A DNA stretch of 64,000 bases. It comes from Nemertoderma westbladi. Lineage: Eukaryota; Animalia; Xenacoelomorpha. The stretch spans positions 26,099 through 90,098 of the forward strand of contig JAUCBJ010007234.1 of the NCBI GenBank assembly GCA_032718475.1, in the 5' to 3' direction. The position numbers were made by a program, and so were the translations under genes. Below, piece after piece: positions 1 through 64,000 of the stretch; positions within the stretch are counted from its first letter, which is position 1; every line of letters starts with the position of its first letter. The notes under the pieces are model-generated. The model ran no database searches. It was not told the DNA's origin and worked only from the letters and a program-made list of their open reading frames with translations.

Positions 1-520
1 AAGATAATATTAATAAAGATGGGGTGATGGTAACACCCCCTACTGGCACAATAAGTAGAGGAATTCCAGCAAAGTACTTTTCTGATGTAGACTTTGCTGA
101 TGACATATGGGTACTGTCAGAATCACTAGAGGGAGCCTAAAGGCTCTTCAGCTCATTGGAGCAGGTTGCTTATAGTGTTGGTCTTTTTGTATGTTCCAAG
201 AAGACCAAAATCATGACAGTCAACCTAGACAGCCTTCAAGAAATGTCTGATCGCAAGGGCATAAGCTCTAAGGATGGTTGGATGACTTCTGCTACTAGGG
301 ATCGCGGATCAGAAAGTCAGGTGAAGTACGTAAGACTTCGTATACGTGAGGGGAAGGCATGGGCAGCGTTAAATAGTCTGAACAAGGATTTGGAAGTCCC
401 ATAGAATAAAAAGGAACCTTAAGGTTCGATTATTTATGGCAGCAGTAGTACCGGTACTCTTACTGTATATGGGAGTCAATGCTGGGCTCTAACTGCAGAT
501 GCCGATCGTAGTAGTAGTAT
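1..520 (+). pseudogene. Degenerate RTE-type non-LTR retrotransposon RT fragment
   Basis: Broken frames read DVDFADDI (~84-108), KKTKIM, KAWAALNSLNK and YGSQCWALT, colinear with the intact LINE ORF at 20148-22399. A short (TAG)n run lies near 508-518. Confidence 0.75.
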
Positions 521-798
521 AAGTAAATCGCTGAAATTATTGAATAAATTGTCGCGAAATTAAATGTCCATTCCTTATCAGATCTGCTAATGGTATCTTG
601 TATCATGTCGCCTCCGGTAGGTTGGTAACCGCTCAATTCTAAATTTGTTGTGTACTGCCGTGCTGTACAACAAACTATGTAGGGAAGCCTACCGGGTACC
701 TTTCACAGCAATAATGGGTTAGCTAATAGGCCAGTTTGCCTTGAATTGGATTAGCTTGGGTTGGGACTACTGATTGCTGAAGATATGAATTAGGAAAT

Positions 799-920
799 TA
801 ACTCAAAGTGAACTCAAAGTGCTAACACCAAAATAGTGCTAACTCAAAGCGCTAACACCAAAATAGTGCTAACTCAATGGGCTAACACCAAAATGTGCTA
901 ACTCAAAGTGCTAACACCAC
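799..920. repeat. Minisatellite, ~30-bp unit (aactcaaagtgctaacaccaaaatagtgct), ~4 copies
   Basis: Tandem units visible directly. Confidence 0.9.
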
Positions 921-1974
921 TCAGAAAATGAATCCTTAATGTCAAATTTATATATTTTTGAGGTCAAAAAGGTATGATCCCACATTCACCAATTCGGCAA
1001 CTTTTGAAAAAGTGCACAGATTCAATGTGTCCTCTAGCAACCACATTGGGAACTCTAGGTCACTATATAGCTATAATCCTAACAGTTAGTCCTTTATGAA
1101 AACTACTGACCGTAATGAACTTTATTGCCCATAGTCCTAACATTCGCCTTGTTAGCATTTTATAAAAAACGTGGGTATTATTATATATTATTTATACATT
1201 ATACTAACTATTTATTATATTGCATTCATTTACGTATGTCTTTGTCTGACGCCGATCCGCAGTGATATTATTTTCATGGTCGAGCAAAGCGAGTGAGTTA
1301 TAAATTAAAACGAGGGACAGAAGTGAGATTTTAAGGGAACAATGTAGGACTAATGTTGTTTCCTAATTTCCTGTATCACTTGATCATGGCCGCGGATTGT
1401 TTATGCAACATAAACTATTTATGAGCACAAAATTCAACATTAAATCAAATAGAACATCCGTTCATGCTAATCAAAACCCCTGCAAAAATTAAAGCAAATA
1501 ATAAAAGTTTCATGAAATTTTCAAAGTAGGCCCACTACAAATTTACAATTTTCTGTCTAACTATTTGTTTTTCCTTCAAGGGAAGAGAGAGCATTTCAAA
1601 AATTCACATAAGGGACATATTTGCGATAATAGAAATGGCAATTTTATCATAAGCCGAAGATGCCCCTTTGGTGTAAATAATAAGGCTCGTGTTAGTTTTT
1701 AAACATCGCAGTACTTAGTGGTTTATTGAGGCTCATTAATTAACTTGGTTTAACTTGTAATTATAGAACGCTATTGTTCTAAATGTAAAATCTTGTGGGA
1801 CTGAATGGATATATTCGAAAATTTAAATATGCTGCAACTATGCAGGTAGAACAGGATCTGTATTAAGAAAACATTTATCAGAAGTGTAACTTTATACCCG
1901 ACTTGAAAACAAAGGGAAACGTAATACCACTGGTGATACATTATGCCTTTAACGTAATACTTTATGCTCTTTCT

Positions 1975-2272
1975 GACCTCTATAAGGCGCAGAAAGAGTC
2001 CCGATTCAAACAGACTACAGCGGCCAAGAATGCAGTTAAGGCTGCATCTAGGTCCCTGAACAGACAGTACTTTGTTAATCTACAGGAGCTTATAAACCAA
2101 CAGGTTGATGCCATCAATGATGGTGACGACAGCAGGCAATGATCGCAGGCATGGAAATCGATCAACTTGCTTACTGGGCGGAAAAACCAATCAACCACCA
2201 AGGTTAAGGCTGACTCACCAGCCGATCGCCTCAATGGTTGGAAGGCCCACTTTGAAAAGCTTCTCAATAATG
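1975..2272 (+). pseudogene. RTE-type LINE fragment (region between endonuclease and RT), with in-frame stop
   Basis: Reads ...DDSRQ*SQAWKSINLLTGRKNQSTTKVKADSPADRLNGWKAHFEKLL, matching LTWQTVNEVSGRKSCAKGRLKADSPEERVGKWKNHFSNLL in the 20-22 kb LINE. Confidence 0.75.
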
Positions 2273-2479
2273 ACATTACATGTAGGTCAGAATAGAGTGG
2301 TACGATTTATTAAAGACTACAATCCTAGGCATTACCTAATTCCAGATGACTTTTCTGAATCTGGATTACTTATCTTAGATAGTAGAGTTAAGCAGCTACG
2401 CCTTAACCATGTACAATTGTACATAAAGTGTATAATGGTTAATGGTGAGTGTCCCATTTACCTAACTACTAGGATCGGC

Positions 2480-2725
2480 ATGCTGCATTGCAGCTGCATT
2501 TTTAAGAATGCTGTGCCGGCTTATCGACAAAATTGCACCGCCACAACTCCCTATCACCCATGACATTTGCTAGATCATCCGAATCTTCAAGGCCAGTGTC
2601 CTTTAAGATGCGTCTCAAGAAAGTCATGGGCTGTCCACCATGCGTATTCACTCCAGGAGGCTGCCAAAGTACAAGATTATGCACTGGCTGATCCTCACGG
2701 CGAAAGCAATGTCCTGCTAAGCGGA
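2480..2725 (-). mobile_element. RTE-type LINE 3' end fragment
   Basis: GHCFRREDQPVHNLVLWQP...LWR is a LINE C-terminal motif. Highly similar to 15560-15805. Confidence 0.8.
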
Positions 2726-3150
2726 TTTACCTAAAACAAAAACTTCAACAGTGTGCGTGATACACACTCGTACAATTCCTAAAGGTAGTACTTCAAACTT
2801 TCACTATATAACTAGTATATGATACTTTAATTTTTAACGGCATTAAAAGCTCTAGCCTAATGAAATAAAAAACCTAGATAATCAACATTCTTCTAAATCT
2901 GCAGTTAAATCTCACCACGGTGTGCAATGTAAAAATAGGTACAATAGTCCAACAGTAAGTTATTAGTTTATTAATTATTTACTATTTATACTGTAATTAC
3001 GTTTTATAATAAATTGTTCTTTGCATAGTTAGGCCTTCATCTTTATCGTTGAGTCGGAGCATTGTCTCGTTCTCGGTAAAAAGTTGTATGAGTGTAAATT
3101 ACGTTTTATGACAAGCGTAAAATCGCACTACACAGTACAACTTACTATCT

Positions 3151-3541
3151 GTGGGGAATGGGAGAATAGGGAACAATTTGAAAAATAAAAGACTAATATG
3201 TGCGTTTAGGCAACCTCCTTCACTAAAGGGCATTTTGGGCCGTCAAAAGAAAGATAACTTTCCTGCAGATGCACCAATGTTGTATACGTCATGTATTGTC
3301 AGAAATGCCCCGAAACTTATATTGGTCAGACCATGGACTTCAGCACCGAATTAATCTCCACAGAAACCAAATACTCAATGACTGTTATAGACATTTTAGG
3401 TGTAGCAAACACTTTCACAACTGCGGGGAAAACCAATTTAAAGTGGACCCATTCTTCTGTTGTCGACATGAAAACTTATTAGAAGGCTACGAACAACATT
3501 TCATTGATAAATACCAACCTTCTTTGAACAGCCAACAATAG
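3151..3541 (+). pseudogene. Penelope-like element GIY-YIG endonuclease remnant (frameshifted)
   Basis: AFRQPPSLKGIL, then CTNVVYVMYCQKCPETYIGQT (GIY-YIG signature), SKHF, and YEQHFIDKYQPSLN across three frames. Confidence 0.8.
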
Positions 3542-3647
3542 CTAAGAACCAATTGGTGTAAAGTGGGCCCAGATTTTGTCGATCTCATAAACTATATAAA
3601 CCTTATTGAGTTTCCAATAATGTTACTTTATTTTTTTTGAAAACCAG

Positions 3648-3678
3648 ACGTTCTGAAGATATTGAAATGCATTAACGT
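3648..3678 (+). ncRNA. Minimal type I hammerhead ribozyme of a Penelope pseudo-LTR
   Basis: acgtt-CTGAAGA-tatt-GAAA-tgca-TT-aacgt: stem I acgtt/aacgt, conserved core boxes, palindromic stem III. Lies ~110 nt after the GIY-YIG remnant. Confidence 0.65.
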
Positions 3679-4117
3679 GTTTAATATCTGGTTTACTTAT
3701 TTATTTGTTTTTAATTATTTTTAATAATTTAATGTTTAATAAATCCTAATAATATTGCCATGTAACTTTTGAATTTTTCAACTATTTAAACCGGAATATA
3801 GCCAATTCTAACTCAATTTAAACCTCCATTGTTAGGTGTATACAATGTTTCGTGTTTGTCATTGTTTTTTTCATAATCTACTGTACATATAAACAAATCT
3901 ATAGGCCTATTGGCTGGCAGTCATACGAACTTTGGGTGTGTTCTCCAGACCAGAAACTCATAACCCAAACCTTGGAGCCGCACTGCAGCACTCCCAGTAA
4001 ATACGGCGAATGCCTGGCGCATTCGGGATTCGAACATCTTCAGCATGCTACCAGCATTCGGAAATGAAACATAGTGGCGAATGCTAGAAGAATGATGAAT
4101 ACCGAATTCCAGGCGCA

Positions 4118-4535
4118 TAATTCATTCGAACCCCGAACCTCTCACGAATGTCTGGCGTACAATTCATTCGAACCCCGAACCACTCACGAATGTCTGGCGT
4201 ACAATTCATTCCAACCCCGAACCTCTCACGAATGTCTGGCGTACAATTCATTCGAACCCCGAACCTCTCACGAATGTCTGGCGTACAATTCATTCGAACC
4301 CCGAACCTCTCACGAATGTCTGGCGTACAATTCATTCGAACCCCGAACCTCTCACGAATGTCTGGCGTACAATTCATTCGAACCCCGAACCTCTCACGAA
4401 TGTCTGGCGTACAATTCATTCGAACCCCGAACCTCTCACGAATGTCTGGCGTACAATTCATTCCCCCCTATACCCCTCGCGAACGTCTGGCGTACAATTC
4501 ATTCTCCCCTATACCCCTCGCGAACGTCTGGCACA
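4118..4535. repeat. 42-bp tandem repeat (aattcattcgaaccccgaacctctcacgaatgtctggcgtac), ~8 near-perfect plus ~2 diverged copies
   Basis: Seen directly. It explains the 14-aa periodic ORFs. Confidence 0.95.
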
Positions 4536-5667
4536 CAATCTATTCCTCTCAGAAACGTCTGGCTTTTATTCTGAGACAGAACTTTTGGCGAAACTTTGGC
4601 GAATCATTTCAACTTCCTTATTTACAGTAGCCCCAATGCAATGAGTTACACTAATAATCTCTCTACAGCTCATTGATTGTCGATAACCAGAGTCGCTGTT
4701 ATTGTGTGGTCTACATACACAATTCTGCCAGCAGACTTATCATTTATACTCCCAAATATACCCAAATAATAATGAATTAGTTTCAATGTAGTAATTAATT
4801 CTTAACGTTTATTTCAATAATAATGTATGATGAACTGTTATATATAATACGTACATAAACACAATAATTAATATTCAGAATACTATCAATGATTGGCAAT
4901 ATTTTGTTAAAATTCAAATAGATTAGATTACATTCAGTATTATAATTTTACTCAATCCGCTCAGTAACTATATTATTAAAATCAATTTGACTTTCATTTC
5001 GCACTCCAAAAGGAAACATGAAGTTACAAATGAAATCACAATACTATCTGCAGATGACACATTGGACAAGAATATAATATTTACGTAATAATTACATTGA
5101 TTATAAACAGCAATAAAGCATAACACAATCATATTGAAGCAATAAGTTTACCGGTGATGCAGACCTCCTCCCCGCCTACTTGCGGTGTCCTGTAGTCTTG
5201 CGCTAGGATCATTCGCGCAATAAGCCACCTCTCTAGAACTGTACACACGTATAGCTTTGTATAGGGCCTACAGTGCAATTCGTACTATTTATACGATAAA
5301 TAATTAACTTACTTGCATGATGGCCATGGTGATCACCAATTGTTTTCGTGTTTTTTTTGCCAGCTTTTCAAGTTCACACGCATTGTAGTCGGTTCTCATA
5401 TACTTGACGATTAAACTTGACTCCTTGACTCTCCTCGTGATACTTGGTGATATCTTTATTGCACTTTCCCTTTCCAGTATGACAAGTTACATTATGTACT
5501 GGAAATGTTTTACTGCAAAAATAATATTTGAAACAAAAACACCTCAACACAAGCACTATACTGTATATATACTGTATATTGTACCCGCTACATTCACAAA
5601 TTAAAATTATTAATTTAAAATGCAGCATCAGTTGTTGTACCTCGAATAATAAGGCTACAATAATGAA

Positions 5668-5703
5668 TACTACTACTACTACTAGGTCGAGCGAACTCGG
5701 ACA
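5668..5703 (-). mobile_element. Ultra-short 5'-truncated copy of the RTE LINE 3' terminus with (TAG)n tail
   Basis: tactactactactactaggtcgagcgaactcggaca is identical to the terminus of the LINE at 20137-20169. Confidence 0.75.
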
Positions 5704-5774
5704 AATATCTTTCAGTTGCGGGAGTAAACCGCTTGTGGTCGCAACTCATACAAGCGTCTTCGCAGCAGGTCGCG

Positions 5775-5924
5775 GTTGGTTGATTACCTTCCGCCGACCT
5801 TGTCAGCATGTCTAGCCGTTGGTTGATTACCTTCCGCCGACCTTGTCAGCATGTCTAGCCGTTGGTTGATTACCTTCCGCCGACCTTGTCAGCATGTCTA
5901 GCCGTTGGTTGATTACATTCCGCC
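5775..5924. repeat. 43-bp tandem repeat, ~3.5 copies
   Basis: gttggttgattaccttccgccgaccttgtcagcatgtctagcc repeated. Confidence 0.95.
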
Positions 5925-7699
5925 TATCCATGGCCTACAGCCCTGCTGCCGACTGTAGGGGTCCTTTTGTTACACCCTGAACCAAGTGTGCCTCCTGGGT
6001 TAGGTTACCTAACACTGGTAGAGGAGCATGCCAGTATAGACAGGGCGGGGCTTGTATCATCTCTAATGCAGATGCGTATCAAGCCTTTGCCTTCAATGGT
6101 GCCCTAGGCGCTATAGCCCTCAATGACTTATTTAGTTGACGATAATTACAATTATAATAATTAATAAAATAGTAAAACTACATAAATGATACCGTATCAA
6201 ACAATATTACCATTCTCATAAAATGGACTACAGTGAATTTAAAAAATTGCGCCCAAATTTAAATATATCTAAGTTTAGTCCTGTGTTTAACCAGATAACA
6301 GCGTGAGTGATGAGTAGCCAGACTGTTAACCCAACAGTTCCAGCCATACAGTACAGTGCTGCAGTGCTACAGTCTATCTAAGAAATCCGCGAAAATTATC
6401 CTGACCAATGTTATTCGCAGACAAGCATTCCCAACCCATTCACCACGCATGCTTGGAATTCGATGGATAAATCATTCCTGTTAATGAAATTCTTAGTATG
6501 CGCCTCGCTCTCCTGGCGCTTACGGCTTACCTGAAAACTATTCCCAGACAAGAATCTTTGGCGAATCTCTCCCGCCCTCAAGAAATGTACCAGAACGACT
6601 GGCGAACATGTCGTTCACCACATATGCGCCTAGCACGCTCGTTGTTTACTGGGCTGTACCTGTACCATGTCTGCATGTAGGCCTACCTGCGTACTGGTAC
6701 TGTAACATGTATTACAGTACTGCATTACTGTCTCCTCTCACTGTATTTATTATGCATAGCAGCATACAGGCATAGATAGAGGCATACAGGCATAGATAGG
6801 GCCATGCAGTTCAGCATAGTTTCAGAGTTTATTGTTTAGGCTTATTACAGTAGGAGTAGGCCTATTACAGTACGGTATGACTGCAGACTGTATTACCGGT
6901 AGTTATTTCTGTATTCGGGTATTCTATGAATACTGGCTGACTGGTACCGGTACTTTACAGCTTTACCCTTTCTGCCTTTATACAGATAGGCCAATAGCCA
7001 TATAGGCCTAATTGTTCACGTGTGATGTGCACCATACGCATACTGCACACCACATACAGACATAGGCCTATCAGTAGGGAACATACCCTTAAATAAGCTC
7101 CAAAACTGGGTTCTTATTTAAGGAAAATGGCTCTTATTTAGGGGTTTTTGGGCCTTTTTTGGATATTTTTTCGACATAATATGCAAGAACTTGTTTCCGG
7201 TAAAAATACCGCATAATTTTATTTCACAATATAAAAGTTGGGTCTTTCTTGAACATAATGCAAAAAACCAGAAAACATTTCACCGTCCGGTTTTTTTTCT
7301 ACAAGCGTTTTAAAATTGCATCAAAAATACGACCAGTTCCTAATAAGAGGGATTTTTTAAATTTACCTTATTTAAGACATCGAAATTGTACACATAAATA
7401 CTAAAAGTCCTTAAATAAGAACTTTTTGACATGGGTTTCATATTTAGGTATACAATTTCATTCCAAAATCTGCATACTCCTTAAATAAATTAAATATTTC
7501 TCATTTCTCAAATATTAAATTAAATAAATTAAATATCCTTATATAATGTCTCTTATAACCTCGTCTCCCAGCCCCGTCCTCCTTCTGCCCTTAACTGCTT
7601 ATGACAGTTATGACCTCCTAACTGCCTAACCTTTACAGGACATTGCAAGATGCCGAGATAAGGGAGCTTCTGAGCTTAATTTGATAGGTGCAAAAATGC

Positions 7700-8930
7700 A
7701 CAACGAGCAACAATGACCAACAACGAGCAACAAATGAACAATGAGTAACAAAACAACGAGCAACAATGAGCAACAACAAGTAACATTGAGCAATACTAAA
7801 GTGGTGAAAGTACAACAACGAGCAATAATGAGGAACAACGACTGAACGAGCAACAATGAGCAACAACGAGTAACAATGAGCATCTACAGAACTACGAATA
7901 CTGCGAGTAACATTGAGCAACAATGAGAAACAATGAGCAACAACGAGCAAAAATGAGCAATACTGCAATAATAAAGTACAACAACGAGCAACAATGAGCA
8001 ACAGCGAGAAACAACGAACAACAATGAGCAATAATGAGGAACAACGACTGAACGAGCAACAACGAGCAACAATGAGCAACAACGAGTAACATTGAGAGAC
8101 AACGAGCAACAATGAGCAATAATAAAGTACAACAACGAGAAACAATGAGCAACAACGAGAAACAACGAGCAACAATGAGGAACAACGACTGAACGAGCAA
8201 TAATAAAGTACAACAATGAGCAACAACGAGTAACAATGAGTAATAATGAGCAACAATGAGCAATAATAAAAGTACAACAACGAGCAACAACGAGAAACAA
8301 CGAGCAACAATGAGGAACAACGACTGAACGAGCAATAATAAAGTACAACAACGAGCAACAACGAGAAACAACGACCAATAATTAGGACATGAGGAACAAC
8401 GAGTAACAATGAGCAACAATGACAATGAGTAACAACGGGTAACATTGAGCAATAATAAAGTATAACAACGAGTAACATTGAGCAACAACGAGCAACAATG
8501 AGAAACACTGAGCAACAATGAACAATAATAAAGAACAACAACGAACAACAATGAGCAACAACGAGAAACAACGAGCAATAATGAGCAACAACGACTGAAC
8601 GAGCAACAACGAGTTATATAGAGCAACAATGAGCAATAATAAAGTACAACAACGACTGAACGAGCAGCAACGAGTAATATTGAGCAACAATGAGCAATAA
8701 TAAAGTACAACAACGAGAAAAAACGAGCAACAATGAGGAACAACGATTGAACGAGCAATAATAAAGTACAACAACGAGCAACAATGAGCAACAACGAGCA
8801 ATAATAGAGTACAACGAGCAACAACGAGCAATAATAAAGTACAACTAACGAGCAACAATGAGCACCAACAAGCAACAATGAGAAATAATAAAGCACAACG
8901 AGCAGCAATGAGCAACAACGAGCAACAAAC
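7700..8930. repeat. Complex ~10-bp minisatellite (aacaatgagc / aacaacgagc variants)
   Basis: Seen directly. It generates the spurious Leu/Cys/Val-rich minus-strand ORFs. Confidence 0.95.
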
Positions 8931-8949
8931 TGCGTCGAACCGGGTTGAA

Positions 8950-9295
8950 TGTGGGGGAGAGTCACGTTCAAGTGAGCGAAACCTTAGCATATGGGTGCTA
9001 TTAACGAATTGTCTGTCGTCGTTGTAAATTTTTTATCGCTAATAACTCGGTCATTCCTTGATGAAATTAAACGAAACTTGGTATGTATGTAGTCTGTCAA
9101 AAGATTATAAATAATCTGAAGTTTGGTAAAAAAACAAACGAACGCAATGAGGCAAATTAAGGAGACGAGTATTGTGTTGAACGACCTCTGACTAACGAAA
9201 GACAACATGTTAATGGGGTGGGGCCCCTATCAGCTAGGGCTAGCTAAGGCTTTGCTCACTTCATGCTGCGTAAAGGTCCCACGAACGTGTCCCAC
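8950..9295. mobile_element. Dispersed repeat, Helentron/DINE-1-like non-autonomous element
   Basis: Similar to 16110-16320 (gtgag..ccttagc..ctgtcgt..aataactcgg..ccttgatgaaat..aaacttggta) and to 17672-17710. The aaacttggta core and adjacent satellite resemble DINE-1/HINE elements. Confidence 0.45.
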
Positions 9296-10651
9296 TGCTG
9301 CCTGAGCCAGTTGAGCCAAAAACGTCACCCAGTCATCATCTTTAACCTTCTAACGTCTATCAGCTGCCCGACGGAACCATATTTGTGCCTGCCTATTGAC
9401 ATGACATTGACATTGGTTTTTTTTCACACCTTTCAAGTACAACATTGTGGACAATCCATCTAAGTGGGGCGTAATGCGGAGCAGAAGAGGAAATGCAGGA
9501 CACAAGTTAGTTTTTCGAAACTGTGCGGCGATGTCCAGTCCAGTTACTTGAGTATGTCTCATCGAAATACGTGACAATGTATGTGCGCTCAGATGGGCGA
9601 TGGCGATGGGCTATTCTTTTGAATATCAAAGGGCTATTCTATGCTACCGTGTGAGGTAAGAATGCCAGTGCTAGCAACTTCATTATGATACGATATTCTA
9701 CAGAGGATTTATAGAGTGCAGTGCAACCATTGTCCTTATCCTTAACCCAACAATTAGCAATATTCAGACTGACATAAATCAAAGAATTATGAAAGAAGTG
9801 TAACATATACTGTAAGGAATAAGGAATATTTATTTTATTTAAGGAATGTGCAGATTTTGGAATACAATTGTATTCCTAAATAAGAAGCCCAGGTCAAAAA
9901 GTTCTTATTTAAGGACTTTTAGTATTTATGTGTACAATTTCGCTATCTTAAATAAGGTTAATTTAAAAAATCCCTCTTATTTAGGAACTGGTCGTATTTT
10001 TGATGCAATTTTAAAACGCTTGTAGAAAAAAAACCGGACGGTGAAATGTTTTCTGGTTTTTTGCATTATGTTCAAGAAAGACCCAACTTTTATATTGTGA
10101 AATAAAATTATGCGGTATTTTTACCTGAAACAAGTTCTTGCATATTATGTCGAAAAAATATCAAAAAAAGGCCCAAAAACCCCTAAATAAGAGCCATTTT
10201 CCTTAAATAAGAACCCACTTTTGGAGCTTATTTAAGGGTATGGGGTATGTTCCCTACTGCCTATTGCAGTATTGCCTTAAGACAGTAAGCTGATAGGCCT
10301 AAGCCTGTACAGCTGTAAGCTTTGTTGTTTGTAACGGTAGCGATTACCGGTCCGGTAACTTACCTGCTTACTGACTTATTGATTTAACTTCTGAACTTGC
10401 ATATAATTCCTGAATTCAGTACATAGTAGGCCTAATTGGCAGATTGGTGACGTGATCCATGATCAGACCTATACCCAACTGAAGCCCTGCAATACCGGTA
10501 CCAGGTACATGCGCTAGGCTGCTGGGTAGGTCCGCTGTCAGCTGTTCGGCCTACCTGCTCAGCTCAGCACTCCTCCAACCAGCCATCGCAACAGCGCCTG
10601 CTGCCTGCCCGTCGCAGCTCGATCCAGCGCTTGAGGATATTGTGAAATTTA

Positions 10652-10948
10652 ATGACGTCAATTTCTAAAATGGTGTTGTCGGATAATTGGTTCCTATGTT
10701 TTTCCTGTTGCTGGAACCAGCAACCTCATCAACCAAAAAAGAAACCGATTGATCGGAACATGATAGGAATGCCAACAAACTTTGAACACACCAGCCACCT
10801 GGGCTCTACGGATGCTGGATCAAGCAGTCCTATGCAAGACTTATCACAGAGAATGAGTGGTAAAGGCGGCTATCTAAGACAAGTAAACTCCCCAAGCAGT
10901 GACTCTCTAACTACCGGTAGAGAACATAATGTTTTGGTCTTGAAGTGA
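10652..10948 (+). CDS. CDC42SE: CDC42 small effector protein (SPEC/CDC42SE family), single-exon ORF; start may be the second Met at 10670
   Basis: N-terminal WFLCFSCC palmitoylation motif, basic KKK, CRIB motif IDRNMIGMPTNFEHTSHLG, and C-terminal MSGKGGY typical of SPEC proteins. Confidence 0.88.
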   Translation: MTSISKMVLSDNWFLCFSCCWNQQPHQPKKKPIDRNMIGMPTNFEHTSHLGSTDAGSSSPMQDLSQRMSGKGGYLRQVNSPSSDSLTTGREHNVLVLK

Positions 10949-12222
10949 TAATCCATTATGATTGTTTTCTTGTAGGCCTAATGTCTATATAATTTGGATG
11001 CTCAGATCTTTGTTTCCATAGTTTTGCAGTTTTGTAATTCATAACACATAAAGTTACAATTACAGAATTACCGGTAGCAGATTTTTTATATGCTACTTTT
11101 TGATTTAGACAATGGTACCGGTACCGTCGGACAGAGGTATAACTGTATCACTGAATGAGGTATGATAGGCCTGCCTATTGCCTATGTCTAAGTGCCGATG
11201 CCAAACTATGCCAAACCCCTATCCCATTACAGTATCCCCCTAATGCTTCAAATAATTATTGGGGCAGTATTGCTATTGCATTGCATCAAGTATGTTTGTC
11301 AGTTGTTTTGACTACCGGTACCGGTAATTCAATTTATTATTATAATAATACCTGAATACTACAATACCAGAATACGTTCTCGGCACTGCTCGAGTTCTCG
11401 CTTAAAGTTTCGGTCCGCAGTGATATCGTATACAAGATGACCATTTATATTGGCCCATTATTAGCAGTATAATTAATTGTTTATAGTACCGGAAGGTCTA
11501 TATTGAAAATCACCATGTGGAGTGGCCACAAACCATCTCTGCATCTAGTCGTATTTAAACAGTTACCTGTAAATCGAAATTGAAATCATACGGTATATAT
11601 ATATAGCTGTATGTATAGTACTAGTAACCATAGTAACAGTAACCAAAATAATAGAAAGTAAGGCCTTTACAGAAGTAGTACGATACGGTATTATACAGAT
11701 ATATACAACTCATATGTTCCATAACGTGTACCCGTATCCCCTTCCTTTACCTACAGGCTAGTTAGCTGACCGGTAACTATTATCATCATTTTACTCTACT
11801 GCTCCATACTGTCATATTTATCTTATATTTGTTTGGGCTATTGCCAGATATCAGCTAAAGTTTGGGACTGTGGGTGCCACACGAACATCTGTTAAAAACT
11901 TACTTCGGTGTAGTTAATATTAATAGAGTGTGATTTATATGATATATATGGACGCGTTTGTTACGCACCAGTACGCGTCAGATAGTGGCGCGCATTGACC
12001 ACAATTGTAATAAAATAATCTTCGGCGTAATTTGGTAGCATATGAACAGATGCAATACCGGTAATTGTTTATTGTTTTGGTTACAAAAGGCCGACACAGT
12101 ATATAATCTGCTCTTTCCCATTAATGATTTAAATTAAATTAAGTTTCTAAACCCACTACTGTAAACACATTATTTGATGATTATTATATATTATTTGATG
12201 TGAAATTTGCGCCATTAACTCC

Positions 12223-13599
12223 TCCTATACGCTTATATAAATGTAAAGATGTGTGACGGGATGAGTGTGTGTGCTGCTCACTGGTGCAGATCGTAAATCG
12301 TTTTTAACAAATAATTTTTCAAACAAGTATGTAAACGTAGATATGATTTCCAGTATATTATCAACATACTTGTCACTAAAATAGCTTAACTTGCTTTATG
12401 TGATATTAATAATTAATTACAGTTAAATACTAAATTTCCATACATGTTTAATATTATTTACATATATATTTCAGTTCGTCGATTTTATATTGTATATCAA
12501 CGACAACATCACGATTTAGCCAATGGATATGACAATTTGCCTATTTAAATATTATGGGCATTAATCCGCCTAGTGAATTCCCCATTTTCCCCAGCTACGG
12601 TATGTATTTTTTAAATTAGAATAATCTACAGAATCATTTTTAATTTATATGTATTTTATTTTTATAGTTTTTACTTATGATTTATAGACATTCTGACAGT
12701 AAAATATTACCATACCATTGTCGGTCGATAACAGCACATTAAAATTTATTCTGATTAAATTCGTGGTATCAAATTACATAGCAGTATGATTCTGTTTTTA
12801 AATTGAATCCGGTATATATCTTTATTGAGAATATTAAAATATCACTATATTTGTTAGAATTAGTAGAATTATGATTTTGTTAATATCATTTTAATCTTAA
12901 ATTTACGTTAAAACAATATTATTTCCATCATCTGAATCCAAAATCTCGCTAATTTACTTTATAAATAATAAATACTAATAAATTTCATCCCTTCATTTTG
13001 TCTGAATGGTTTTTTTTGTTTACTTAATATTTCTATAATATTGTGTGCTATTAATACATTATATTAATTAATTCCAATTCAATTAGTACTTCACTATAAT
13101 TACGAACGAATACTAATTTTATTTAACATTAAAGAACAATTGAGTAAATTTGGTTTGATAGTTCTCGGATATCAAAAAAAGCCCCTAACCCTAAAAGAAT
13201 ATACAGTTGTAGCCTATTTACTACTATTACGTGTTTTGGGTGGTAAATATGTATATATATCAGATATTCGTAATAATAGGAGATATTCTAGATGATGTTA
13301 AAAATACATAACTACTGTAGTTCTTTTAGTTAATGACGAATATTCAGTTCAGATATTAAATTTAAAAAGGGTATATAATAAATTAATTTACATATATTTA
13401 AATTGGCTAAGTGCCAACATTGTAAATAATGCTTAAAGTAAAACACTAAGTGATATAACTAACACATAGTACTACTGTTCTGGGATTATTGGCATTGTTG
13501 GATACATAATTAACTTAACGAACTAGTTTGATAATTTGCACCAGTAATACAATTATACAGTTTAGATTAGAGATGAAACCAGTGGGGTTCGCCATCTAA
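12223..13599 (+). mobile_element. Possible degenerate non-autonomous Helitron
   Basis: 5' TCCTATAC..ATATAAATGTAAAGATGTGTG start. The 3' end has a degenerate hairpin (gaaacc-agtg-gggttcgcc) then CTAA|T. The internal part ~13280-13460 resembles 18860-19030. Confidence 0.3.
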
Positions 13600-14139
13600 T
13601 TTACGTAATAATTGTACGTTTTATATAATTAGTAATTATTGACGTCCCATTTTGTGGCGTTACGATTTTTATTTTTTAAATTTATAACTTTTGTTCATAA
13701 TTCATAATTACAAGTGGCGTTTATACTGCCGAACTGATTGTGTACGTACTTTACTAAATGTAAAACAATTATGTAGTCTCCCTCGATCTACCCTATAACG
13801 GTCTGGAAAAAATGTGAATTAACCCTGCCTGATATATTAGTTGGTGTCAGAAATATATTATAATTCTTAGTTATTTTATAAAATTATGATTGTAGGTGCT
13901 CTGTAGTAGTCAGTGTATAATTCGTAATTTCATAACATTTAATTTCATATCTATATATTTAATGGTATGATATTGAGTTGTATACTGTTCAGGGCTTTTG
14001 TAACATTTCGTTTTGAATATATATTATATTTGATTCATATACATTTTATTTATAAATCTATAAGGTTAATAATTTTAATAATATAATTGTATGGAGTTAA
14101 ATTAAAGCGTTATTTTTCTTTTTAATTCATAATCACAAT

Positions 14140-14790
14140 CACTCACATAACTTATATTTACCGCTCGCACAACTTTATATCCACTCAAACAACTTTATAT
14201 GCCGTCTCGCTCACACAACTTTATTTGCCACTCACATAACTTATATTTACCGCTCGCACAACTTTATATCCACTCAAACAACTTTATATGCCGTCTCGCT
14301 CACACAACTTTATTTGCCACTCACATAACTTATATTTACCGCTCGCACAACTTTATATGCCTTATGCTGCCTCACTCTCACTACTTTATATACCACTCAG
14401 ACAAATTTATTCGCTGCTCACACAACTTTATATGCCTTATGCTACCTCACTCTCACAACTTTATATACCACTCACACAAATTTATTCGCTGCTCACACAA
14501 CTTTATGCTGCCTCACTCTCACAACTTTATATACCACTCAGACAAATTTATTCGCTGCTCACACAACTTTATATGCCTTATGCTACCTCACTCTCACAAC
14601 TTTATATACCACTCACACAAATTTATTCGCTGCTCACACAACTTTATGCTGCCTCACTCTCACAACTTTATATACCACTCAGACAAATTTATTCGCTGCT
14701 CACACAACTTTATATGCCTCCCCGCACACAAAACTCGCCGCTCACAAAACTTTATTCGCCGCTCACACAACTATATGTGACGCTCACAAT
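14140..14790. repeat. Higher-order minisatellite built on cacaactttat subunits (89-bp, then longer units)
   Basis: Seen directly. The ORFs over it are repeat artefacts. Confidence 0.95.
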
Positions 14791-15479
14791 TAACTCGGAA
14801 ACATGAAGGGATGTGGGGAATTAATGCAAATCCCATCTCGTTGACTTAATTAATAACTCGTTGACAATGTTTACTATCAACGATTACATGTTGCAGTTTA
14901 ATTTTTTAGTGTAATCGGTTGTTACTTAGGTCGTTTTTCTTGGAGAAGCGTCAATATCAATCGATTTGTTTATTGCAACACTATGTATAGTATAGGCTTA
15001 GCGAAACGATACTTGTAATTAACAACATAAAGGATACAAATACTGCGTTACATTTTAAAATATTATGTTTAGCAGTGTTGTCTAATTAATACGAAAGAGT
15101 CATGAAAGGTACAGAAATTAATCCACTCATCAGTAATCGAATTTTTCAATGTGTAAACTCGACTGTAAAGTTCAAAATTTACTCGCCAATAAGTCATAAA
15201 GATTTATGTAGATTACGATTTATTGTTATGTAATTTTTATGTTAATATTTGCTAAGTAAGTAATAGTGTAGTTGTTAAAAATCGAAAAAATTTTGACATA
15301 TTAATTTGTATGCAATCATATTTAATTTTTTATTAGTAACTATTAAATATCGCTTGCGTACCAAATATAAATTATGTAGATTTTTATTCTTGAGGATCAA
15401 GAAAAATATATTAATTTTGACCAAGGATTATTTTATTACTCCATTTTTCTGAGTTGCTACGCCGGGTTCACTGTGTCAA

Positions 15480-15805
15480 GTACCGGTACAATGCACACCA
15501 GACACTATATAACATTGGAGGTATCTCATTTGTTTCACCAAGCTTGACACTAGAACAAAGCCGCCTCCGCTTTGTAGGACATTGCTTTCGCCGTGAGGAC
15601 CAGCCAGTGCATAATCTTGTACTGTGGCAGCCTCATGGAGTGAATAAGCATGGTGGACAGCCCATGACTTTCTTGAGACGCATCTTAAAGGACACTGGCC
15701 TTGAAGATGCGGATGATCTAGCAAATGTCATGGGTGATAAGGAGTTGTGGCGGCGCGATTTTGTCGACAGGCCGGCACAGCATTCATGAAAATGCAGCTG
15801 CCTCA
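15480..15805 (+). mobile_element. RTE-type LINE 3' end fragment
   Basis: LYNIGG..SLTLEQSRLRFVGHCFRREDQPVHNLVLWQP; same family as 2480-2725. Confidence 0.8.
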
Positions 15806-16109
15806 GAGATAAATATACCTCGGAGTAGGAAAGCCTCGGCTTCGTCTCGGATAGTCGTCTACGCTCTACCGGAAACAACAAAACAACCGGGAAATAATTG
15901 CATGTTATCTAGCCCATGTTATAAAATAATATTCATTCCAGAACAATATTTATTTAACATGGGGTGAATCAGTCAGCTCGTAGTGGCAGAAACTAAAGTG
16001 GGTTGATTCTATTGGTTGTCTGGCAACTGGAGTAGCCTGCTGACGATTGGGGAAGCCTCATCATGTGTGGGCTGGGCTTCCATCCAATACTATATCTTGT
16101 ACTGTGTAA

Positions 16110-16320
16110 CTGTGGGGCGAGCCACGAAGTGAGTGAGCCTTAGCGTAGGGGTCCCATTAATCAACCTGTCGTTCTGTCGCGTTTTTTTTCAGTATTTTAT
16201 TTTAAACGTTAATAACTCGGCCAATCCTTGATGAAATCTATCCAAACTTGGTACACATGTTGTTTGGCAAAAGTTTGAAAATTTTCCAAGTAGAATTTGC
16301 GTGGGGCCTTCGTGCAGCAT
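16110..16320. mobile_element. Second copy of the Helentron/DINE-1-like dispersed repeat
   Basis: Similar to 8950-9295. Confidence 0.45.
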
Positions 16321-16980
16321 CAGTGTAACTGTTATTGCAGTTATAATAAATTTATTTATCCAAATTTAAAATGCGTTAAATTATTATTACTGTAGGATAA
16401 ATCAGCTGGGTTTCTGACAAATTTTGCAATACATTGGGGCTGTCTGCCAATCTGCATGTACCATGTGTACCGGTACTGTCAGGCTGTACTCAATCCCTGA
16501 ATCGAGAATCCTGCAATCAGTCAATACTGCAATACTGGTCAGTCGGTACCATACACTGCAGACATGCCATATGTAATCTAATTAAACATGGCCCCGGCAA
16601 CCCTTGCGGTGATTATAGTTTAGGCCTAATTAGCCCAGTACCGGCACCGGTAATAATAATATAATAGTTTAGATAGTTACCGCTAATCATTCAGTCATTG
16701 GCACGGTGCACCGTATTGCTGTACTGCCGTTGTAGTGCGCACCGTAGGTACCACCCTACTACCGGCACCGGCTCACCGGTGGCAACTAGCACTTCAGCAC
16801 TTGCACAGCAACAGCACTACCGGCGATACACAGGTTGAAATTTATGTAGAGTTTGCTCAACAGTACAGATATGAAATAGTTATCTAAATTATATATATTA
16901 CTATTGACAAGTATTGAAATATATACCGTTATTCGTGTTATCAGTATTTGCAACATCTGACATTGAAGAGGTGAGAGAAG

Positions 16981-17320
16981 ATGAATACCGGCACTCAACA
17001 AAACCAACGCTTATCACAGGTCGGTATGGTTACCTCGAAACCGGCGCGACTGTCCACTCGAATACAACTTCAAAACACAAACGCCAACAATAAACTGAAA
17101 GCGAATCGAACGTCTTCAGAAGAATCTGTCATTGGGACGAAGAAAAGGAAGCCGAAACCACGGGAATGGACCACAGCTAAGATTGAATGCTCCCATTGTC
17201 AGAGTTCCTGGACCGAAATTGAAACACCAATTGCCGATGGGCTTGATCTCTCAAACCAAAACTTCCTCTGCAGGGTTTGCGCGGCAGTAAAGATTGATAG
17301 TCTGGAAGCTGGCATCCCTA
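16981..17320 (+). pseudogene. Possible LINE (CR1/L2-type) ORF1 fragment with partial PHD-like Cys pattern
   Basis: IECSHCQSSW...NFLCRVC after a basic KKRKPKPR stretch. The ORF then runs into unrelated AT-rich sequence. Confidence 0.3.
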
Positions 17321-18837
17321 GGTATTATTATTATAAAGAGCGTCAGCCTGCGTTTAATAAATATATTTTAATACAAAACAGGTCGAACGCAAAGAGGCTT
17401 ATAATGAAGACGAGTACTGCATTGATTATATTCCTATAAACCACCTGGCTTTACATATTGAACGTGCGTTTGGAAATAAGTTCGTGCTACCCTTCCGTGG
17501 GTGGTAGATGTCGCGGTTATGTATTGGTGGGTGGGGGAGGGGGGGGGGGGGGGTGCAGATTAAAAGGGGTGAACACGTACTGTCCCCCTTTCTTTGATTA
17601 ATTGCTGGTGTGGGTTAATCTCTCATAACCTGATTTTGTGATCCAGTCCACAATTTAATTTGTATCTCATAACTGGGCCTCGTGCTGCGCGAAGGCCCCA
17701 CGAACGTGTACAATGTTAAGAATACCAGTAAAACATTAAAATAGGAGGGCTGCTTAGTAGTCAACGGTAGCAGCAGCAGATGTCGTAAATATTCATTCCA
17801 GAACATGTATTTATTAAACTTGGGGGTGTATACGGTTGGGTGCAATCTTCGCCCGAGGGGAACTTCGGCCGCAAGGCAATCTTCGTCCGCTAGCAACCTG
17901 CGCCCAATACGATTTGTGTTAGTAACCATTTTAGATACCAATTGAGGGAATGGAGCAGGTTACAGAGACGGCTTTTTCTAATTGTACATTACAACCTCGA
18001 GTTCAACTCAATTAAATTATAATACATGTAGCTGTTGGTGGTGGTCGCGTATAGCAATAATGCAATAATAATTAAATGTTAATAAAGTGACGCGTGTGAT
18101 GTACTGTGTAGTAGGTATATCAGCTGTAATAGCTTGAAAGATGTAAGTACAGAATATTATACCAATATAGAAAAGAAGGAGACAATTAAATTTGCACACT
18201 AAAATGATTTCAATTATTTTCTCTTGTGTAGAACCAAGGAAAGTTCTTACATTGGTAAAACGGAACAATTAAATTGATTTATTAATAATTTACATTACTT
18301 TTAAAATTGTAAATCTTAATATCAATTAAATTTTGTTTATAATATATTGCATACTCTCACGACCAGATGTTTGCAATGCCTTCAAAGAAATCGGAAATAA
18401 TTGATGCACTGAAGTTGGAAAACCCATCGACTGTGGAACTGGTCCTGAAAAAGATAGTTCCGACGTCAACAGAACCTCTCCAACAACAACAACATCAAGA
18501 GCCAAAAACACCAATAAAGGTACGTCTTCTCGAATTTTTTCCAAAAGATGCTCGTGTATGGTTCCAACAAGTCGAGGCTAAATGTAAATGATACCTTTGA
18601 AACAATCAAACAAAACATAATCACACACCTAGCTAAAAGCGACGATGAACGCCTGCGTCAATTGCTCGCTTAACAAACCCTTGGAGACAGAAAGCCATCT
18701 GCTGCTTTGCGTCAGATGCAAAGATTGGCCCATGGAAATGACCAAGTAATCCGATTGCGATTTCTAGAAATCCTACCTGAAACTGAAAGATTAAACGTTG
18801 AGATGGTACGGCAGGCCGACATTAGTGGTTGTTTGTT

Positions 18838-19431
18838 CATCATAAGAAATATAATCGAAATATTCTGGACGATGATGAAAATGTGTAACTTGTTCGTTTC
18901 GTTGATTATTATATTATATTAAAATATTGATGCATATAATTATAAAGTAACAAAATATATTTCAATGGCTAAGGGCCAACATTGTCAATAATCCTAAAAC
19001 AGTAATACTACTATTTTATTATGATATAACTCTGTAAATACCTATAAAATTGAGATGTGATTGTATGATAATATAATAATACCATTATTGACCATGATAT
19101 TGACAATGTTGGCCCTTAGCCATTGAAATATATTTTGTTACTTTATAATTATATGCATCAATATTTTAATATAATATAATAATCATAAGAAATATAATTA
19201 ACCGCTGGGGACTCCCCTGAATACTAAACAAGTTAGAGTTTACCGATCGAACATTTATTGAACATTGGAACATTTATTATGTAACTAAATTGTAACAATG
19301 TAACGTGTAAATATTAATTTGAATTAATTTGATACCTTGATAAAGGGCCGAGTGCCAGAAATCGATCAGTAAACTCTAACTTGTTTAGTATTCAGGGGAG
19401 TCCCCAGCGGTTAATTATATTTCTCATGATG
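18838..19431. mobile_element. Foldback insertion with nested inverted repeats, likely a Penelope pseudo-LTR terminus
   Basis: Perfect inverted repeat 18903-18989 / 19098-19185. Second inverted repeat ~19183-19250 / 19362-19431. Hammerhead motif at 19334-19370. Confidence 0.6.
19334..19370 (+). ncRNA. Minimal hammerhead ribozyme variant (U3-A8 core)
   Basis: acc-TTGATAA-agggc-cgagt-gcca-GAAA-tcga-TC-agt. The inverted copy at 19239-19250 implies ancestral ggt closing stem I with acc. Confidence 0.5.
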
Positions 19432-19919
19432 AAACTGTAAGCATCGCACTGACCAGCTTGTCTGACCTCGGTTTAGATTGACTAGCTGAAATAGCAGACA
19501 AGATGGTGGAACAGCGAGAGCTCAAAACCCAACATCAGGCCAAACAGCTGCCTGTGAGATTACACATGTGCAGATATTAATAGCATTCTAGAATCACAGA
19601 GAATGCTACAACAATCCCATCAACTCCTGGTTGATCAAATGTCACAAATTACTGCTCGAATGATGGAGTTATCTTGTAAAAGGATGGAGGTCACTTCTCA
19701 CGATCTAGAACACGTTGTCAGTATCAGCCTTCTAACTCAAACTGCAAATTTAGAAACAACAAACCATCTAATCACCAGTGAAACGGGAGCACTCTGCCAT
19801 AGGTGCGGCTCTTGGTAGAGTTAGAGCCATATACGTCGCATGGATCATCAAAACGATCGCCTAAAAACTCTAATACATAGCTACAGTACAATGCGGTTTT
19901 TAAAACTCCGTTATGCGAT

Positions 19920-20138
19920 GAACCAATTCTGCACCCTGTTGAACATTTCATTACAACAACTGGCGCCCCATGTTATGCACGCCCACGCCGTTTATCTAGG
20001 GACAAGTAAACAACAATAAAGAAAGAATTTTAAAGTACTCCAAGATACTGGCACGATAATTCGCACAGAATCACCACGGGCTTCGCCTGTACATGTCGCC
20101 TACAAACCGGATGGCTCAATAAGACCATGTGGTGATTA
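19920..20138 (+). pseudogene. Gypsy RT N-terminal part
   Basis: HPVEHFITTTGAPCYARPRRLS...SPRASPVHV..KPDGSIRPCGDY; continues after the LINE as CGDYQQLNRQTKPDRYPMPHI (22400-22463). Confidence 0.8.
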
Positions 20139-22399
20139 CTACTACTACTAGGTCGAGCGAACTCGGACAGTGGAAATGAGATCCTTCCAGGCTTCCCGAT
20201 TCTCCATAGTTGTCGCAATTTCGTTTCTCCCAAGTTCAGTATCCCTTTCAAGTTGATCTATATATGTTATGGCCGGTCGTCCACGACTACGCTTTCCATG
20301 AGTTGGTTGCCAGAGATGTAGATCTGGTATGACCTCATCTTTACTTCGCCAGCAGTGCCCACTGAATCTTAATCTGCGTTCACGGAGGGTGGTTGATACA
20401 GGTGGTATTGTACCATAAAGCTCGGCGTTTGTCATGTGTTGTCTCCAGCTGATGTTTAGGGCTGCCCTTAGTAGTCTTGTGTAGCAACCATCTATTCGTT
20501 GTTCAAGTGATTTAGTCAGTGTCCAGGTCTCACCCCCGTATAAAAATACACTTTCCACTGTGGCTCGAAAGAACTTAGTCTTCAGGTGCCTGGAGAGATC
20601 TGATTTCCAGATGGTATCCATTTTTGATAGAGCTACCCAAGCCTTTGCTTTCCTAACTTCTATGTCCTTTTTGCTACTCTCTATCCATGATCCAAGGTAC
20701 TGGAAGTCATCAACCTTCCTTAGTTGATTATTATCAATGGTTGTCAAGTTCCCATCAACATTAAAGGTCATGAATTCGGTCTTTGTAGCATTTATATGCA
20801 ATCCAACCTCCTTAGCAGCCCTCTCCACTTTATTTAGTAGAAGCTGTGCATCTGCTAGCGTATTAGAGAGCAGGGCGATGTCATCCGCAAAGTCGGTGTC
20901 TGTGACTGTAGTTGCCGGATATCTACTACTTCTGCGTTCTTGAAGTGTGAATCCCAGATCTTCACCCTTTGTGGCCGTCCTCATTGCGTAATCCAGCACA
21001 ATTACAAATAGTAATGGTGCTAATGTGTCACCTTGCAGTACGCCAGCCAGGATTGAGAAAAACTCAGTTTCACCATCTGGTGAGAGTACCTGCGCTTCTG
21101 TGTCACAATATAACAATCCAATGCCAGCAACAATTACTTCTGGTATTCCATAAGCTCTTAGGATTTCAAGCATTTTACCTCTATGGATGGAGTCGAATGC
21201 CTTCTTGAAGTCCACAAAAGTCATGACTGCGGGGAGATTCTTTGACTTAATTCCTTCAATCAGTCTCCGTAGTGCAAGTATCTGAGCTATTGTTGATCTA
21301 CTTGGTCGAAATCCGTTTTGGCTCTTACGCAGTAGTTTCTCTATGTGAGGCCTAATCCTATATAGAATCATTTTATTGTATATTTTGGCAGCTACCACAA
21401 GCAGACAGATCCCACGATAGTTTGTTGGTATGCCGAGGTCTCCTTTCTTGGGGAGAGGCTTTAGTTGACCTTTAGTCCAAATTGGTGGTGGCTTTTCCCC
21501 TTTTAACATCCGGTTGCAAACATTCAATAATGGTCTGTTTAGCACTCCGGTTTTCCATACCTCCGCTGGGATTTCATCTAATCCACTCGCTTTATTATTG
21601 GACATGCTTTTAATGCTTCTTTGGAGTTCGGCAGGTGTGAAGTCCCCTGTTTCTATAGGTAGTGTCTTGTCATATATTTTCCTTGTAGGGCTGACCTCGA
21701 TGTTTGGTGGCTGCCCAAGCAAGTTGCTGAAGTGATTTTTCCACTTCCCAACACGTTCTTCAGGACTATCGGCTTTGAGGCGCCCCTTTGCACAACTTTT
21801 CCGACCAGATACCTCATTTACAGTTTGCCAGGTAAGTCTTGATTGTTGCTGTATGTGAGCAGTTGTAATTGCTTCAGTTTTATCCTGTATGTACTTTTCC
21901 TGGCTGATGTTGTAGGCCAATTTAAGATCGTCCTTAGCTTTCTCAACCTTGTTAATGTTTTCAGTTGTTGGTTGTTCGGTTTTAACTTTGTAGGCTATCT
22001 TAAGATCTTCTCTCTTACAAGTAACCTCAGAGTTTTGCCATGGCACATACTGTTTTCGTTTGGGTTTCTGGGGGATATGCCTCTTAGCTGATTCCTTGTG
22101 GGCTGTTATTATATTCTGGTATATTGAATCGGTGGATTGGTCTTCATCCATTGACTGAAGTGCTTCAAAGCGGTTTTGAACTTCTACTGTATAAGCATCC
22201 TTTACAGCATTGTCAGTTCTGAGTTTCTCCCAGTCATAGTTGATTTGCTTGCTTGTCCTGGGTTTGCTGGCTCTCAAACTGAGTCTTATCTCTGCAGTCA
22301 CAATTCTGTGGTCCGAACCAATTAGGTTGAACGAGCTGTATGCCTCGCAGTTGATCATGCTGTTTCTCCACTTTTTGTTTATAAGGATGTAAAATAACG
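20139..22399 (-). mobile_element. 5'-truncated RTE-type LINE with 12-bp TSD (atgtggtgatta) and (TAG)n tail
   Basis: TSD at 20127-20138 and 22400-22411, sitting inside the Gypsy RT CGDY codons. Confidence 0.92.
20148..22399 (-). CDS. LINE ORF2 (end of AP endonuclease, SDH motif, plus complete RT), no internal stops; listed ORF start 22418 lies outside the element
   Basis: GSDHRIV; NYRGICLL; QNGFR; FVDFKKAFDSI; GVLQGDTLAPLLF; FADDI; FQYLGS; RLRFSGHCWR. Confidence 0.92.
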
Positions 22400-22464
22400 A
22401 TGTGGTGATTATCAACAACTAAATCGACAGACAAAACCTGACAGATATCCTATGCCTCATATAG

Positions 22465-23718
22465 CATATCATCAGCTGGCCGGATTAATGATTTGGCGGC
22501 CCGGATGCACTTTTGACTTTTTCACTAGCCCCCCCCCCCCCCCCCCCCCCCCCCCCCCAGTATTTATATTAAGCATTTTCAACTTAATAAAATTAACTAA
22601 ATAAGATAAATTGAAAAAGAAAGTAAAAAATCTACTTTTTTCCCATGTAATACGTAATGACATTCTTAAAATTGGTACTTTTTCGTTGCTTAACCCTATT
22701 TGGCCCGGGGGTGGGGAAGTCATTTTTGTTAGGATCACCCTTGGACCTAAGAGGCCTTGAAGTAATGACGGTTTCTACTGGTAATCTGTCCGGACCGTAA
22801 GTGCAGAAAAGTCTACTGCTGTACCTATATGGAATACTGACAAAAAGCGCGCCACACGCGTTCTGGTTAAACGAAAATCGCGCCACCCATGATATCAAAT
22901 GCGCGCCAAGCCAACAATTGACTATGAAATTTTGCAGTAATTGCTTAATTGTAATAATTTATCAGTTTATAATGCTGTAGCCCTACAGTATTTTAACATT
23001 AAAATGCGAGTGTAGCGAGCAAGGAAATTTTCCAATTATATCTGATTATGTTAACATAAATACAGTCTGACAGTAATAGTCAGATAGTGCTGTATAGTTG
23101 TAGTAGTAGTAGTAGTAGGTAAACGTCAACTGACTGTTTTTAAATGCAGATGTGATCAAGATGCGAGCGTAGCGAGCACGAAAATTTTAACATTTCAGCA
23201 TTTAAAGTAGGCAAAGCGACTGTTTTCAAATGTCAAATGCAGAAATGCAGATGTCATTAAATTGCGAGCTGGCGAGCGTAGCGAGCACGGAAATTCTGCT
23301 GAATCATGCAGGCTGTCATGGTTTTATTGGTTTGAAGAATCTGACAATTGAAAAACTTTTGAAACAAGTCATGTTTTTAATGGTCATGCTCAATCCGTCT
23401 GTTTCCATTTGTCCACAGCCAGACAGTGCTAAGAGTAGGTTTACAGTATAAACGCGAGCGAAGCGAGCGGACATTTTTCAATCTTTTTAAACCTATAGAA
23501 TAATTTCAAATAGAGCTGTAGAGTGGGATGTGTTGCCAGTGCACTGCTCTGCTACGCTACCTCCTACTGTCCTAACCTAACCCTACATCCATATTCGCGC
23601 CAGGACCGCCAGGATCCTCAATGCGCGCCACACGCCCCTGTCACTACGCGCCAGGATCCTTAATCCGCGCCACACGCCCCTGTCACTACGCGCCAGGATC
23701 CTTAATCCGCGCCACACA
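22465..23718. mobile_element. Non-autonomous DNA-transposon-like (MITE/hAT-like) sequence hosting the GalEa insertion
   Basis: Begins where the Gypsy RT breaks. Repeated gcgagcgtagcgagc motifs and 42-bp tandem units (ccaggatccttaatccgcgccacacgcccctgtcactacgcg) at 23590-23716. Confidence 0.5.
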
Positions 23719-23892
23719 TGTTGAGCAAACTCTACATAAATTCCAACCTGGCTGCTGTACCGTGGTACTGCAGTACTGTAGTACTCTGTAACCGGTATAT
23801 CATGCCTACCGGTGTAATTGTGTTATGTAAAATATATCTGATTGAATATATGTCGGACAGTCAGGAGTGATAAATTAATAGTCATTATTTCA

Positions 23893-23910
23893 TGGTAGCA
23901 GAGCGTGGTT
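23893..23910 (+). promoter_or_regulatory. Primer-binding site complementary to initiator tRNA-Met 3' end
   Basis: TGGTAGCAGAGC directly after the LTR-terminal CA; the PBS characteristic of GalEa elements. Confidence 0.9.
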
Positions 23911-23923
23911 GTTCCTCAACAAA

Positions 23924-25890
23924 ATGGCCGAATCAGCAGGTGTAGCAAGTTATAAAATACCCCCCAAAATGCGTGCAGATCTTTCCTATGACGACTGGAA
24001 AAAGGAAATAGAAATATGGCGTTTAGTAACTGATTTAAATAAAAAGAAACAAGGTCCGGTGTTGGCGTTATCAATGAGCGGAAAAGCGAGGGAAGCTACA
24101 GTGGATATACCAATTGCTGAATTAAGTGGTGAAGACGGACTAGAGAAAGTAATAACTAAGCTAGACGATTTATATTTAAAGGACAAGGAACTGTTGGCAT
24201 TTTGTGCTTATGAGAATTTTGAGAAGTATATACGCCCAGTTGGGATAACCATGGAGGAATATCTGGTGGAATTTGATAATTTATATTCAAAAGTAAGGAA
24301 ACATGGTATGGAGCTGCCAGATGGGGTGATTGCATTCAGACTTTTAACCCTCCCCCGGTAACGTGGGGTAAAATAATACCCCAAGGGGATTACTTTTGAT
24401 ATTTTTCGACAATCTCTCATATTATGTATGTCCAACTTCATAGTATCTTCCAAAAAACTTGTAATCTAATGATTGTGTGGGTCAAACCCATAAAATTTTG
24501 TTTATGAAAAATGTTATGGGCCCTTAATTTGAAAACAACTTAGTTAGGTAAGATGGGGTATAAAAATACCCCATAACGTTATGGTGCTCGTTTAGTGGTG
24601 CTTTGTGACTCATTTTGGTTTCATTGGTACCACAATGGTCGATTTAGTTGTACTAGACAGCTAGAGGCATGTTTTAACTTTGTCCTTTAAGACCAAATTA
24701 TCAGTATTATGAAGCTACTGTATTGTGTATGGCCTGTATTTCACAAGCCAAGACTTCGGCCTAATCGCGATGCGATAGATTGCTAAGTATATGTGAATAA
24801 TTCTTATTGTGTAGGCTTTCTTAGCGGTGTTCTGGCCTTTTGGGTCTCATTTTGGGTTCATTGAAACTGCAATGTATAATTTAGTTGGACAATAATCACA
24901 TTTTATAACCAAATCATCAGTACTTTTGCAGTCATGGTGTATATTTCATATTACAATTCAAGATATTGTGCTATTGCAGTATTGCGAGGTGATATATCTG
25001 TATATATATATATATATCACTTTGTTGACTTTTAGTGGTGGTATTTGACTCATTTTATGCTTATTGGAACTGCAATGGTATACTTCAAGGTGTACTTGAC
25101 CCCTAACACCACTAAAAAACCTAAAATGAGAAACACTCTCACAGCTAATGCTTCGCTATGATAGTATCTTGTTGCAAAACGCCCCATCGCGACGTTAATG
25201 ATGATCGCGATTGGAGTGGGATAACTTTTGTGCCCGCCATTGAGCGTTGGGTAGACTTCAACTAAATTGAAAAAAAAAATTCACAACTTATTTTTTCACC
25301 ATTTGGCAAATTCTGGGAGGGGGATTGCAGGTGTTTTTCTGTTTAATGTAACTTAAAATGTCTTATCAATTTGGGGTATAAAAATACCCCATGTTACCGT
25401 TGAAGGATAATTTTTTACCTTACCGGGGGAGGGTTAAAGAGCGCTGGACTGTCACACACAGAAGAACAACTTGCAAGGACAACTGTCCCTGTTTTAAGTT
25501 TCAAAGGTATGCGAGACACCTTGAAGAAAATTTCAGGGAAGAGAAGTGAGGTTTCATCAGGATTAGGTGAGTTGGATATAAAGCAGGAAGCTTTAGTGTG
25601 TTCGGATGAAATAGGTGAAGATGAGGTATATTTTACTGATAGAGGATTTAAAGGTTACCAGCGTGGAGGAGGAGTTGGTAGGTTTAATTATCGAAGGCCG
25701 AATCAGTATTCCCGTGGTCAATATAGTGGACATAGTGATCAGTTTGGTCGATGTCAGTTTTCAGATCAGCTTGGCAGAGGTCGGGGTTCTTCATATCAGT
25801 TTGACCGAGGACAAAGTCGGGGTTCTGGTGCAGTAAGAAATCCCCTGGATCGATATGGTAATATAACTAAATGTTTAAGGTGTGGGAGTA
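23924..25890 (+). pseudogene. GalEa gag (split by piggyBac MITE; zinc knuckle split by BEL element)
   Basis: YKIPP..SYDDWKKEIEIW..KKQGPVLALSM. Removing 24348-25437 restores FRLL|KSAGLS. RNPLDRYGNITKCLRCGS joins IYHYAANC at 37694. Confidence 0.85.
24348..25433. mobile_element. Non-autonomous piggyBac element
   Basis: TTAA TSD (24344-47 and 25434-37); 14-bp TIR ccctcccccggtaa; subterminal tggggtataaaaatacccc palindromic repeats. Confidence 0.92.
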
Positions 25891-27087
25891 TGTTCGCGCT
25901 TTCAGACCTTTGGCAGTTTAACCCACCAAATTAAGATGTCTTCTAGATATTAAATCGGTTTTTAGTCTATGACAAGTATTTGATTCACTACACTAGTCGA
26001 AACCAATCTGTGCGCGATCATTCACCCGCTGGATATTATTCCCAGGAGATTGGGTTCGACGGTTTAATTTTATTGCTATGTAAGCCTAATGTATTATTCG
26101 ACTGACAGTACTATATAATCTCTGACAATATTATTCACCTTCGGTAATATTAACAGTTCCTTTAGGACGTGGCGCTTTATCTATATAAACAGAGTTATGA
26201 CTTAAACTACTCACAACGATCTGGCTTAATTATAATTCACATATATGGCGCATTCTTTAGGAATTGCTTCTTTAACAGACTCACTCATACACAATGCTGC
26301 ACAATACTGCACACTAATCTGCCAATCTTCACTGATTTTAGTCACATATAAAAGGAACACAGACTGACTCATGTAGGGTTTATCAAATAACATTAGATTC
26401 ACTTCAAACCACTTTAACATAAGTCACAATCGTTTATCTGTAACCCTTCTCTCTTACCTTTGGTATATCAAGAATATTGGGTTTCGGGGTTATTTATCGT
26501 TATTCCAAATATAATAATTCATCAACCATATTATGAAGAACTGACGGTAAATAGCAGTATAAAACAACAATGAAAACACTGATTGTTATGAGTTTGCAAT
26601 GTTTCAGCAGTCAGTATGTATGATCAGTTAGCAGTTAAAGGATATATGTCCTTGTAATTAAACCTACTAGTGTAAGACTAAAAACTGAAACACGGAGGTG
26701 CCAAAAGCCGGTTCTTAGGCTCTGAGCAAAAACATAACACTGAACTACTGAGTTTCTGTATATACCTCCAACACAGAGATAACAAACGCTCTGATTGGTC
26801 AACCTGAACAACGAGAGAACAGAGAAACAAAGAAACGTCGACGTGGCAATATCAGCTGCTAGCCGTCGTCATGGTAGCGACACTGTTTTCAAGAGTATCG
26901 AGCTTTTACGTCACGGAATTACGGATTATGTCCTCTAAAGTACAAATACAGAAGAAATAGCTTTTATGTCCGCTAAAACACCAGTACAGCAAGGACACGG
27001 CCCTTTTATGCCTGGTAAACCAACTACAGAGTATTTTACGGGAAAAATAAGGAAAAATAACCGGACAATTCAGCAAAAGCTTTTACA
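25891..27087 (-). repeat. 3' LTR of BEL element A
   Basis: Direct repeat of 36484-37688 with few differences; preceded by the PPT on the minus strand. Confidence 0.95.
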
Positions 27088-30000
27088 CCGCTCCCAGAAA
27101 ATGGGATTTTCAGTCTATAAAATATAAAAATCACAGTTTCTAAAACATAAAGATACTCTAAACAGTTAGTCTTTCTTGCGCGGACGGCGTTTACGCAGTT
27201 TTTTAAAGCTAGCAAGAGTCATTTTCTCTTTGGGGGAAGCCACTTTACTAGGAGGGCCATAACTCCTGGGTGAAGGGTGCAATATGATTGCATTAAAAGG
27301 TTTGGGTTTACGGTCGGTGTCTCGTCCATTTCGATATGCTTCTCCTCGAGCTGATTTTCCTCCGCTTGTCATGGGATACGTTCGTCCAAAACTCTCGCAG
27401 AGAATAGGGTTTTCTAAGCTTGATATCTTCTTTGAGATTCGAGGTTTCCCAATCGAACTGAGATAAGGCCAATTTGTTTATCGATTGGACTTACTGTTGT
27501 AACTTACGTTTATCTGAACAAACGCAGGTTTCTTTTTGATCTTTATAGAATAGCGTTTAACTCGTTTCGTACAACGCTCTCCTTCACTTTGATGAAGGGT
27601 TGTATCGCGTTAAACGGGACGACCATACGGTTGGATAATGATATTAGGTGTCTGCGTCATAATCCAGCTAGGTAAGATGGGCGGCTAGCTAGAAATCACT
27701 GTCGGAGTGTTACCGATTAATTGTTAGGGTAGCACTAGATCTTTGAACAGTGAATACAGTCCGCGAGGATCCGCGACACCACCAGGATCGCAGGTCTGAG
27801 GTCCAACTAAGGAATGAGGAGGTTTGACCGAGTATTCCGGGACTCTGATCGTAGGTTTACTCCAGGATCGTTCGAGCCGAGTGAGCATAGGTGATACGTC
27901 AACAAGTTTCGGTTTACATGGATGTTTATGTCTTTCCGTTTATTATTTGGGTCTAGGGCGTTTATCGTAATAATACCAAAGACGCACGTCTGGTAGGGTA
28001 AACGCGGGTGACATTTATTTGTTGTTACAATGCTTCTATCAAGAATTCCAAATATACTTTGGAGTTACCGCGTCCATTTGTTTCTTTAGTGTCTTTTCTT
28101 TCGAGCCGATTTCGAATAGAATTTTCGCATTCGAATTTCAGTTTATGGTTCCGACTCCGCTGGGCAGGATATATAGTCGACATAGTCCGTATTGTGTAAA
28201 TCGATAGGATGACCAGTAGTTAAGAAGACCATATACGTACCATTACGCTGCGTATATCGAGCAGCGAATTTTCTATAGTCCAACTCGCGCGCGGGCTGCT
28301 CTTGGGACATTGGCGGTTCGATATAACGACCATAGTCCTCCGCAGCAGTTGGACTAACGTCGCCGCGTATTAAGCTATCAACAAACGCTTGCAAAAATAG
28401 AGTATATCGCTCCCCGATACCAAGACCATCTTCTATCAACTCCGTCATATCTGCTATATATGAGTTTATCCATATTATAATGAGTTTATATTTAGGCGAG
28501 CGGGCGTCGCTGCCTACCCCAATCAACCCCGGACAGTACGAGATCCTCAGCGCCGATGTGTCGTCGCCGCTGTACTTTCGCCAACGACGTAGCCGCACAA
28601 CGACAACGACAACCGACACAAGTCACTCGACTGTCCGTCCCAAAGACTTAGATGTACTTCAGGTTTTCCTTGGAGAGTTAGGTTACTTTTACGATTGCGA
28701 CTAGCTACTGTAAACACACCTTAGCAGTAACATTCACCTATAAACTCACAAATACCACACACACAACTTGTCACAAATTACACACATTCGGGCCATTTGT
28801 CCGTTAGTCAATGCCTTCCAGAATGTCACTGTATTATTATGTATCCTTGGATACTAGTGCACTATTTATTCCCTATGCTATTCAATGGGACAAGCTTTCT
28901 ATTGTTCTTTTAACTCAATTCTAATTCTAGCGTGGTTGTTGCTATGGTGACATTATGCAAAGCTAGCGGTAGAATTAGAGCAATTCCAATGCATACAGAT
29001 CTGGGATGTTATTTAATAGTATTCTTTAATAGTCAATGTTCTGTTTTATACATGACTTTATGAATTTTATCGGCTATTGACTATGTTTGGGAGACTTTCG
29101 CACACTCATACACATAATAAGATAAATCTCCGCTCCCTTGATCTATTAATTAATGGAATTTTGGGAATGTTATAAATTGCGTAAAAATGGCAATTTATTA
29201 AATTCATTAAAAGGCATGAATTTAAATTTATTCCCTGAAATTTTATTATTTGATAATTAAATTGACATATTTTGATTCTAGAATATGTCTGGGGACACAA
29301 GATCCTTAATTCTATGACAATTGTCTTTTTAAGAATATCGGTAAATGCTACGATATCTTAATTGACTAGAATTGCTGAAGGATCTGAATTTTACAGATTT
29401 TGATTTATTAGATTTGCAAATATTAAATAATTAATATTTGAGATGGGCACCGATTTATTCCAGAACTTGTCTGGGGACGTTAACCACTGATTCTAGAATT
29501 TGTCTTTCAAGTATATCGGTGGGTGCCGCGATATCTTAATCGACTAGAATTACAGATGGTCAAAGGGTTTAACAGATTTATTTTGCGTTATACGCTACTG
29601 TTAAAGGGACATCACGCTACTATATGTATTATTTAATATACGGTATGAGAGCAATATCGCACGAAGCAATGTCAGTGTGAAGAGGCAAGTCGTTTCCAAG
29701 GTCTACCCAGAGCTTGATTTAGCCGAGACACGAGGATCTGAACTTTGCATTCCTAATACTCTGCCTACCAATAATACTTAAATATAGTAGTGGCTTTATT
29801 GTACTTTAATAAGTACGGACATTTCATCTTACTGTAGTTACGTATTTATAATAGAATACGAGCAGTAAGGAAAGAGAAAAATAATTATTTCTCGCCGTCG
29901 CACTAAATATAATATAAGTAATTACGTACGCAATAAACACGAATATATTGCACTATTCTACTAAATAATCGCTAAATAATATTCTACTGAATAAAATTAA

Positions 30001-30100
30001 AGAAAACGATTATAATAAAATTACATAGTAATACATACAGAAATATAAAAATAATAAAATAATATAAAATAATAGAGTCACACACCCACTCCATATGTTG

Positions 30101-31225
30101 TTACGTTATGGAGTCCCTAGATGTTTGAAGGATTAGGGAGGTGGTCGTGGGAAGAGAATCTTGCCTTCCACAGTTTCCGGAGAGTCCTCCATTCCCTTCC
30201 GATAAACACAAACGACCGACTGGGTGATTGAGTCGCTGCATCCTGAATACAATTCCAGGTTTCCTCTTCGTCCTGGAATAGTGACGATAGAAACATCGCT
30301 CAAAGTATATGACGGCGTCACAAAGCCGATTCCAGGAGCTATAGTGGTCCGTCGCTCTCTGTAGGAGAGGTGAGAGTCCCTGCGAGACGTCTGATGTTCC
30401 AGAGCTCCAATCGCTCTCTCTGATCTTCATGAAGGATCCACTCGCGGAGGGGAGGCCCAGATCCACGGCGTCGTCCCTGGCAACATGTAATACCGACAGA
30501 TCTATCCCGGGTTCAAATAACTCCGATCCACCCGTCCGGGTTTCAGGTTCGACTTTCTCCGCTCCCTTGGCTGGTCTAATCTCAGTCGGAGTAAGATGGG
30601 GAGGCCATTCATTCTCCTTACTCAGGAAGTCGGGTTCACCTAACCGATCTATAGTATCTGTTAGTTCTTGAGGAGTTGCTCCTCTGGAAGCGATGTCCGT
30701 TGGATTAAACTTCTTGGGGCAATATCTCCATTGATCTACATTGGAGCTAAGATTGTCATTATCTGAGGAGTGTGGTGTTCCCTCAGTTGGGTCGTCTCCC
30801 TCACTAGTATCGTCTTCCCATTCACTCACCTGGCAGACGCGATCTTGAAGCAGTCTTTCCCTGAGCGTTCTACGGGAAGGTCCAGTAAGGTACCAACCTA
30901 CTCTAGTTCTTACCGCATAGGTCTGTAGTGGCTGCGGTTGAGCAGGCCGTTTCTCTAATGTCTCCAGCGCCTCATGCGCGTTTTGGCCGATGAGTATTTG
31001 CACTCCAGGATAATCAGTCTGGAATCGAGGTATGCTAAGATGTTGGATGCTCTCATCCTCGTCCCAATTATAAAGGTCTGCTTGAGTAGTAGCGAAGTTC
31101 TTTATAGCCACCATTTTCACTGACCTTATGCTATGTTCTCCTAGTTCGTCCTGGGGGGTGGACAACTCACCTATATAATAGTCGGCAGCCACAGCAGATT
31201 TCCAAACCTGCATGATCCCTGACAT
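30101..31225 (-). pseudogene. BEL pol remnant (protease C-terminus fused to RNase H tail)
   Basis: ILIGQNA..YAVRTRVGWYLTGP jumps directly to QWRYCPKKFNPTDIASRG and YSSWNRL. No YVDD RT motif and no integrase. Confidence 0.8.
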
Positions 31226-34200
31226 GTTTAGCTTGGTTCGGAACTTGGGTTGTCCAGCAAAGATGTGCTAGTTCTTTATCGATGAATGTTCCTGTGCTAC
31301 CGGAGTCCAGGAGGGCGTTCACTATATAGCTCTTCTGAGGTCCGTGGACCTGTAACTGGACTACAGGAAATTCTCGGATTCCTATATTGGAAGTTGGAGC
31401 TTTCCAAGATGGTTGTTGATCGGAAGTAGTTAAGGTAAGGTCGCTGTCTGTGTCTTTCTCATACACAAGTGCTCGATACACTGCGGTGGTGTTTATTAGG
31501 TAACAGGATTCGTTTTGGTCGGAGAACTCGTCCGTATAGAATCCTTCCATCTCAGATTGATCAGTGTCGTTCACATCACTGAATTGGACATGTAGTTCGG
31601 ACTCACTTACCTGACTCGGGCTGTTTCGTTCGAATTCCGTGTGCAACAAGATATGATGTTTTGCGCCGCACTTTGCACACCTTGCGTCGGAGTTACAGGT
31701 TCGCCGTTGGTGTCCTCGTCTGAGGCAATTATAACACAACCGCTTATCCCACATGACTTCACGTCTATCCTTTAGTGATTTCCTCAGGAATTTATCACAC
31801 GCATTTAAACGGTGGGGCCCGTCGCACAGCACACATTTCGGCTTGATGTTACTTACTTTAACCTGTGCTATGTGGTGCACACTTGTTCTTTCCTCGGGCT
31901 TTCTCACCTGAATTCTTTTAGGAGACGTAGGAAGGGTTTTTTGTACCGGTTCCCTTCTGTCATTGGGTCGAGACTCGGATTTACTTACCTGATCTTTAGG
32001 CATTTTATTGACATAATAAGATCTGTCAGTGTCTTTCCCGCTGTCCTCTCCTTGAGAAGTTTGGCTTTCACCGTCGTCGGTATAACATACTGGTGTTACC
32101 CTTCTCCTAGAAACGGGTTTCTCACTTACCTTGTTTTCCAATGTCTTCTCTCTGGACTGCCTTAGGAGCTGTAATTTCACTTCTCCATCTAAGAATGACA
32201 TGAGATCAGCCATGGTAGGGTCTCGTCGTCGTTGTTCCATCATATATAACACTTTCTTATCCCAGCGTGTACCTACTCCACCCTTCGGTAAAGCAGAAGC
32301 CACTGCTCTAATAACCATAGCACTCTGATACTCATGAGACTTACCTAGCCAATCTAATTGTCTGCAGATCTCCTGAATTTCATCGGAAAACTCTATAATC
32401 CCGCTGCTAATAAACTTTCGGGGCGCTACCAACTTTGCATACAAATACCCAGCTATGTTATTCCTATTACCATACCTGATGTTTAGTGTATCCCAAACTT
32501 GTCTTAATCCGTCTGGATGTCCAATAAACCTTAACGCCATTAACTTGGGAGATCCTTCCAAGCACTCGATGAGGTATCTAAGTTTTTCTCCATTAGATAG
32601 TACAGAGTTCTGTATATTATCTTTGTAATATTCATTAAAAGGTAACCATTTCATCTCATCTCCATTGAACTTAACGATCTCTCCCACCTTTACCGCTTGC
32701 CGGGCTTCGGTTCTAGCCATTTGACGCGTAAAACTTTCTTGAACCATCGTGTTATTTAATATCGAGTTATCGGTATATAAATTTCTCGGATTATGATCAG
32801 TTCTATAGGGAATGTCATTATCAACAGGTCTATAATTACCCTTAATAGGGTTCACTATAGGAGTTTCTACTTCGCTAGCAGTATATATGCGTGTAGGCTC
32901 CACACCTTGCGCATGCGATACTTCAGACCTAACAGGTTGACACATTGTTACAGAGGGTGGTGGTATACCCCTTTGAGTATTTACTAATTTATCGCGTTCG
33001 AGCGCGATACTTTGCTGCACTTCTTGCAACTCTAGTCTACTTTCCCTTACTGTGCCCTTGAACTGCTGGACAGTCTCCTGCATCTGTCCGAGCAGGATAT
33101 CCATCCCCCGTCGTCTCTCGTCCACCCATTCGACCGCCAAAGCGGGAGTCGCCAACGTTGTAGCGGGCGGACGAGGGACAACGGGCGACAAATCTGGAAT
33201 ATTTCGCTCGGAGTCCAGGGTATGCACTGTCTCATGGACTGTTCTGTTGGGCACAGGTAGCTTAGTGCTGTGCAAAGGGAATTGAGAAGTAGGTTCAGGG
33301 AGTACAGGTGTCTCTACGACCGAAAGGGTAGCTTCGGGAACAGGCCTAATTATTTCAGGCTCATCTACTATAGTAGGGAGTCTCTCTATTGTAATTATTT
33401 GGTCTGTGGGTTCTGTACTACCTACTTTGGTGTTATTTAGTTGCCTTCTAACAGCTGGAGGCAAATCAGGCAATTTCTGCCGGTGGAATGTTCTTTTACG
33501 TCTGCTTAGGCGAGATCGATTTCTTCCGCCTTCAGTGTCGGTGGTATCGCCTTCCTCAGATGATGTATATCCCTGTCTTTTGGGATTAGATCGATTCATC
33601 ATCTGCATATTACTAGCTGTTAACTGTTTATTTATGCAGTCTTGATTCTCCTGAATGTTTTCCAATTCTAATTGGGTGGTTTCTTCAGCCGCTTTCCGTT
33701 CTGCTTCTGCCACTTTTGCCTCTGCCGCTGCCTCTGCCTCTGCCGCTGCCTCTGCCGCTTTTGCCTCTGCCGCTGCCTCTGCCGCTTTTGCCTCTGCCGC
33801 TGCCTCTGCCGCTTTTGCCTTGGCCGCTGCCTCTGCCGCTTTTGCCTTGGCCGCTACCTCTGCCGCTTTTGCGTTGGCCGCTACCTCTGCCGCCTTTGCC
33901 TTGGCCGCTGCCGCCTTTCTTTCTGCTTCTGCAGCTACCACTGCTGCTTTCTTTCTGTCTTCTATGCGTTTTTTCTTTACTTGCTCTTCTTGGACTCGTG
34001 TCAGGCGGAGTTGTTCATCAAATTTGGCCTGATTCGCAGCCCTCATTTCCACATCGATGGCATCCAACACAAGCTTGGTTCCTTCACTATTAGGGCTAAG
34101 TCCCTCTAACCTTCTCCTCAACTCGTCATCACCTAAAAAACGTTGATAGTCTGACAGATAGATGTCAATGGCATCCCTCTTATGCGGTTTCTCTGCTGTC

Positions 34201-34259
34201 ACTTCGCTCTCGGTTGTATCTAGTAGACTGTCTGACAGGTTCTGCTTTGCGTCAGACAT
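31167..34259 (-). CDS. BEL/Pao Gag-protease with Ala/Glu/Lys repeat N-terminus
   Basis: KFNGDEMKWLPF..EKLRYLIECLEG (DUF1759-like); CVLCDGPHRLNAC, CYNCLRRGHQRRTC, CAKCGAKHHILLH knuckles; ALLDSGSTGTFI protease. Confidence 0.9.
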   Translation of the reverse strand: MSDAKQNLSDSLLDTTESEVTAEKPHKRDAIDIYLSDYQRFLGDDELRRRLEGLSPNSEGTKLVLDAIDVEMRAANQAKFDEQLRLTRVQEEQVKKKRIEDRKKAAVVAAEAERKAAAAKAKAAEVAANAKAAEVAAKAKAAEAAAKAKAAEAAAEAKAAEAAAEAKAAEAAAEAEAAAEAKVAEAERKAAEETTQLELENIQENQDCINKQLTASNMQMMNRSNPKRQGYTSSEEGDTTDTEGGRNRSRLSRRKRTFHRQKLPDLPPAVRRQLNNTKVGSTEPTDQIITIERLPTIVDEPEIIRPVPEATLSVVETPVLPEPTSQFPLHSTKLPVPNRTVHETVHTLDSERNIPDLSPVVPRPPATTLATPALAVEWVDERRRGMDILLGQMQETVQQFKGTVRESRLELQEVQQSIALERDKLVNTQRGIPPPSVTMCQPVRSEVSHAQGVEPTRIYTASEVETPIVNPIKGNYRPVDNDIPYRTDHNPRNLYTDNSILNNTMVQESFTRQMARTEARQAVKVGEIVKFNGDEMKWLPFNEYYKDNIQNSVLSNGEKLRYLIECLEGSPKLMALRFIGHPDGLRQVWDTLNIRYGNRNNIAGYLYAKLVAPRKFISSGIIEFSDEIQEICRQLDWLGKSHEYQSAMVIRAVASALPKGGVGTRWDKKVLYMMEQRRRDPTMADLMSFLDGEVKLQLLRQSREKTLENKVSEKPVSRRRVTPVCYTDDGESQTSQGEDSGKDTDRSYYVNKMPKDQVSKSESRPNDRREPVQKTLPTSPKRIQVRKPEERTSVHHIAQVKVSNIKPKCVLCDGPHRLNACDKFLRKSLKDRREVMWDKRLCYNCLRRGHQRRTCNSDARCAKCGAKHHILLHTEFERNSPSQVSESELHVQFSDVNDTDQSEMEGFYTDEFSDQNESCYLINTTAVYRALVYEKDTDSDLTLTTSDQQPSWKAPTSNIGIREFPVVQLQVHGPQKSYIVNALLDSGSTGTFIDKELAHLCWTTQVPNQAKHVRDHAGLEICCGCRLLYR

Positions 34260-35629
34260 GCTTATGTGTACAGTTGAATGTCTACTGCTGTATTACAGTC
34301 TGAGCAAGTCTAGTAACTCAGTATTAACTGCTAGCCTAGTAATTAATTACCGGTACTGCTACTCAGTGTAGCGTGATATATATATAATATATTAGAATAC
34401 CGGTATGCTTATAGTATATATAACTATTATTACAGACTAGGTTTATCACAGAATACCGGTATAATTTTAGCACAAATATATATAAATATATAATAGGCCT
34501 ATCGGAATACCGGTATACAGCTTACTGTTTGTAGTATATATAATTCTAGAATAGAATTAATTACAAGTACCGGTATAATTTCAGCCTAGATTTATAGAAA
34601 TAAGATAATAGGCCTATCGTAAATACCGGTATATCAATTATTTTAGAATAATTGAATTTCTGAACTTTAGGGTTACTTGGTTACTTTAACTTACTTTATT
34701 ACCGTTATTTAAGCAGTAATCCAACTGATATTGAGACCTAATGGTTTTATGGTAGGCCTACTATTTATAAATCGTTAGATTTGATTTATAATGTATTTAT
34801 ACCCGTTTTAATGGGTTTAGTCAATGTTTGAAATAAATGTTATTATTTCTGGGGTAATCACTACACAAAGCGGTGCGCTTTTTAGTGAAGTGTTACGTAT
34901 AGGACACTAAAACAAATAATTCTAATTTACCTAAGTTACTTAATACTACAAATTACGTACAATTCGGGTGAGATTACAATCTCTAAATAAACACAAAAAT
35001 TTACAAAAAAAAAACACAAAATACGAATTTTTAGGGTAATTTTACAAGAAGTCTACAAACCAGCCTAACAAAGGGTTAGATAACCGGTTATTACAACGGA
35101 CAGGGTACTACGGTATTTGAAATAATAAGTAGTAGTAAATACACTGCGTTGTCTAGATAGGAAAATACTACCGCCTGACGACCTATAGCCGTATCGCTAT
35201 AGGTTCTACATTATGTATCACGGAGTGTTCCTACCTAGAAGTTAATAGAGCTAATCGAATGTGCCTATCAACCACTTTACAACACAGATATAATGTCTAC
35301 AATAATTACTTCGGAAAGTACTGTACACTAAACCCTAAATTAGGTACGAGTACTTGTACAACAAATAATCAGTAGTTAAATATACTTGAACAGCTAAAAG
35401 AACCACGGCATCTGCTGGAGTGACCGATGCACAAAATCACCAGTCTTTACCTACGCCGAGCAGCCCGTGTAGTACCGGGGTTAATTTAACTATAGCGGTA
35501 TGTATAACAAACACAATTACTGTAGGAACAAACTTGGGGAATGAATGTTGCGGATAATCGCATAAACTCTGAATAATAAATATTACGCTACGCGTACAAA
35601 CCACTCAAACAAAATACAGACCGAACACT

Positions 35630-36140
35630 GACAGACTACTATCAAGCCTAAACAAACTACGGTATATGCAGACTCCGAAATGATTAGGGAGTATGCGCTC
35701 TAACCCAGTAGGGCGACTTATTCTTTAGTTGGGGGTTTACCTTACAGCGTTCGCTGCCCCTACTGCCTAACCGTACTTAATCGGACAGATGATCTACACA
35801 CGCGGCAATCCGTTCAGACCTAATAATAGCCAGACAACTATCCAGCCTACAAATTATCTAAGTAAAATTATACGCTACCCGTACAGACTTACACAAACAA
35901 AGTACAGACTAAACGATGGCAGACTACTCTCAAGCCTAAATAAACTACAGGACATGCAGACTCCGAAATGATTAGGGAGTATGCGCTCTAACCCAGTAGT
36001 GCGACTTATTCTTTAGTTGGGGGTTTACCTTACAGCGTTCGCTGTCCCTACTGCCTAATCGTACTTAATCGGACAGGTGATCTACACACACTGCAATTCG
36101 TTCGGACTTAACAGCAATCAGACAACAGCTCAGCCTACAA
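35630..36140. repeat. Tandem duplication (~288-bp period) in the BEL A 5' leader
   Basis: gactccgaaatgattagggagtatgcgctc... occurs at 35671 and 35959. Confidence 0.85.
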
Positions 36141-36483
36141 ATCGTCTGTACAATCTGATCAGGCTTACACGCCTTCTGTTCAATACTGGCCTACAAATAA
36201 ATAAAACTTGACAGAAATAAGTAAAATCTCAATAAAAAATCAGGGCGGCCGTTCCCTGATTAAGTACTAAGACCTACCGGTATACAACAATCAAATCAAA
36301 TAATACTAGTGTACTTATACGGAAGTACCGGTTAGGACAGCTAGGCCTACGGAATACAGAAGTACCGGTTCTAGCGGTTGGGCCTACTGACTACTGACCT
36401 ACAGATGTACCGGTTCAGGTTTACCGGTTGACCGGTACTTTCAACTTTATTGCTTACTGCAACAAAGAAGCTATATCCTTTAA

Positions 36484-37688
36484 TGTTCGCGCTTTCAGAC
36501 CTTTGGCAGTTTAACCCACCAAATTAAGATGTCTTCTAGATATTAAATCGGTTTTTAGTCTATGACAAGTATTTGATTCACTACACTAGTCGAAACCAAT
36601 CTGTGCGCGATCATTCACCCGCTGGATATTCCCGGGAGATTGGGTTCGACGGTTTAATTTTATTGCTATGTAACTATGCTATTGCTATGTAGTATTATTC
36701 GACTGACAGTACTATATAATCTCTGACAATATTATTCACCTTCGGTAATATTAACAGTTCCTTTAGGACGTGGCGCTTTATCTATATAAACAGAGTTATG
36801 ACTTAAACTACTCACAACGATCTGGCTTAATTATAATTCACATATATGGCGCATTCTTTAGGAATTGCTTCTTTAACAGACTCACTCATACACAATGCTG
36901 CACAATACTGCACACTAATCTGCCAATCTTCACTGATTTTAGTCACATATAAAAGGAACACAGACTGACTCATGTAGGGTCTATCAAATAACATTAGATT
37001 CACTTCAAACCACTTTAACATAAGTCACAATCGTTTATCTGTAACCCTTCTCTCTTACCTTCGGTATATCAAGAATATTGGGTTTCGGGGTTATTTATCG
37101 TTATTCCAAATATAATAATTCATCAACCATATTATGAAGAACTGACGGTAAATAGCAGTATAAAACAACAATGAAAACACTGATTGTTATGAGTTTGCAA
37201 TGTTTCAGCAGTCAGTATGTATGATCAGTTAGCAGTTAAAGGATATATGTCCTTGTAATTAAACCTACTAGTGTAAGACTAAAAACTGAAACACGGAGGT
37301 GCCAAAAGCCGGTTCTTAGGCTCTGAGCAAAAACATAACACTGAACTACTGAGTTTCTGTATATACCTCCAACACAGAGATAACAAACGCTCTGATTGGT
37401 CAACCTGAACAACGAGAGAACAGAGAAACAAAGAAACGTCGACGTGGCAATATCAGCTGCTAGCCGTCGTCATGGTAGCGACACTGTTTTCAAGAGTATC
37501 GAGCTTTTACGTCACGGAATTACGGATTATGTCCTCTAAAGTACAAATACAGAAGAAATAGCTTTTATGTCCGCTAAAACACCAGTACAGCAAGGACACG
37601 GCCCTTTTATGCCTGGTAAACCAACTACAGAGTATTTTACGGGAAAAATAAGGAAAAATAACCGGACAATTCAGCAAAAGCTTTTACA
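36484..37688 (-). repeat. 5' LTR of BEL element A
   Basis: Direct repeat of 25891-27087. Confidence 0.95.
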
Positions 37689-37693
37689 GAGTA

Positions 37694-39200
37694 TTTATCA
37701 CTATGCAGCTAATTGCTTTCAGAGGAGGATTGGAGTTGACGACAATGAAACCGCCCACTTCTGTGATGGTCAAGGGGAGACAGTCAGTGAGGAAGTTGAT
37801 GTTCTTCTTACAAGTTACAGAGACATTTCAGGTATGTTTAATGATAAGGGGATGATTTTGGTGAGAGTGATGATGTGTATGTTTTAACAGCTGAGACCAA
37901 TGTGTATTTAGAAGACACTATTGGGTTAGCAATTCTGGACTCTGGCTGTACCAAATCAGTGTGTGGGCAGTTGTGGTATATGGCATATCTAGACAGTCTC
38001 AGCGATATTGAAAAATCGGAGGTTGTTGAAACTCCAAGTTGCACTTTATTTAGGTTTGGTGATGGGAAAAACGTGATATCTGACAAATGTGTGAAGATTC
38101 CTTGTCTAATTGGCAATAAGCGGGTTCATGTCCAAGCATCAGTGGTATCATGCAATATTCCTCTATTACTCTCTAAACATTCATTAGCTAAGGCAAATGC
38201 AGCTCTTGATTTTAGAAAGAATGAAGTAATAATGTTTGGACAAAAGATTCCAACTGTTGATAATATTGCAGGGCATTTTTGCATATCTATTGCATTAGTA
38301 AAGGAAGTTCACATTTCGTGTGAAATAAAGTCAACTGATGAAATGAAGAAAGTAGCTATAAAGTTGCACCGCCAGTTTGCACATGCACCAGCAGATAAAT
38401 TAGTTCGTTTAATTAAGGGGACTGGAAGTGTTCCAGAAGGGCTAGCAAATCAGTTAGAAGAAATTCAAAAAAGTTGTGACATATGTCGCAGATTTAACAA
38501 GCCACCGCCTAGGCCTGTTGTTGGTCTACCAATAAGTAATGAGTTCAATGACACTATTGCATTAGATCTGAAGTTTATTAATAACAATATTATTCTACAT
38601 TTGGTAGACACATTTACTCGTTATCGTTCTGCCTGTGTGCTTTGGAGTAAACAGTCTCACAAAGTAATTCAAGGAATTTTTAAATCGTGGATAATTACAT
38701 TTGGCCATCCTCGGAAATTTCTTGTAGATAATGGAGGTGACTTTAACAATGCGCAATTTATTAATCTTGCTGAAAATTTTAACATAAGAGTTCTACCTAC
38801 TGCTGCTGAATCACCATGGTCCAATGGTCTGTGTGAACGGCAGAACGCAGTTCTTGGCTTAGATGTTCAAAAGATAATGGCTCAAGAAAAATGTGAAATT
38901 GATGTGGCAGTGGCATGGGCAGTTGCTGCTCGCAATGCATTAACTAATGTTCATGGGTTTTCACCCAATCAATTAGTTTTTGGAAAAAATCCAATGCGTC
39001 CCACAGTAGAGGATAATAAACTACCCGCCTTGGAAGGTAACATCACAAGCACTGTAGTTGCAGACAATCTTAATGCCATGCATGCTGCTCGTCAGGAATT
39101 CATTAAAAATGAATCATCAGAACGGTTACGCCGTGCTCTAAAACACAATGTAAGAGATAGTGGGGATAAGGTTACCAGTGGTGAATTGGTGTATTATACT
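37694..39200 (+). pseudogene. GalEa gag end, protease and integrase (one frameshift near 37870)
   Basis: LAILDSGCTKSVCG; FRFGDG; LHRQFAH..CDIC (HHCC); IALDL, VDNGGDF, SPWSNGLCER (DDE). Confidence 0.9.
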
Positions 39201-39314
39201 TTTTTGTACATAGTTCATCTGTATTTTTGAGTCAGATTTGTCAGAAACCGAGATTTCGTGACTTTTCCTACAATTTACTATCCAAAATAGCAAACGCCAT
39301 TTATGTGGCTATAG

Positions 39315-41210
39315 ACAAGTTTCAAGTTTCGTGAATGCAAAATATTCACGAAGATTGATCTAACAAAAGCATACCACGACCAGGTACCTGTCAACGAACA
39401 TGATATACAGAAAACAGCTATAACAACGCCCTTTGGCCTCTTTGCATACAAACGCATGCCATTTGGTTTGTGGAATGCGTCTCAAACATTTCAGCGTCTC
39501 ATTGACATCGTATTAATAGAACTTGATGGTATAGTGATAGTCATTGCCTAAGTCGATGATATATTAATAGGTAGTTGCAGTATAGAGCAACATTTTCACA
39601 ATGTTGAATTGGTTGTAGGAAAACTGAAATAATATAATTAACTCTGAAGAGGGTGTCAAACCTCTTCCACAAAAGACGAAAGCAATCGATGAATTTCCAA
39701 AACTACGTCGCCCGAGGTATGTGCGGATTCTATCATAGGTTTATACCGAAATTTTCGCACACAGCAGCACCTTTAACGGATCTAATGAAAAACAGCCCCA
39801 GCAATAACAAAAAGAAAATGGACATAAGCATACAATGGACGACAGAAGCAGAAAATGGACATAAGCATACAATGGACGACAGAAGCAGAAAATGCATTCC
39901 AGGAACTCAAAAACCCTGTTAAACTCGCAGTAACTATTGTATTCCCAGAAGATGCCCATGGAGCGGAGCATCTTTGACATTAACATGACTTGTGATGCAT
40001 CCAATGTAGCTGTTGGCCCCGCTTTACATCAAGTTGTTAATGGCCTATCAGAACTTCTTTGAGTTTTCTCTAAAACGCCGAGTTCCACAGAAACAAATAA
40101 ATCCACTAAATATTGTGGAACTATATTGTCGATATATCTGGCACTAAACCATTACAATTGGCTATCAGTGCAATTGCTACCTGCAAGCTTTCTTTAACAG
40201 CACATCATTGTCACTGAAGAAAATTTACACTGCCGAAAACGCATTCATTATTTGGGACAACTCCAAACCCTCACCTAGACTGTACTTACCAGAAACCATG
40301 CGTTTCAAAGTGTATCAACACATTCACAACATAGCCCATATTTCACCAAAGAGAACACCCTACAATTAATCGCGGAACGCTTCGCCTGGGCTTCCATGAA
40401 TAAACAAGTGAAAGAATGGGCTAAACAATGTTTACATTGTCAACAGTGTAAAATGACTACACACACAAAGTTTCCAATAGGGACAATTCCCACAGTATCC
40501 CGATTGCATACTGTTCATACTGACTTGGTTGGAGTTGGACCCCTACCTCACACGCAAGGTTATCGGTACCTACTAACTGCCATAGATCACTACACAAGGT
40601 CGGTAGAAGCCATTCCTCTCAGTGATATAGCAACAAAATCAGTCGCTAACTCATTTATTAGCACCTGGATCAGTCGATTCGGTGTATCAAAAATACTGGA
40701 GGGACACAGGGGGACACAATTCACATCGAAACTGTGGAGATGCATAACAAAGAAACCACCGTTTAACAACCGCATCCTACATGTAATGGGTTGATCGAAA
40801 GATTTCATGACAGGTAACCTGGACGCAATCCTTACCATTAATCTTATTGGGAGGGACTCAGATCTGCCATAGGAACTTACAACTACTCACCAGCATAATT
40901 ACTGTATGGTACTGAACTTCAACTGCCTGGTCAGTTCTTTCTAGAAGACGACTCTGAAACAGATATTGACACATCAACATTCGTGGACAAACTGTGACAA
41001 CTTCAGTCCACCAATACGACGACAGTACAACAAAAAGCCAAATGTTTCCAAGGATTTGCCACAGTCCGCTCAGGTTTTGCTGTGTAATGCAATAAAGAAG
41101 TCGACATTGTCACCGCTATACAGTGGCCCCTACCCAGTCATTTCAATAAAAGATAATACGGCTGTAATATACATTTACAACAAACCAACGAAAGTCACGG
41201 TAGATTGAGT
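39315..41210 (+). pseudogene. Gypsy RT / RNase H / integrase remnants (many stops and frameshifts)
   Basis: IFTKIDLTKAYH; KTAITTPFGLF; MPFGLWNASQTFQR; VDDILI; GMCGFYHRFIP; CDASNVAVG; CLHCQQCK; HTDLVG; GTQFTS; YSGPYPV. Confidence 0.85.
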
Positions 41211-41659
41211 GATACCTGCTTATTTACCAAACAACCCACCAGCAGAGACCGAAACTGAAACCAACAAACACAGACTGGTAGATTCAACGAATCCATTTCC
41301 TATGTCTACACGGAGCAAGCCCAAAAAGACTAACGATAGACGATCAATTCTAAGATCACAATAGGGCCATTAAAATAAATACTGTGAAAAACAAAGTTCG
41401 ATTTAAACTGAAAAATAATTTGATATATTTTTAATTCATTAATGTGCGCTCCGCTTCTAGGGAGGGAGATATGGAGAAATGTACTGTACAGTACAACCTC
41501 GAGTACAACCCAACTAAATTATAATACAAGTACAGTAGCTATTGGTGGTGGTCGCGTAACTCGCGTATAGCAATAATGCAATAATAATTAAATGTAAATA
41601 AAGTGACGCGTGTGATGTACTGTGTTGCAGGTATATCAGCTGTCAGAGCTTAAAATATG

Positions 41660-42119
41660 TATATATATTTATAATCAGGATGAAGCCATGGTAGTGGCAC
41701 GGTGTTAGGGTTAAGCCCCAAAACAATAAAATAAATGTTAAGACGAAAAATACGGAAAGGTATAATACGCACATACATTGAAGTTGATACATACATTGAT
41801 TATGAAGTTCATGCGAGGAGGAAAACTCAACTTCGACTGGTTTACCTACAATGGGGATAATGTAAAGGTGACCAACTCTTACACTTAACTGGGAACCACC
41901 CTCTTTACCACACTTTCCTTCAGTACAGTAAGCACATCCTATCAATAACTTGTAAAGCGATGAAGGCTATTCACAAGATCAAAGACCCTCGCAGTTTGTC
42001 GCTACATACATCTCTCAAATTGTTGAAGTCAAAGTGACACCAATAAATTCCTAGGGGGTACATACCTACCTGCACCTGCTAAAATCTCGAGATTTTGAGA
42101 ACATCGACAAATTAAAGAA
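41660..42119 (+). mobile_element. LINE (CR1/Daphne-like) RT C-terminal fragment inserted in the Gypsy 3' LTR
   Basis: IMKFMRGGKL..FTYNGDNVKVTNSYT*LG..KAMKAI. Flanked by cttaaaa(t/g)atgta on both sides, after which LTR similarity resumes. Confidence 0.5.
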
Positions 42120-42142
42120 CTTAAAAGATGTAAGTACAATAT

Positions 42143-42682
42143 TGTTAGCTTATTCAATCCCGCCAACACCCCATAAAGTTATAAGCCGATAAGCAATATT
42201 GGGAGCCACGAGATTGGGCAATTAACCAACTCGTGCCATCCCAATAAGAGTGGGAAGGAAGCACACAACAAGGGTCAGGGGCCAAACCCGTAACCCAGAG
42301 GAAATAGGTGGAGTGAACGGGAACACTTCAGAGGGCGCCAACAAGGGTATTAACCAATCAGAGGGGGGAAAGGCATCGATTGAGTAGCAATAAGGCCACC
42401 GTGCAATATAACCAATAACCTATTAATCAGTGATTCAGTTATCTCAGTGCAGCAGTGCTAGCGTAGGTTGGTAGTCAATTAGTTTAGTTAGGGGATCACG
42501 GGACTTTAGTTACCGTATCCCACCTTGTACACATTATATCTATATCTATATCCTATGCCCTATTATTATTATACACCGAACTTCAGAACTCAGTTACTTT
42601 CTTTCATCCTTATACACGGCGGGGACGCGTGGACTAAATTACCACACCGGATAAATCGGGATCCCTCCTGGATCCCGTCACA
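42143..42682 (+). repeat. 5' LTR of BEL element B
   Basis: Direct repeat of 55805-56345. CCAAT (~42355), TATA-like (~42405) and TCAGT initiator-like (~42435) motifs. Confidence 0.95.
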
Positions 42683-42763
42683 GTAACTAAATCCGAGGAA
42701 GAAGCCCCAGTTGAACATCAAGAACTGCAGCCTAGCTAGCCGAACCATCAGCCACCAGTTGAG

Positions 42764-45127
42764 ATGAGTGAATCGGGCGAGACACCGACGCGGACCCCGG
42801 ACGAAGATCAAACGATCCGCGAGGCCGCGACCAAGCGATACAGGCCCACGACGCCGGAGCCATCGATAACGGGCGAACCGGAAGTCCAGAACGAGGAGGG
42901 TCTGGAACCCGAAGTCGAGCCAAAGGAAAGGGAGAGCGAGCCGGAGGGAGAAGGAGATGAGTCGACACGGAATGGAGAACGGCGCGCCGATGTCGCCGGC
43001 CAGCTACCGGCCGAGGGCGACGAGCGACCCACCGAAACGGCGACGGTGGGGCCGACGGTGCGACGCCGGACGCGAAGAGACGGAGGAGAGATCGGTACTG
43101 ATGTCGCCGGCCAGCTACAGGCCGAGGGCGACGGATGGCCCACCGGAATGGCGACGGTGGAGCCGCCGGTACGACGTCGAACCTGGAGGGACGGAGGAGA
43201 GGTCGGCGACGAGGACGTCGGGGTCTCCGATCGACTTCGACGGGCTTACATCGCGACCCGGAGACTACTAGAGAAGGCCAGGAAAGGGAAAACGGTAGAC
43301 GAGGTGAGACTGAGAAAGCGACTAGGTGAGTTGGATAGACACTTTAATTATCTAATACGTTTTGGGCAGAGAGAACTAGCCGAAACGAGAGCACGTGAGG
43401 TTGCCGGGGAACTGTTTGAACTATGGGAATGTGGGAGTATGGAACCTAGCGTAGCGTCAGTGTACATAGGGCCATACTTGGTCGATGCCCGGGGAGTAAA
43501 ACCAGTGGGTTGGAGGGGACTCGAAGGGGGCGAATCCGAGGTTAACCCCGAGGATTCGGCCTCGTCGGTCGGAGAAAGCTCCGGGAAGCGGGGGAAAGTT
43601 AGTAGGTCGGGAAGGCGGGGGAAGTCCGTCGTAACCGATAAGTCTGTTACATCCTCCGCGAAAGAAAGAGCGGTGAGAGAAATAGGTGCCGCATACCGTC
43701 TCAGCATGGCAGAGCAAGGTCAGAGAGAAATGGAGAAACGGCTAGAGGAGGGGAGAGTGCGGTTAGAGAGGGAAGCGGCATTGATTAAAGAAACCGGAGA
43801 GAGGGCCGAAAGGGCTTTGAAAAGCCTAAGGGAGTGTGATGAGATAGAGGAAAGGGAGTGTAGGGAGCGTGAGGCGAGAGAGGAAAGGGAACGCAAGGAG
43901 CGTGAGGCAAGGGAGGAAAGGGAACGCAAGGAGCGTGGAAGGGAACGCAAGGAATATGAGGCGAGAGAGGAAAGGGAACGCAAGGAGCGTGAGGCGGAAC
44001 GTAAGGAGTATGAAGCGAGAAGGGAAAAGGAACGCAAGGAGCGCGAAGTGAGACGAAGGGAGAGCATTAAGAGTGCAGCAGAGTCGGCCATCAGGGACAC
44101 CCAGGAGTGTGAGAGGAGACTGGCAGAGGCTGAAAAGGAGCACAAGGAATTAGAGAGACGGCAGAGTGAGTTTGCGGGAAATAGGATTAGACGGGAGCAC
44201 GAGTTGGAATTCGTACGAGCGACGCCGTCTGAAAGCGGGGCCGGCTCGAGTATTTTTGAGGAGCCGGAGGCCGTAGATACATTTATTAATACCCCACTGA
44301 CAGGTACCGCACGACAGACCCAAAACTGGTGCGACCGTACGGGCGGGGGGGGGGGGGGGGGTAATAATAATAATGGTACAGTAGACGTTGTTAATATTGA
44401 TAATACCGTATGGGACAACACTAATCAAACCTTTATTACAGGAAATACTTTGCCTAGTGGTAGTAATTTAAATTTAAATCAGAACAATCCCAATATTAAT
44501 GTAGGAAATAATTCTAATATTGATGTAGTTACGCAAAATAATTCAAATAATCAAAATAATAACCCAAGTTCGAACCTACAAAATAATTTAAATAACGCAG
44601 TTACGCAAAATAATTCGAATAATTTAAATAATGACCTATGCCCGAATTTACAAAATAATTCAGATAACGTAGTCGCGCAGAATAATACAAATGATTTTGT
44701 TTCAAACGAGCAAATTAATTCCGTTTCCAATATGGGTGCTATTAATGTAAACACGTCGGGCCTACATAACCAGGCGGAAGAGGGCCTGGTAGGTCACATA
44801 GTCGGTAGCCAGACGGATGAGGGCCTGGTAGGCCACGTAGATAGTAGACAGGGAGCAGAGGGCCTGGTAGGCCACGTAGTTGGTAGGCAGGGAGTAGAGG
44901 GCCTGGAAGGCCACGTAATAGCAGGGGGAGAGGCGGGGGTGAATAGACCCGACCGCAGTAGGGTTGATGTGTCGACTAGAGAGGTATATAATAGCGGGGA
45001 GAGAGGTAGCGAAGTTAGATGTAGCGAGTGGGGGGGGGGGGGGCTACGAGGACCCCATAACAGAGAGTTAGCGGCGAGAGGGGGGGGGGGGGGGGGCAGG
45101 GAGTGTCCCACAGCCGTCAGCGGATAA
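42764..45127 (+). CDS. BEL B ORF1: N-terminal Gag extension (Glu/Arg coiled coil, Asn-rich and GLVGHV repeats); probably continuous with ORF2
   Basis: 787-aa ORF starting ~80 nt after the LTR. The ORF2 frame is open from the poly-G at ~45080-45096. Confidence 0.8.
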   Translation: MSESGETPTRTPDEDQTIREAATKRYRPTTPEPSITGEPEVQNEEGLEPEVEPKERESEPEGEGDESTRNGERRADVAGQLPAEGDERPTETATVGPTVRRRTRRDGGEIGTDVAGQLQAEGDGWPTGMATVEPPVRRRTWRDGGEVGDEDVGVSDRLRRAYIATRRLLEKARKGKTVDEVRLRKRLGELDRHFNYLIRFGQRELAETRAREVAGELFELWECGSMEPSVASVYIGPYLVDARGVKPVGWRGLEGGESEVNPEDSASSVGESSGKRGKVSRSGRRGKSVVTDKSVTSSAKERAVREIGAAYRLSMAEQGQREMEKRLEEGRVRLEREAALIKETGERAERALKSLRECDEIEERECREREAREERERKEREAREERERKERGRERKEYEAREERERKEREAERKEYEARREKERKEREVRRRESIKSAAESAIRDTQECERRLAEAEKEHKELERRQSEFAGNRIRREHELEFVRATPSESGAGSSIFEEPEAVDTFINTPLTGTARQTQNWCDRTGGGGGGGNNNNGTVDVVNIDNTVWDNTNQTFITGNTLPSGSNLNLNQNNPNINVGNNSNIDVVTQNNSNNQNNNPSSNLQNNLNNAVTQNNSNNLNNDLCPNLQNNSDNVVAQNNTNDFVSNEQINSVSNMGAINVNTSGLHNQAEEGLVGHIVGSQTDEGLVGHVDSRQGAEGLVGHVVGRQGVEGLEGHVIAGGEAGVNRPDRSRVDVSTREVYNSGERGSEVRCSEWGGGGLRGPHNRELAARGGGGGGRECPTAVSG

Positions 45128-45203
45128 TGCAAGGGCCGAAATAGGTAAACCGCAACAACCGGCGACGGAAAGTAACAGGGGGATTGCGGGTATCCCCAGC
45201 GGC

Positions 45204-48200
45204 GTGCGACCGAGCAGAGAGAGACAGGTTGACGTCGCGAGAGGGCGGACGAAGCGTCGAGCCCGATCAGAGGAGGGAAGAAAAACAGTGGGGTTTAACC
45301 GGGAGGTCGATGAGAGATCTCACGAGCGGGAATATTCCACTGATAGGAGAAGAAAGGAAGACAGTAGTAGAAGTATCGCCGCGAACGATAGAAGAGCGAG
45401 GACGGATAGCGAGCCGTCGGTAGTCGAGATGAGAACGGAGAGTCAGTGGGGTCGGACTCCGGGAGATTGCCGTCGCCCCGGAGAGATGCGATCCGGTGAG
45501 ATGCATTACACGCCGAGAGAGGGGTACACGATGTACCGGTACGAAGATGAGGACAGAAGAGAGGGGGGTCGAAGAGAAACTTTCCGACGGAATATACCTG
45601 CCGATCGAGAATACGGTAGCCGCGGGGAGGATTATTCGAGAAGAATAAACTTCGATCCCGAGAGACACATGCAGACTGTAGGACATACTGTAGGCCTTAC
45701 TGCACATACCATAGGCCATATTGAGAGAGGCTATGTAAGCGATAGGATAGCGCGGACGACGGAATTAAGCCCGGAAGTCGCGGAATACATACCGGCGAGT
45801 AGGCCAGAAGCTGATAGGCCTATACCGGTACCAGCACAGCAGTATGACTACAGCATGCAGGGACATAACATATACCCAGGGGAGGGGGGAATTATTGCGG
45901 ATAGGTGCATGGGCCCCAACATATTAACATCAACCCCATTACCAAACATACCGGTGGGGGGGGGGGGACAGGGTGACATTCCCCCATCACAATATCAACA
46001 ATATACCCCGATGGTAGCAAGAACAACGAGACCCTTGGACGAAAACAGGTCGTGTGACACAGATATATGGAGGGGGCCGCTACCCCCGATGACGTACCCA
46101 AGCCAGAGAAAATCAAGAAATAGGACAGACGGAACGCACCAGGCAGGGGAAACTATACAGCACCCGTCGAATCCATTGGAAGCGCAGGCGATAGGGATGG
46201 CCACGTTGATCGATGCTTTGAAAACGAGGATCGAGTTACCACCCGTGGAACCATTCAAGTTCGATGGGAGTAGGCCGGAAGAATATTTGCAGTTTCGGCG
46301 AATGTATAGTAACGAAATACTAACAAAAAACTTGATGCAGGCGGAGTGCCTAAAGTATCTACAAGTGTACACGGGAGGCCCAGCATACGACATCGTGAGG
46401 CAATATCAGGGAATAGAGGGCGGCTTCACGACAGCATGGCGGGCACTGGATAGGGAATACGGGCACCCGGCCAAGATCATCAGGCAGACGCTGAGAGGCA
46501 TAACATCGGGTGGCCTACAGGATAACCCCGTTAGCATTAAGACGTTTGCAAACAAAGTCGAGAAAGCGCTGATCGTGCTGAAGACGCTAGACGCGCCATA
46601 CGAGCTCAACGCGTCCAATAACATCACCACGATAGCGCAGGCACTACCGAACTGGTTGCGCAACAAGTGGAGGAAGATCGCTTTCTCCACTCGAGACAAG
46701 AAGGGTGCGGAACCGGGTTTAGAAGAAATGTCAAACTTCTTAAATTACGAGGCTGAACTAATAACGGACCCAGTCTATAGTGAAGATAGCCTGGGAAAGG
46801 GACCAAAGACGGATCACTACAGGCCGAAACCAGAGCACAATACATCAAACGCATTGCCGAGGCTCAGGCAATCATTGCCATACACAGCGACGCAGGGGAC
46901 TGCAAGTCCACAGGCAAACGAAGATAAGACAACATCATGGAACGGACAGGGGAACAATAACAACATGAATAAACATAACCCCAGTACGTCCAGTAGGCCA
47001 AATCCAGTCAATAAGAATAGTAGGGACTTTGGTACGAATATAACTGCGATACGCAATGCATTGTATAAAGAGGGCTACGACCCAAAGAGCAAATGCCAGT
47101 TACACGCAAATGCGCTTCATAAAACCATGAACTGCAGGTACTGGCAGGCGCTACCGAGGCAAGACCAGATAGATTACGCGTCGAGCAATAAATTCTGCTC
47201 GCGATGTGTGAAGAGTGGACACAAGGCCAGGGAATGCCAAGAGAAGCCGGTCAAGTTTGGCCAAAGGAGAGGCCAAACGATGGCAACGAGCACGGTAGGG
47301 GCGAAGAAGAGAGGCACGGTGTTACTTGGAGTAGTACCGGTGCGAGTGATCGGGGAGGGCAATCGATCAGTAACAACACTAATGCTGGTTGATAGTGGAG
47401 CTGCCTTCACATTAGTCGAGGAATGGGTAGCCGAAGAAATAGGATTGAGAACAAGGCCAAGCAGAATGGCGGTAACAACCATCTCTAGCAAAGATGAGAT
47501 CCTAGAGATGAGGACAGGACGGTGCGCAATTGCAGCAGTGGCACCAGGATGCGATTATGGGGCAACCATCGACCCCATCCAAGTAATAGAGTCAATTAAC
47601 ATCAATGCCAGGCGGCCAACCAACATCGAGGTCGAGCAATACAAATTCCTGGACGACATTGACTTCTCGATCCCAGACGTGGACGTTAGGAAGGTATCCA
47701 TCATAGTAGGAATGGACTGCCCGACGGCCCACGAAAGAATGCAAACGGTCTTCGGCGAAGACAAGCAGAGTGACCCGGTGGCCATATTAACACCATTCGG
47801 GTGGACGCTGAGTGGTCCAATTAAGAGCAAGATACCATTCAGGATGTCGGAGACATCAGGATGCATGTTCGCGGGAACAATGCAGGAAATGGGTGATGAG
47901 GGAGCAGAGGAGCAGCTTAAAAGACTGCTCAGACAAGACTTTGAGGGACTGAAAGAGACCGGGGTCGGGACCTCGGTAGAAGACAAGCAGGCTCTACAAA
48001 GCGTGGAGGAATCGATGACGTGTGATGAGGGGCGGTATACAATAGGAATGGTATGGAAACTACCGAAGATACCGCTACCCGATAATAGAGGGATGGTAAT
48101 CACGAGACTCCGCAAGCTGAAACAAACACTAAAACGGAGCCCCGAGAAGAACGAGTACATTCACAAAACGATTAAGAAGTACGTCGAGAAAGGATGGGCC

Positions 48201-51200
48201 GTGGAGTTACCGGTCGACGAGCCGAACACGGACAGGACATACTACCTGCCACTCCACGTAGCTTTAGACCCAAAGAAAGGTAAACTTAGGATGGTAGTCG
48301 ATGCATCGGCAAAGACCGACGGAAAGTGCTTAAACGACTACCTACTAGAGGGCCCAAACATATACAATTCGGGCATAGAAGTACTACTTAGATTTAGGAA
48401 TGGGAAACACGCCTTCACGTGTGACATAGAAGGCATGTTCAACCAAGTCCGTGTAACAGAGGAAGATAGCGACAGTCAACGCTTCTTATGGTATAACGGC
48501 GAGGAAGAACCGCCTATAGTACCGGCATATAAGATGGTAGTACAAAACATGGGGGCCAAGTCGTCCTCATTTACGACGACTATGGCAGTGAGAGACACGG
48601 TGAAGGGGAAGGAAGATAGATACAGCAGTAGGGCCGTCGATATGATCCGACGCGGCTTCTACGTAGACGACGGTATGGAGTCTGGAAATACGGTTGAGGA
48701 GATACTGGAAACAGGGCGCGAGGTTCGCGACATCCTGAAAGGATCCGGCTTCAACCTGACCAAATTCCAATCCAGTTCAGAAGAATTTATCAAGGCAATA
48801 GAGGACAAGAAACCAGAATCGACCATGGACAACCCTACAACAGCCAAAGGACAGGACATGGCGAATAAGAGAACACAATCTCAGCAAAAGGCATTGGGAA
48901 TCGTGTGGGATAGAGGAACAGACGAACTGAAGTATCAGCTGAGCCAGGAGGGCGCAGACACCCATACGAAGAGGGGTTATGTATCGTATATAGCAAGGAT
49001 ATACGATCCCCTAGGCCTAGCATCCCCATTACTAGTCACGGGGAAACAGATACTCAAGAGAGTATTTAAATTGAAGGATGAGTGGGACGTAGAGGTACCA
49101 GAGGACATCAAGAAACAGTGGAGCAAATGGACAGGAGACTTGGAGAGGATGGGAACATACAACATGCCGCGAGCGTATTTCCCGGACGGGAACATGACGA
49201 ATCTGGACCTACATATGTTCTCCGACGCGTCGTTAGAGGCATACGGGGCGGCACTCTATTTAGTACAACGAGAGGGGCCTCACAAGCCCAGACTAGCCTT
49301 TAGCAAAGCTAAGTCAACGCCGCCAGATTCAGCATCTGTTCCCAAGTTAGAATTGACAGCTGCGAGACTAGGAGTTAGAGCCACAGCCTACCTAGTGGAT
49401 ACAATTCCCAACATAGTGGAGACACACTACTGGACGGACTCCATGGTAGTGCTTGGTTGGCTACACAACGAAAAGACGAGGTACCCGATATTCGTCGCGA
49501 ATAGAGTGGACGAAATAAGGGCGAGCACAGAACTGGAAAGGTGGCACTACTGCCCAACAGACGAGAACCCAGCGGACCTGCTGTCGAGGGGCGTGGAACG
49601 CCACACTTTCTTAAAGAAGGAAGTATTGTGGCAGCATGGGCCACAATTTCTGAGCGATAGAGAGGCCTGGCCGCCGATGAGGAAGGTGGACCCGGGCTCG
49701 GAACCAATATCAGAAGGAGAGGGAGATTCAGAGGGAGAAGAGATATACTCCCAGATGGTGAGGGAGATTAGGGACGTGCAACCAGGAAGGGAACTGTGCG
49801 ACAACCCGACGGATAAACTCCTCAGCTACAGTTCCAGTTGGTATAAGACCAAGAAACTAGTGGCGTACTGGAGAGCCTTTGGGAATTTCCTTGCGGGAGT
49901 CGGCAAGGACAAGAAGACCAGGATAACCATAGATCTGGAAGGAGCGGCCAAGGCAGTGATCCGCTATGAACAACGCAAGAACTACGGCGACGAGGTGGAA
50001 CGTGTCGGTAACCAACAGCACCTCCGACGGGATAGCGAGTTGATCACGCTGTCGCCACAACTCAACGAGGACGGGATTCTAGTAATGAATTCTAGGGTGG
50101 GATATAACAACAGTATAGTCGTGCCACCGAAACCCATCATCATTCCCACAGGATCGCCTATAGTCCACCAGATCATATGGGACTCCCACAAATCGATACT
50201 GCATGGGGGCACCAACCGAACCCTCACAGAGATAAGGAGGACCTATTGGGTCAAACAACTAAGGAAGAAGGTTAAAGCGGTAGTGGGGCAGTGCCAGACC
50301 TGCCGACGAGCGAAGAAGGAACGAGCCGTACAGGAGATGGCGCCACTACCGGCGAGTAGGGTAAGACAGCACGACCCGCCATTTACGCATTGCGGTGTGG
50401 ACATGTTCGGGCCGATAAAGATCAAGGTGATGCGACACACGGAGAAACGCTATGGTATTATCTCCGTATGCAACAATACGCGGGCGGTAGGGATAGAACT
50501 CGCCCAAGATGCAACCGCATCAGCATTCATTAACGCCCTAGAAAGGTTTAGGGACCGCAAAGGTGGGACGATCGCAGTGATATACAGCGACAACGGCACC
50601 AACTTTGTGGGCGCAGAGAGTGAGATGACAGAGGCCTTAGACATCTTGGAGGGAGAAGAAGTCAGGGCGGCCATGAGAAGACGACAAGTGAAGTGGGAGA
50701 GAAGGACGCCGTATGCACCACATACATTAGGATGCGTCGAGAGACTCGTGGGCAGTTCAAAACGTCTAATGACGAAGCTAATGAACACCAACATGGTCAC
50801 TGAGGACGTTTTACGGACAGTACTTGCGAAGTGCGAGGGGATCATTAATAGCAGACCGCTATATCCGGAGAATGATGACCCTGAGTCGTTAGACGTGCTG
50901 ACGCCTAGCCATTTCCTGATGGAAAGGCCAGCGACCATCGATATGCGGGGTGTAGACCCAGATGACATACACTCCCGCCAAAGTTGGAAAGTCGCTAAAG
51001 CAATAAGCGCAGAGTATTGGAGGAGGTGGGTCGAGGAATACCTACCCACGCTCCATAAGCGAAGCAAGTGGAGGAAGCCGAACAGGGAGTTAAGAGAGGG
51101 AGATCTCGTAATCGTTACGGATGATACTATCATCAACAACCAGTGGCGGTTGGCGAGAGTTGTACGCACTTACTCCGATGAGGACGGAAGAGTCCGATCG

Positions 51201-51296
51201 GTAGAAGTGCGAATAGGTGGGAAGATAGGTGCGAAGGACAGAAAAACCTACAGGAGAGCGGTAGGCAAATGCTGTCTCCTAGAAGGGGCACCTTAG
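45204..51296 (+). CDS. BEL/Pao Gag-Pol polyprotein (Gag, knuckles, protease, RT, RNase H, integrase)
   Basis: KFDGSRPEEY; CSRCVKSGHKAREC; LVDSGAAFTL; YYLPLH..KLRMVVDAS; DIEGMF; FYVDD; LHMFSDAS; HYWTDS; CPTDENPADLLSRG; H-H-CQTC; VDMFGP; YSDNGTNF; GCVERL; LTPSHFL; YWRRWVEEYL. Confidence 0.96.
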   Translation: MRPSRERQVDVARGRTKRRARSEEGRKTVGFNREVDERSHEREYSTDRRRKEDSSRSIAANDRRARTDSEPSVVEMRTESQWGRTPGDCRRPGEMRSGEMHYTPREGYTMYRYEDEDRREGGRRETFRRNIPADREYGSRGEDYSRRINFDPERHMQTVGHTVGLTAHTIGHIERGYVSDRIARTTELSPEVAEYIPASRPEADRPIPVPAQQYDYSMQGHNIYPGEGGIIADRCMGPNILTSTPLPNIPVGGGGQGDIPPSQYQQYTPMVARTTRPLDENRSCDTDIWRGPLPPMTYPSQRKSRNRTDGTHQAGETIQHPSNPLEAQAIGMATLIDALKTRIELPPVEPFKFDGSRPEEYLQFRRMYSNEILTKNLMQAECLKYLQVYTGGPAYDIVRQYQGIEGGFTTAWRALDREYGHPAKIIRQTLRGITSGGLQDNPVSIKTFANKVEKALIVLKTLDAPYELNASNNITTIAQALPNWLRNKWRKIAFSTRDKKGAEPGLEEMSNFLNYEAELITDPVYSEDSLGKGPKTDHYRPKPEHNTSNALPRLRQSLPYTATQGTASPQANEDKTTSWNGQGNNNNMNKHNPSTSSRPNPVNKNSRDFGTNITAIRNALYKEGYDPKSKCQLHANALHKTMNCRYWQALPRQDQIDYASSNKFCSRCVKSGHKARECQEKPVKFGQRRGQTMATSTVGAKKRGTVLLGVVPVRVIGEGNRSVTTLMLVDSGAAFTLVEEWVAEEIGLRTRPSRMAVTTISSKDEILEMRTGRCAIAAVAPGCDYGATIDPIQVIESININARRPTNIEVEQYKFLDDIDFSIPDVDVRKVSIIVGMDCPTAHERMQTVFGEDKQSDPVAILTPFGWTLSGPIKSKIPFRMSETSGCMFAGTMQEMGDEGAEEQLKRLLRQDFEGLKETGVGTSVEDKQALQSVEESMTCDEGRYTIGMVWKLPKIPLPDNRGMVITRLRKLKQTLKRSPEKNEYIHKTIKKYVEKGWAVELPVDEPNTDRTYYLPLHVALDPKKGKLRMVVDASAKTDGKCLNDYLLEGPNIYNSGIEVLLRFRNGKHAFTCDIEGMFNQVRVTEEDSDSQRFLWYNGEEEPPIVPAYKMVVQNMGAKSSSFTTTMAVRDTVKGKEDRYSSRAVDMIRRGFYVDDGMESGNTVEEILETGREVRDILKGSGFNLTKFQSSSEEFIKAIEDKKPESTMDNPTTAKGQDMANKRTQSQQKALGIVWDRGTDELKYQLSQEGADTHTKRGYVSYIARIYDPLGLASPLLVTGKQILKRVFKLKDEWDVEVPEDIKKQWSKWTGDLERMGTYNMPRAYFPDGNMTNLDLHMFSDASLEAYGAALYLVQREGPHKPRLAFSKAKSTPPDSASVPKLELTAARLGVRATAYLVDTIPNIVETHYWTDSMVVLGWLHNEKTRYPIFVANRVDEIRASTELERWHYCPTDENPADLLSRGVERHTFLKKEVLWQHGPQFLSDREAWPPMRKVDPGSEPISEGEGDSEGEEIYSQMVREIRDVQPGRELCDNPTDKLLSYSSSWYKTKKLVAYWRAFGNFLAGVGKDKKTRITIDLEGAAKAVIRYEQRKNYGDEVERVGNQQHLRRDSELITLSPQLNEDGILVMNSRVGYNNSIVVPPKPIIIPTGSPIVHQIIWDSHKSILHGGTNRTLTEIRRTYWVKQLRKKVKAVVGQCQTCRRAKKERAVQEMAPLPASRVRQHDPPFTHCGVDMFGPIKIKVMRHTEKRYGIISVCNNTRAVGIELAQDATASAFINALERFRDRKGGTIAVIYSDNGTNFVGAESEMTEALDILEGEEVRAAMRRRQVKWERRTPYAPHTLGCVERLVGSSKRLMTKLMNTNMVTEDVLRTVLAKCEGIINSRPLYPENDDPESLDVLTPSHFLMERPATIDMRGVDPDDIHSRQSWKVAKAISAEYWRRWVEEYLPTLHKRSKWRKPNRELREGDLVIVTDDTIINNQWRLARVVRTYSDEDGRVRSVEVRIGGKIGAKDRKTYRRAVGKCCLLEGAP

Positions 51297-51404
51297 AGTG
51301 GAGTTAGAGTGGAGTTTAGTCGTCCAAGTTTTGGACTGAAGGGGGGTGGGATTGAGGGCGAGACGCCCTTCCCACACAAATAAAATAAAAATAAAATAAA
51401 AAAT

Positions 51405-52055
51405 AGTTAGTTAGTTAGTAGGTACGTAGTGCCTAGAGTTAGTTAGTTAGTAGGTACGTAGTACCTAGAGTTAGTTAGTTAGTTAGTAGGTACGTAGTGC
51501 CTAGAGTTAGAGAGTTAGTAGGTACGTAGTACCTAGAGTTAGTTAGTTAGTAGGTACGTAGTGCCTAGAGTTAGAGAGTTAGTAGGTACGTAGTACCTAG
51601 AGTTAGTTAGTTAGTAGGTACGTAGTGCCTAGAGTTAGAGAGTTAGTAGGTACGTAGTACCTAGAGTTAGTTAGTTAGTAGGTACATAGTGCCTAGAGGG
51701 TTAGTAGGTACGTAGTACCTAGAGTTAGTTAGTTAGTAGGTACGTAGTACCTAGAGTTAGAGAGTTAGTAGGTACGTAGTACCTAGAGTTAGTTAGTTAG
51801 TAGGTACGTAGTACCTAGAGTTAGAGAGTTAGTAGGTACGTAGTACCTAGAGTTAGAGGGTACGTAGTACCGCTAGTTAGAGTTAGAGTTAGAGGGTACG
51901 TAGTACCACCAGTTAGAGTTAGAGTTAGAGGGTATGTGGTACCGCTAGTTAGAGTTAGAGTTAGAGGGTACGTAGTACCGCTAGTTAGAGTTAGAGTTAG
52001 AGGGTACGTAGTACCGTTAGTTAGAGTTAGAGGGTACGTAGTACCATTAGTTAGA
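51405..52055. repeat. Minisatellite between pol and ORF3 (agttagtaggtacgtagtacctag variants)
   Basis: Seen directly; units of ~30-39 bp. Confidence 0.95.
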
Positions 52056-52539
52056 AGAGAGAGAGTAAGAGGTAAAAGGGGTAAATAGGATATAGATATT
52101 AGTTAGCAGTAAGTAGAGTTAGTAGCGAGAGGGGGGCATATGAGTACAGCTGGGTAAATCGTGTGGCCACACGACGTATACTGCTGTACTGCATAGGCCC
52201 ACAAAGTAGGCCAGAATATGGATTAGAGAATAGAATAATCCATAGGCAGTAATAGGTAGTAGGACAGTAGAATTAAAATAAATAGAATAGGGCTGAAAGT
52301 TAGAAATAGTGGCAACACAAGGGAAGTCGTTCTAGAACATAATAAAAGTAACGGACAGAAATTGTAAATTAGGCTCATTTACTAGCTTCAAAATTAATTA
52401 GGTTAAATTTAGGCTAAAAGGCGCAATTAAGTAGAAAGTAGGCCATTATCGAACCGTACGAAACATCTTAATACATCACTCATCTGTATTGCGCCTTGGT
52501 AAGGCACCACCCTGCAGGTGAGCGAGTGTAGTGTTCGGA

Positions 52540-55089
52540 ATGGCGAGTAAGTTGATCAGGAAGAGGAAGGCGGAGTCAGGAGGAAAAGAAATACTGGTGG
52601 ATTTCACCGAAAGACACCTGGAAGAGAAGACGAGAGGATACTACGAGAAGTTGGAAAGGGGTCACGCGGCACGAGCGCTGCAGGACCACTTCCGGGAGAT
52701 GCACGAGCAGCGGCTGGTCGGGACCTACGGAACGCCGTCGCTGGACAACGCGATCTTCCAACACTTCCACTACGTGGTGAAAGGGGACGAGGCGAAGTTC
52801 GGGATTCCGAAGTATCCGAGGGAATCACCGAGGAAGGACTGGAAGAGGTTCATAGAGTCCGTCAACAGGGGAGGATATATGATCCTAGATGACGAGGGAA
52901 CCGTGGAAGACGAGGCGGGTTCGAGACGAGGATCAGCGGGGTCGGCCAGGACCATACTCCTACATTTGGCCGCGCCAAATGGGGATATCTTCCTATTCGA
53001 TTTAGGGACGTATGGGAAGAAGGACGGGCCGAAACTGAGCCGGTTACCGAAAGCGGTACAAGTCTTGGTAAGAGAGAAGTCGACGACGAAAGTGGGATCG
53101 GCGATTCGCGAGGATGCGGAAAGGATCATCGGTCCGGACGCCACCAACCTCCTGGATATGCAGAAGGTCTTTATGGCTATGACGGCACCGGATGGGTTGG
53201 GGCTAGTCGAAAACACAGGTCTATGCGGGGCAGTGGCAATGGGCCAACTATTGGGGCTCGTATGTCACAAACCGATGGACTGGGGGAAGTTTAGGGAAGA
53301 ATACGGAGCAGAACTAGCGAACTCGCTAAAGTGGGGAGCGAGACCGGGAAAGCAGGAGGCATATCAATTTCGCAGAGGAGCGATAAAGGTATATCAGAAG
53401 CGATATATCTTGCAGGAAGACTGGATTATGATAAGTTTGCTTAACTTATTTATGACCGTAGTCATCGAGAGGGAACCAGGAGCATTTCTGTTATCGGGAT
53501 CACCCCTAAGCTACAGGAGAGCCTTTAAAGTGGCCTTTGACGGTCTGGTAGACCACCCGGGGCTGAAGGGCGAGTCGGTGTACTACAACAGCCGACATCT
53601 GGTAGACGGGGAGACAGATACACCGTATCAGAGATGGGAGCAGCTAGAGGCGGACAGACGAGAAGCAAAGCGACTGGAAGAAGTCGCTAGACGGGAGAGG
53701 ATAGAAGCAGAGGAGAGGATAGAGGAGGCCAGGGCACAGAGTTACGGCTTCGAGGAACAGGCGGGCCTAGACGAACTTCATTGGACTTCGTCAGGGAGTT
53801 CGGGGGAGTCTCTAGGGCGAGAATTGGGATGGATGGTGGGATCGCCGAAACAGTCGACGTCGGGGTTGCAAACGATGCCCATACCAGCGGGCGCCGAGGG
53901 CGACCAACTGCCAAGGAAGCTAATGGAGCTAGAGGGATGGAGAGCTACGGGCGAGAGCCAAGGCGGGAAGGGACATAGTGGATCCATCGGGATACCGGGA
54001 TTAGAGACACTACCAGAAGAGGAGGACGACGACGACGAGTTCGGAGAGATGCCGCCCATCGAGAGGATAGGCCACTCGGACACGGACTGGGTTGGCGGAA
54101 GGGTGGTGACGGCCAGTGGGGCGAGGGCCTTCTGGAACAGATCCGGCAAGCGGACCTGGGTGCACGAGGAGCCGGCGGTGGATTTCGCGGGGAGCACCAT
54201 CAGGTTGGGCGAGCAACCGGGGACGGCACCACGGATAGTATTCGGGGAGACGATGCCCGAGAGGGGCGGAGAGATCGGCGTAAACAGGGAGACCAACGTA
54301 GAGAAGTTCGCCTACCAGCGACTCCACAGACCGCGGAGATCGCTTGGGACGAAAGACGAGGTGGGACGGGAGACATTGGTACTCGGCTGCGACTACTGTG
54401 GGAGACGGACCCATCGGGAGGGCAGCTGCCTATACCGGTTCCAAAAGGGAACCTTTTGTCTCTACTGCAGAGAACCAAGTCACAGGATGGGGGCGTGTCC
54501 ACGGTTGCATAACCGATGTCCAAAGTGCCACTTTCGGGGACACTACGGGCGCGAGTGCGACTGGATGAGCGACGAGGAGAAGTTCACAAGATTCGAGGAG
54601 TGGGCCGACGTCGGGGCCATGACGCGCCAGTGCATGAAGGCCCAAGAGTTCAAGTGGGGTTTCTTCCTTATAAACCAGGAGACCCACATGGAAATCATAA
54701 AGCGAAGGTTACCGTTTACCTATCAAGAGGTAGCAACGGCGGCGTCGTACGCTGGAGTGATGAACACGCAAAGGTATCTGGACAGGTGGACGCCAGAGAA
54801 CCGAAGGGAGTTTAGGGATTTCTTGGCGGAGCACGTACCAAAGGCAATGAAAATTATCCTATGGGACGCCACTAGAGGGAGACAACCGGGCCATTCTGAG
54901 GGGCCACCGGCGAAGCGATATCGGGCACTAATAATACCAGCGCCCAAGGAGCCAACGACCGGGATTAGCAAGGAAGTGGCGGCGAAGGTCCGAAAGCAGA
55001 AAGCGGATGATGCCAGAGGAACGGTGATAACCAAGAAACGGCCCAGGGAAGAGGATGCCAGGGGGAACTACCCCCGGAGGAACAGATAG
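52540..55089 (+). CDS. BEL B accessory ORF3: DEDDy (WRN/EXD2/RNase D-like) 3'-5' exonuclease domain plus three CCHC zinc knuckles
   Basis: ExoI MILDDEG; LLHLAAPNGDIFLFDL; ExoII LVREKSTTKVGSAIREDAERI; NLLDM; ExoIII-like YQKRYILQED; knuckles CDYCGRRTHREGSC, CLYCREPSHRMGAC, CPKCHFRGHYGREC. ~850 aa, intact, inside the LTRs. Confidence 0.75.
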   Translation: MASKLIRKRKAESGGKEILVDFTERHLEEKTRGYYEKLERGHAARALQDHFREMHEQRLVGTYGTPSLDNAIFQHFHYVVKGDEAKFGIPKYPRESPRKDWKRFIESVNRGGYMILDDEGTVEDEAGSRRGSAGSARTILLHLAAPNGDIFLFDLGTYGKKDGPKLSRLPKAVQVLVREKSTTKVGSAIREDAERIIGPDATNLLDMQKVFMAMTAPDGLGLVENTGLCGAVAMGQLLGLVCHKPMDWGKFREEYGAELANSLKWGARPGKQEAYQFRRGAIKVYQKRYILQEDWIMISLLNLFMTVVIEREPGAFLLSGSPLSYRRAFKVAFDGLVDHPGLKGESVYYNSRHLVDGETDTPYQRWEQLEADRREAKRLEEVARRERIEAEERIEEARAQSYGFEEQAGLDELHWTSSGSSGESLGRELGWMVGSPKQSTSGLQTMPIPAGAEGDQLPRKLMELEGWRATGESQGGKGHSGSIGIPGLETLPEEEDDDDEFGEMPPIERIGHSDTDWVGGRVVTASGARAFWNRSGKRTWVHEEPAVDFAGSTIRLGEQPGTAPRIVFGETMPERGGEIGVNRETNVEKFAYQRLHRPRRSLGTKDEVGRETLVLGCDYCGRRTHREGSCLYRFQKGTFCLYCREPSHRMGACPRLHNRCPKCHFRGHYGRECDWMSDEEKFTRFEEWADVGAMTRQCMKAQEFKWGFFLINQETHMEIIKRRLPFTYQEVATAASYAGVMNTQRYLDRWTPENRREFRDFLAEHVPKAMKIILWDATRGRQPGHSEGPPAKRYRALIIPAPKEPTTGISKEVAAKVRKQKADDARGTVITKKRPREEDARGNYPRRNR

Positions 55090-55804
55090 GTTCCCAGAGT
55101 CGAGGGAGAGAGACTGGGACTTAGACGTGGTACGCCTGGCAGGCGCCGCGCGGGATGTACGAACTATTAAGTACAAATTCAATTAATGCAAATAATCATA
55201 TAAGTGCAATTTGTATGTACGTACGTAGTAATTAGTAATCTAGTAAAATACATACGTTTGGAGTAAGTACTATAGTCATACAACCTTTCTCAATTAGCTA
55301 CTGGGACTGGGGGATAACTGACTATGGCACTATGGACGAGACAACTGACAATTTCACGCTTCTTGAGTGCGACGGCACGAGAGGGGGGGGGAGGTTCGTC
55401 AGGAGAGATAAAAATAGTCAAAGTGGAGTTGAGGATCGGAGTAAGAGTGCGAAGTGCCAAGAGAGTGCGAACGCAATTCTAGTGTGGGGGGGGGAGAATA
55501 AGAGGCTGAGTGAGGGACGAGGAGGTCCGGGGGTATGAGAGAGTTAGGGTGAGAGTGGAGGGGAGATAGGGCGAAAGTGTTGGGGAAACAAAAGTCGCGT
55601 GAAGAGGTGAGCGCGATCGGCCCGACATGAGACGCCAGGTACACAGGGTAGCGTTATCATACCCATAAGGGGCGGTCTGGAAAGCCGGCTCCTAGAGAAA
55701 AGAATTCCACCCCACACCCGATACTAGATCGGGATCCAGCGGGATTGTAACGCACTTTTTTGGTTGATGCTATCTTCTTACCGGGAAGATAGCATGGGGG
55801 GGAG

Positions 55805-56345
55805 TGTTAGCTTATTCAATCCCGCCAACACCCCATAAAGTTATAAGCCGATAAGCAATATTGGGAGCCACGAGATTGGGTGATAACCAATTCGTGCCAT
55901 CCCAATGAGAATGGGAAGGAGAACCACACCACAAGGGTCAGGGGCCAAACCCCTAACCCAGAGGAAATAGGTGGAGTGAACGGGAACACTTCAGAGGGCG
56001 CCAACAAGGGTATTAGCCAATCAGAGGGGGGAAAGGCATCGATTGAGTAGCAATAAGGCCACCGTGCAATATAACCAATAACCTATTAATCAGTGATTCA
56101 GTTATCTCAGTGCAGCAGTGCTAGCGTAGGTTGGTAGTCAATTAGTTTAGTTAGGGGATCACGGGACTTTAGTTACCGTATCCCGCCTTGTACACATTAT
56201 ATCTATATCTATATCCTATGCCCTATTATTATTATACACCGAACTTCAGAACTCAGTTACTTTCTTTCATCCTTATACACGGCGGGGACGCGTGGACTAA
56301 ATTACCACACCGGATAAATCGGGATCCCTCCTGGATCCCGTCACA
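55805..56345 (+). repeat. 3' LTR of BEL element B
   Basis: Follows the PPT; ends gtcaca. Confidence 0.95.
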
Positions 56346-57728
56346 ACCGCCTTGCTTGTTATCAAGGGGTTCGAGTCAAGTTGAGAAGCTACCATCTGAA
56401 AAAAGAACTCACATTAGCTTTAGCAATTTAGACAGAACATTACCAGCATTGTTTGTAATATATTTTGACATAGAATCTATTTTGGAGCCAGTCTGCAACA
56501 GTAAATTTAGTCAGAAGCATATTCCGTGCGCCGTAAGTTATTTAGTTGTCCCTAGTAGTGAATTAATCTATCCACCAAAATTTTATTTGCAAAATGATGG
56601 TTGATGACAGATGATGACGGATGATAATAACTGTATTCAAGACTTTTCAGACTCTCTACATAATGATATTATCCAATTATATAAGTGGTCAGAAGCTCAT
56701 AGACATGAAAAAATGATACTAAATGATCTAGATGAGTTAAGTTTTGGGAAGACTAAAACTTGTTTTTATTGCGATGTTTCATTTAAGGATAAGTCTGAGA
56801 AAAACAAACATCACTCACATATTACTGGTAACTATATAGCAGCCACTTGTAACGCATGTAACCACTCTTTATCATTGAAACGTCACATGTATATACTCGC
56901 CGCACATAACTACAATCACTACACTACGATTTGCATTTTCTTTTGCAAGTTGGGTTTTGTAATAACAAATATTCCGATTGGGATATAAAGGTAATCCCTA
57001 AAAATACAGAGAGGTGTATTTCACTGAGTATTCATATACCGGTGAAAGACCAAAAAACGAAAATCGAGTTATGTGTCTTAGACATATATCAATTTTTAAC
57101 CTTTTCTTTAAGTAACTTAGTTGATTGTTCAACAAAAGATATAGACAATGAGGATATAACATCAGTTCTACCAATTACTGTACAGCAAATTAAATATTTT
57201 TATCCGAATTTAAATAATGCAACAATTAAACAAAAAGGTATATTTCCCTACGAGTACCTGACAGATTTAAATAAATTAAACAATTCGAAATTACCATCGA
57301 TAGACAAATTTTTTAGTAACTTAACACAAAGTACCTGTACACCCGAGGATTATAGTTTTGCTAACACATCATGGAGTCAATTTGACTGCTCGAATCTTAA
57401 GGATTATCTTTTAGCATACTTAAAACTCGATGTTTGTCTCCTCGCTGATATATTTGAGAACTTTAGGAGAGTATGTAGACAAAACTATGAATTAGAAGTA
57501 GTTTACTATTGCAGTATCGCAGCATTCACTTATGATTGCGCCCTGAAATATAATAGATGTAAACTAAAATTAATAAAAGATTACCAAGCTTACAGAGATT
57601 TTGAAGCATCCATTAGAGGTGGGGTTTCATTCTGTCGAAAGCATTACATAGAATCAAATATACCAGATAGTGATATTTATGATCCGAGTAAGGAAGAGTG
57701 TCATATTTTCAATGTAGATATATTGTAA
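56346..57728 (+). pseudogene. Protein-primed DNA polymerase B, fragmented and truncated at both ends
   Basis: VIYFDIESIL; CFYC..HHSHITGNYIAATCNACN; AHN; KQKGIFPYEY; DYLLAYLKLDVCLLADIFENFR; IRGGVS. Confidence 0.9.
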
Positions 57729-57754
57729 TATAGTTGATATATTCCCAATTTGTC

Positions 57755-57847
57755 CATCGATTTTGGAGCTTAAACACCAAGTTGGGTATTTAATATTCTA
57801 ACTTCATCGATTTTGGAGCTTAAACACCAAGTTGGGTATTTAATATA
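57755..57847. repeat. Direct repeat (~42 bp, 51-bp period) at the junction of convergent Polinton genes
   Basis: catcgattttggagcttaaacaccaagttgggtatttaatat occurs twice. Confidence 0.85.
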
Positions 57848-57906
57848 TTTTATTTATAATAAATTTAAAAAATTATTTATAAAAATATTATAATTTAATA
57901 ATATAC

Positions 57907-58227
57907 TTAATAATTTACTTTCATCAACCCGAATACATAATATATATTATATTTATTTTTTAAATGCTTCTTCATGTTCTTTATGAAATCATCTGGCGAA
58001 ATATCACCGTAATTCCATGGTAAATGTGATGTCATATCGCGTAAATTGTTTATATAGGCTATACCTAATGCCGATAAGTTAATATCTGGCGGTGCTTTAA
58101 TTAAAAATGTCTTTATATTAGTTTTACTGTATTTAGAATCAAATATAGCAAATTCTTTAAATACTATCGGATATTCCTTATTGTCTATCCTATAATATTG
58201 AAAAGCAACAAAAATAACATTATACAT
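57907..58227 (-). CDS. Polinton small accessory protein (KEFA..LPWNYG..YVFG motif family), function unknown
   Basis: Motif pattern typical of Polinton-associated small ORFs; recognised by pattern only. Confidence 0.45.
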   Translation of the reverse strand: MYNVIFVAFQYYRIDNKEYPIVFKEFAIFDSKYSKTNIKTFLIKAPPDINLSALGIAYINNLRDMTSHLPWNYGDISPDDFIKNMKKHLKNKYNIYYVFGLMKVNY

Positions 58228-58289
58228 TTTATCAAATAATAATAATGATGTTTTTAAATAAACAAAAGTTAAATGTTTAATTACAACGC

Positions 58290-58870
58290 TTATTGGTTTA
58301 TTTTATAATAATTAACCAGCCATTTATATAATATTATTTCATTTATTTCCACATTTCCACTTTCAGTATCAAAATCAATCGTCAATCCGCTTACAAATTG
58401 CATTTGTTTACTAAAAGCGTCGGCAATAGGGTGCGCACCAGGATTAATTTCATTTCTGTGTTCGGTTAAAGGCTGTTGAAAGCCTACTGCCCCCAGCAGT
58501 CCATTTTTACTTTCATATGTAGTAAAAAGTAAATTGGATAAGTACAACTTGTAGAAAGAATGGTTATTGCTATTCTCAACCTGCTTCTCATTGAGGTCTA
58601 TTTTAATATCACTCCACATAGTTCCTGAGGGGTAATTCAACATATGAATGTGGGAGTTTTCCAACCATCTATCCCAGCGTACAGTACATTTTGTAATTAT
58701 AACGCATCTTGCAGTTTCGTATAAAATTCATTCGAGCGTGGTATTAAAAAAGTTACTTCACGCGACTCACTTCTGAGACTAGATACTGGGTAAATTGTTT
58801 AATAATGCTTTGCTTTAAATTCAGTTTGTATTGGCTGCGTAGAAAATAAATCTAATTCTCTAATAATCGA
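58290..58870 (-). pseudogene. Polinton major capsid protein (double jelly-roll), N-terminal part, degraded
   Basis: LELDLFSTQPIQT..IYP..VTFLIP..SNEFY; MWSDIKIDLNEKQVENSNNHSFYKLYLSNLL..ESKNGLL. Confidence 0.75.
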
Positions 58871-58937
58871 TATTATTAAAAAATACTTTTTTCGCAGTGG
58901 TTGAGTTTACCTTTTTTTTTATTTTTCTATTTTTACC

Positions 58938-59437
58938 TCAATGAGGTATGTTCATAGACATTGGTTTAGCTGGTCGCTTTAAATCTCTATAAACTTTTTC
59001 TACAACCGATCTTGTTGATGGTTTCATTTTATTTAATGCTTTATTAATAACCGTATTAGCCTGCTGATGTAAGACCCACTTACCTTTTGGTATTACGTGT
59101 TGTCTCATAAATTTTGTGGTAAATGGTAAAGCTTTTTGTATAACCTTTTTTGCTAATGGCTTTCCAAACTTCTTTAATATAGATAAAGCATCTGTAAGTA
59201 TTCCTTCCCTGTGTTGATTTGATGCATACCTCTCCGATAACGCTGAAATCGTCATTATTTTGAGTTTGGACCAAATGTACCATTTTATTGCCCGTAAAGG
59301 TCTATATATGAACCCCTTCGAAACACAGGAACTTGCGTTGACCCTCTCGTTGTTCTACCACCTTTAAAAATGGCAAGATTAGAGTCTGCACCTCCATATT
59401 GCGGTTTACTGTATCTTTGAAATAAATCGGAATCCAT
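58938..59437 (-). pseudogene. Putative Polinton core (virion) protein
   Basis: QYGG..IFKGGR and QHREGIL..basic amphipathic segments resembling protease-site-bearing core proteins; lies between the capsid genes. Confidence 0.5.
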
Positions 59438-59461
59438 TTAAATAATAATAATAAAGACTAA

Positions 59462-60303
59462 TTTATTTTCCTAAAGTGTAAAGTAATCAAAGTCCCGTAA
59501 TCAAAATTTAAATCTTTTCCTTCTTTGTCTGTTATTTAAATATGAATGTAAGTTATCCTATATGATTTTTTTACTGGGATATAATGAAAAGTATCCTTAG
59601 CAAATTCTTGATTTATTACCATGCCTTATTTCACATCATTAGGTATCGCCACACAACGAAGTAAAGCTAAACCAAAATCATTAATATATTCATTTTCAAT
59701 TATATTAGTAGTCACGTACATGTTTGACTTAGGTTCTGGAATAGAATTGGGTGGTTGAGGACATAAAAATACCATTTGGTAAGTTTTTTCTTCATTTCCG
59801 ATAATTGTTATTAAATAACCCTTTATATTATTTTTCGTCTTCAAAATAATTTTAAAATTTGGATTTAAATCCCCTCCGAGATTATTTTCTGTAATTACAA
59901 AATAATAGGCTAATTGTTGTCATATAAATAATTCACGTACAGTTTTCCATAAAATAAATTGCAATCTATTTTGCTGAGTATTTTCAACTATTTGTAATTT
60001 ATCTTTCAACGCGCCTGTGTTAAAATAATCTATAATTTCATTAATACTGTAGAATCAACCGGATAATGGTAGTGTATCCTCAAAGTTTTTTTTCCATTTT
60101 TTTATTAAAATAACATTCTCTATATTGTTATACATGGATGGTAACGTGGCTAAATAAAAAATACTTTTTATACCAACCACCCAGTTTTCGTTTGGATTTA
60201 TAGGTAAGGCGTCATGTAAATTGATTTGATAATTACTATTAGTATTACACGGAAAATCAGTTGGGCAAGAATTACTCGGTAGTCTAACATAGAATTCATC
60301 CAT
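59462..60303 (-). pseudogene. Polinton minor capsid (penton) protein, fragmented
   Basis: FYVRLPSNS..FPCNTNSNYQINL..WVVGIKSIFY; MYVTTNIIE..LLRCV; HYIPV..ITDKEG..ITLHFRK. Confidence 0.8.
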
Positions 60304-61109
60304 CGCTGCGGATTAACTTAAGTGTTACAACAGTGCGACCACTGTTGAAATTAATTAATTATCTTCGACCGTCACGTAAAGTAATTAAGATCATTTTTAG
60401 TTTTTTATTCAACAATGGATAATCACGTTCATGGTCATGTTCATTGCTTCTACAGTATATGCGAGGGATCAATATTTTACTAGCTTCATTTAAAGCGAAT
60501 GAACTATAGATATTAGACTTACTTACAGTATAGTAATATCATTCAAGTTAATTTAATGTAATTTAATTGATATTCGTACATATGAATAAACAATAGACAT
60601 AGTACACGGTACATAGACATATTATTAGTAAAGTAGCACAATATTAATGACGTAGGCCTATGTAATGAATAACTGACAGAACATGCAGTAAATAACACGG
60701 CATCGAACAAAATAATTATAGGCAATAATATAAAGAATATTTAACTAACATGTAGTAATATAATTAAGGATATCAGTAATCTCATCAACATTAAAACCAG
60801 GTATATCAATATTGCTACAACAACAATTAATTAATTACCTACACAATTCTAATTTCCATCTATCAGCTACATCAAAAGGAACGTAGTTCAACTTATTAAC
60901 GTGCATAACATTGATCGAGTTAATGAGAGGTATTTTACACAGATTTGCAATAGAACGTAAATTGCACCCACTTCGCGAACGACAATCATATAAAAATTGA
61001 TGATCATTGATATTGATTAATTATGCATTTAATCTGCGTATTAATTAATATATATGACCATTATTCACTCAATTAATAAATATACAGTATAAGCCTAAAC
61101 TTATTTAAT

Positions 61110-62183
61110 ATGCTGTATCCAGGATTGCTTCTTGGACCCAATAAATGTAACCAAATATTCTCTTTTCCCTTTACAAACACGTTCTTTAAGTTTACCCATA
61201 TTTTCAATCGGATGATAAATATTACTACTTGCATGGACCTTTTGGAGTTCGTATGATTAAAATGAACCATTTATTATAGCTCCAGCGCTGTCCTTATTAT
61301 CAAACATGACTGCCGGCACTCTATCCAATCTGACCCAATGAATAAGAAATAATTCACGAGTCCAATGTTCTCGATAGCCTTTAGCAAAAGCAGTACGAGC
61401 AATAGATAATAGTACTGTATCACCTACTTTAAATTTTATTTTCTTGTGATTAATCTGTCTATATTTCCCATATAATCTATTAATTAATTCAGTTTCATTA
61501 AATTTATTAACTCTGGGCTTCATTTGTATAGTTCTATGAAATGACCTATTATAAGCGAAAATAAGCTTTGGTAAAATTTTTACCCAAACATTTTTCCCGC
61601 GTTGCGTGAAAATTTTGAACATTTTTGTCTTTAATGTTCTATTAAATCTTTCGACTATAGCCGCCTTATTCACAGAGTACATTACGTAATACCATACACC
61701 GATAGTATCTAAATATTTCCTCACAGGTTTATTTAGAAATTCAGATCCTTGATCAGTTGCGATTCTGTTTGGTTTGCCTTTCTGGAATATTTTTTGCAAT
61801 ATACTAATAATTTCAATACCTGTTTTTGTTTTCATACCGTAGGTGAAAGCAAGCCGGCTAAAGGCATCAATACATATTAATATATAGTTATAATTATTAT
61901 TTTGTGATTTATATTGCTGCATATCTACCAGATCTATCATATATATATCTTTTAACCCTCCCGTAAATATTTTAGATGTTGGATAATGATGTCTACGTGG
62001 TGCGTGAAGGGTATATGTCTTTTGTCCGCTTAACCATTTCTGGGCTTGAGATGGTTTGATGTTTGCCACTTTTGCCAATTTTGTGATACTTGCAAAGCCC
62101 GCAGGTGATGAAGGATCTGAATAAATTCTTAACAGTTTTTTGTCTAAACTCCTGTTTAAAATCGGTCTCATCTTGCGTGGCAT
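61110..62183 (-). CDS. Polinton retroviral-type integrase; chromodomain-like tail frameshifted
   Basis: IYSDPSSPAGF; IDLVDM; CIDAFSR; ATDQGSEF; AAIVERFNRTLK; YNRSFHRTIQMKP; FKVGDTV; FAKGYREHWTRELF; downstream REYLVTFIG..SWIQ. Confidence 0.92.
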
Positions 62184-62424
62184 CTTTTCGACAACTGCAA
62201 GTAATATGTATATTTAAATCTCTTATAAAGAGCATCACCGTAAAAACAGCTGAAATTTTTTTATTTTCTTTGAAGTTGATGATTTTCTTTTTCTTTTTGT
62301 ATTTACTCTAGGTATATCTTGAGGTTTTAAAACAGTAGCTAACGGTTTACTCGATACTAAATATAATTTTCTAAATGTTACTTCCATTTTAACTATTATT
62401 ATTATCATTATTACCGTCCATGGT

Positions 62425-62793
62425 TAATTCTTTTTGCAATAGCCACCCCAGTGGCAGCGGCACCAGCCCCCGCAGCGAGTTTCACGCCAATGCCGAGTAG
62501 GGGTATTAGAAACAGAAGTATACCACCAGATTGATTGTTTAACTTTTTTCTGTAACTTGATATATTTTTGTTTTGCAGTTGAGCGATTTTAATACCTTTT
62601 TATAAAGACAAATATTTCTAAATGAATGAGGGGTCAATTGTACGTTACCTTTTAGAACATTTAATGCTCTATTTACAATGAGGCGTATTAATTCGTTACT
62701 CGCGGTATGGTTAATAAAATAAGTTCTTTATTGAGGGGTAGCGCTGCGTAAAAATTCCAATTCGTTACGATATTTCTGCATAAGTCTATTCAT
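62425..62793 (-). pseudogene. Polinton small basic core-like protein
   Basis: ELIRLIVNRALNVLKGNVQLT..KKLNNQSGGILLFLIPLL pattern, with a stop and frameshift. Confidence 0.6.
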
Positions 62794-62816
62794 TGTTGCC
62801 ACATTATTGAAAATTT

Positions 62817-63224
62817 TTACAAATTTTTAATTATTATTATTATTGCTACGTTTATAGTCAATGTAATGAATGTTATGAAACAAATAAATATATTGGAATG
62901 ATGAGCAACCATAGTAAATAATACAGGTAAGGCTGTACTGGACTCGGTTTCTGTTAATAAATCGTTTATAATTAATAAATCTCGACTATTTACTAAACTA
63001 TCTATATTTTCAGGCAAACCTTTGTAAAGGTGAGTAATAACTGGAATAATCGGGGGGTTGCTCCCGTAACAATACAATACTCACAAGGGGGATTCGTTGA
63101 AGCAACCATTCTTGTGTTTGATTAAGTTGCCGACAAGGGTAGATTTACCTGAACCGGATGGTCCAGAAATAATCATACTCGTTCCCATTTGAAAATTTCA
63201 ATTATATGGTCCTGGATTAGCCAT
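62817..63224 (-). pseudogene. Polinton A32/FtsK-family packaging ATPase, degraded
   Basis: Walker A IISGPSGSGKSTLV; VLYCYG; Walker B LLIINDL; LFTMVAHHSNI. Confidence 0.85.
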
Positions 63225-64000
63225 TTCAGCCTGAGTCAGCCATTTATTTTTATTAAGATATATCAACAATATAATATAATATAACATAAAGAACCATCAC
63301 CATTACTATGTATATATGTAACAATTCACAAAAAAAACAGCAATTTACAACAAAAAGTATGTACAACTGTAGTATTAGTATATTTATCATGGCAATCTTT
63401 CTTTCTGCTTTTTTACCTTATTTGAAAAGATTGTGTAATCGTATACCAGCAAGCAATCAACAGACATTGTTTTCGATTTAAATAATGTCCATACCAAGTG
63501 AGATAGCGGTGACATCGTATAAATTCGTTATACTTCTTAGTTTGACATTTATGTTCTATACCACGCCCTTAGCATTTAGTACTGGAAATATGTCTTAGAG
63601 TATGTTCCATCAAAGTGCGAATAACTCTCATACACAAATCATTGCAAAGAATACCTTCATCAAGTTTCAAATAGTACTTTTTTGGTTTTATACCTCTCGA
63701 AGATGATTCATCTTTATATGTCTTAAAGTAAATGTCAAAACTACGCAAATTCTTATTTAATTTTACTATGATATTTTTATGTTCTTCATCAAACAGCCAA
63801 GGTATCATAAATCCGCCTTTTTTCACTATATATCAATAAAAAATATTCTGCGATATTGTAAATAACTCGTTAGGTTCGTTACTTCTTCCTGAAATGTAGA
63901 TAGAATTCCGGAGCTCTTTCCAATAATATGGATTATATAACTTGTTTACTCTGCAAAGTGTCTTTTCTCTACAAAATGGAAAATTTTTAGTACAATCATT

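Follow-up and report, generated by a model that had tools for sequence, protein, structure and literature searches.

A primer-binding position complementary to its own LTR points to self-priming in a BEL/Pao retrotransposon

BEL/Pao retrotransposons are treated by the ICTV as Belpaoviridae, with an 18-nt primer-binding site (PBS) for host tRNA-Arg or tRNA-Gly, and the same account calls their replication poorly understood (PMC8742986). Self-priming is described for the Tf1/sushi elements and predicted for the Tcn1 group and the Copia TAR lineage (available text of PMC6317226). In Tf1 and Tf2 of Schizosaccharomyces pombe, Tj1 of S. japonicus, Tf1/sushi and Tcn1 there is no tRNA site; the PBS is complementary to RNA derived from the element's own LTR, and the reverse transcriptase (RT) frees the primer (partial texts of PMC4600332, PMC5341516, and PMC6317226). 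Tj1 and Tf1 take their primer from the mRNA's 5' end (PMC4600332, in part), and the Tf2 RT cuts the self-primer from the mRNA (PMC5341516, in part). For the plant TAR lineage of Ty1/copia (Houba, Osr-1), self-priming was predicted from complementarity between PBS and LTR; this case lies outside Tf1/sushi, so self-priming appears to have arisen more than once (PMC6317226, available text). As for BEL/Pao itself, the main text, as available, of the BEL surveys PMC3118150, PMC554778, and PMC6238403 does not use the term PBS, and their supplements could bear on priming; the available parts of PMC3601003, PMC8220671, PMC6934838, and PMC5443660 contain nothing on BEL priming. Our literature search, which did not extend to Repbase notes or to subscription papers such as those first describing Suzu and Cer, found no report of BEL/Pao self-priming. 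Cer7 of Caenorhabditis elegans, a BEL/Pao element, encodes its own primer, as a tRNA-like insert and not as an LTR segment. The core of a Tf1-type self-primer measures about 11 nt.

We analyzed a stretch of DNA of 64,000 nucleotides (the window), which contains two BEL/Pao elements, A and B. Element A is a young, non-autonomous BEL/Pao retrotransposon on the minus strand (37688-25891), with the 5-bp target duplication TACTC on both sides. Judged by sequence comparison, A probably primes reverse transcription with its own LTR-derived RNA instead of a host tRNA, a reading to which we give a probability of roughly three in four (0.76). Its features are as follows.

36484..37688, minus strand: 5' LTR of A, 1205 nt, TG...CA, 98.4% identity with the 3' LTR
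25891..27087, minus strand: 3' LTR of A, 1197 nt, with a second copy of the 12-mer at 26646-26635
27088..27097, minus strand: purine-rich tract adjoining the 3' LTR
31167..34292, minus strand: gag of A, with DUF1759, three zinc knuckles, and the protease motif LLDSGS
30101..31267, minus strand: pol remnant of A, the end of the protease region fused to the segment after RNase H
36472..36483, minus strand: primer-binding position of A, 12 nt, TTAAAGGATATA, with no TGG and no spacer after the 5' LTR
37236..37247, minus strand: candidate primer core, 12 nt of the 5' LTR (LTR nt 442-453) exactly complementary to the primer-binding position
37250..37256, minus strand: primer-side strand of a second helix from duplex prediction, 7 bp including one G-U
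36462..36468, minus strand: PBS-side strand of the second helix, from duplex prediction
37340..37399, minus strand: candidate promoter from a motif scan, with CCAAT at 37399, TATATA at 37365, and initiator-like TCAGT at 37352 and 37344
37053..37058, minus strand: consensus splice donor downstream of the complement
36659..36664, minus strand: sole AATAAA in A's LTR, 571 nt past the complement

With its TG...CA LTR pair, purine tract, target duplication, and BEL-type gag and protease, A has the traits of a BEL/Pao element. The segment after RNase H is the sole remainder of its BEL-type RT-RH-IN region, which is otherwise lost: no RT, RNase H, or integrase was found in A. Contigs of the public run X1 cover the whole of A at similar depth and leave the flank uncovered, so A looks like a multi-copy non-autonomous family. 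The likeness to the Belpaoviridae of the ICTV extends to a triple zinc knuckle Gag, a protease, the pol order PR-RT-RH-IN, TG...CA LTRs, and a purine tract, whereas the tRNA PBS of that family is missing from A, from B, and from 12 fetched elements. Of the traits of the Tf1/sushi group, A has a PBS complementary to its own LTR and lacks the Ty3/gypsy chromovirus polyprotein, its Pfam domains being BEL specific. In how it would prime, A is like Tf1; it is not a member of the Tf1/sushi group. Tf1 and Tj1, which are Ty3/gypsy elements, use a 5'-terminal primer, whereas the match of A lies about 90 to 100 nt from its inferred start; the TAR elements differ in being Copia elements of plants.

An earlier note on this DNA had claimed that no TGG or tRNA PBS follows the 5' LTR of A and that the LTR contains a perfect complement of the 12 nt found there. 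Both claims are borne out: TTAAAGGATATA adjoins the LTR without a gap, and its exact complement occurs in the whole window only at 37247-37236 and 26646-26635. The expected chance of such a match, by LTR base composition, is 3.6e-4. A 12-nt match was reached in 0 of 1000 dinucleotide shuffles of A, with offsets of 0 to 8 nt and one intron permitted, and in none of 47 foreign LTRs combined with A's primer-binding position. When the whole LTR was scanned for duplexes, the match site ranked best (-19.6 kcal/mol for the whole duplex; runner-up, -15.9), and the prediction adds a second helix of 7 bp beyond a 2x3 loop, in which 37256-37250 pairs with 36468-36462. The 12-nt feature of A is real, and it is very likely functional as a primer site.

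The CCAAT and TATA-like motifs that the note had placed upstream of the complement were found 152 nt (CCAAT) and 118 nt (TATATA) away from it, and from these promoter motifs transcription would start about 90 to 100 nt upstream of the match. Upstream of the match, the LTRs of A and B share three motifs: ACCAATCAGAG, a TATA-like word, and TCAGT. That the match is transcribed is strongly indicated for the intron-type relatives described below and is inferred from motifs for A. The predicted fold of A's whole leader lacks the helix (pairing probability, 0), and forcing it costs 3.4 kcal/mol, long-range fold predictions of such leaders being weak. In the same fold the PBS is engaged, through several G-U pairs, by a U-rich stretch at LTR nt ~352-362, adjacent to the inferred start; as a Tf1-like primer this stretch would be a weak alternative, and it fell outside the five best duplex sites. 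A primer made by splicing was also considered for A and B and rejected, with no spliced match of at least 6 nt above the scan threshold; the self-complements of both elements are contiguous and are not formed across a GT-AG intron. The window and the loci together contain just five tRNA genes, a number too small to weigh, with best matches of 4 to 8 nt, and an Rfam search of the window gave 0 matches.

Among the X1 contigs over A's family no change is listed at the PBS or the complement, changes at contig ends being unlisted, and no covariation within the family is visible in them. One of these contigs is a rearranged LTR variant in which a 52-nt island (37234-37285) comprising both primer-side helices is kept, with a gap of 62 nt on one side and a replaced upstream portion on the other; as a single contig this is a weak observation.

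Element B lies on the plus strand (42143-56345) and has a purine tract and a BEL-type RT-RH-IN region. Its features are as follows.

42143..42682, plus strand: 5' LTR of B (3' LTR at 55805-56345, 97.6% identity; no target duplication)
42683..42694, plus strand: primer-binding position of B, with no TGG
42505..42513, plus strand: 9-nt complement of B's primer-binding position, followed by a 1-nt bulge and 3 bp
45072..51296, plus strand: gag-pol of B, an open frame of 2074 aa with Peptidase_A17, DUF1759, DUF5641, and an integrase zinc domain
52522..55089, plus strand: extra ORF of B after pol, with an EXD2/WRN-type 3'-5' exonuclease domain and zinc knuckles

The match of B taken alone is marginal, being reached in 5 of 2000 shuffles when anchored and in 42 of 2000 under the full statistic. 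B, which lacks a target-site duplication, may be a recombinant. A further frame of 795 aa (42740-45127, plus strand), charged and coiled-coil-like and without a Pfam match, lies upstream of gag-pol and overlaps it.

Other BEL elements were compared in the same manner. Public contigs scanned with a BEL RNase H-end pattern gave at least 117 metagenome loci (80 with flanks), and the same pattern in genome bins gave 66 loci, 59 of them BEL, from whose bins 42 more regions were added. Most loci were left out of the comparison because they had no usable 5' LTR end, as were duplicates and sister copies such as L216. The non-TGG elements scored comprise all nine whose LTR end is fixed by two LTR copies (A, B, L121, L122, L125, L139, L162, L182, and L222) and five with one LTR, whose end was set by eye (L024, L047, L051, L133, and L215). 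Among the matches listed, a self-complement of 11 to 12 nt is present in 12 of these 14 elements, A and B being counted among the 14, that is, in 7 of the 9 with two LTR copies and in 5 of the 5 with an end set by eye; the exceptions are B (9 nt) and L222 (8 nt). In TGG (tRNA-type) elements the longest self-complement among the matches listed is 4 to 8 nt in 44 of 44 (34 rows, 33 of them distinct, with 4 to 7 nt, and 11 more with 4 to 8 nt). When LTRs were swapped, an element's own score was matched 0 times for 11 of the 12 elements with 11 to 12 nt and once in 47 for L133. The 14 non-TGG elements have 14 different core sequences. On other BEL elements, the covariation test proposed in the earlier note came out in favor of its idea that this BEL lineage self-primes. 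The self-complement is offset from the LTR end by 0 to 8 nt, compared with a spacer of 0 to 7 nt before the TGG in tRNA-type BEL elements; the note's further point, that pairing ends exactly at the LTR boundary, thus holds for A and does not extend to the relatives. By eye, no self-complementary site was found in the near relative L008. No BEL element was found in viral contigs, and broad genome searches by family returned almost nothing new.

In 10 relatives the match of 11 to 12 nt comes about only if a consensus GT-AG intron of 76 to 1022 nt within the LTR is spliced out, implying that the match works as RNA. This points to a primer that is transcribed and not 5' terminal in these elements. 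L222 has the same intron layout with one mismatch. L125 has a contiguous 11-nt match (L125 5836-6155) and is nested among the intron-type relatives, and it is likely a case of intron loss. In the sister families L139 and L182 the exon end and the PBS change together, from TAA/TTA to CAC/GTG. Most relatives also have a second short helix beyond a bulge, with the G-rich and C-rich strands swapped between families; here an element's own partner strands scored better than permuted ones (p 0.002) and better than random windows of the LTR (p 0.002), in windows picked after the data had been seen and with one sister pair included. The note's suggestion that the mechanism may differ from that of Tf1 is strengthened accordingly, since in the BEL elements the pairing continues beyond the core on its 5' side and the core itself, in the 10 relatives, lies across a splice junction.

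In a tree of RT-RNase H sequences (44 rows, 20 of 64 having been dropped), the 12 fetched elements without a tRNA PBS (self-type elements) form one clade (91/96), which also contains proteins from fish, echinoderms, a hemichordate, a hydrozoan (cnidarian), and a scallop (bivalve). B falls just outside this clade, in a polytomy with the TGG-type element L076. A has no RT by which to be placed and forms a long unplaced branch in a tree of gag/protease pieces; when its post-protease piece is compared, six self-type elements and B make up the seven best matches. A may be a sister lineage of the self-type clade or an independent case. With A unplaced and B outside the clade, the relatives are analogues and not proven kin of A.

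Priming of A by its own LTR RNA would proceed as follows. The match and the second short helix would anneal to the primer-binding position; the RNA would be cleaved where the duplex ends on its 3' side, as the Tf1 RT does; and the new 3' end would be extended into U5, with RT and RNase H supplied by an autonomous partner. Such a primer would carry a long 5' tail. Primers are normally annealed by nucleocapsid protein. If a self-made internal primer is true, it would represent a further origin of self-priming, in animals and with a geometry unlike that of Tf1. Self-priming predicts RNA on strong-stop DNA ending at one known base, it explains why PBS finders fail on these BEL elements, and in the relatives it ties splicing to retrotransposon copying.

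Which RNA molecule would supply the primer is a separate question. A short LTR-internal transcript, spliced and polyadenylated in the intron-type relatives, might anneal in trans to unspliced genomic RNA and be trimmed to the duplex, a variant of self-priming that we consider possible and rather short of probable. Priming in cis needs the 5' copy to be spliced and the 3' copy to be unspliced in one RNA, which argues for trans, and both LTR copies retain the intron exactly in four of five tested pairs (the donor in five of five), an intron survival that a trans-acting short spliced LTR transcript explains better for the intron-type relatives. It would also fit the AATAAA that 9 of 11 intron-type elements have 0 to 33 nt past the match, the predicted leader folds, which give a strong cis helix in B but in no more than 3 of 10 relatives, and the exonuclease ORF of B. 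Against it stand the sole AATAAA of A, 571 nt downstream, the lack of any AATAAA after the match in B and L125, and the exonuclease profile, which matches none of the 12 fetched self-type elements. With the poly(A) signal so far off, a cut in the genomic RNA itself is simplest for A, and we lean toward it over a separate LTR transcript, whose prospects for A we put at somewhat below even. Tentatively, the elements may be drawn together as a large, mostly aquatic BEL/Pao branch without tRNA priming, whose LTR-internal primer, usually assembled by the spliceosome, would prime the unspliced genome in trans, with A and B as intron-less versions; a spliced primer acting in trans would, if true, place reverse transcription under splicing control.

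The remaining explanations do without self-priming. The pairing could be a structural or regulatory switch, serving dimerization, packaging, translation, or poly(A) control, with something else as the true primer, and long-range pairings of this kind occur in retroviral leaders. We regard this as unlikely: the pairing occupies the site where TGG elements have their PBS, its spacers span the same range, it is confined to elements lacking TGG, and no other primer site is seen. The primer might instead be half of a host tRNA or another small RNA, the LTR match being incidental, and certain Copia lineages are described as using half-tRNAs as primers (PMC6317226, available text). A host primer would keep one core in all elements, which is what the TGGTCCTTCG group shows, whereas the cores of the 14 elements are all different and the LTR of each element tracks its own core; this explanation is therefore quite improbable. 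Chance in AT-rich DNA could draw on the length of A's LTR, on its 37% GC, and on the weak match of B taken alone, but with 0 of 1000 shuffles for A and non-TGG elements cleanly separated from TGG elements it was already disfavored and is scarcely credible. Self-priming by LTR-derived RNA thus remains our preferred reading for A.

The exonuclease ORF of B deserves mention in its own right. A profile of this ORF and 22 relatives matches EXD2 (E 1.7e-9), the WRN exonuclease, and CCHC proteins in the PDB; a structure model from the single sequence has a pLDDT of 33, too low to be informative. Captured exonucleases occur in LTR elements of rotifers. The exonuclease of B could trim the primer. It was rejected as a required part of priming, its profile matching BEL loci of another lineage but not the self-type elements. 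ORFs like it sit after pol in other BEL loci (L235, L238, and L241).

Further observations concern the surroundings and the sampled contigs. The long 5' leader of A contains a 288-nt tandem duplication at 35603-36147. A small ORF in the 3' part of A (28143-28622, minus strand) has no Pfam match, and 10 of the 13 changes listed in one X1 contig fall at third codon positions, a pattern that suggests purifying selection on a putative accessory gene of the non-autonomous family. Not included in the TGG/non-TGG statistic is a BEL element of 15 kb (L249 7425-7780, L250 4449-4804) whose site is of the TGG type and whose pol is followed by several additional ORFs. Among the genome contigs L119-L184, the 59 of 66 motif matches in prokaryote genome bins that are real BEL sequences indicate that such bins contain animal host contigs, the motif being that of an animal retrotransposon. 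Elsewhere in the window, Pfam matches identify mobile-element fragments at 20148-22418 (minus strand), 37848-39230 (plus strand), 56910-57728 (plus strand), and 61257-62213 (minus strand), comprising an RT, two integrase cores, and a DNA polymerase B fragment.

Follow-up and report, generated by a model that had tools for sequence, protein, structure and literature searches.

Complementarity of leader and own LTR suggests self-priming of reverse transcription in BEL/Pao retrotransposons

Element B (42143-56345) is a BEL/Pao LTR retrotransposon of 14.2 kb with an open pol, and no tRNA-type primer-binding site follows its 5' LTR. How, then, could such an element start reverse transcription? B lies in the window, by which we mean the whole 64,000-nucleotide stretch of DNA that was analysed, and in this window, from an animal-type genome, transposons are nested in one another. 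Replication of the Belpaoviridae is described as poorly understood in the ICTV profile of the family (PMC8742986). Priming of reverse transcription in BEL/Pao is essentially unstudied.

Two BEL elements and their leaders

The 5' LTR of B (42143-42682, plus strand, like all features of B) has 540 bp, is bounded by TG...CA and shows 97.6% identity to the 541-bp 3' LTR (55805-56345), which is adjoined by a polypurine tract (55796-55804). ORF1 (42740-45127) codes for 795 amino acids from stop to stop, with coiled-coil and low-complexity parts and without a Pfam match. The open gag-pol frame (45072-51296, 2074 amino acids) contains DUF1759, an aspartyl protease, a reverse transcriptase with YVDD at 1197, Peptidase_A17 in the RNase H region, an integrase zinc finger and DUF5641. 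The domain order, PR-RT-RH-IN, is the one expected of Belpaoviridae, and on this domain set B was assigned to BEL/Pao; PF05380 or PF03564 was present in 120 of 120 homologues among the matches listed. An array of 32- and 36-nt repeats (51312-52062) separates pol from a third frame, ORF3. The two LTRs differ at 13 positions, 11 of them clustered in 42219-42290, and a target-site duplication is absent, the left flank ending in AATAT and the right flank beginning with ACCGC; thus B may have arisen by recombination between two copies. B sits in DNA_pol_B_2-like sequence (41800-42142 and 56346-57728; Pfam E 8e-5 for 56910-57728), presumably a Polinton-type element. Neither a relative nor a copy of the LTR-leader junction was found among viral contigs.

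The 5' LTR of B ends in CCCGTCACA and GTAACTAAATCC starts directly after it at the primer-binding site position (42683-42694), with no TGG. The LTR itself contains TTTAGTTAC at 42505-42513, unchanged in the 3' LTR at 56168-56176. Positions 42505-42513 are complementary to 42683-42691 in 9 perfect pairs, and beyond a single bulged C (42504) GGA at 42501-42503 pairs with 42692-42694, giving a duplex of -12.4 kcal/mol. The segment 42501-42513 is thus a putative self-primer of B. In all these particulars, from the coordinates and the missing TGG to the 9 pairs and the 3 past the bulge, the initial annotation was right. An 18-nt site complementary to the 3' end of a host tRNA, as in the ICTV profile, was found neither in B nor in the second BEL element of the window, element A, and the 64-kb window holds no tRNA. 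The missing site lowers the generality of that profile and not the protein-based assignment of B.

The same geometry is seen in element A (25891-37688, minus strand), a BEL derivative that keeps gag and protease, has lost its reverse transcriptase and is flanked by a 5-bp target-site duplication, TACTC. Its 5' LTR (36484-37688, minus strand) has 1205 bp; the site position (36472-36483, minus strand) is again without TGG, and the putative self-primer (37238-37249, minus strand) matches it in 12 perfect pairs, with 7 more gained past an internal loop, for a duplex of -19.4 kcal/mol. When offsets from -15 to +59 were scanned, the length of the own-LTR match was maximal exactly at offset 0 in both elements. 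No blastn match better than E 0.34 exists between the LTRs of A and B, so that, as had been noted before, the geometry is kept with other letters. In both elements a C follows the primer, opposite the LTR-terminal A, which the initial annotation had also seen; the mismatch itself follows from how a match is defined, and only the preference for C (9 of 13 elements, B included) is informative. A also has a long leader, with about 2.2 kb before gag, in which a stretch of 288 nt is duplicated in tandem and ACCGGT motifs recur (35603-36147).

A itself interrupts a Copia-type gag (23719-25890 and 37689-39230), in the part that codes for the zinc knuckle. The host element is a GalEa, broken near 24350 by another insertion. 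Directly after its 174-bp LTR the GalEa element has a tRNA-Met site (23893-23904, plus strand), TGGTAGCAGAG at 23893, i.e. TGGTAGCAGAGC, identical to the GalEa1 site quoted in an extract of PMC3587641. It therefore serves as the internal control that had been proposed, and its leader matches its own LTR over only 3-5 nt at best. Elsewhere in the window, long inverted repeats form two pairs, of 428 and 236 bp (7082-10242 and 2490-15801); the inner pair encloses an array of 10-nt repeats, and both are probably DNA transposons.

How often would such matches arise by chance? The 12-nt match of A was reached by 1 of 5000 dinucleotide shuffles of its LTR, by 47 of 17934 random window positions taken as LTR ends (12 nt in 1205) and by 3 of 1500 random leaders in a flexible search that allowed offsets 0-4 and spliced matches. 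For the 9-nt match of B the corresponding counts were 24 of 5000 shuffles, 136 of 18124 positions (9 nt in 540) and 24 of 1500 leaders. These counts include the shuffled-LTR comparison that the initial annotation called for. For B the 9-mer taken alone is only modestly significant, given the flexible search; it is suggestive and not strong. A rule of 10 bp has been used for calling self-primers (extracts of PMC6317226). The perfect match of B is below this strict rule; in Tf1-type self-priming the site pairs with the own LTR over about 10-11 nt, which A reaches with 12 perfect pairs and B with 9 plus 3 past a bulge.

Leader and LTR in BEL relatives

From metagenome contigs 78 BEL loci were chosen by patterns from the best matches of B, and in 13 of them the 3' end of the LTR was apparently fixed by a repeat boundary. 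Locus L046, whose repeat does not end in CA, was excluded, leaving 12 bounded loci, and L033 was excluded since its 3' copy extends to the end of the contig; L046, labelled TGG-type in the tree, looks spliced by eye. The leader matched its own LTR over 10-15 nt in 11 of the 12 bounded loci, which amount to about 10 independent cases because L029 and L060 are related. Only 3 of the 12 are contiguous like B (10-11 nt). In 8 the match, of 11-15 nt, runs across a canonical intron inside the LTR, with donors GTAAGT, GTAAGC or GTACGT and YAG acceptors in all 8. This splitting of the complementary segment by an intron, seen in most relatives, had not been part of the initial annotation. The remaining locus, L026, has a TGG site and an own-LTR match of 5 nt, so that in both controls with a TGG site (GalEa and L026) the own-LTR match stays at or below 5 nt. 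The site of L026 (843-862), which we take to resemble the end of tRNA-Tyr, belongs to a family nested among self-complementary families, and given this locus the priming mode may switch within the clade.

Leaders fit their own LTRs and not those of others. In a 14 x 14 matrix of own and foreign pairs, A and B included, foreign pairs reached 10 nt in 4 of 182 cases; the diagonal summed to 156, a value reached by 0 of 200000 permutations (best shuffled, 131), with the entry for B being 11 from a weak splice candidate, its contiguous score being 9. The duplex starts 0-4 nt from the LTR end in A, in B and in 11 of the 12 bounded loci, and in 10 of 13 elements, among them B, the site starts with GT and the primer ends with AC. 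A scan of unbounded loci was exploratory (67 of the 78 were long enough), and contiguous matches of 10-12 nt were equally common on the control strand. In L011, L032 and L071 the spacer between LTR and site (TT, TT, TTCA) mirrors that between the polypurine tract and TG (AA, AA, TTAA). Both spacers are zero in A and B, whose cDNA ends would accordingly be blunt, with no 3' processing.

A second collection held 19 loci (L079-L097), which are animal BEL contigs within 19 stretches of bacterial MAG assemblies, most likely host contamination. Four were bounded and three of these scored 11, L080 and L082 being spliced and L090 contiguous; the fourth, L088, reached 8 and was missed by the strict test, and by eye pairs at 10 of 11 positions across an intron. 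L080 and L082 are sister families of otherwise near-identical context, in which the exon end CAC and leader GTG of the one stand against TAA and TTA in the other. These are two compensatory changes, with two paired positions altered on both sides. Covariation, which had been named as a check on self-priming, is therefore seen between these sister families; no compensatory pair was seen within the family of B itself.

The first base copied in minus-strand synthesis determines where the LTR ends on its 3' side. A duplex that lies 0-4 nt from this end, in letters specific to each family, thus fits a self-primer and not a host RNA. Self-priming appears to be the best reading, and its support reaches well past A and B, the position of a short duplex being conserved with different letters. 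The two elements of the window would belong to a contiguous form, while in many relatives this segment seems to be joined from the two sides of an LTR intron.

Could one form arise from the other? In L025 a 536-nt intron (137-672) lies exactly where the 3' LTR of L018 (6694-7103), of the same family, is contiguous; the two LTR pieces of L018 agree to 88% and may derive from separate copies. Here the intron was apparently lost precisely, as by reverse transcription of spliced RNA, and B could descend from an intron-bearing relative by intron loss, a change seen this once. In a midpoint-rooted FastTree of 108 RT-RH sequences, from which A is absent as it has no RT and in which no labelled reference of a named clade (BEL, Pao, Tas, Suzu, Sinbad, Dan, Flow, Sparrow, Surcouf) stands among the hits, one large clade contains the spliced, contiguous and TGG types intermingled. 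B, about 35% identical to every relative, forms a long branch adjoining this clade and lies outside the clade that gave the covariation.

A spliced primer in B itself was also considered. Removal of 170 nt (42313-42482) would give an 11-nt match at offset 1 through a second copy of TTTAGTTA at 42483-42490, a score reached by 2 of 1500 random leaders in the junction search, and the piece removed resembles the introns of relatives in size and position. Its donor, however, is GTGAAC and its acceptor is pyrimidine-poor (6 of 13), against the GTAAGT, GTAAGC or GTACGT donors of all 8 spliced relatives. Since the 8-mer nearly repeats the main site in tandem, the score is not independent; the primer would end in TA and not AC. 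The junction was absent among the 13 joints listed, and no intron-bearing variant at the primer of B occurs among the joints and loose ends listed. The candidate was rejected on splice-site quality and is very improbable.

RNA folding, family variation and a possible mechanism

If the contiguous segment of B is the primer, its RNA has to reach the site. Folded globally, B has no advantage over shuffles (z 0.60 and 0.34), and the probability of the primer-site duplex ranges from 0.0 to 0.96 over 21 windows, i.e. the fold is bistable and depends on the window chosen. For A, whose partners are 752 nt apart, the duplex probability was 0.0 in 10 of 10 single-strand folds. The initial annotation had spoken of a conserved self-priming fold; what survives of this is the position of the duplex, kept in 11 of 12 and 3 of 4 bounded loci, and not a fold that the predictions bear out. 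In B a local hairpin (42492-42521, -13.5 kcal/mol, rank 29 of 498 LTR windows) is predicted to compete by hiding the primer segment. A primer-hiding hairpin as a general feature found no support, the ranks being 29/498 in B, 573/1163 in A and 27/135, 35/158 and 301/368 in others. Two further elements are predicted in B: a G-rich segment (42619-42628), which pairs just 3' of the primer and closes a multibranch junction, and an 8-bp U5 hairpin (42657-42677) just before the LTR end.

The family of B is very high-copy, as judged from contigs of public DNA runs, and its variation could be compared with this fold, which was predicted without the variation data. Over 42470-42715 there are 28 listed substitutions at 25 positions, all within 42526-42667; none of the 28 falls in 42470-42525 or 42668-42715, with the reservation that variants near stretch ends are under-reported. 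Variable positions made up 2 of 66 strongly paired positions and 23 of 125 others (Fisher p 0.003), the contigs not being independent copies and X1 and X2 being one sample. Among the substitutions listed none affects the hairpin 42492-42521 or 42609-42644, and the U5 hairpin has a stem free of them and three variable positions in its 5-nt loop (42665-42667). Divergent contigs of the family (7 in X1, 7 in X3 and 2 in X6) remain similar as far as 42697, so subfamilies keep the site. A search of other family copies for a TGG form of the site, which would have spoken against self-priming, found none among the variants listed. The conserved positions in the family could instead reflect integrase or promoter constraints.

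It is against this background that a chance match, with B priming in some other way, has to be judged. Such a view may draw on the mere 9 nt, on the 24 of 1500 leaders under the flexible null and on the phylogenetic isolation of B. But A, independently, shows the same register over 12 nt, B has the GT start, the AC end and the following C in common with its relatives, and the variation in its family avoids paired positions. Coincidence is accordingly assigned only a minimal probability.

The pairing could also be structural, serving to cyclise the RNA for strand transfer, packaging or the control of translation, while priming falls to a host RNA, for instance a tRNA fragment. Bistable folds would suit a switch, and the ICTV profile names tRNA-Arg or tRNA-Gly as primers for the family (PMC8742986). 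However, the letters of the site differ from family to family, always fit the own LTR and co-vary with it. One host RNA cannot fit sites that are different in every family. There is, moreover, no reason for a structural stem to start 0-4 nt from the LTR end each time, and Rfam gave 0 matches at 42100-42800. A structural role with a host primer is rather improbable.

That B is primed by its own RNA in one way or another is, on the sequences compared, likely. We favour, with moderate confidence, a route in which this RNA is cut by RNase H in the manner of Tf1. A segment of the 5' LTR would fold onto the primer-binding position, and the competing hairpin (42492-42521) would have to be opened by Gag acting as a chaperone so that the duplex can form in the particle. 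The RNase H of the element, as in Tf1, would then cut after 42513 at the edge of the duplex and free a 3'-OH, from which the reverse transcriptase would copy the 169 nt lying between the LTR end and the cut, and then jump to the 3' repeat. The primer would probably be internal to the transcript. A TATA-like motif (AATATAA) and TCAGTT, which we take to be initiator-like from its consensus, lie 30 nt apart at 42405-42440 (A of the latter at 42437) and place a putative transcript start about 75 nt before the end of the primer. In A similar motifs place it about 100 nt upstream. TATA-like motifs of relatives lie at 43, 135 and 226-251 nt and are lacking in most, so that no common distance exists.

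An own-RNA primer could also arise without a cut by RNase H, if a short LTR transcript or the 3' repeat anneals and a 3'-5' exonuclease trims it to the duplex edge. In B this might be the product of ORF3 (52522-55089), a protein of 855 amino acids with three C-terminal Cys/His knuckles. Its N-terminal part resembles 3'-5' exonucleases of the DNA_pol_A_exo1 type by language-model features (ESM Atlas 0.93, 176 of 256 features; PF01612 on 50% of the matched cluster). By eye it has what we assume to be plausible DxE, D and Y...D motifs. Pfam, PDB and two homologue searches gave no match, the single-sequence model, with a pLDDT of 32, does not confirm the DnaQ-like fold with four acidic catalytic residues expected of a DEDDy exonuclease, and ORF3 was not env-like by any test run; an exonuclease-like protein is a lead only. 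A possible splice acceptor lies near 52518, before ORF3. Trimming of a strand annealed in trans would explain why the partners in A, 752 nt apart, stay unpaired in cis folds, and the 3' LTR carries an identical primer segment. Against it, the exonuclease-like part gave no tblastn match in the 78 BEL loci, which carry the signature nevertheless, so that ORF3 is not needed for the signature. DEDDy-type ORF3s are, moreover, accessory genes in unrelated retroelements (extracts of PMC5408684). Priming by trimming is, in our view, unlikely, and the RNase H route remains the preferred one.

A wider picture is possible and decidedly tentative. A broad marine BEL/Pao lineage would self-prime, often through LTR exons joined by the spliceosome, with splicing licensing replication; A and B would use an intron-free internal primer gated by a hairpin, and the added exonuclease of B may finish the primer end.

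Known and predicted self-priming elements and the biology of BEL/Pao

Self-priming has been reported for Tf1/sushi, Tj1 and Tcn1 (extracts of PMC6317226, PMC4600332, PMC7175516 and PMC6934838). In Tf1/Tf2 of Schizosaccharomyces pombe, Tj1 of S. japonicus, Tf1/sushi and Tcn1, as in B, there is no tRNA site, and about 11 nt of the own LTR RNA can pair with a site that adjoins the 5' LTR (extracts of PMC7175516, PMC4600332 and PMC6317226). In Tf1 the first 11 bases pair with the site and RNase H cuts between bases 11 and 12 (extracts of PMC7175516). The Tf1/sushi group, however, are Ty3/gypsy chromoviruses, while B has BEL/Pao domains. In Tf1 the first 11 nt of the RNA serve as primer, whereas the primers of B and A are probably internal and those of many relatives are split by an intron, and RNase H cleavage, demonstrated for Tf1, is a prediction for B. 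In the plant Ty1/copia TAR lineage (Houba, Osr-1) self-priming has likewise been predicted from LTR-to-site complementarity, but these are plant Copia elements with a contiguous match and a prediction only (extracts of PMC6317226). With Belpaoviridae (Semotivirus) B shares the LTRs, a PR-RT-RH-IN gag-pol, the polypurine tract and the optional third ORF (PMC8742986). It differs from that profile, which gives an 18-nt tRNA-Arg or tRNA-Gly site and 4.2-10 kb (PMC8742986), in having no such site, in its 14.2 kb and in a third ORF that resembles an exonuclease and not env. The bdelloid elements Vesta and Juno also have a third ORF, in which a 3'-5' exonuclease-like domain is combined with Cys/His motifs (extracts of PMC5408684); they are of other lineages, and the likeness of B rests on one language-model search.

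Term look-up in the BEL/Pao surveys PMC554778, PMC3118150 and PMC6238403 found no passage on the primer-binding site, and extracts of PMC3601003 and PMC6338049 added nothing on BEL priming. In the literature searched, with subscription journals and Repbase mostly outside it, there was no report of self-priming or of a splice-built primer in BEL/Pao. Self-priming in B and its relatives is unforeseen by the reference descriptions of BEL/Pao. A nematode Cer element is said to encode its own primer, which could pre-empt part of the claim.

Self-priming predicts RNA ends at 42513/42514 in B and, in relatives, an exon junction at the RNA-DNA joint. B, being open and high-copy, is suitable for looking for the predicted ends. 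If true, this would be a third independent origin of self-priming, in animals and with an internal or splice-built primer, and the definition of the family would change. It would also explain why tRNA-based annotation finds no site in such elements, and would tie the replication of a retrotransposon to host splicing.

Follow-up and report, generated by a model that had tools for sequence, protein, structure and literature searches.

A BEL/Pao retrotransposon of Nemertoderma westbladi with an LTR-complementary primer site and an exonuclease-fold third ORF

Can an exonuclease encoded by a retrotransposon make the primer from which the element is copied? The question is raised by element B (positions 42143-56345), which lies in the 64,000-nt stretch of Nemertoderma westbladi DNA analyzed here (the window) and combines a primer binding site (PBS) with complementarity to its own long terminal repeat (LTR) with a third open reading frame (ORF3) encoding an exonuclease-fold protein. 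The original prediction joined these features into one system, in which the exonuclease trims the element's RNA back to the primer duplex. Such a combined, exonuclease-assisted self-priming system is not supported; each half is real, and element B, as the sole element seen here with both traits, is a test case for their interplay.

Elements B and A

Element B is a BEL/Pao LTR retrotransposon (Table 1), presumably of a Sinbad/Suzu-like subgroup. Its LTRs are 97.6% identical (5' versus 3'), and no target-site duplication surrounds it, the flanks being different; its neighbor, element A, has one. The gag-pol reading is broken into two frames that overlap at G runs, with the catalytic motifs present in ORF2, including RNase H motifs recognized at the sequence level. 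In common with the Belpaoviridae, element B has TGT...ACA LTRs and a polypurine tract, a DUF1759 Gag, the order protease, reverse transcriptase (RT), RNase H, integrase, and the Peptidase_A17 and DUF5641 regions; it has neither the tRNA primer site nor the env-like gene of the ICTV family profile (host tRNA priming, env-like third gene; PMC8742986). The nearest Belpaoviridae are elements of fish, echinoderms, cnidarians and nemerteans. No relative was found among viral contigs, and contigs from one run with a small share cover element B patchily, the primer region lying outside the cover.

Table 1. Positions of the features of elements B and A in the window.
Feature	Position	Strand	Description
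Element A	25891..37688	-	Defective BEL/Pao; 1.2-kb LTRs; 5-bp target duplication; Gag
Element A primer site	36472..36483	-	12-nt complement at 37236-37247
5' LTR	42143..42682	+	540 bp, TGT...ACA
9-nt complement (candidate self-primer)	42505..42513	+	Exact reverse complement of primer site; ends AC
Hairpin, predicted	42657..42677	+	End of U5, five bases 5' of primer site; from fold
Primer binding site, non-tRNA	42683..42694	+	Adjoins LTR; 9 perfect pairs plus 3 past bulge
ORF1	42764..45127	+	N-terminal Gag-Pol region; low-complexity sequence with coiled coil; without Pfam match
ORF2	45072..51296	+	BEL/Pao Gag (DUF1759, knuckle), protease, RT (YVDD), RNase H (Peptidase_A17 region), integrase, DUF5641
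Tandem array	51405..52055	+	Between pol and ORF3; 32-36 nt units
ORF3	52540..55089	+	849 aa; DEDD-fold domain, acidic/disordered linker, three CCHC knuckles, helical tail
EXD2/WRN-type exonuclease domain	52834..53470	+	D117, E119, D192, Y289 kept; E293 replaces last Asp
Three CCHC zinc knuckles of ORF3	54388..54558	+	
Polypurine tract	55796..55804	+	
3' LTR	55805..56345	+	541 bp; second complement copy at 56168-56176

Element A repeats the PBS geometry, with a complement reached in 1 of 3000 shuffles, and is defective (non-autonomous in the original prediction), matches to RT, integrase and exonuclease all being absent. Judging from its sequence, it is of a different, unrelated family (its Gag is 21% identical to that of element B). 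The earlier proposal that element A needs ORF3 in trans does not hold up against self-complementary relatives of element B that lack ORF3.

Primer sites of element B and its Pol relatives

The leader of element B begins GTAACTAAA at 42683, with GT and without TGG at its start. The absence of a tRNA PBS and the presence of a complement within the element's own LTR, both noticed in the original prediction, are borne out: of 3000 dinucleotide-shuffled LTRs, 15 reach the 9 nt of the exact match, and the 3' C of the complement pairs with the first post-LTR base, so that the register is exact at the U5 edge. With the three extra pairs after a one-base bulge, the duplex reaches -12.3 kcal/mol, and it is shorter than the 11-13 nt of the relatives described below. 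The predicted pairing probability depends on the segment folded: four segments ending at 42760 give 0.89-0.92, and six of the eight that end at 42700 give 0.0. Also as predicted, the LTR lacks the canonical AATAAA, and ATTAAA is likewise absent. Promoter-like motifs suggest that the RNA starts 60-90 nt upstream of the complement.

Relatives of the element B Pol that lack ORF3 (zero matches in a scan of 18 of the 19 Pol-related loci) have comparable leaders. An 11-13 nt LTR complement is found in 10 of the 12 whose LTR and leader were both visible, each complement being matched by 0-5 of 300 shuffled leaders, and a TGG or tRNA-type site is absent from all 13 readable loci. The self-primer ends in AC, as it does in 11 of the 12 elements that have a match of this kind, and the ACA|GT junction of element B, together with this AC end, agrees with the pattern of the group. 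In nine of the 12 relatives the complement is built across a GT-AG intron; in element B the only junction giving 11 nt has a weak site and is one base off register, and no in-register complement made by splicing exceeds 7 nt. Seven of the 10 self-complementary relatives have a poly(A) signal 8-34 nt past the primer end. Autonomous self-complementary elements had been expected to carry ORF3, an expectation contradicted by these 10 relatives, some of which have an intact gag-pol frame (one each in L130 and L131, 2184 and 1950 aa long).

The Pol of element B is 36-39% identical to the ORF3-less group (39% being the best identity among all matches found), compared with 26-31% for the RT against the ORF3-bearing group. 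The trees were quick and unrooted, with some rows dropped, and since element B forms a long branch in both, between the two groups, it was assigned by identity and path length. Self-priming is therefore read as a trait of the Pol lineage, because the complement occurs in the closer, ORF3-less relatives while the readable loci with ORF3 have TGG sites.

A known parallel is provided by Tf1, Tf2 and Tj1, which have no tRNA site, carry a primer site complementary to their own LTR RNA, and have a 3'-OH freed by a cut, the complement lying at the RNA 5' end in Tf1 and Tj1 (as excerpted from PMC4600332). Element B resembles them in lacking a tRNA site, in the complementarity to its own LTR and in the U5-edge register. 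It differs in its BEL/Pao Pol (that of Tf1/sushi is Ty3/gypsy chromovirus), in a complement that appears internal and consists of 9 nt with a further 3 past a bulge, and in its extra ORF3; the intron-spanning complement of its Pol relatives is a further difference from the Tf1 group.

The ORF3 protein and its homologues

Searches with ORF3 against Pfam and a single-sequence PDB search gave no match, as did word-index protein searches; homologues were obtained with a full HMMER search, and a profile built without the ORF3 of element B scores it at E 1.5e-19. The family profile matches EXD2, trypanosome RNase D, WRN, Egalitarian and Mut-7, and a structure search with an AlphaFold model finds the same set of proteins (a single-sequence prediction of the exonuclease domain reaches pLDDT 33). 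The predicted exonuclease-like nature of ORF3 is thus upheld as a DEDD fold of the EXD2/WRN/Egalitarian type. The proteins sharing this fold (EXD2, RNase D, Egalitarian, Nibbler/Mut-7) are cellular, with 12-17% identity to ORF3; Trypanosoma RNase D couples the fold to a CCHC knuckle, compared with three knuckles and a long linker in ORF3. The catalytic set is kept in 31 of 58 homologues, and the Glu at the last catalytic position of element B recurs in four of the 58. Among the ORF3 variants listed in related copies, 14 of 20 are synonymous.

Primer sites are readable in 22 of 66 metagenome loci with ORF3, and all 22 begin with TGG, a set that is mostly one clade with often shared record prefixes and so perhaps amounts to three independent lineages. 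Twenty are of tRNA-Lys type, and 16 match the published Lys site across 10-18 nt (comparison strings from PMC8775094; Gypsy uses an 11-nt Lys site). Of the 17 such loci that were scored, eight have lost the catalytic residues with the frame open. The expectation that ORF3 accompanies only a non-tRNA PBS is contradicted by these loci. Since relatives show one feature without the other, ORF3 is probably not the primer-maker that the original prediction took it to be.

Origin of the primer and comparable elements

The account that we somewhat favor treats element B as two modules, an LTR-complementary primer site whose primer is freed by RNase H and an ORF3 that probably serves as an RNA-binding helper. 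The RNA would fold so that the complement in the 5' LTR pairs with the primer site, and the element's own predicted RNase H would cut 3' of the terminal C and so expose a 3'-OH at the edge of U5, like that of Tf1, where RNase H is reportedly needed for the primer cut. Use of the 5' copy of the complement is modestly preferred over use of the 3' copy or of a separate short RNA. ORF3, made perhaps from a subgenomic RNA, is probably a separate accessory module; by analogy with fold relatives whose catalysis is dispensable, it may bind the element's RNA for export, localization or protection from silencing, and with its acidic residues kept it might also trim RNA ends. Element B probably gained ORF3 by recombination with tRNA-primed ORF3 elements or shares it with them by descent.

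An unlikely alternative is priming by the copy in the 3' LTR, or by a distinct short RNA transcribed from the LTR, which host nucleases or RNase H would process into the mature primer, ORF3 being uninvolved. The poly(A) signal just past the primer end in seven of 10 relatives would suit such a primer, as would the apparently internal position of the complement, away from the predicted RNA 5' end that it occupies in Tf1 and Tj1. However, elements B and A have no canonical signal nearby (the nearest in element A is 572 nt away), local pairing of the 5' copy is possible in a predicted junction, and no precedent was found in the literature examined. The LTR introns kept in the DNA were considered as proof of 5'-copy use and rejected, because splicing of the 3' copy, with the 5' copy left unspliced, would account for them equally well; retention needs only that the copied R be unspliced, and either copy may be the spliced primer.

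That the 9-nt match is a relic or chance, with a host RNA or tRNA fragment priming element B, is very unlikely. The contiguous match is short and is reached by 15 of 3000 shuffled LTRs, and the 7-mer of the self-primer is abundant in element B (24 copies, with a 7-nt match to the self-primer occurring 14 times in the tandem array), but the register is exact at the first leader base, the junction and AC end agree with those of relatives whose letters differ, and element A repeats the geometry with 12 nt in the same window.

Hardly probable at all is that, in the element B lineage only, ORF3 makes the primer by digesting the 3' end of the RNA, or of a nick further downstream, to the duplex: the kept D, E, D and Y with an acidic fourth residue, the complement in both LTRs, the lack of a canonical poly(A) signal, a fold like that of true 3'-5' exoribonucleases (including the CCHC-bearing RNase D) and the relatives' poly(A) signals, which suit a 3'-end primer, are set against tRNA-type sites in every readable ORF3 locus, catalytically dead copies in eight of 17, the rare Glu for the last Asp, and equal geometry, unaccompanied by ORF3, in 10 of 12 relatives and element A. 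Just as improbable is its chimeric form, a self-priming BEL/Pao backbone that took up the exonuclease-knuckle gene from tRNA-primed elements, the nuclease trimming the RNA of element B to the short primer duplex in place of the splice-and-cut of the relatives.

Under the favored two-module account, tRNA-independent priming in BEL/Pao, seen in ten further elements with different letters, is at odds with the ICTV family description. Exonuclease third ORFs have been published before: the bdelloid rotifer LTR retrotransposons Juno and Vesta carry a DEDDy 3'-5' exonuclease after pol, for which the suggested roles are processing of RNA 3' ends, silencing, or the binding of RNA (as excerpted from PMC5408684). 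Element B likewise has a DEDD-type third ORF after pol, and differs by description in its BEL/Pao carrier and in a domain nearest EXD2/WRN/Egalitarian, joined in one protein to three CCHC knuckles. Among the BEL/Pao ORF3s, subclades that look active occur alongside dead ones, a further difference from Juno and Vesta, and this widespread third gene (EXD2-type domain plus three knuckles) offers a natural comparison of the two kinds, which addresses the role of retrotransposon-borne exonucleases, as for the rotifer ORF3s.

The nematode BEL elements Cer7 and Cer13 carry an RNase D-like exonuclease and, unlike element B, env; Cer7 has a self-encoded tRNA-like primer. Literature searches on the exonuclease and tRNA-like primer of Cer7/Cer13 found nothing. 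A new observation in the ORF3 relatives is a tRNA-Lys-like sequence upstream of the polypurine tract, for which Rfam made no call. Its interpretation in the Lys clade as a self-encoded primer trimmed by ORF3 was rejected, because changes in the motif (e.g., L041, L078) are not mirrored in the primer site and the motif is strongest in the nuclease-dead subclade. Element B itself has a weak 18-mer resembling a tRNA-Lys 3' end at 55620..55637 (+), possibly a relic, which matches at 13 of 18 positions (reached by 7 of 1000 shuffled sequences; 12 of 18 in a control that lacks ORF3) and ends in CCA.

Primer site and LTR complement in elements B and A

The BEL/Pao retrotransposon under study, element B, encodes in its ORF2 BEL/Pao Gag, protease, reverse transcriptase (RT), RNase H, and integrase domains with catalytic motifs present. 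The gag-pol reading is divided between two frames, whose overlap falls at G runs near 45030-45100. Because target-site duplication is absent (flanks 42138-42142 versus 56346-56350) and 12 of the 13 LTR differences are concentrated within 135 bp (LTR 42219-42353), this copy may have arisen by recombination between two insertions. A splice-acceptor-like site is seen at about 52510-52517, 22 nt upstream of the ORF3 start.

The leader opens with GTAACTAAA immediately downstream of the LTR, and the reverse complement of this start lies at 42505-42513, a match of the same length and register occurring in 15 of 3000 LTR shuffles. The non-tRNA primer site with a complement in the element's own LTR, as described in the original prediction, is therefore upheld, and inspection of the LTR likewise bears out the absence of AATAAA. 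The bulged duplex between primer site and LTR comprises 12 pairs (-12.3 kcal/mol). Its predicted pairing probability is 0.89-0.92 in four folding windows ending at 42760 and 0.0 in six of eight ending at 42700, a difference that makes folding no proof for or against the duplex. Element A, a separate defective BEL/Pao element, has a 12-nt primer-site complement (1 of 3000 shuffles) and no RT, integrase, or exonuclease match, in agreement with the like geometry without an exonuclease previously ascribed to it; its Gag is only 21% identical to that of element B.

Features of the window and of motif-bearing metagenome loci
Feature	Position or loci	Details
Element B	42143-56345 (+)	LTRs 540 and 541 bp, 97.6% identical
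Tandem array, pol-ORF3 interval	51405-52055	650 bp; palindromic units; many 7-nt matches to self-primer
Decayed DNA polymerase B-type gene (presumably Polinton-like) and endonuclease VII-like knuckle	56346-57728	right of element B; weak Pfam matches
Two further integrase fragments and non-LTR reverse transcriptase ORF	37848-39230, 40279-40794, 20148-22418	
tRNA-Lys-like motif, tRNA-Lys-primed loci	L009, L031, L041, L044, L045, L047, L066, L072, L075, L077, L078, L079	3' UTR

Self-complementary Pol relatives without ORF3

Scanning metagenomes with a Pol alignment of element B's nearest matches recovers 19 loci, which are probably animal DNA within bacterial bins. The ORF3 profile has no match in the 18 loci scanned, the gap from pol to the 3' LTR is <800 nt wherever the 3' end is present, and none of the 13 readable leaders starts with TGG. 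Amongst the 12 loci with both LTR and leader, 10 contain an LTR complement of 11-13 nt, one contiguous and nine spanning a GT-AG intron of 76-1116 nt (L121, L124, L125, L126, L128, L130, L131, L135, and L138), each matched by only 0-5 of 300 shuffled leaders; the complements in L123 and L127 are not significant by this comparison. Since two of these self-complementary loci have single gag-pol frames (L130, 2184 aa; L131, 1950 aa), the expectation that autonomous elements of this kind carry ORF3 fails. As read from these sequences, self-priming appears to be a trait of the Pol lineage, independent of ORF3. A poly(A) signal 8-34 nt past the primer end in 7 of the 10 makes the originally proposed geometry, with the complement repeated near the transcript 3' end, worth considering. 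An apparent additional reading frame is seen in the leader of L128 (4200-4950), upstream of gag.

Element B shares the ACA|GT junction and AC-ending primer with this group, and in it no intron interrupts the complement; an 11-nt match produced by splicing would depend on weak splice sites and lie one base off register. Its Pol is 36-39% identical to relatives of the self-complementary group and its RT 26-31% identical to the ORF3 group, and quick unrooted trees place it as a long branch between the two.

ORF3 and tRNA-type primer sites

The element B ORF3 has no match in Pfam or single-sequence PDB searches. A full HMMER search recovers 54 related proteins, in which a common N-terminal domain is accompanied by three CCHC knuckles, and the family profile matches EXD2 (E 2.8e-12), trypanosome RNase D, WRN, Egalitarian, and Mut-7, the same folds matched by an alignment-based structural model (mean pLDDT 64; 83-93 over much of the exonuclease-type domain). 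A profile built without the element B protein still scores it at 1.5e-19, and together these results support the predicted DEDD-fold exonuclease-type domain, in which D117, E119, D192, and Y289 are retained and Glu replaces the last Asp. Of the 20 ORF3 differences listed for two low-depth related contigs, with 134 further rows beyond the listing, 14 are synonymous, which suggests selection on the protein. An exonuclease is reported in nematode Cer elements. DEDDy ORF3s are described in rotifer elements (PMC5408684).

Searching metagenomes for the knuckle motif yields 120 loci, 80 of them with flanks and 66 of these matching the ORF3 profile; in many, ORF3 lies downstream of BEL pol as in element B. 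The LTR-leader junction is readable in 22 of the 66, the rest being incomplete or host flank only, with the ambiguous L034 and L051 left out. All 22 leaders start with TGG (tRNA-Lys type in 20), which contradicts the proposed co-occurrence of ORF3 with non-tRNA primer sites. The L061 site starts with TGGTCC, which we take to be of tRNA-Tyr type. Sixteen loci agree over 10-18 nt with the tRNA-Lys site printed in PMC8775094, and Drosophila Gypsy uses an 11-nt Lys primer site (PMC1635307). Host tRNA priming is given in the Belpaoviridae ICTV profile (PMC8742986); primer, PBS, and exonuclease are not mentioned in the main text of a BEL/Pao survey (PMC3118150), nor tRNA, PBS, and exonuclease in PMC554778. 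Literature listings turned up no publication that describes self-priming in BEL/Pao elements or an ORF3 of this type (including the available parts of PMC3601003, PMC6934838, and PMC9094657).

Most of these tRNA-site loci belong to one Pol clade, and ORF3 is only partial in L015, L047, and L027. Among the 17 scored, the full set of four acidic residues is intact in 9 and has been lost from open frames in 8. Two tRNA-Lys-primed sister subclades, both with open frames, differ in having all four residues versus none or one. In the loci compared, ORF3 thus appears to persist alongside tRNA priming, often without catalytic residues.

Possible roles of ORF3

The LTR self-complement and the exonuclease-type ORF3 are both real, but they are decoupled: self-priming relatives lack ORF3 and ORF3 loci have tRNA-type sites and are often catalytically dead, which argues against ORF3 trimming the RNA to make the element B primer. 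Instead, the element's own RNase H would cut the RNA in a Tf1-like manner, freeing the self-primer, by analogy with the Tf1/Tj1 model (PMC4600332), and ORF3 would serve as an RNA-binding accessory. A nuclease role in priming confined to the element B lineage, for which there is room because no close relative of element B is readable, is very improbable. The element B ORF3 takes no settled place in a quick unrooted ORF3 tree, and may have been captured or shared by descent, the trees favoring neither.

A match to the tRNA-Lys 3' end in sense orientation (13-16 of 18 positions) lies 34-160 nt upstream of the polypurine tract in 12 of the 30 ORF3 loci that gave a result out of 44 tried (0-1 of 200 shuffles), the tract being miscalled in some. 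The nuclease site is dead in all 8 motif-bearing loci scored, and the motif, which in L079 folds into an acceptor-plus-T-arm minihelix, is strongest in the nuclease-dead subclade; no covariation with the primer site is found in ORF3 loci. A tRNA mimic bound by ORF3 is a possible reading. T-arm-like hairpins are seen by eye in the live-looking subclade. Element B itself contains a weak tRNA-Lys-like 18-mer with a CCA end at 55620-55637 (13/18; 7 of 1000 shuffles, with an ORF3-less control reaching 12), possibly a relic that arrived with ORF3.

What the first reader, a model, noticed from the sequence alone, without database searches (positions are those of the whole stretch)
52540..55089. BEL retrotransposon carries an intact DEDDy 3'-5' exonuclease / triple zinc-knuckle ORF in the env position
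Seen: an intact ~850-aa sense ORF between pol and the PPT, with no evident signal peptide or env-like C-terminal anchor. Residues at ~52870-53420 follow the WRN/EXD2/Mut-7/RNase D pattern (ILDDE; LLHLA..GDIFLFDL; KVGSAIREDA; LLD; YILQED). Three CCHC knuckles follow at ~54388-54560. Established: DEDDy ORFs have been reported as extra ORFs in bdelloid rotifer Gypsy-like and Penelope-like elements; I do not know of a description in BEL/Pao or fused to CCHC knuckles. ExoIII spacing is atypical (YxxxED), so activity is uncertain. Possible roles: RNA 3' trimming, cDNA processing, or interference with piRNA/siRNA silencing.
Basis: partly seen in the sequence, partly recalled or inferred. Interest (0 to 1): 0.82.

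Follow-up and report, generated by a model that had tools for sequence, protein, structure and literature searches.

The report
BEL retrotransposons carry RNA-trimming enzyme gene
A BEL/Pao-type jumping gene in an animal genome carries, where a viral envelope gene would sit, a conserved extra gene predicted to join an RNA-end-trimming enzyme fold to three zinc fingers; the same gene sits behind pol in dozens of distantly related BEL elements, and it likely helps the element against the host's RNA surveillance, which is untested.

Summary
Confirmed and extended. ORF3 (52540-55089, 849 aa) is intact and lies between pol and the PPT of a 14.2-kb BEL/Pao-type element. Alone it hits nothing in Pfam. 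With 54 homologues, its profile hits EXD2 (E 5e-11), trypanosome RNase D, WRN and Egalitarian, and the AlphaFold model matches DEDDy nucleases (Nibbler Z 13.0, rmsd 3.8, 199 aligned). Motif III is not mis-spaced: it is YxxxE, Glu in the Asp column (D117, E119, D192, Y289, E293). Among copies, 35 of 40 listed variant sites in this domain are silent. A motif scan gave 120 metagenome loci; 31 of 39 with room carry a BEL pol directly upstream, at 26-33% RT identity to this element. Of 69 family members, 28 keep DEDD, 5 DEDE, and 29 have lost motif I. So this is an old, conserved BEL accessory gene whose catalysis is often dropped. Precedents: DEDDy ORF3s in rotifer Gypsy-like elements; DEDDy plus CCHC in TbRND. 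I found no BEL report. Likely role: binding and trimming RNA 3' ends against host surveillance (about 40%); rival: RNA adaptor. No activity or expression was shown.

The parts
42143..42682 (+). 5' LTR, 540 nt, TG...CA
   Evidence: 13 differences from the 3' LTR, 11 of them within LTR positions 77-148
42683..42693 (+). Primer-binding-site position; starts GTAAC, not TGG
   Evidence: the same start follows the LTR in other copies in run X5 (loose ends)
42740..45127 (+). ORF1, 795 aa stop to stop, low complexity, N-terminal part of gag region; overlaps the next frame at a G homopolymer run
   Evidence: no Pfam hit
45072..51296 (+). gag-pol frame, 2074 aa: DUF1759, knuckle, protease, RT, Pao RNase H region, integrase, DUF5641
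   Evidence: PF05380 138.5 bits, PF18701 84.9, PF03564 41.0, PF17921 46.9, all above cut-off
51405..52055 (+). Tandem 24-36-nt repeats in the 1.24-kb pol-ORF3 spacer
52540..55089 (+). ORF3, 849 aa accessory protein
52741..53595 (+). DEDDy-fold 3'-5' exonuclease domain (aa about 68-352)
52888..52896 (+). Motif I, D117 and E119
   Evidence: columns align with EXD2 motif I; invariant in A6
53113..53115 (+). Motif II, D192
   Evidence: codon varies only silently among listed sites
53404..53418 (+). Motif III, Y289-x-x-x-E293 (Glu in the Asp column)
   Evidence: E293 codon varies only silently among listed sites
53623..53763 (+). Long E/R-rich helix (aa 362-408)
   Evidence: pLDDT 91-96 over 371-400
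53770..54372 (+). Predicted disordered linker with an acidic patch (aa 411-611)
   Evidence: pLDDT under 50
54388..54558 (+). Three CCHC-type zinc knuckles (aa 617-673)
   Evidence: pLDDT 84-96
54571..54744 (+). Conserved helical extension after the knuckles (aa 678-735), no known family found
   Evidence: conserved F685, A689, G692, T695, W706, G707 columns in A4
55036..55047 (+). Basic KRPR cluster, possible nuclear localisation signal; RKRK also at aa 7-10
   Evidence: NLS reading is inference
55796..55804 (+). Polypurine tract
55805..56345 (+). 3' LTR, 541 nt; no target-site duplication between the flanks

Best explanation
ORF3 is a conserved accessory gene of BEL/Pao elements whose product is predicted to join a DEDDy-fold exonuclease domain to a three-knuckle zinc module, and it likely grips single-stranded RNA with the knuckles and binds and trims free 3' ends with the nuclease domain, which would blunt host RNA surveillance (small silencing RNAs or host-added tails) aimed at the element. 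Shown: intact ORF in the env position; silent-site bias among copies; same two-domain gene behind pol in many distant BEL elements; acidic residues in the four motif columns plus the Tyr. Predicted: the fold. Inferred: RNA as substrate (knuckles; TbRND precedent); action in trans from a separate mRNA (own ATG, 1.24 kb behind the pol stop); possibly nuclear (basic clusters). Inferred and least secure: the target is host surveillance. Lineages that lost catalysis would work by binding 3' ends without cutting.
For: Fold: A3 profile hits EXD2 E 4.6e-11, TbRND 1.3e-8, WRN 1.7e-4, Egalitarian 3e-4; exonuclease-only profile hits EXD2 1e-13; model pLDDT 85-94 over aa 101-120 and 141-210; VIA Z 13.0 Nibbler (rmsd 3.8, 199 aligned), 12.3 WRN (3.1, 175), 12.2 RNase D (3.6, 183), 11.8 TbRND (4.0, 203). 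Selection: 35 of 40 listed sites silent against 34% expected, p 3e-12, rough N/S 0.07. Family: 54 of 56 knuckle-positive loci with room also hold the nuclease domain; 31 of 39 have BEL pol upstream. All 5 DEDE members keep motif I, motif II and the Tyr at 21-27% identity to this protein. TbRND knuckles supply RNA binding and boost 3' trimming (PMC7797062). Host 3' uridylation restricts LINE-1 (PMC6191937). Basic clusters in 39 of 66 proteins against 17.4 expected.
Against: No activity, substrate, expression or localisation was shown. The fourth acidic residue is Glu, of unknown effect. 29 of 69 members lost motif I, needing 7 changes on the tree (5 forced by strong branches), so cutting is dispensable in many lineages. 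Egalitarian keeps all five catalytic residues yet does not need them for RNA binding or function (bioRxiv 2025.08.03.668247), so an intact motif does not prove a nuclease role. The top fold matches are tied and include DNA-acting enzymes, so RNA preference rests on the knuckles. The knuckles lie about 260 residues from the nuclease, against a 28-residue linker in TbRND. The uridylation precedent is for a non-LTR element. Outside the nuclease domain only 5 of 14 listed sites were silent.
Confidence: 0.42

Rival explanations
1. RNA adaptor: the protein binds the element's own genomic RNA and routes it (nuclear export, transport or packaging), like Egalitarian, EXD1 or the CERV protein of Cer1; the nuclease site is incidental.
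For: 29 of 69 members lack motif I yet keep both domains (26 of the 29 in unbroken frames or whole proteins). Egalitarian is the top Foldseek hit (E 1e-5), binds I-factor RNA and needs no catalysis. Cer1 encodes an export factor from a spliced mRNA (PMC10309623 abstract). Basic clusters are enriched. A clade of dead-nuclease relatives shares a conserved 3' UTR motif (15 of 57 loci, 0.5 expected) that could be a binding site.
Against: 37 of 69 members keep acidic residues in all four columns across very deep splits, which a pure adaptor would not need. No conserved RNA target was found in this element.
Confidence: 0.3
2. Replication helper: packaged through its knuckles, it trims the primer, RNA template or cDNA 3' ends (or proofreads) during reverse transcription.
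For: Knuckles resemble nucleocapsid fingers. DNA-acting DEDDy enzymes tie among fold matches. This element has a non-TGG primer site with a 9-nt complement inside the LTR (shuffle p 0.002, post hoc).
Against: Encoded apart from Pol. Relatives with ordinary TGG primer sites carry the same gene. Duplex energy of the primer site with the LTR is not significant (p 0.12), nor in 13 of 14 relatives. The second BEL in the window shows no ORF3 hit. Catalysis was lost repeatedly.
Confidence: 0.15
3. Passenger: a captured host gene or nested insert with no role for the element.
For: No direct functional evidence exists; the rotifer ORF3s showed no clear departure from neutrality (PMC5408684 Discussion).
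Against: Silent-site bias; fixed position behind pol in 31 of 39 loci; RT and nuclease distances correlate across 23 elements (rho 0.84); no named cellular protein of this architecture among 30 homologues looked up.
Confidence: 0.04
4. Env substitute aiding cell exit or entry.
For: Position only.
Against: No hydrophobic anchor (max 1.44); only 9 of 66 relatives reach 1.8; nuclease and knuckle folds are intracellular types.
Confidence: 0.02

Closest known systems
DEDDy ORF3 of bdelloid rotifer Juno and Vesta LTR elements and Athena/Terminon retroelements (PMC5408684, passages and Discussion read; PMC6431247, passages)
   Same: RNase D-like DEDDy ORF downstream of pol in place of env, no TM domain, one motif residue swapped between Asp and Glu, function untested.
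   Different: Carrier here is BEL/Pao, not Gypsy-like or Penelope-like. Three CCHC knuckles plus a conserved extension are fused; the paper has no 'CCHC' and its 'knuckle' passages concern gag and pol. The family is broad, with strong purifying selection here. Kinship to the rotifer ORFs was not testable.
Trypanosoma brucei RNase D, TbRND (PDB 7C42-7C4C; PMC7797062, abstract, first quarter of Results and section 20 read)
   Same: N-terminal DEDDy domain plus C-terminal CCHC knuckles; both parts hit by one profile; Z 11.8, rmsd 4.0, 203 aligned.
   Different: Cellular mitochondrial enzyme, four knuckles, 28-residue linker, proven U-tail trimming. ORF3 has three knuckles, a linker of about 260 residues with a long helix, and Glu in motif III. 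Likely convergent; orthology not tested.
EXD2 / WRN-exo / Nibbler (Mut-7) group
   Same: Best sequence-profile hit is EXD2 (E 1e-13), including the N-terminal strand-helix before motif I; best wide-search Z is Nibbler.
   Different: 11-20% identity; Z values are tied, so no single donor is identified; none of these solved chains carries this knuckle module.
Egalitarian and EXD1 (RNA-binding DEDDy-fold adaptors; bioRxiv 2025.08.03.668247, passages)
   Same: Same fold (Foldseek E 1e-5; Z 11.6); catalysis dispensable or lost, as in 29 of 69 family members.
   Different: Host proteins; no knuckles; known partners (BicD/dynein, piRNA pathway).
Belpaoviridae third ORF (ICTV profile PMC8742986, whole text read)
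   Same: gag, pol and a third gene between LTRs.
   Different: The profile lists only an env-like third gene, 4.2-10 kb genomes and a tRNA-Arg/Gly primer site; this element is 14.2 kb with a nuclease ORF3 and a non-TGG primer site.

Membership tests
DEDDy (RNase D/WRN/EXD2) 3'-5' exonucleases | DnaQ-like alpha/beta fold | tested here: met
   Z 13.0, rmsd 3.8, 199 aligned; predicted model from 54 sequences
DEDDy (RNase D/WRN/EXD2) 3'-5' exonucleases | Motif I D-x-E | tested here: met
   D117, E119
DEDDy (RNase D/WRN/EXD2) 3'-5' exonucleases | Motif II Asp | tested here: met
   D192
DEDDy (RNase D/WRN/EXD2) 3'-5' exonucleases | Motif III Y-x-x-x-D, strict | tested here: not met
   Y289 present, E293 in the Asp column. 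The motif III stretch aligns to EXD2 only weakly (0.4 bits). Filed as a DEDE variant of the fold, not as a canonical DEDDy enzyme; 28 of 69 relatives are canonical.
DEDDy (RNase D/WRN/EXD2) 3'-5' exonucleases | Pfam DNA_pol_A_exo1 above cut-off | tested here: not met
   No hit for this protein; best homologue 23.3 bits against cut-off 23.6, 1 of 35; 0 of 21 locus ORFs
DEDDy (RNase D/WRN/EXD2) 3'-5' exonucleases | Two-metal 3'-5' hydrolysis | not testable with these tools
   needs an assay
BEL/Pao retrotransposons (Belpaoviridae) | Pao-type gag-pol, order PR-RT-RH-IN | tested here: met
   PF05380, PF18701, PF03564 above cut-off
BEL/Pao retrotransposons (Belpaoviridae) | TG...CA LTRs and PPT | tested here: met
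BEL/Pao retrotransposons (Belpaoviridae) | tRNA-type primer site and 4.2-10 kb size as in the ICTV profile | tested here: not met
   Primer site starts GTAAC; 14.2 kb. Hence 'BEL/Pao-type by its pol, atypical'.
BEL/Pao retrotransposons (Belpaoviridae) | RT placed within a named clade (BEL, Pao, Tas, Suzu, Sinbad, Dan, Flow) | not tested
   no reference sequences held; the element is a long branch among the fetched RTs
Rotifer Juno/Vesta/Athena DEDDy ORF pool | DEDDy ORF downstream of pol, no TM | tested here: met
Rotifer Juno/Vesta/Athena DEDDy ORF pool | Carried by Gypsy-like or Penelope-like element | tested here: not met
   BEL/Pao pol here and in 21 of 23 upstream ORFs scanned
Rotifer Juno/Vesta/Athena DEDDy ORF pool | Sequence kinship with those ORFs | not testable with these tools
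   their sequences are not held
TbRND-type knuckle-bearing RNase D | DEDDy domain followed by CCHC knuckles | tested here: met
TbRND-type knuckle-bearing RNase D | Short linker with first knuckle docked on the nuclease; four knuckles | tested here: not met
   about 260-residue linker, three knuckles; docking not tested
TbRND-type knuckle-bearing RNase D | U-tail preference | not testable with these tools
   needs an assay
Env / env-like proteins | Signal peptide and TM anchor | tested here: not met
   hydropathy max 1.44; basic N-terminus; no dedicated predictor run

The most novel reading that the evidence does not exclude
A broad, ancient group of BEL/Pao retrotransposons encodes its own RNA 3'-end nuclease as a suppressor of host small-RNA silencing: the knuckles catch piRNA/siRNA or tailed RNA and the DEDDy domain destroys it, or sequesters it in the dead lineages. 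That would be an element-encoded enzymatic counter-defence of animal transposons, reached separately by Gypsy-like and Penelope-like elements.
Probability: 0.25. Interest if true: 0.88.

Novelty: new variant of a known kind. Interest (0 to 1): 0.66.

Why it matters
Exonuclease ORF3s were described in print as a rotifer oddity without clear selection. Here the same idea appears in a different superfamily as an old, widespread gene under purifying selection that Pfam misses. The family supplies natural catalytic (DEDD), variant (DEDE) and dead versions with a shared RNA-binding module. That makes a standing question directly testable with soluble domains: do animal LTR retrotransposons encode factors that act on host RNA silencing or on their own RNA traffic? 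The knuckle-plus-extension module also lacks a family model.

Tried and rejected
Single-sequence searches were blank: Pfam, PDB sequences (one weak knuckle hit; none), word-indexed protein search (and 52 with the alignment), phage tblastn, related loci in metagenomes and viral contigs. The single-sequence fold was useless (pLDDT 34.9). A profile of the C-terminal module alone hit no solved chain; that module was not folded alone, so its fold is untested. No whole genome is held, so whole-copy dN/dS and copy number could not be computed. No RNA holder listed; run X6 is only guessed to be RNA and is no evidence either way. No tRNA gene in the window or 31 loci. Self-priming was considered: 9-nt exact complement but duplex energy not significant; not adopted. 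Primer-site pairing with the upstream 3' UTR and LTR was significant in 1 of 14 relatives. The Atlas search and a domain-domain complex prediction gave no result, so interdomain contact is open. The RT tree is the quick version with the window on a long branch; the nuclease tree is FastTree with long branches; neither supports a donor or order of events. The first upstream-pol tally (0 of 39) came from a faulty search option and was redone. Literature searches for a BEL/Pao exonuclease: (0 papers); none listed such a report. Repbase and subscription journals were not searchable, and supplements were not read, including those of PMC3118150 and PMC5408684.

Full report
Element. Two LTRs (42143-42682 and 55805-56345, TG...CA, 13 differences) bound 14.2 kb. 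The 2074-aa frame 45072-51296 has Pao-specific Pfam families above cut-off in PR-RT-RH-IN order. After a 1.24-kb spacer with tandem repeats comes ORF3, ATG 52540 to stop 55089, then a 3' UTR and the PPT. There is no target-site duplication, and the primer site does not start with TGG. The element is BEL/Pao-type by its pol but larger than, and primed unlike, the ICTV description (PMC8742986, whole text).

Observation. All motifs and the three knuckles are at the stated places, and no hydrophobic anchor exists. Alone, ORF3 has no Pfam hit and no useful PDB hit. An exhaustive phmmer search found 54 homologues, all through the knuckle region. Scoring only the N-terminal domain against the 55 stored proteins recovered 9 at E under 0.01, so the two domains travel together. 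None of the 30 looked up carries an informative name.

Fold. A 28-sequence profile hits EXD2 (E 4.6e-11), TbRND (1.3e-8; knuckle stretch 8.7e-5, nuclease stretch 0.35), WRN and Egalitarian. A nuclease-only profile of 25 sequences hits EXD2 at 1e-13. The AlphaFold model from 54 sequences has mean pLDDT 60.8 and pTM 0.44, but 85-94 over aa 101-120 and 141-210, 82-89 over 281-310, and 84-96 over 621-730. Foldseek gives 33 matches at E up to 0.001, the listed ones DEDD-fold proteins led by Egalitarian and TbRND. VIA gives Nibbler Z 13.0 (rmsd 3.8, 199 aligned), WRN 12.3, RNase D 12.2, TbRND 11.8. These are ties: the fold class is settled, the donor is not.

Active site. Of 102 domains collected, 82 remained at under 80% identity and 69 filled all four columns: DEDD 28, DEDE 5, DEED or DEEE 4, motif I kept with another change 3, motif I lost 29. 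This protein has D117, E119, D192, Y289 and E293. Motif III is therefore normally spaced with Glu for Asp, as in four relatives at 21-27% identity. Whether Glu supports catalysis is unknown. Loss of motif I needs 7 changes on a FastTree, 5 forced by strong branches.

Selection. Contigs of public DNA runs cover ORF3 with many diverged pieces; depth is no copy number, and the best holder may be the source sample. In the nuclease domain the tool showed 40 of 63 variant sites, the best supported. Of these 35 are silent against 34% expected for transitions (p 3e-12, rough N/S 0.07); codons 192 and 293 vary silently and codons 117, 119 and 289 are not listed. Against this, only 5 of 14 listed sites in the rest of ORF3 were silent; half of those are places where this copy differs from all laid contigs.

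Distribution. Of 56 with at least 1.5 kb upstream, 54 hold the nuclease domain. Of 39 with a further 1.5 kb upstream, 31 have BEL pol on the same strand 0.4-3.4 kb before it. The 8 misses are a decayed integrase (L056), an LTR-flanked deletion form (L022), three with long N-terminal frames and little room, and three without a recognisable upstream gene. Of 23 upstream ORFs that I picked from 91, 21 carry Pao-specific Pfam families. Their RT-RH regions are 26-33% identical to this element's. RT and nuclease distances correlate over 23 elements (rho 0.84), which fits long co-inheritance but does not prove a single origin. The context of the four DEDE relatives could not be fetched.

Mechanism. 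The anatomy parallels TbRND, whose knuckles provide RNA binding and strongly raise 3' trimming (PMC7797062). I infer an RNA 3'-end-binding protein made from its own mRNA and acting in trans. The most likely target is host surveillance of the element, by analogy to piRNA-pathway DEDDy proteins (named in PMC5408684) and to 3' uridylation of LINE-1 (PMC6191937, passages): 0.42. An Egalitarian- or CERV-like adaptor role is close (0.30), because catalysis is often lost and Egalitarian keeps its motif without needing it. A role in reverse transcription is less likely (0.15).

Known and new. DEDDy ORF3s are published for rotifer Gypsy-like and Penelope-like elements, and DEDDy plus CCHC for TbRND. 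Eight searches listed no BEL/Pao case; passages of the main BEL/Pao survey mention only env as an extra gene (PMC3118150). Repbase, closed journals and supplements were not seen. Unchecked notes of this scan report Rrp6-like ORF3s in Gypsy elements elsewhere; these are leads, not support. Verdict: real, conserved, a new variant of a known kind; interest 0.66.

Noticed in passing
L002, L027, L033, L034, L038, L039, L040, L060, L062, L064-L069, 3' UTR upstream of the PPT: 15 of 57 loci carry a CCCCACGTTGGGCG-like motif (0.5 expected), complementary to their TGGCGCCCAAC primer-site start and resembling the 3' end of tRNA-Lys(CUU) (recalled). Where the nuclease is visible they belong to the dead-nuclease clade. 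Absent from the window element; no full tRNA.
   Followed up: partly
window 42683-42693 and 42505-42513: Non-TGG primer site shared by other copies, with an exact 9-nt complement inside the LTR; possible self-priming, but duplex energy is not significant.
   Followed up: partly
window 42138-42142 and 56346-56350; LTR positions 77-148: No target-site duplication, and 11 of 13 LTR differences cluster in about 70 nt; may reflect recombination between two copies or an assembly join.
   Followed up: no
window 45072-45127: ORF1 and the gag-pol frame overlap at a long G run; programmed shift, copy defect or assembly error not decided.
   Followed up: no
P0042, P0083, P0084 (cluster of 30): Proteins with the same knuckle module, a serine/arginine-rich region and a C-terminal homeodomain (PF00046 E 1.8e-5) but no nuclease domain by eye; possibly a domesticated derivative.
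   Followed up: partly
L007, L029, L031, L039, L068, L069, L076, L080: The ORF3 frame begins directly after a single stop in the same frame as the preceding ORF; readthrough is possible, chance not excluded.
   Followed up: no
L005, L015, L043, L051: Very long ORF3 frames (1328-1592 aa) with N-terminal extensions and no Pfam hit.
   Followed up: partly
L022:5187-10931: LTR-flanked deletion form keeping a gag fragment and ORF3 but no pol.
   Followed up: partly
window 25891-37020, minus strand: Second, broken BEL-like element with near-identical LTRs; no ORF3 family hit.
   Followed up: partly
window 56346-62213: Fragmented Polinton-like region (family B polymerase pieces, integrase), recognised by eye.
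   Followed up: no
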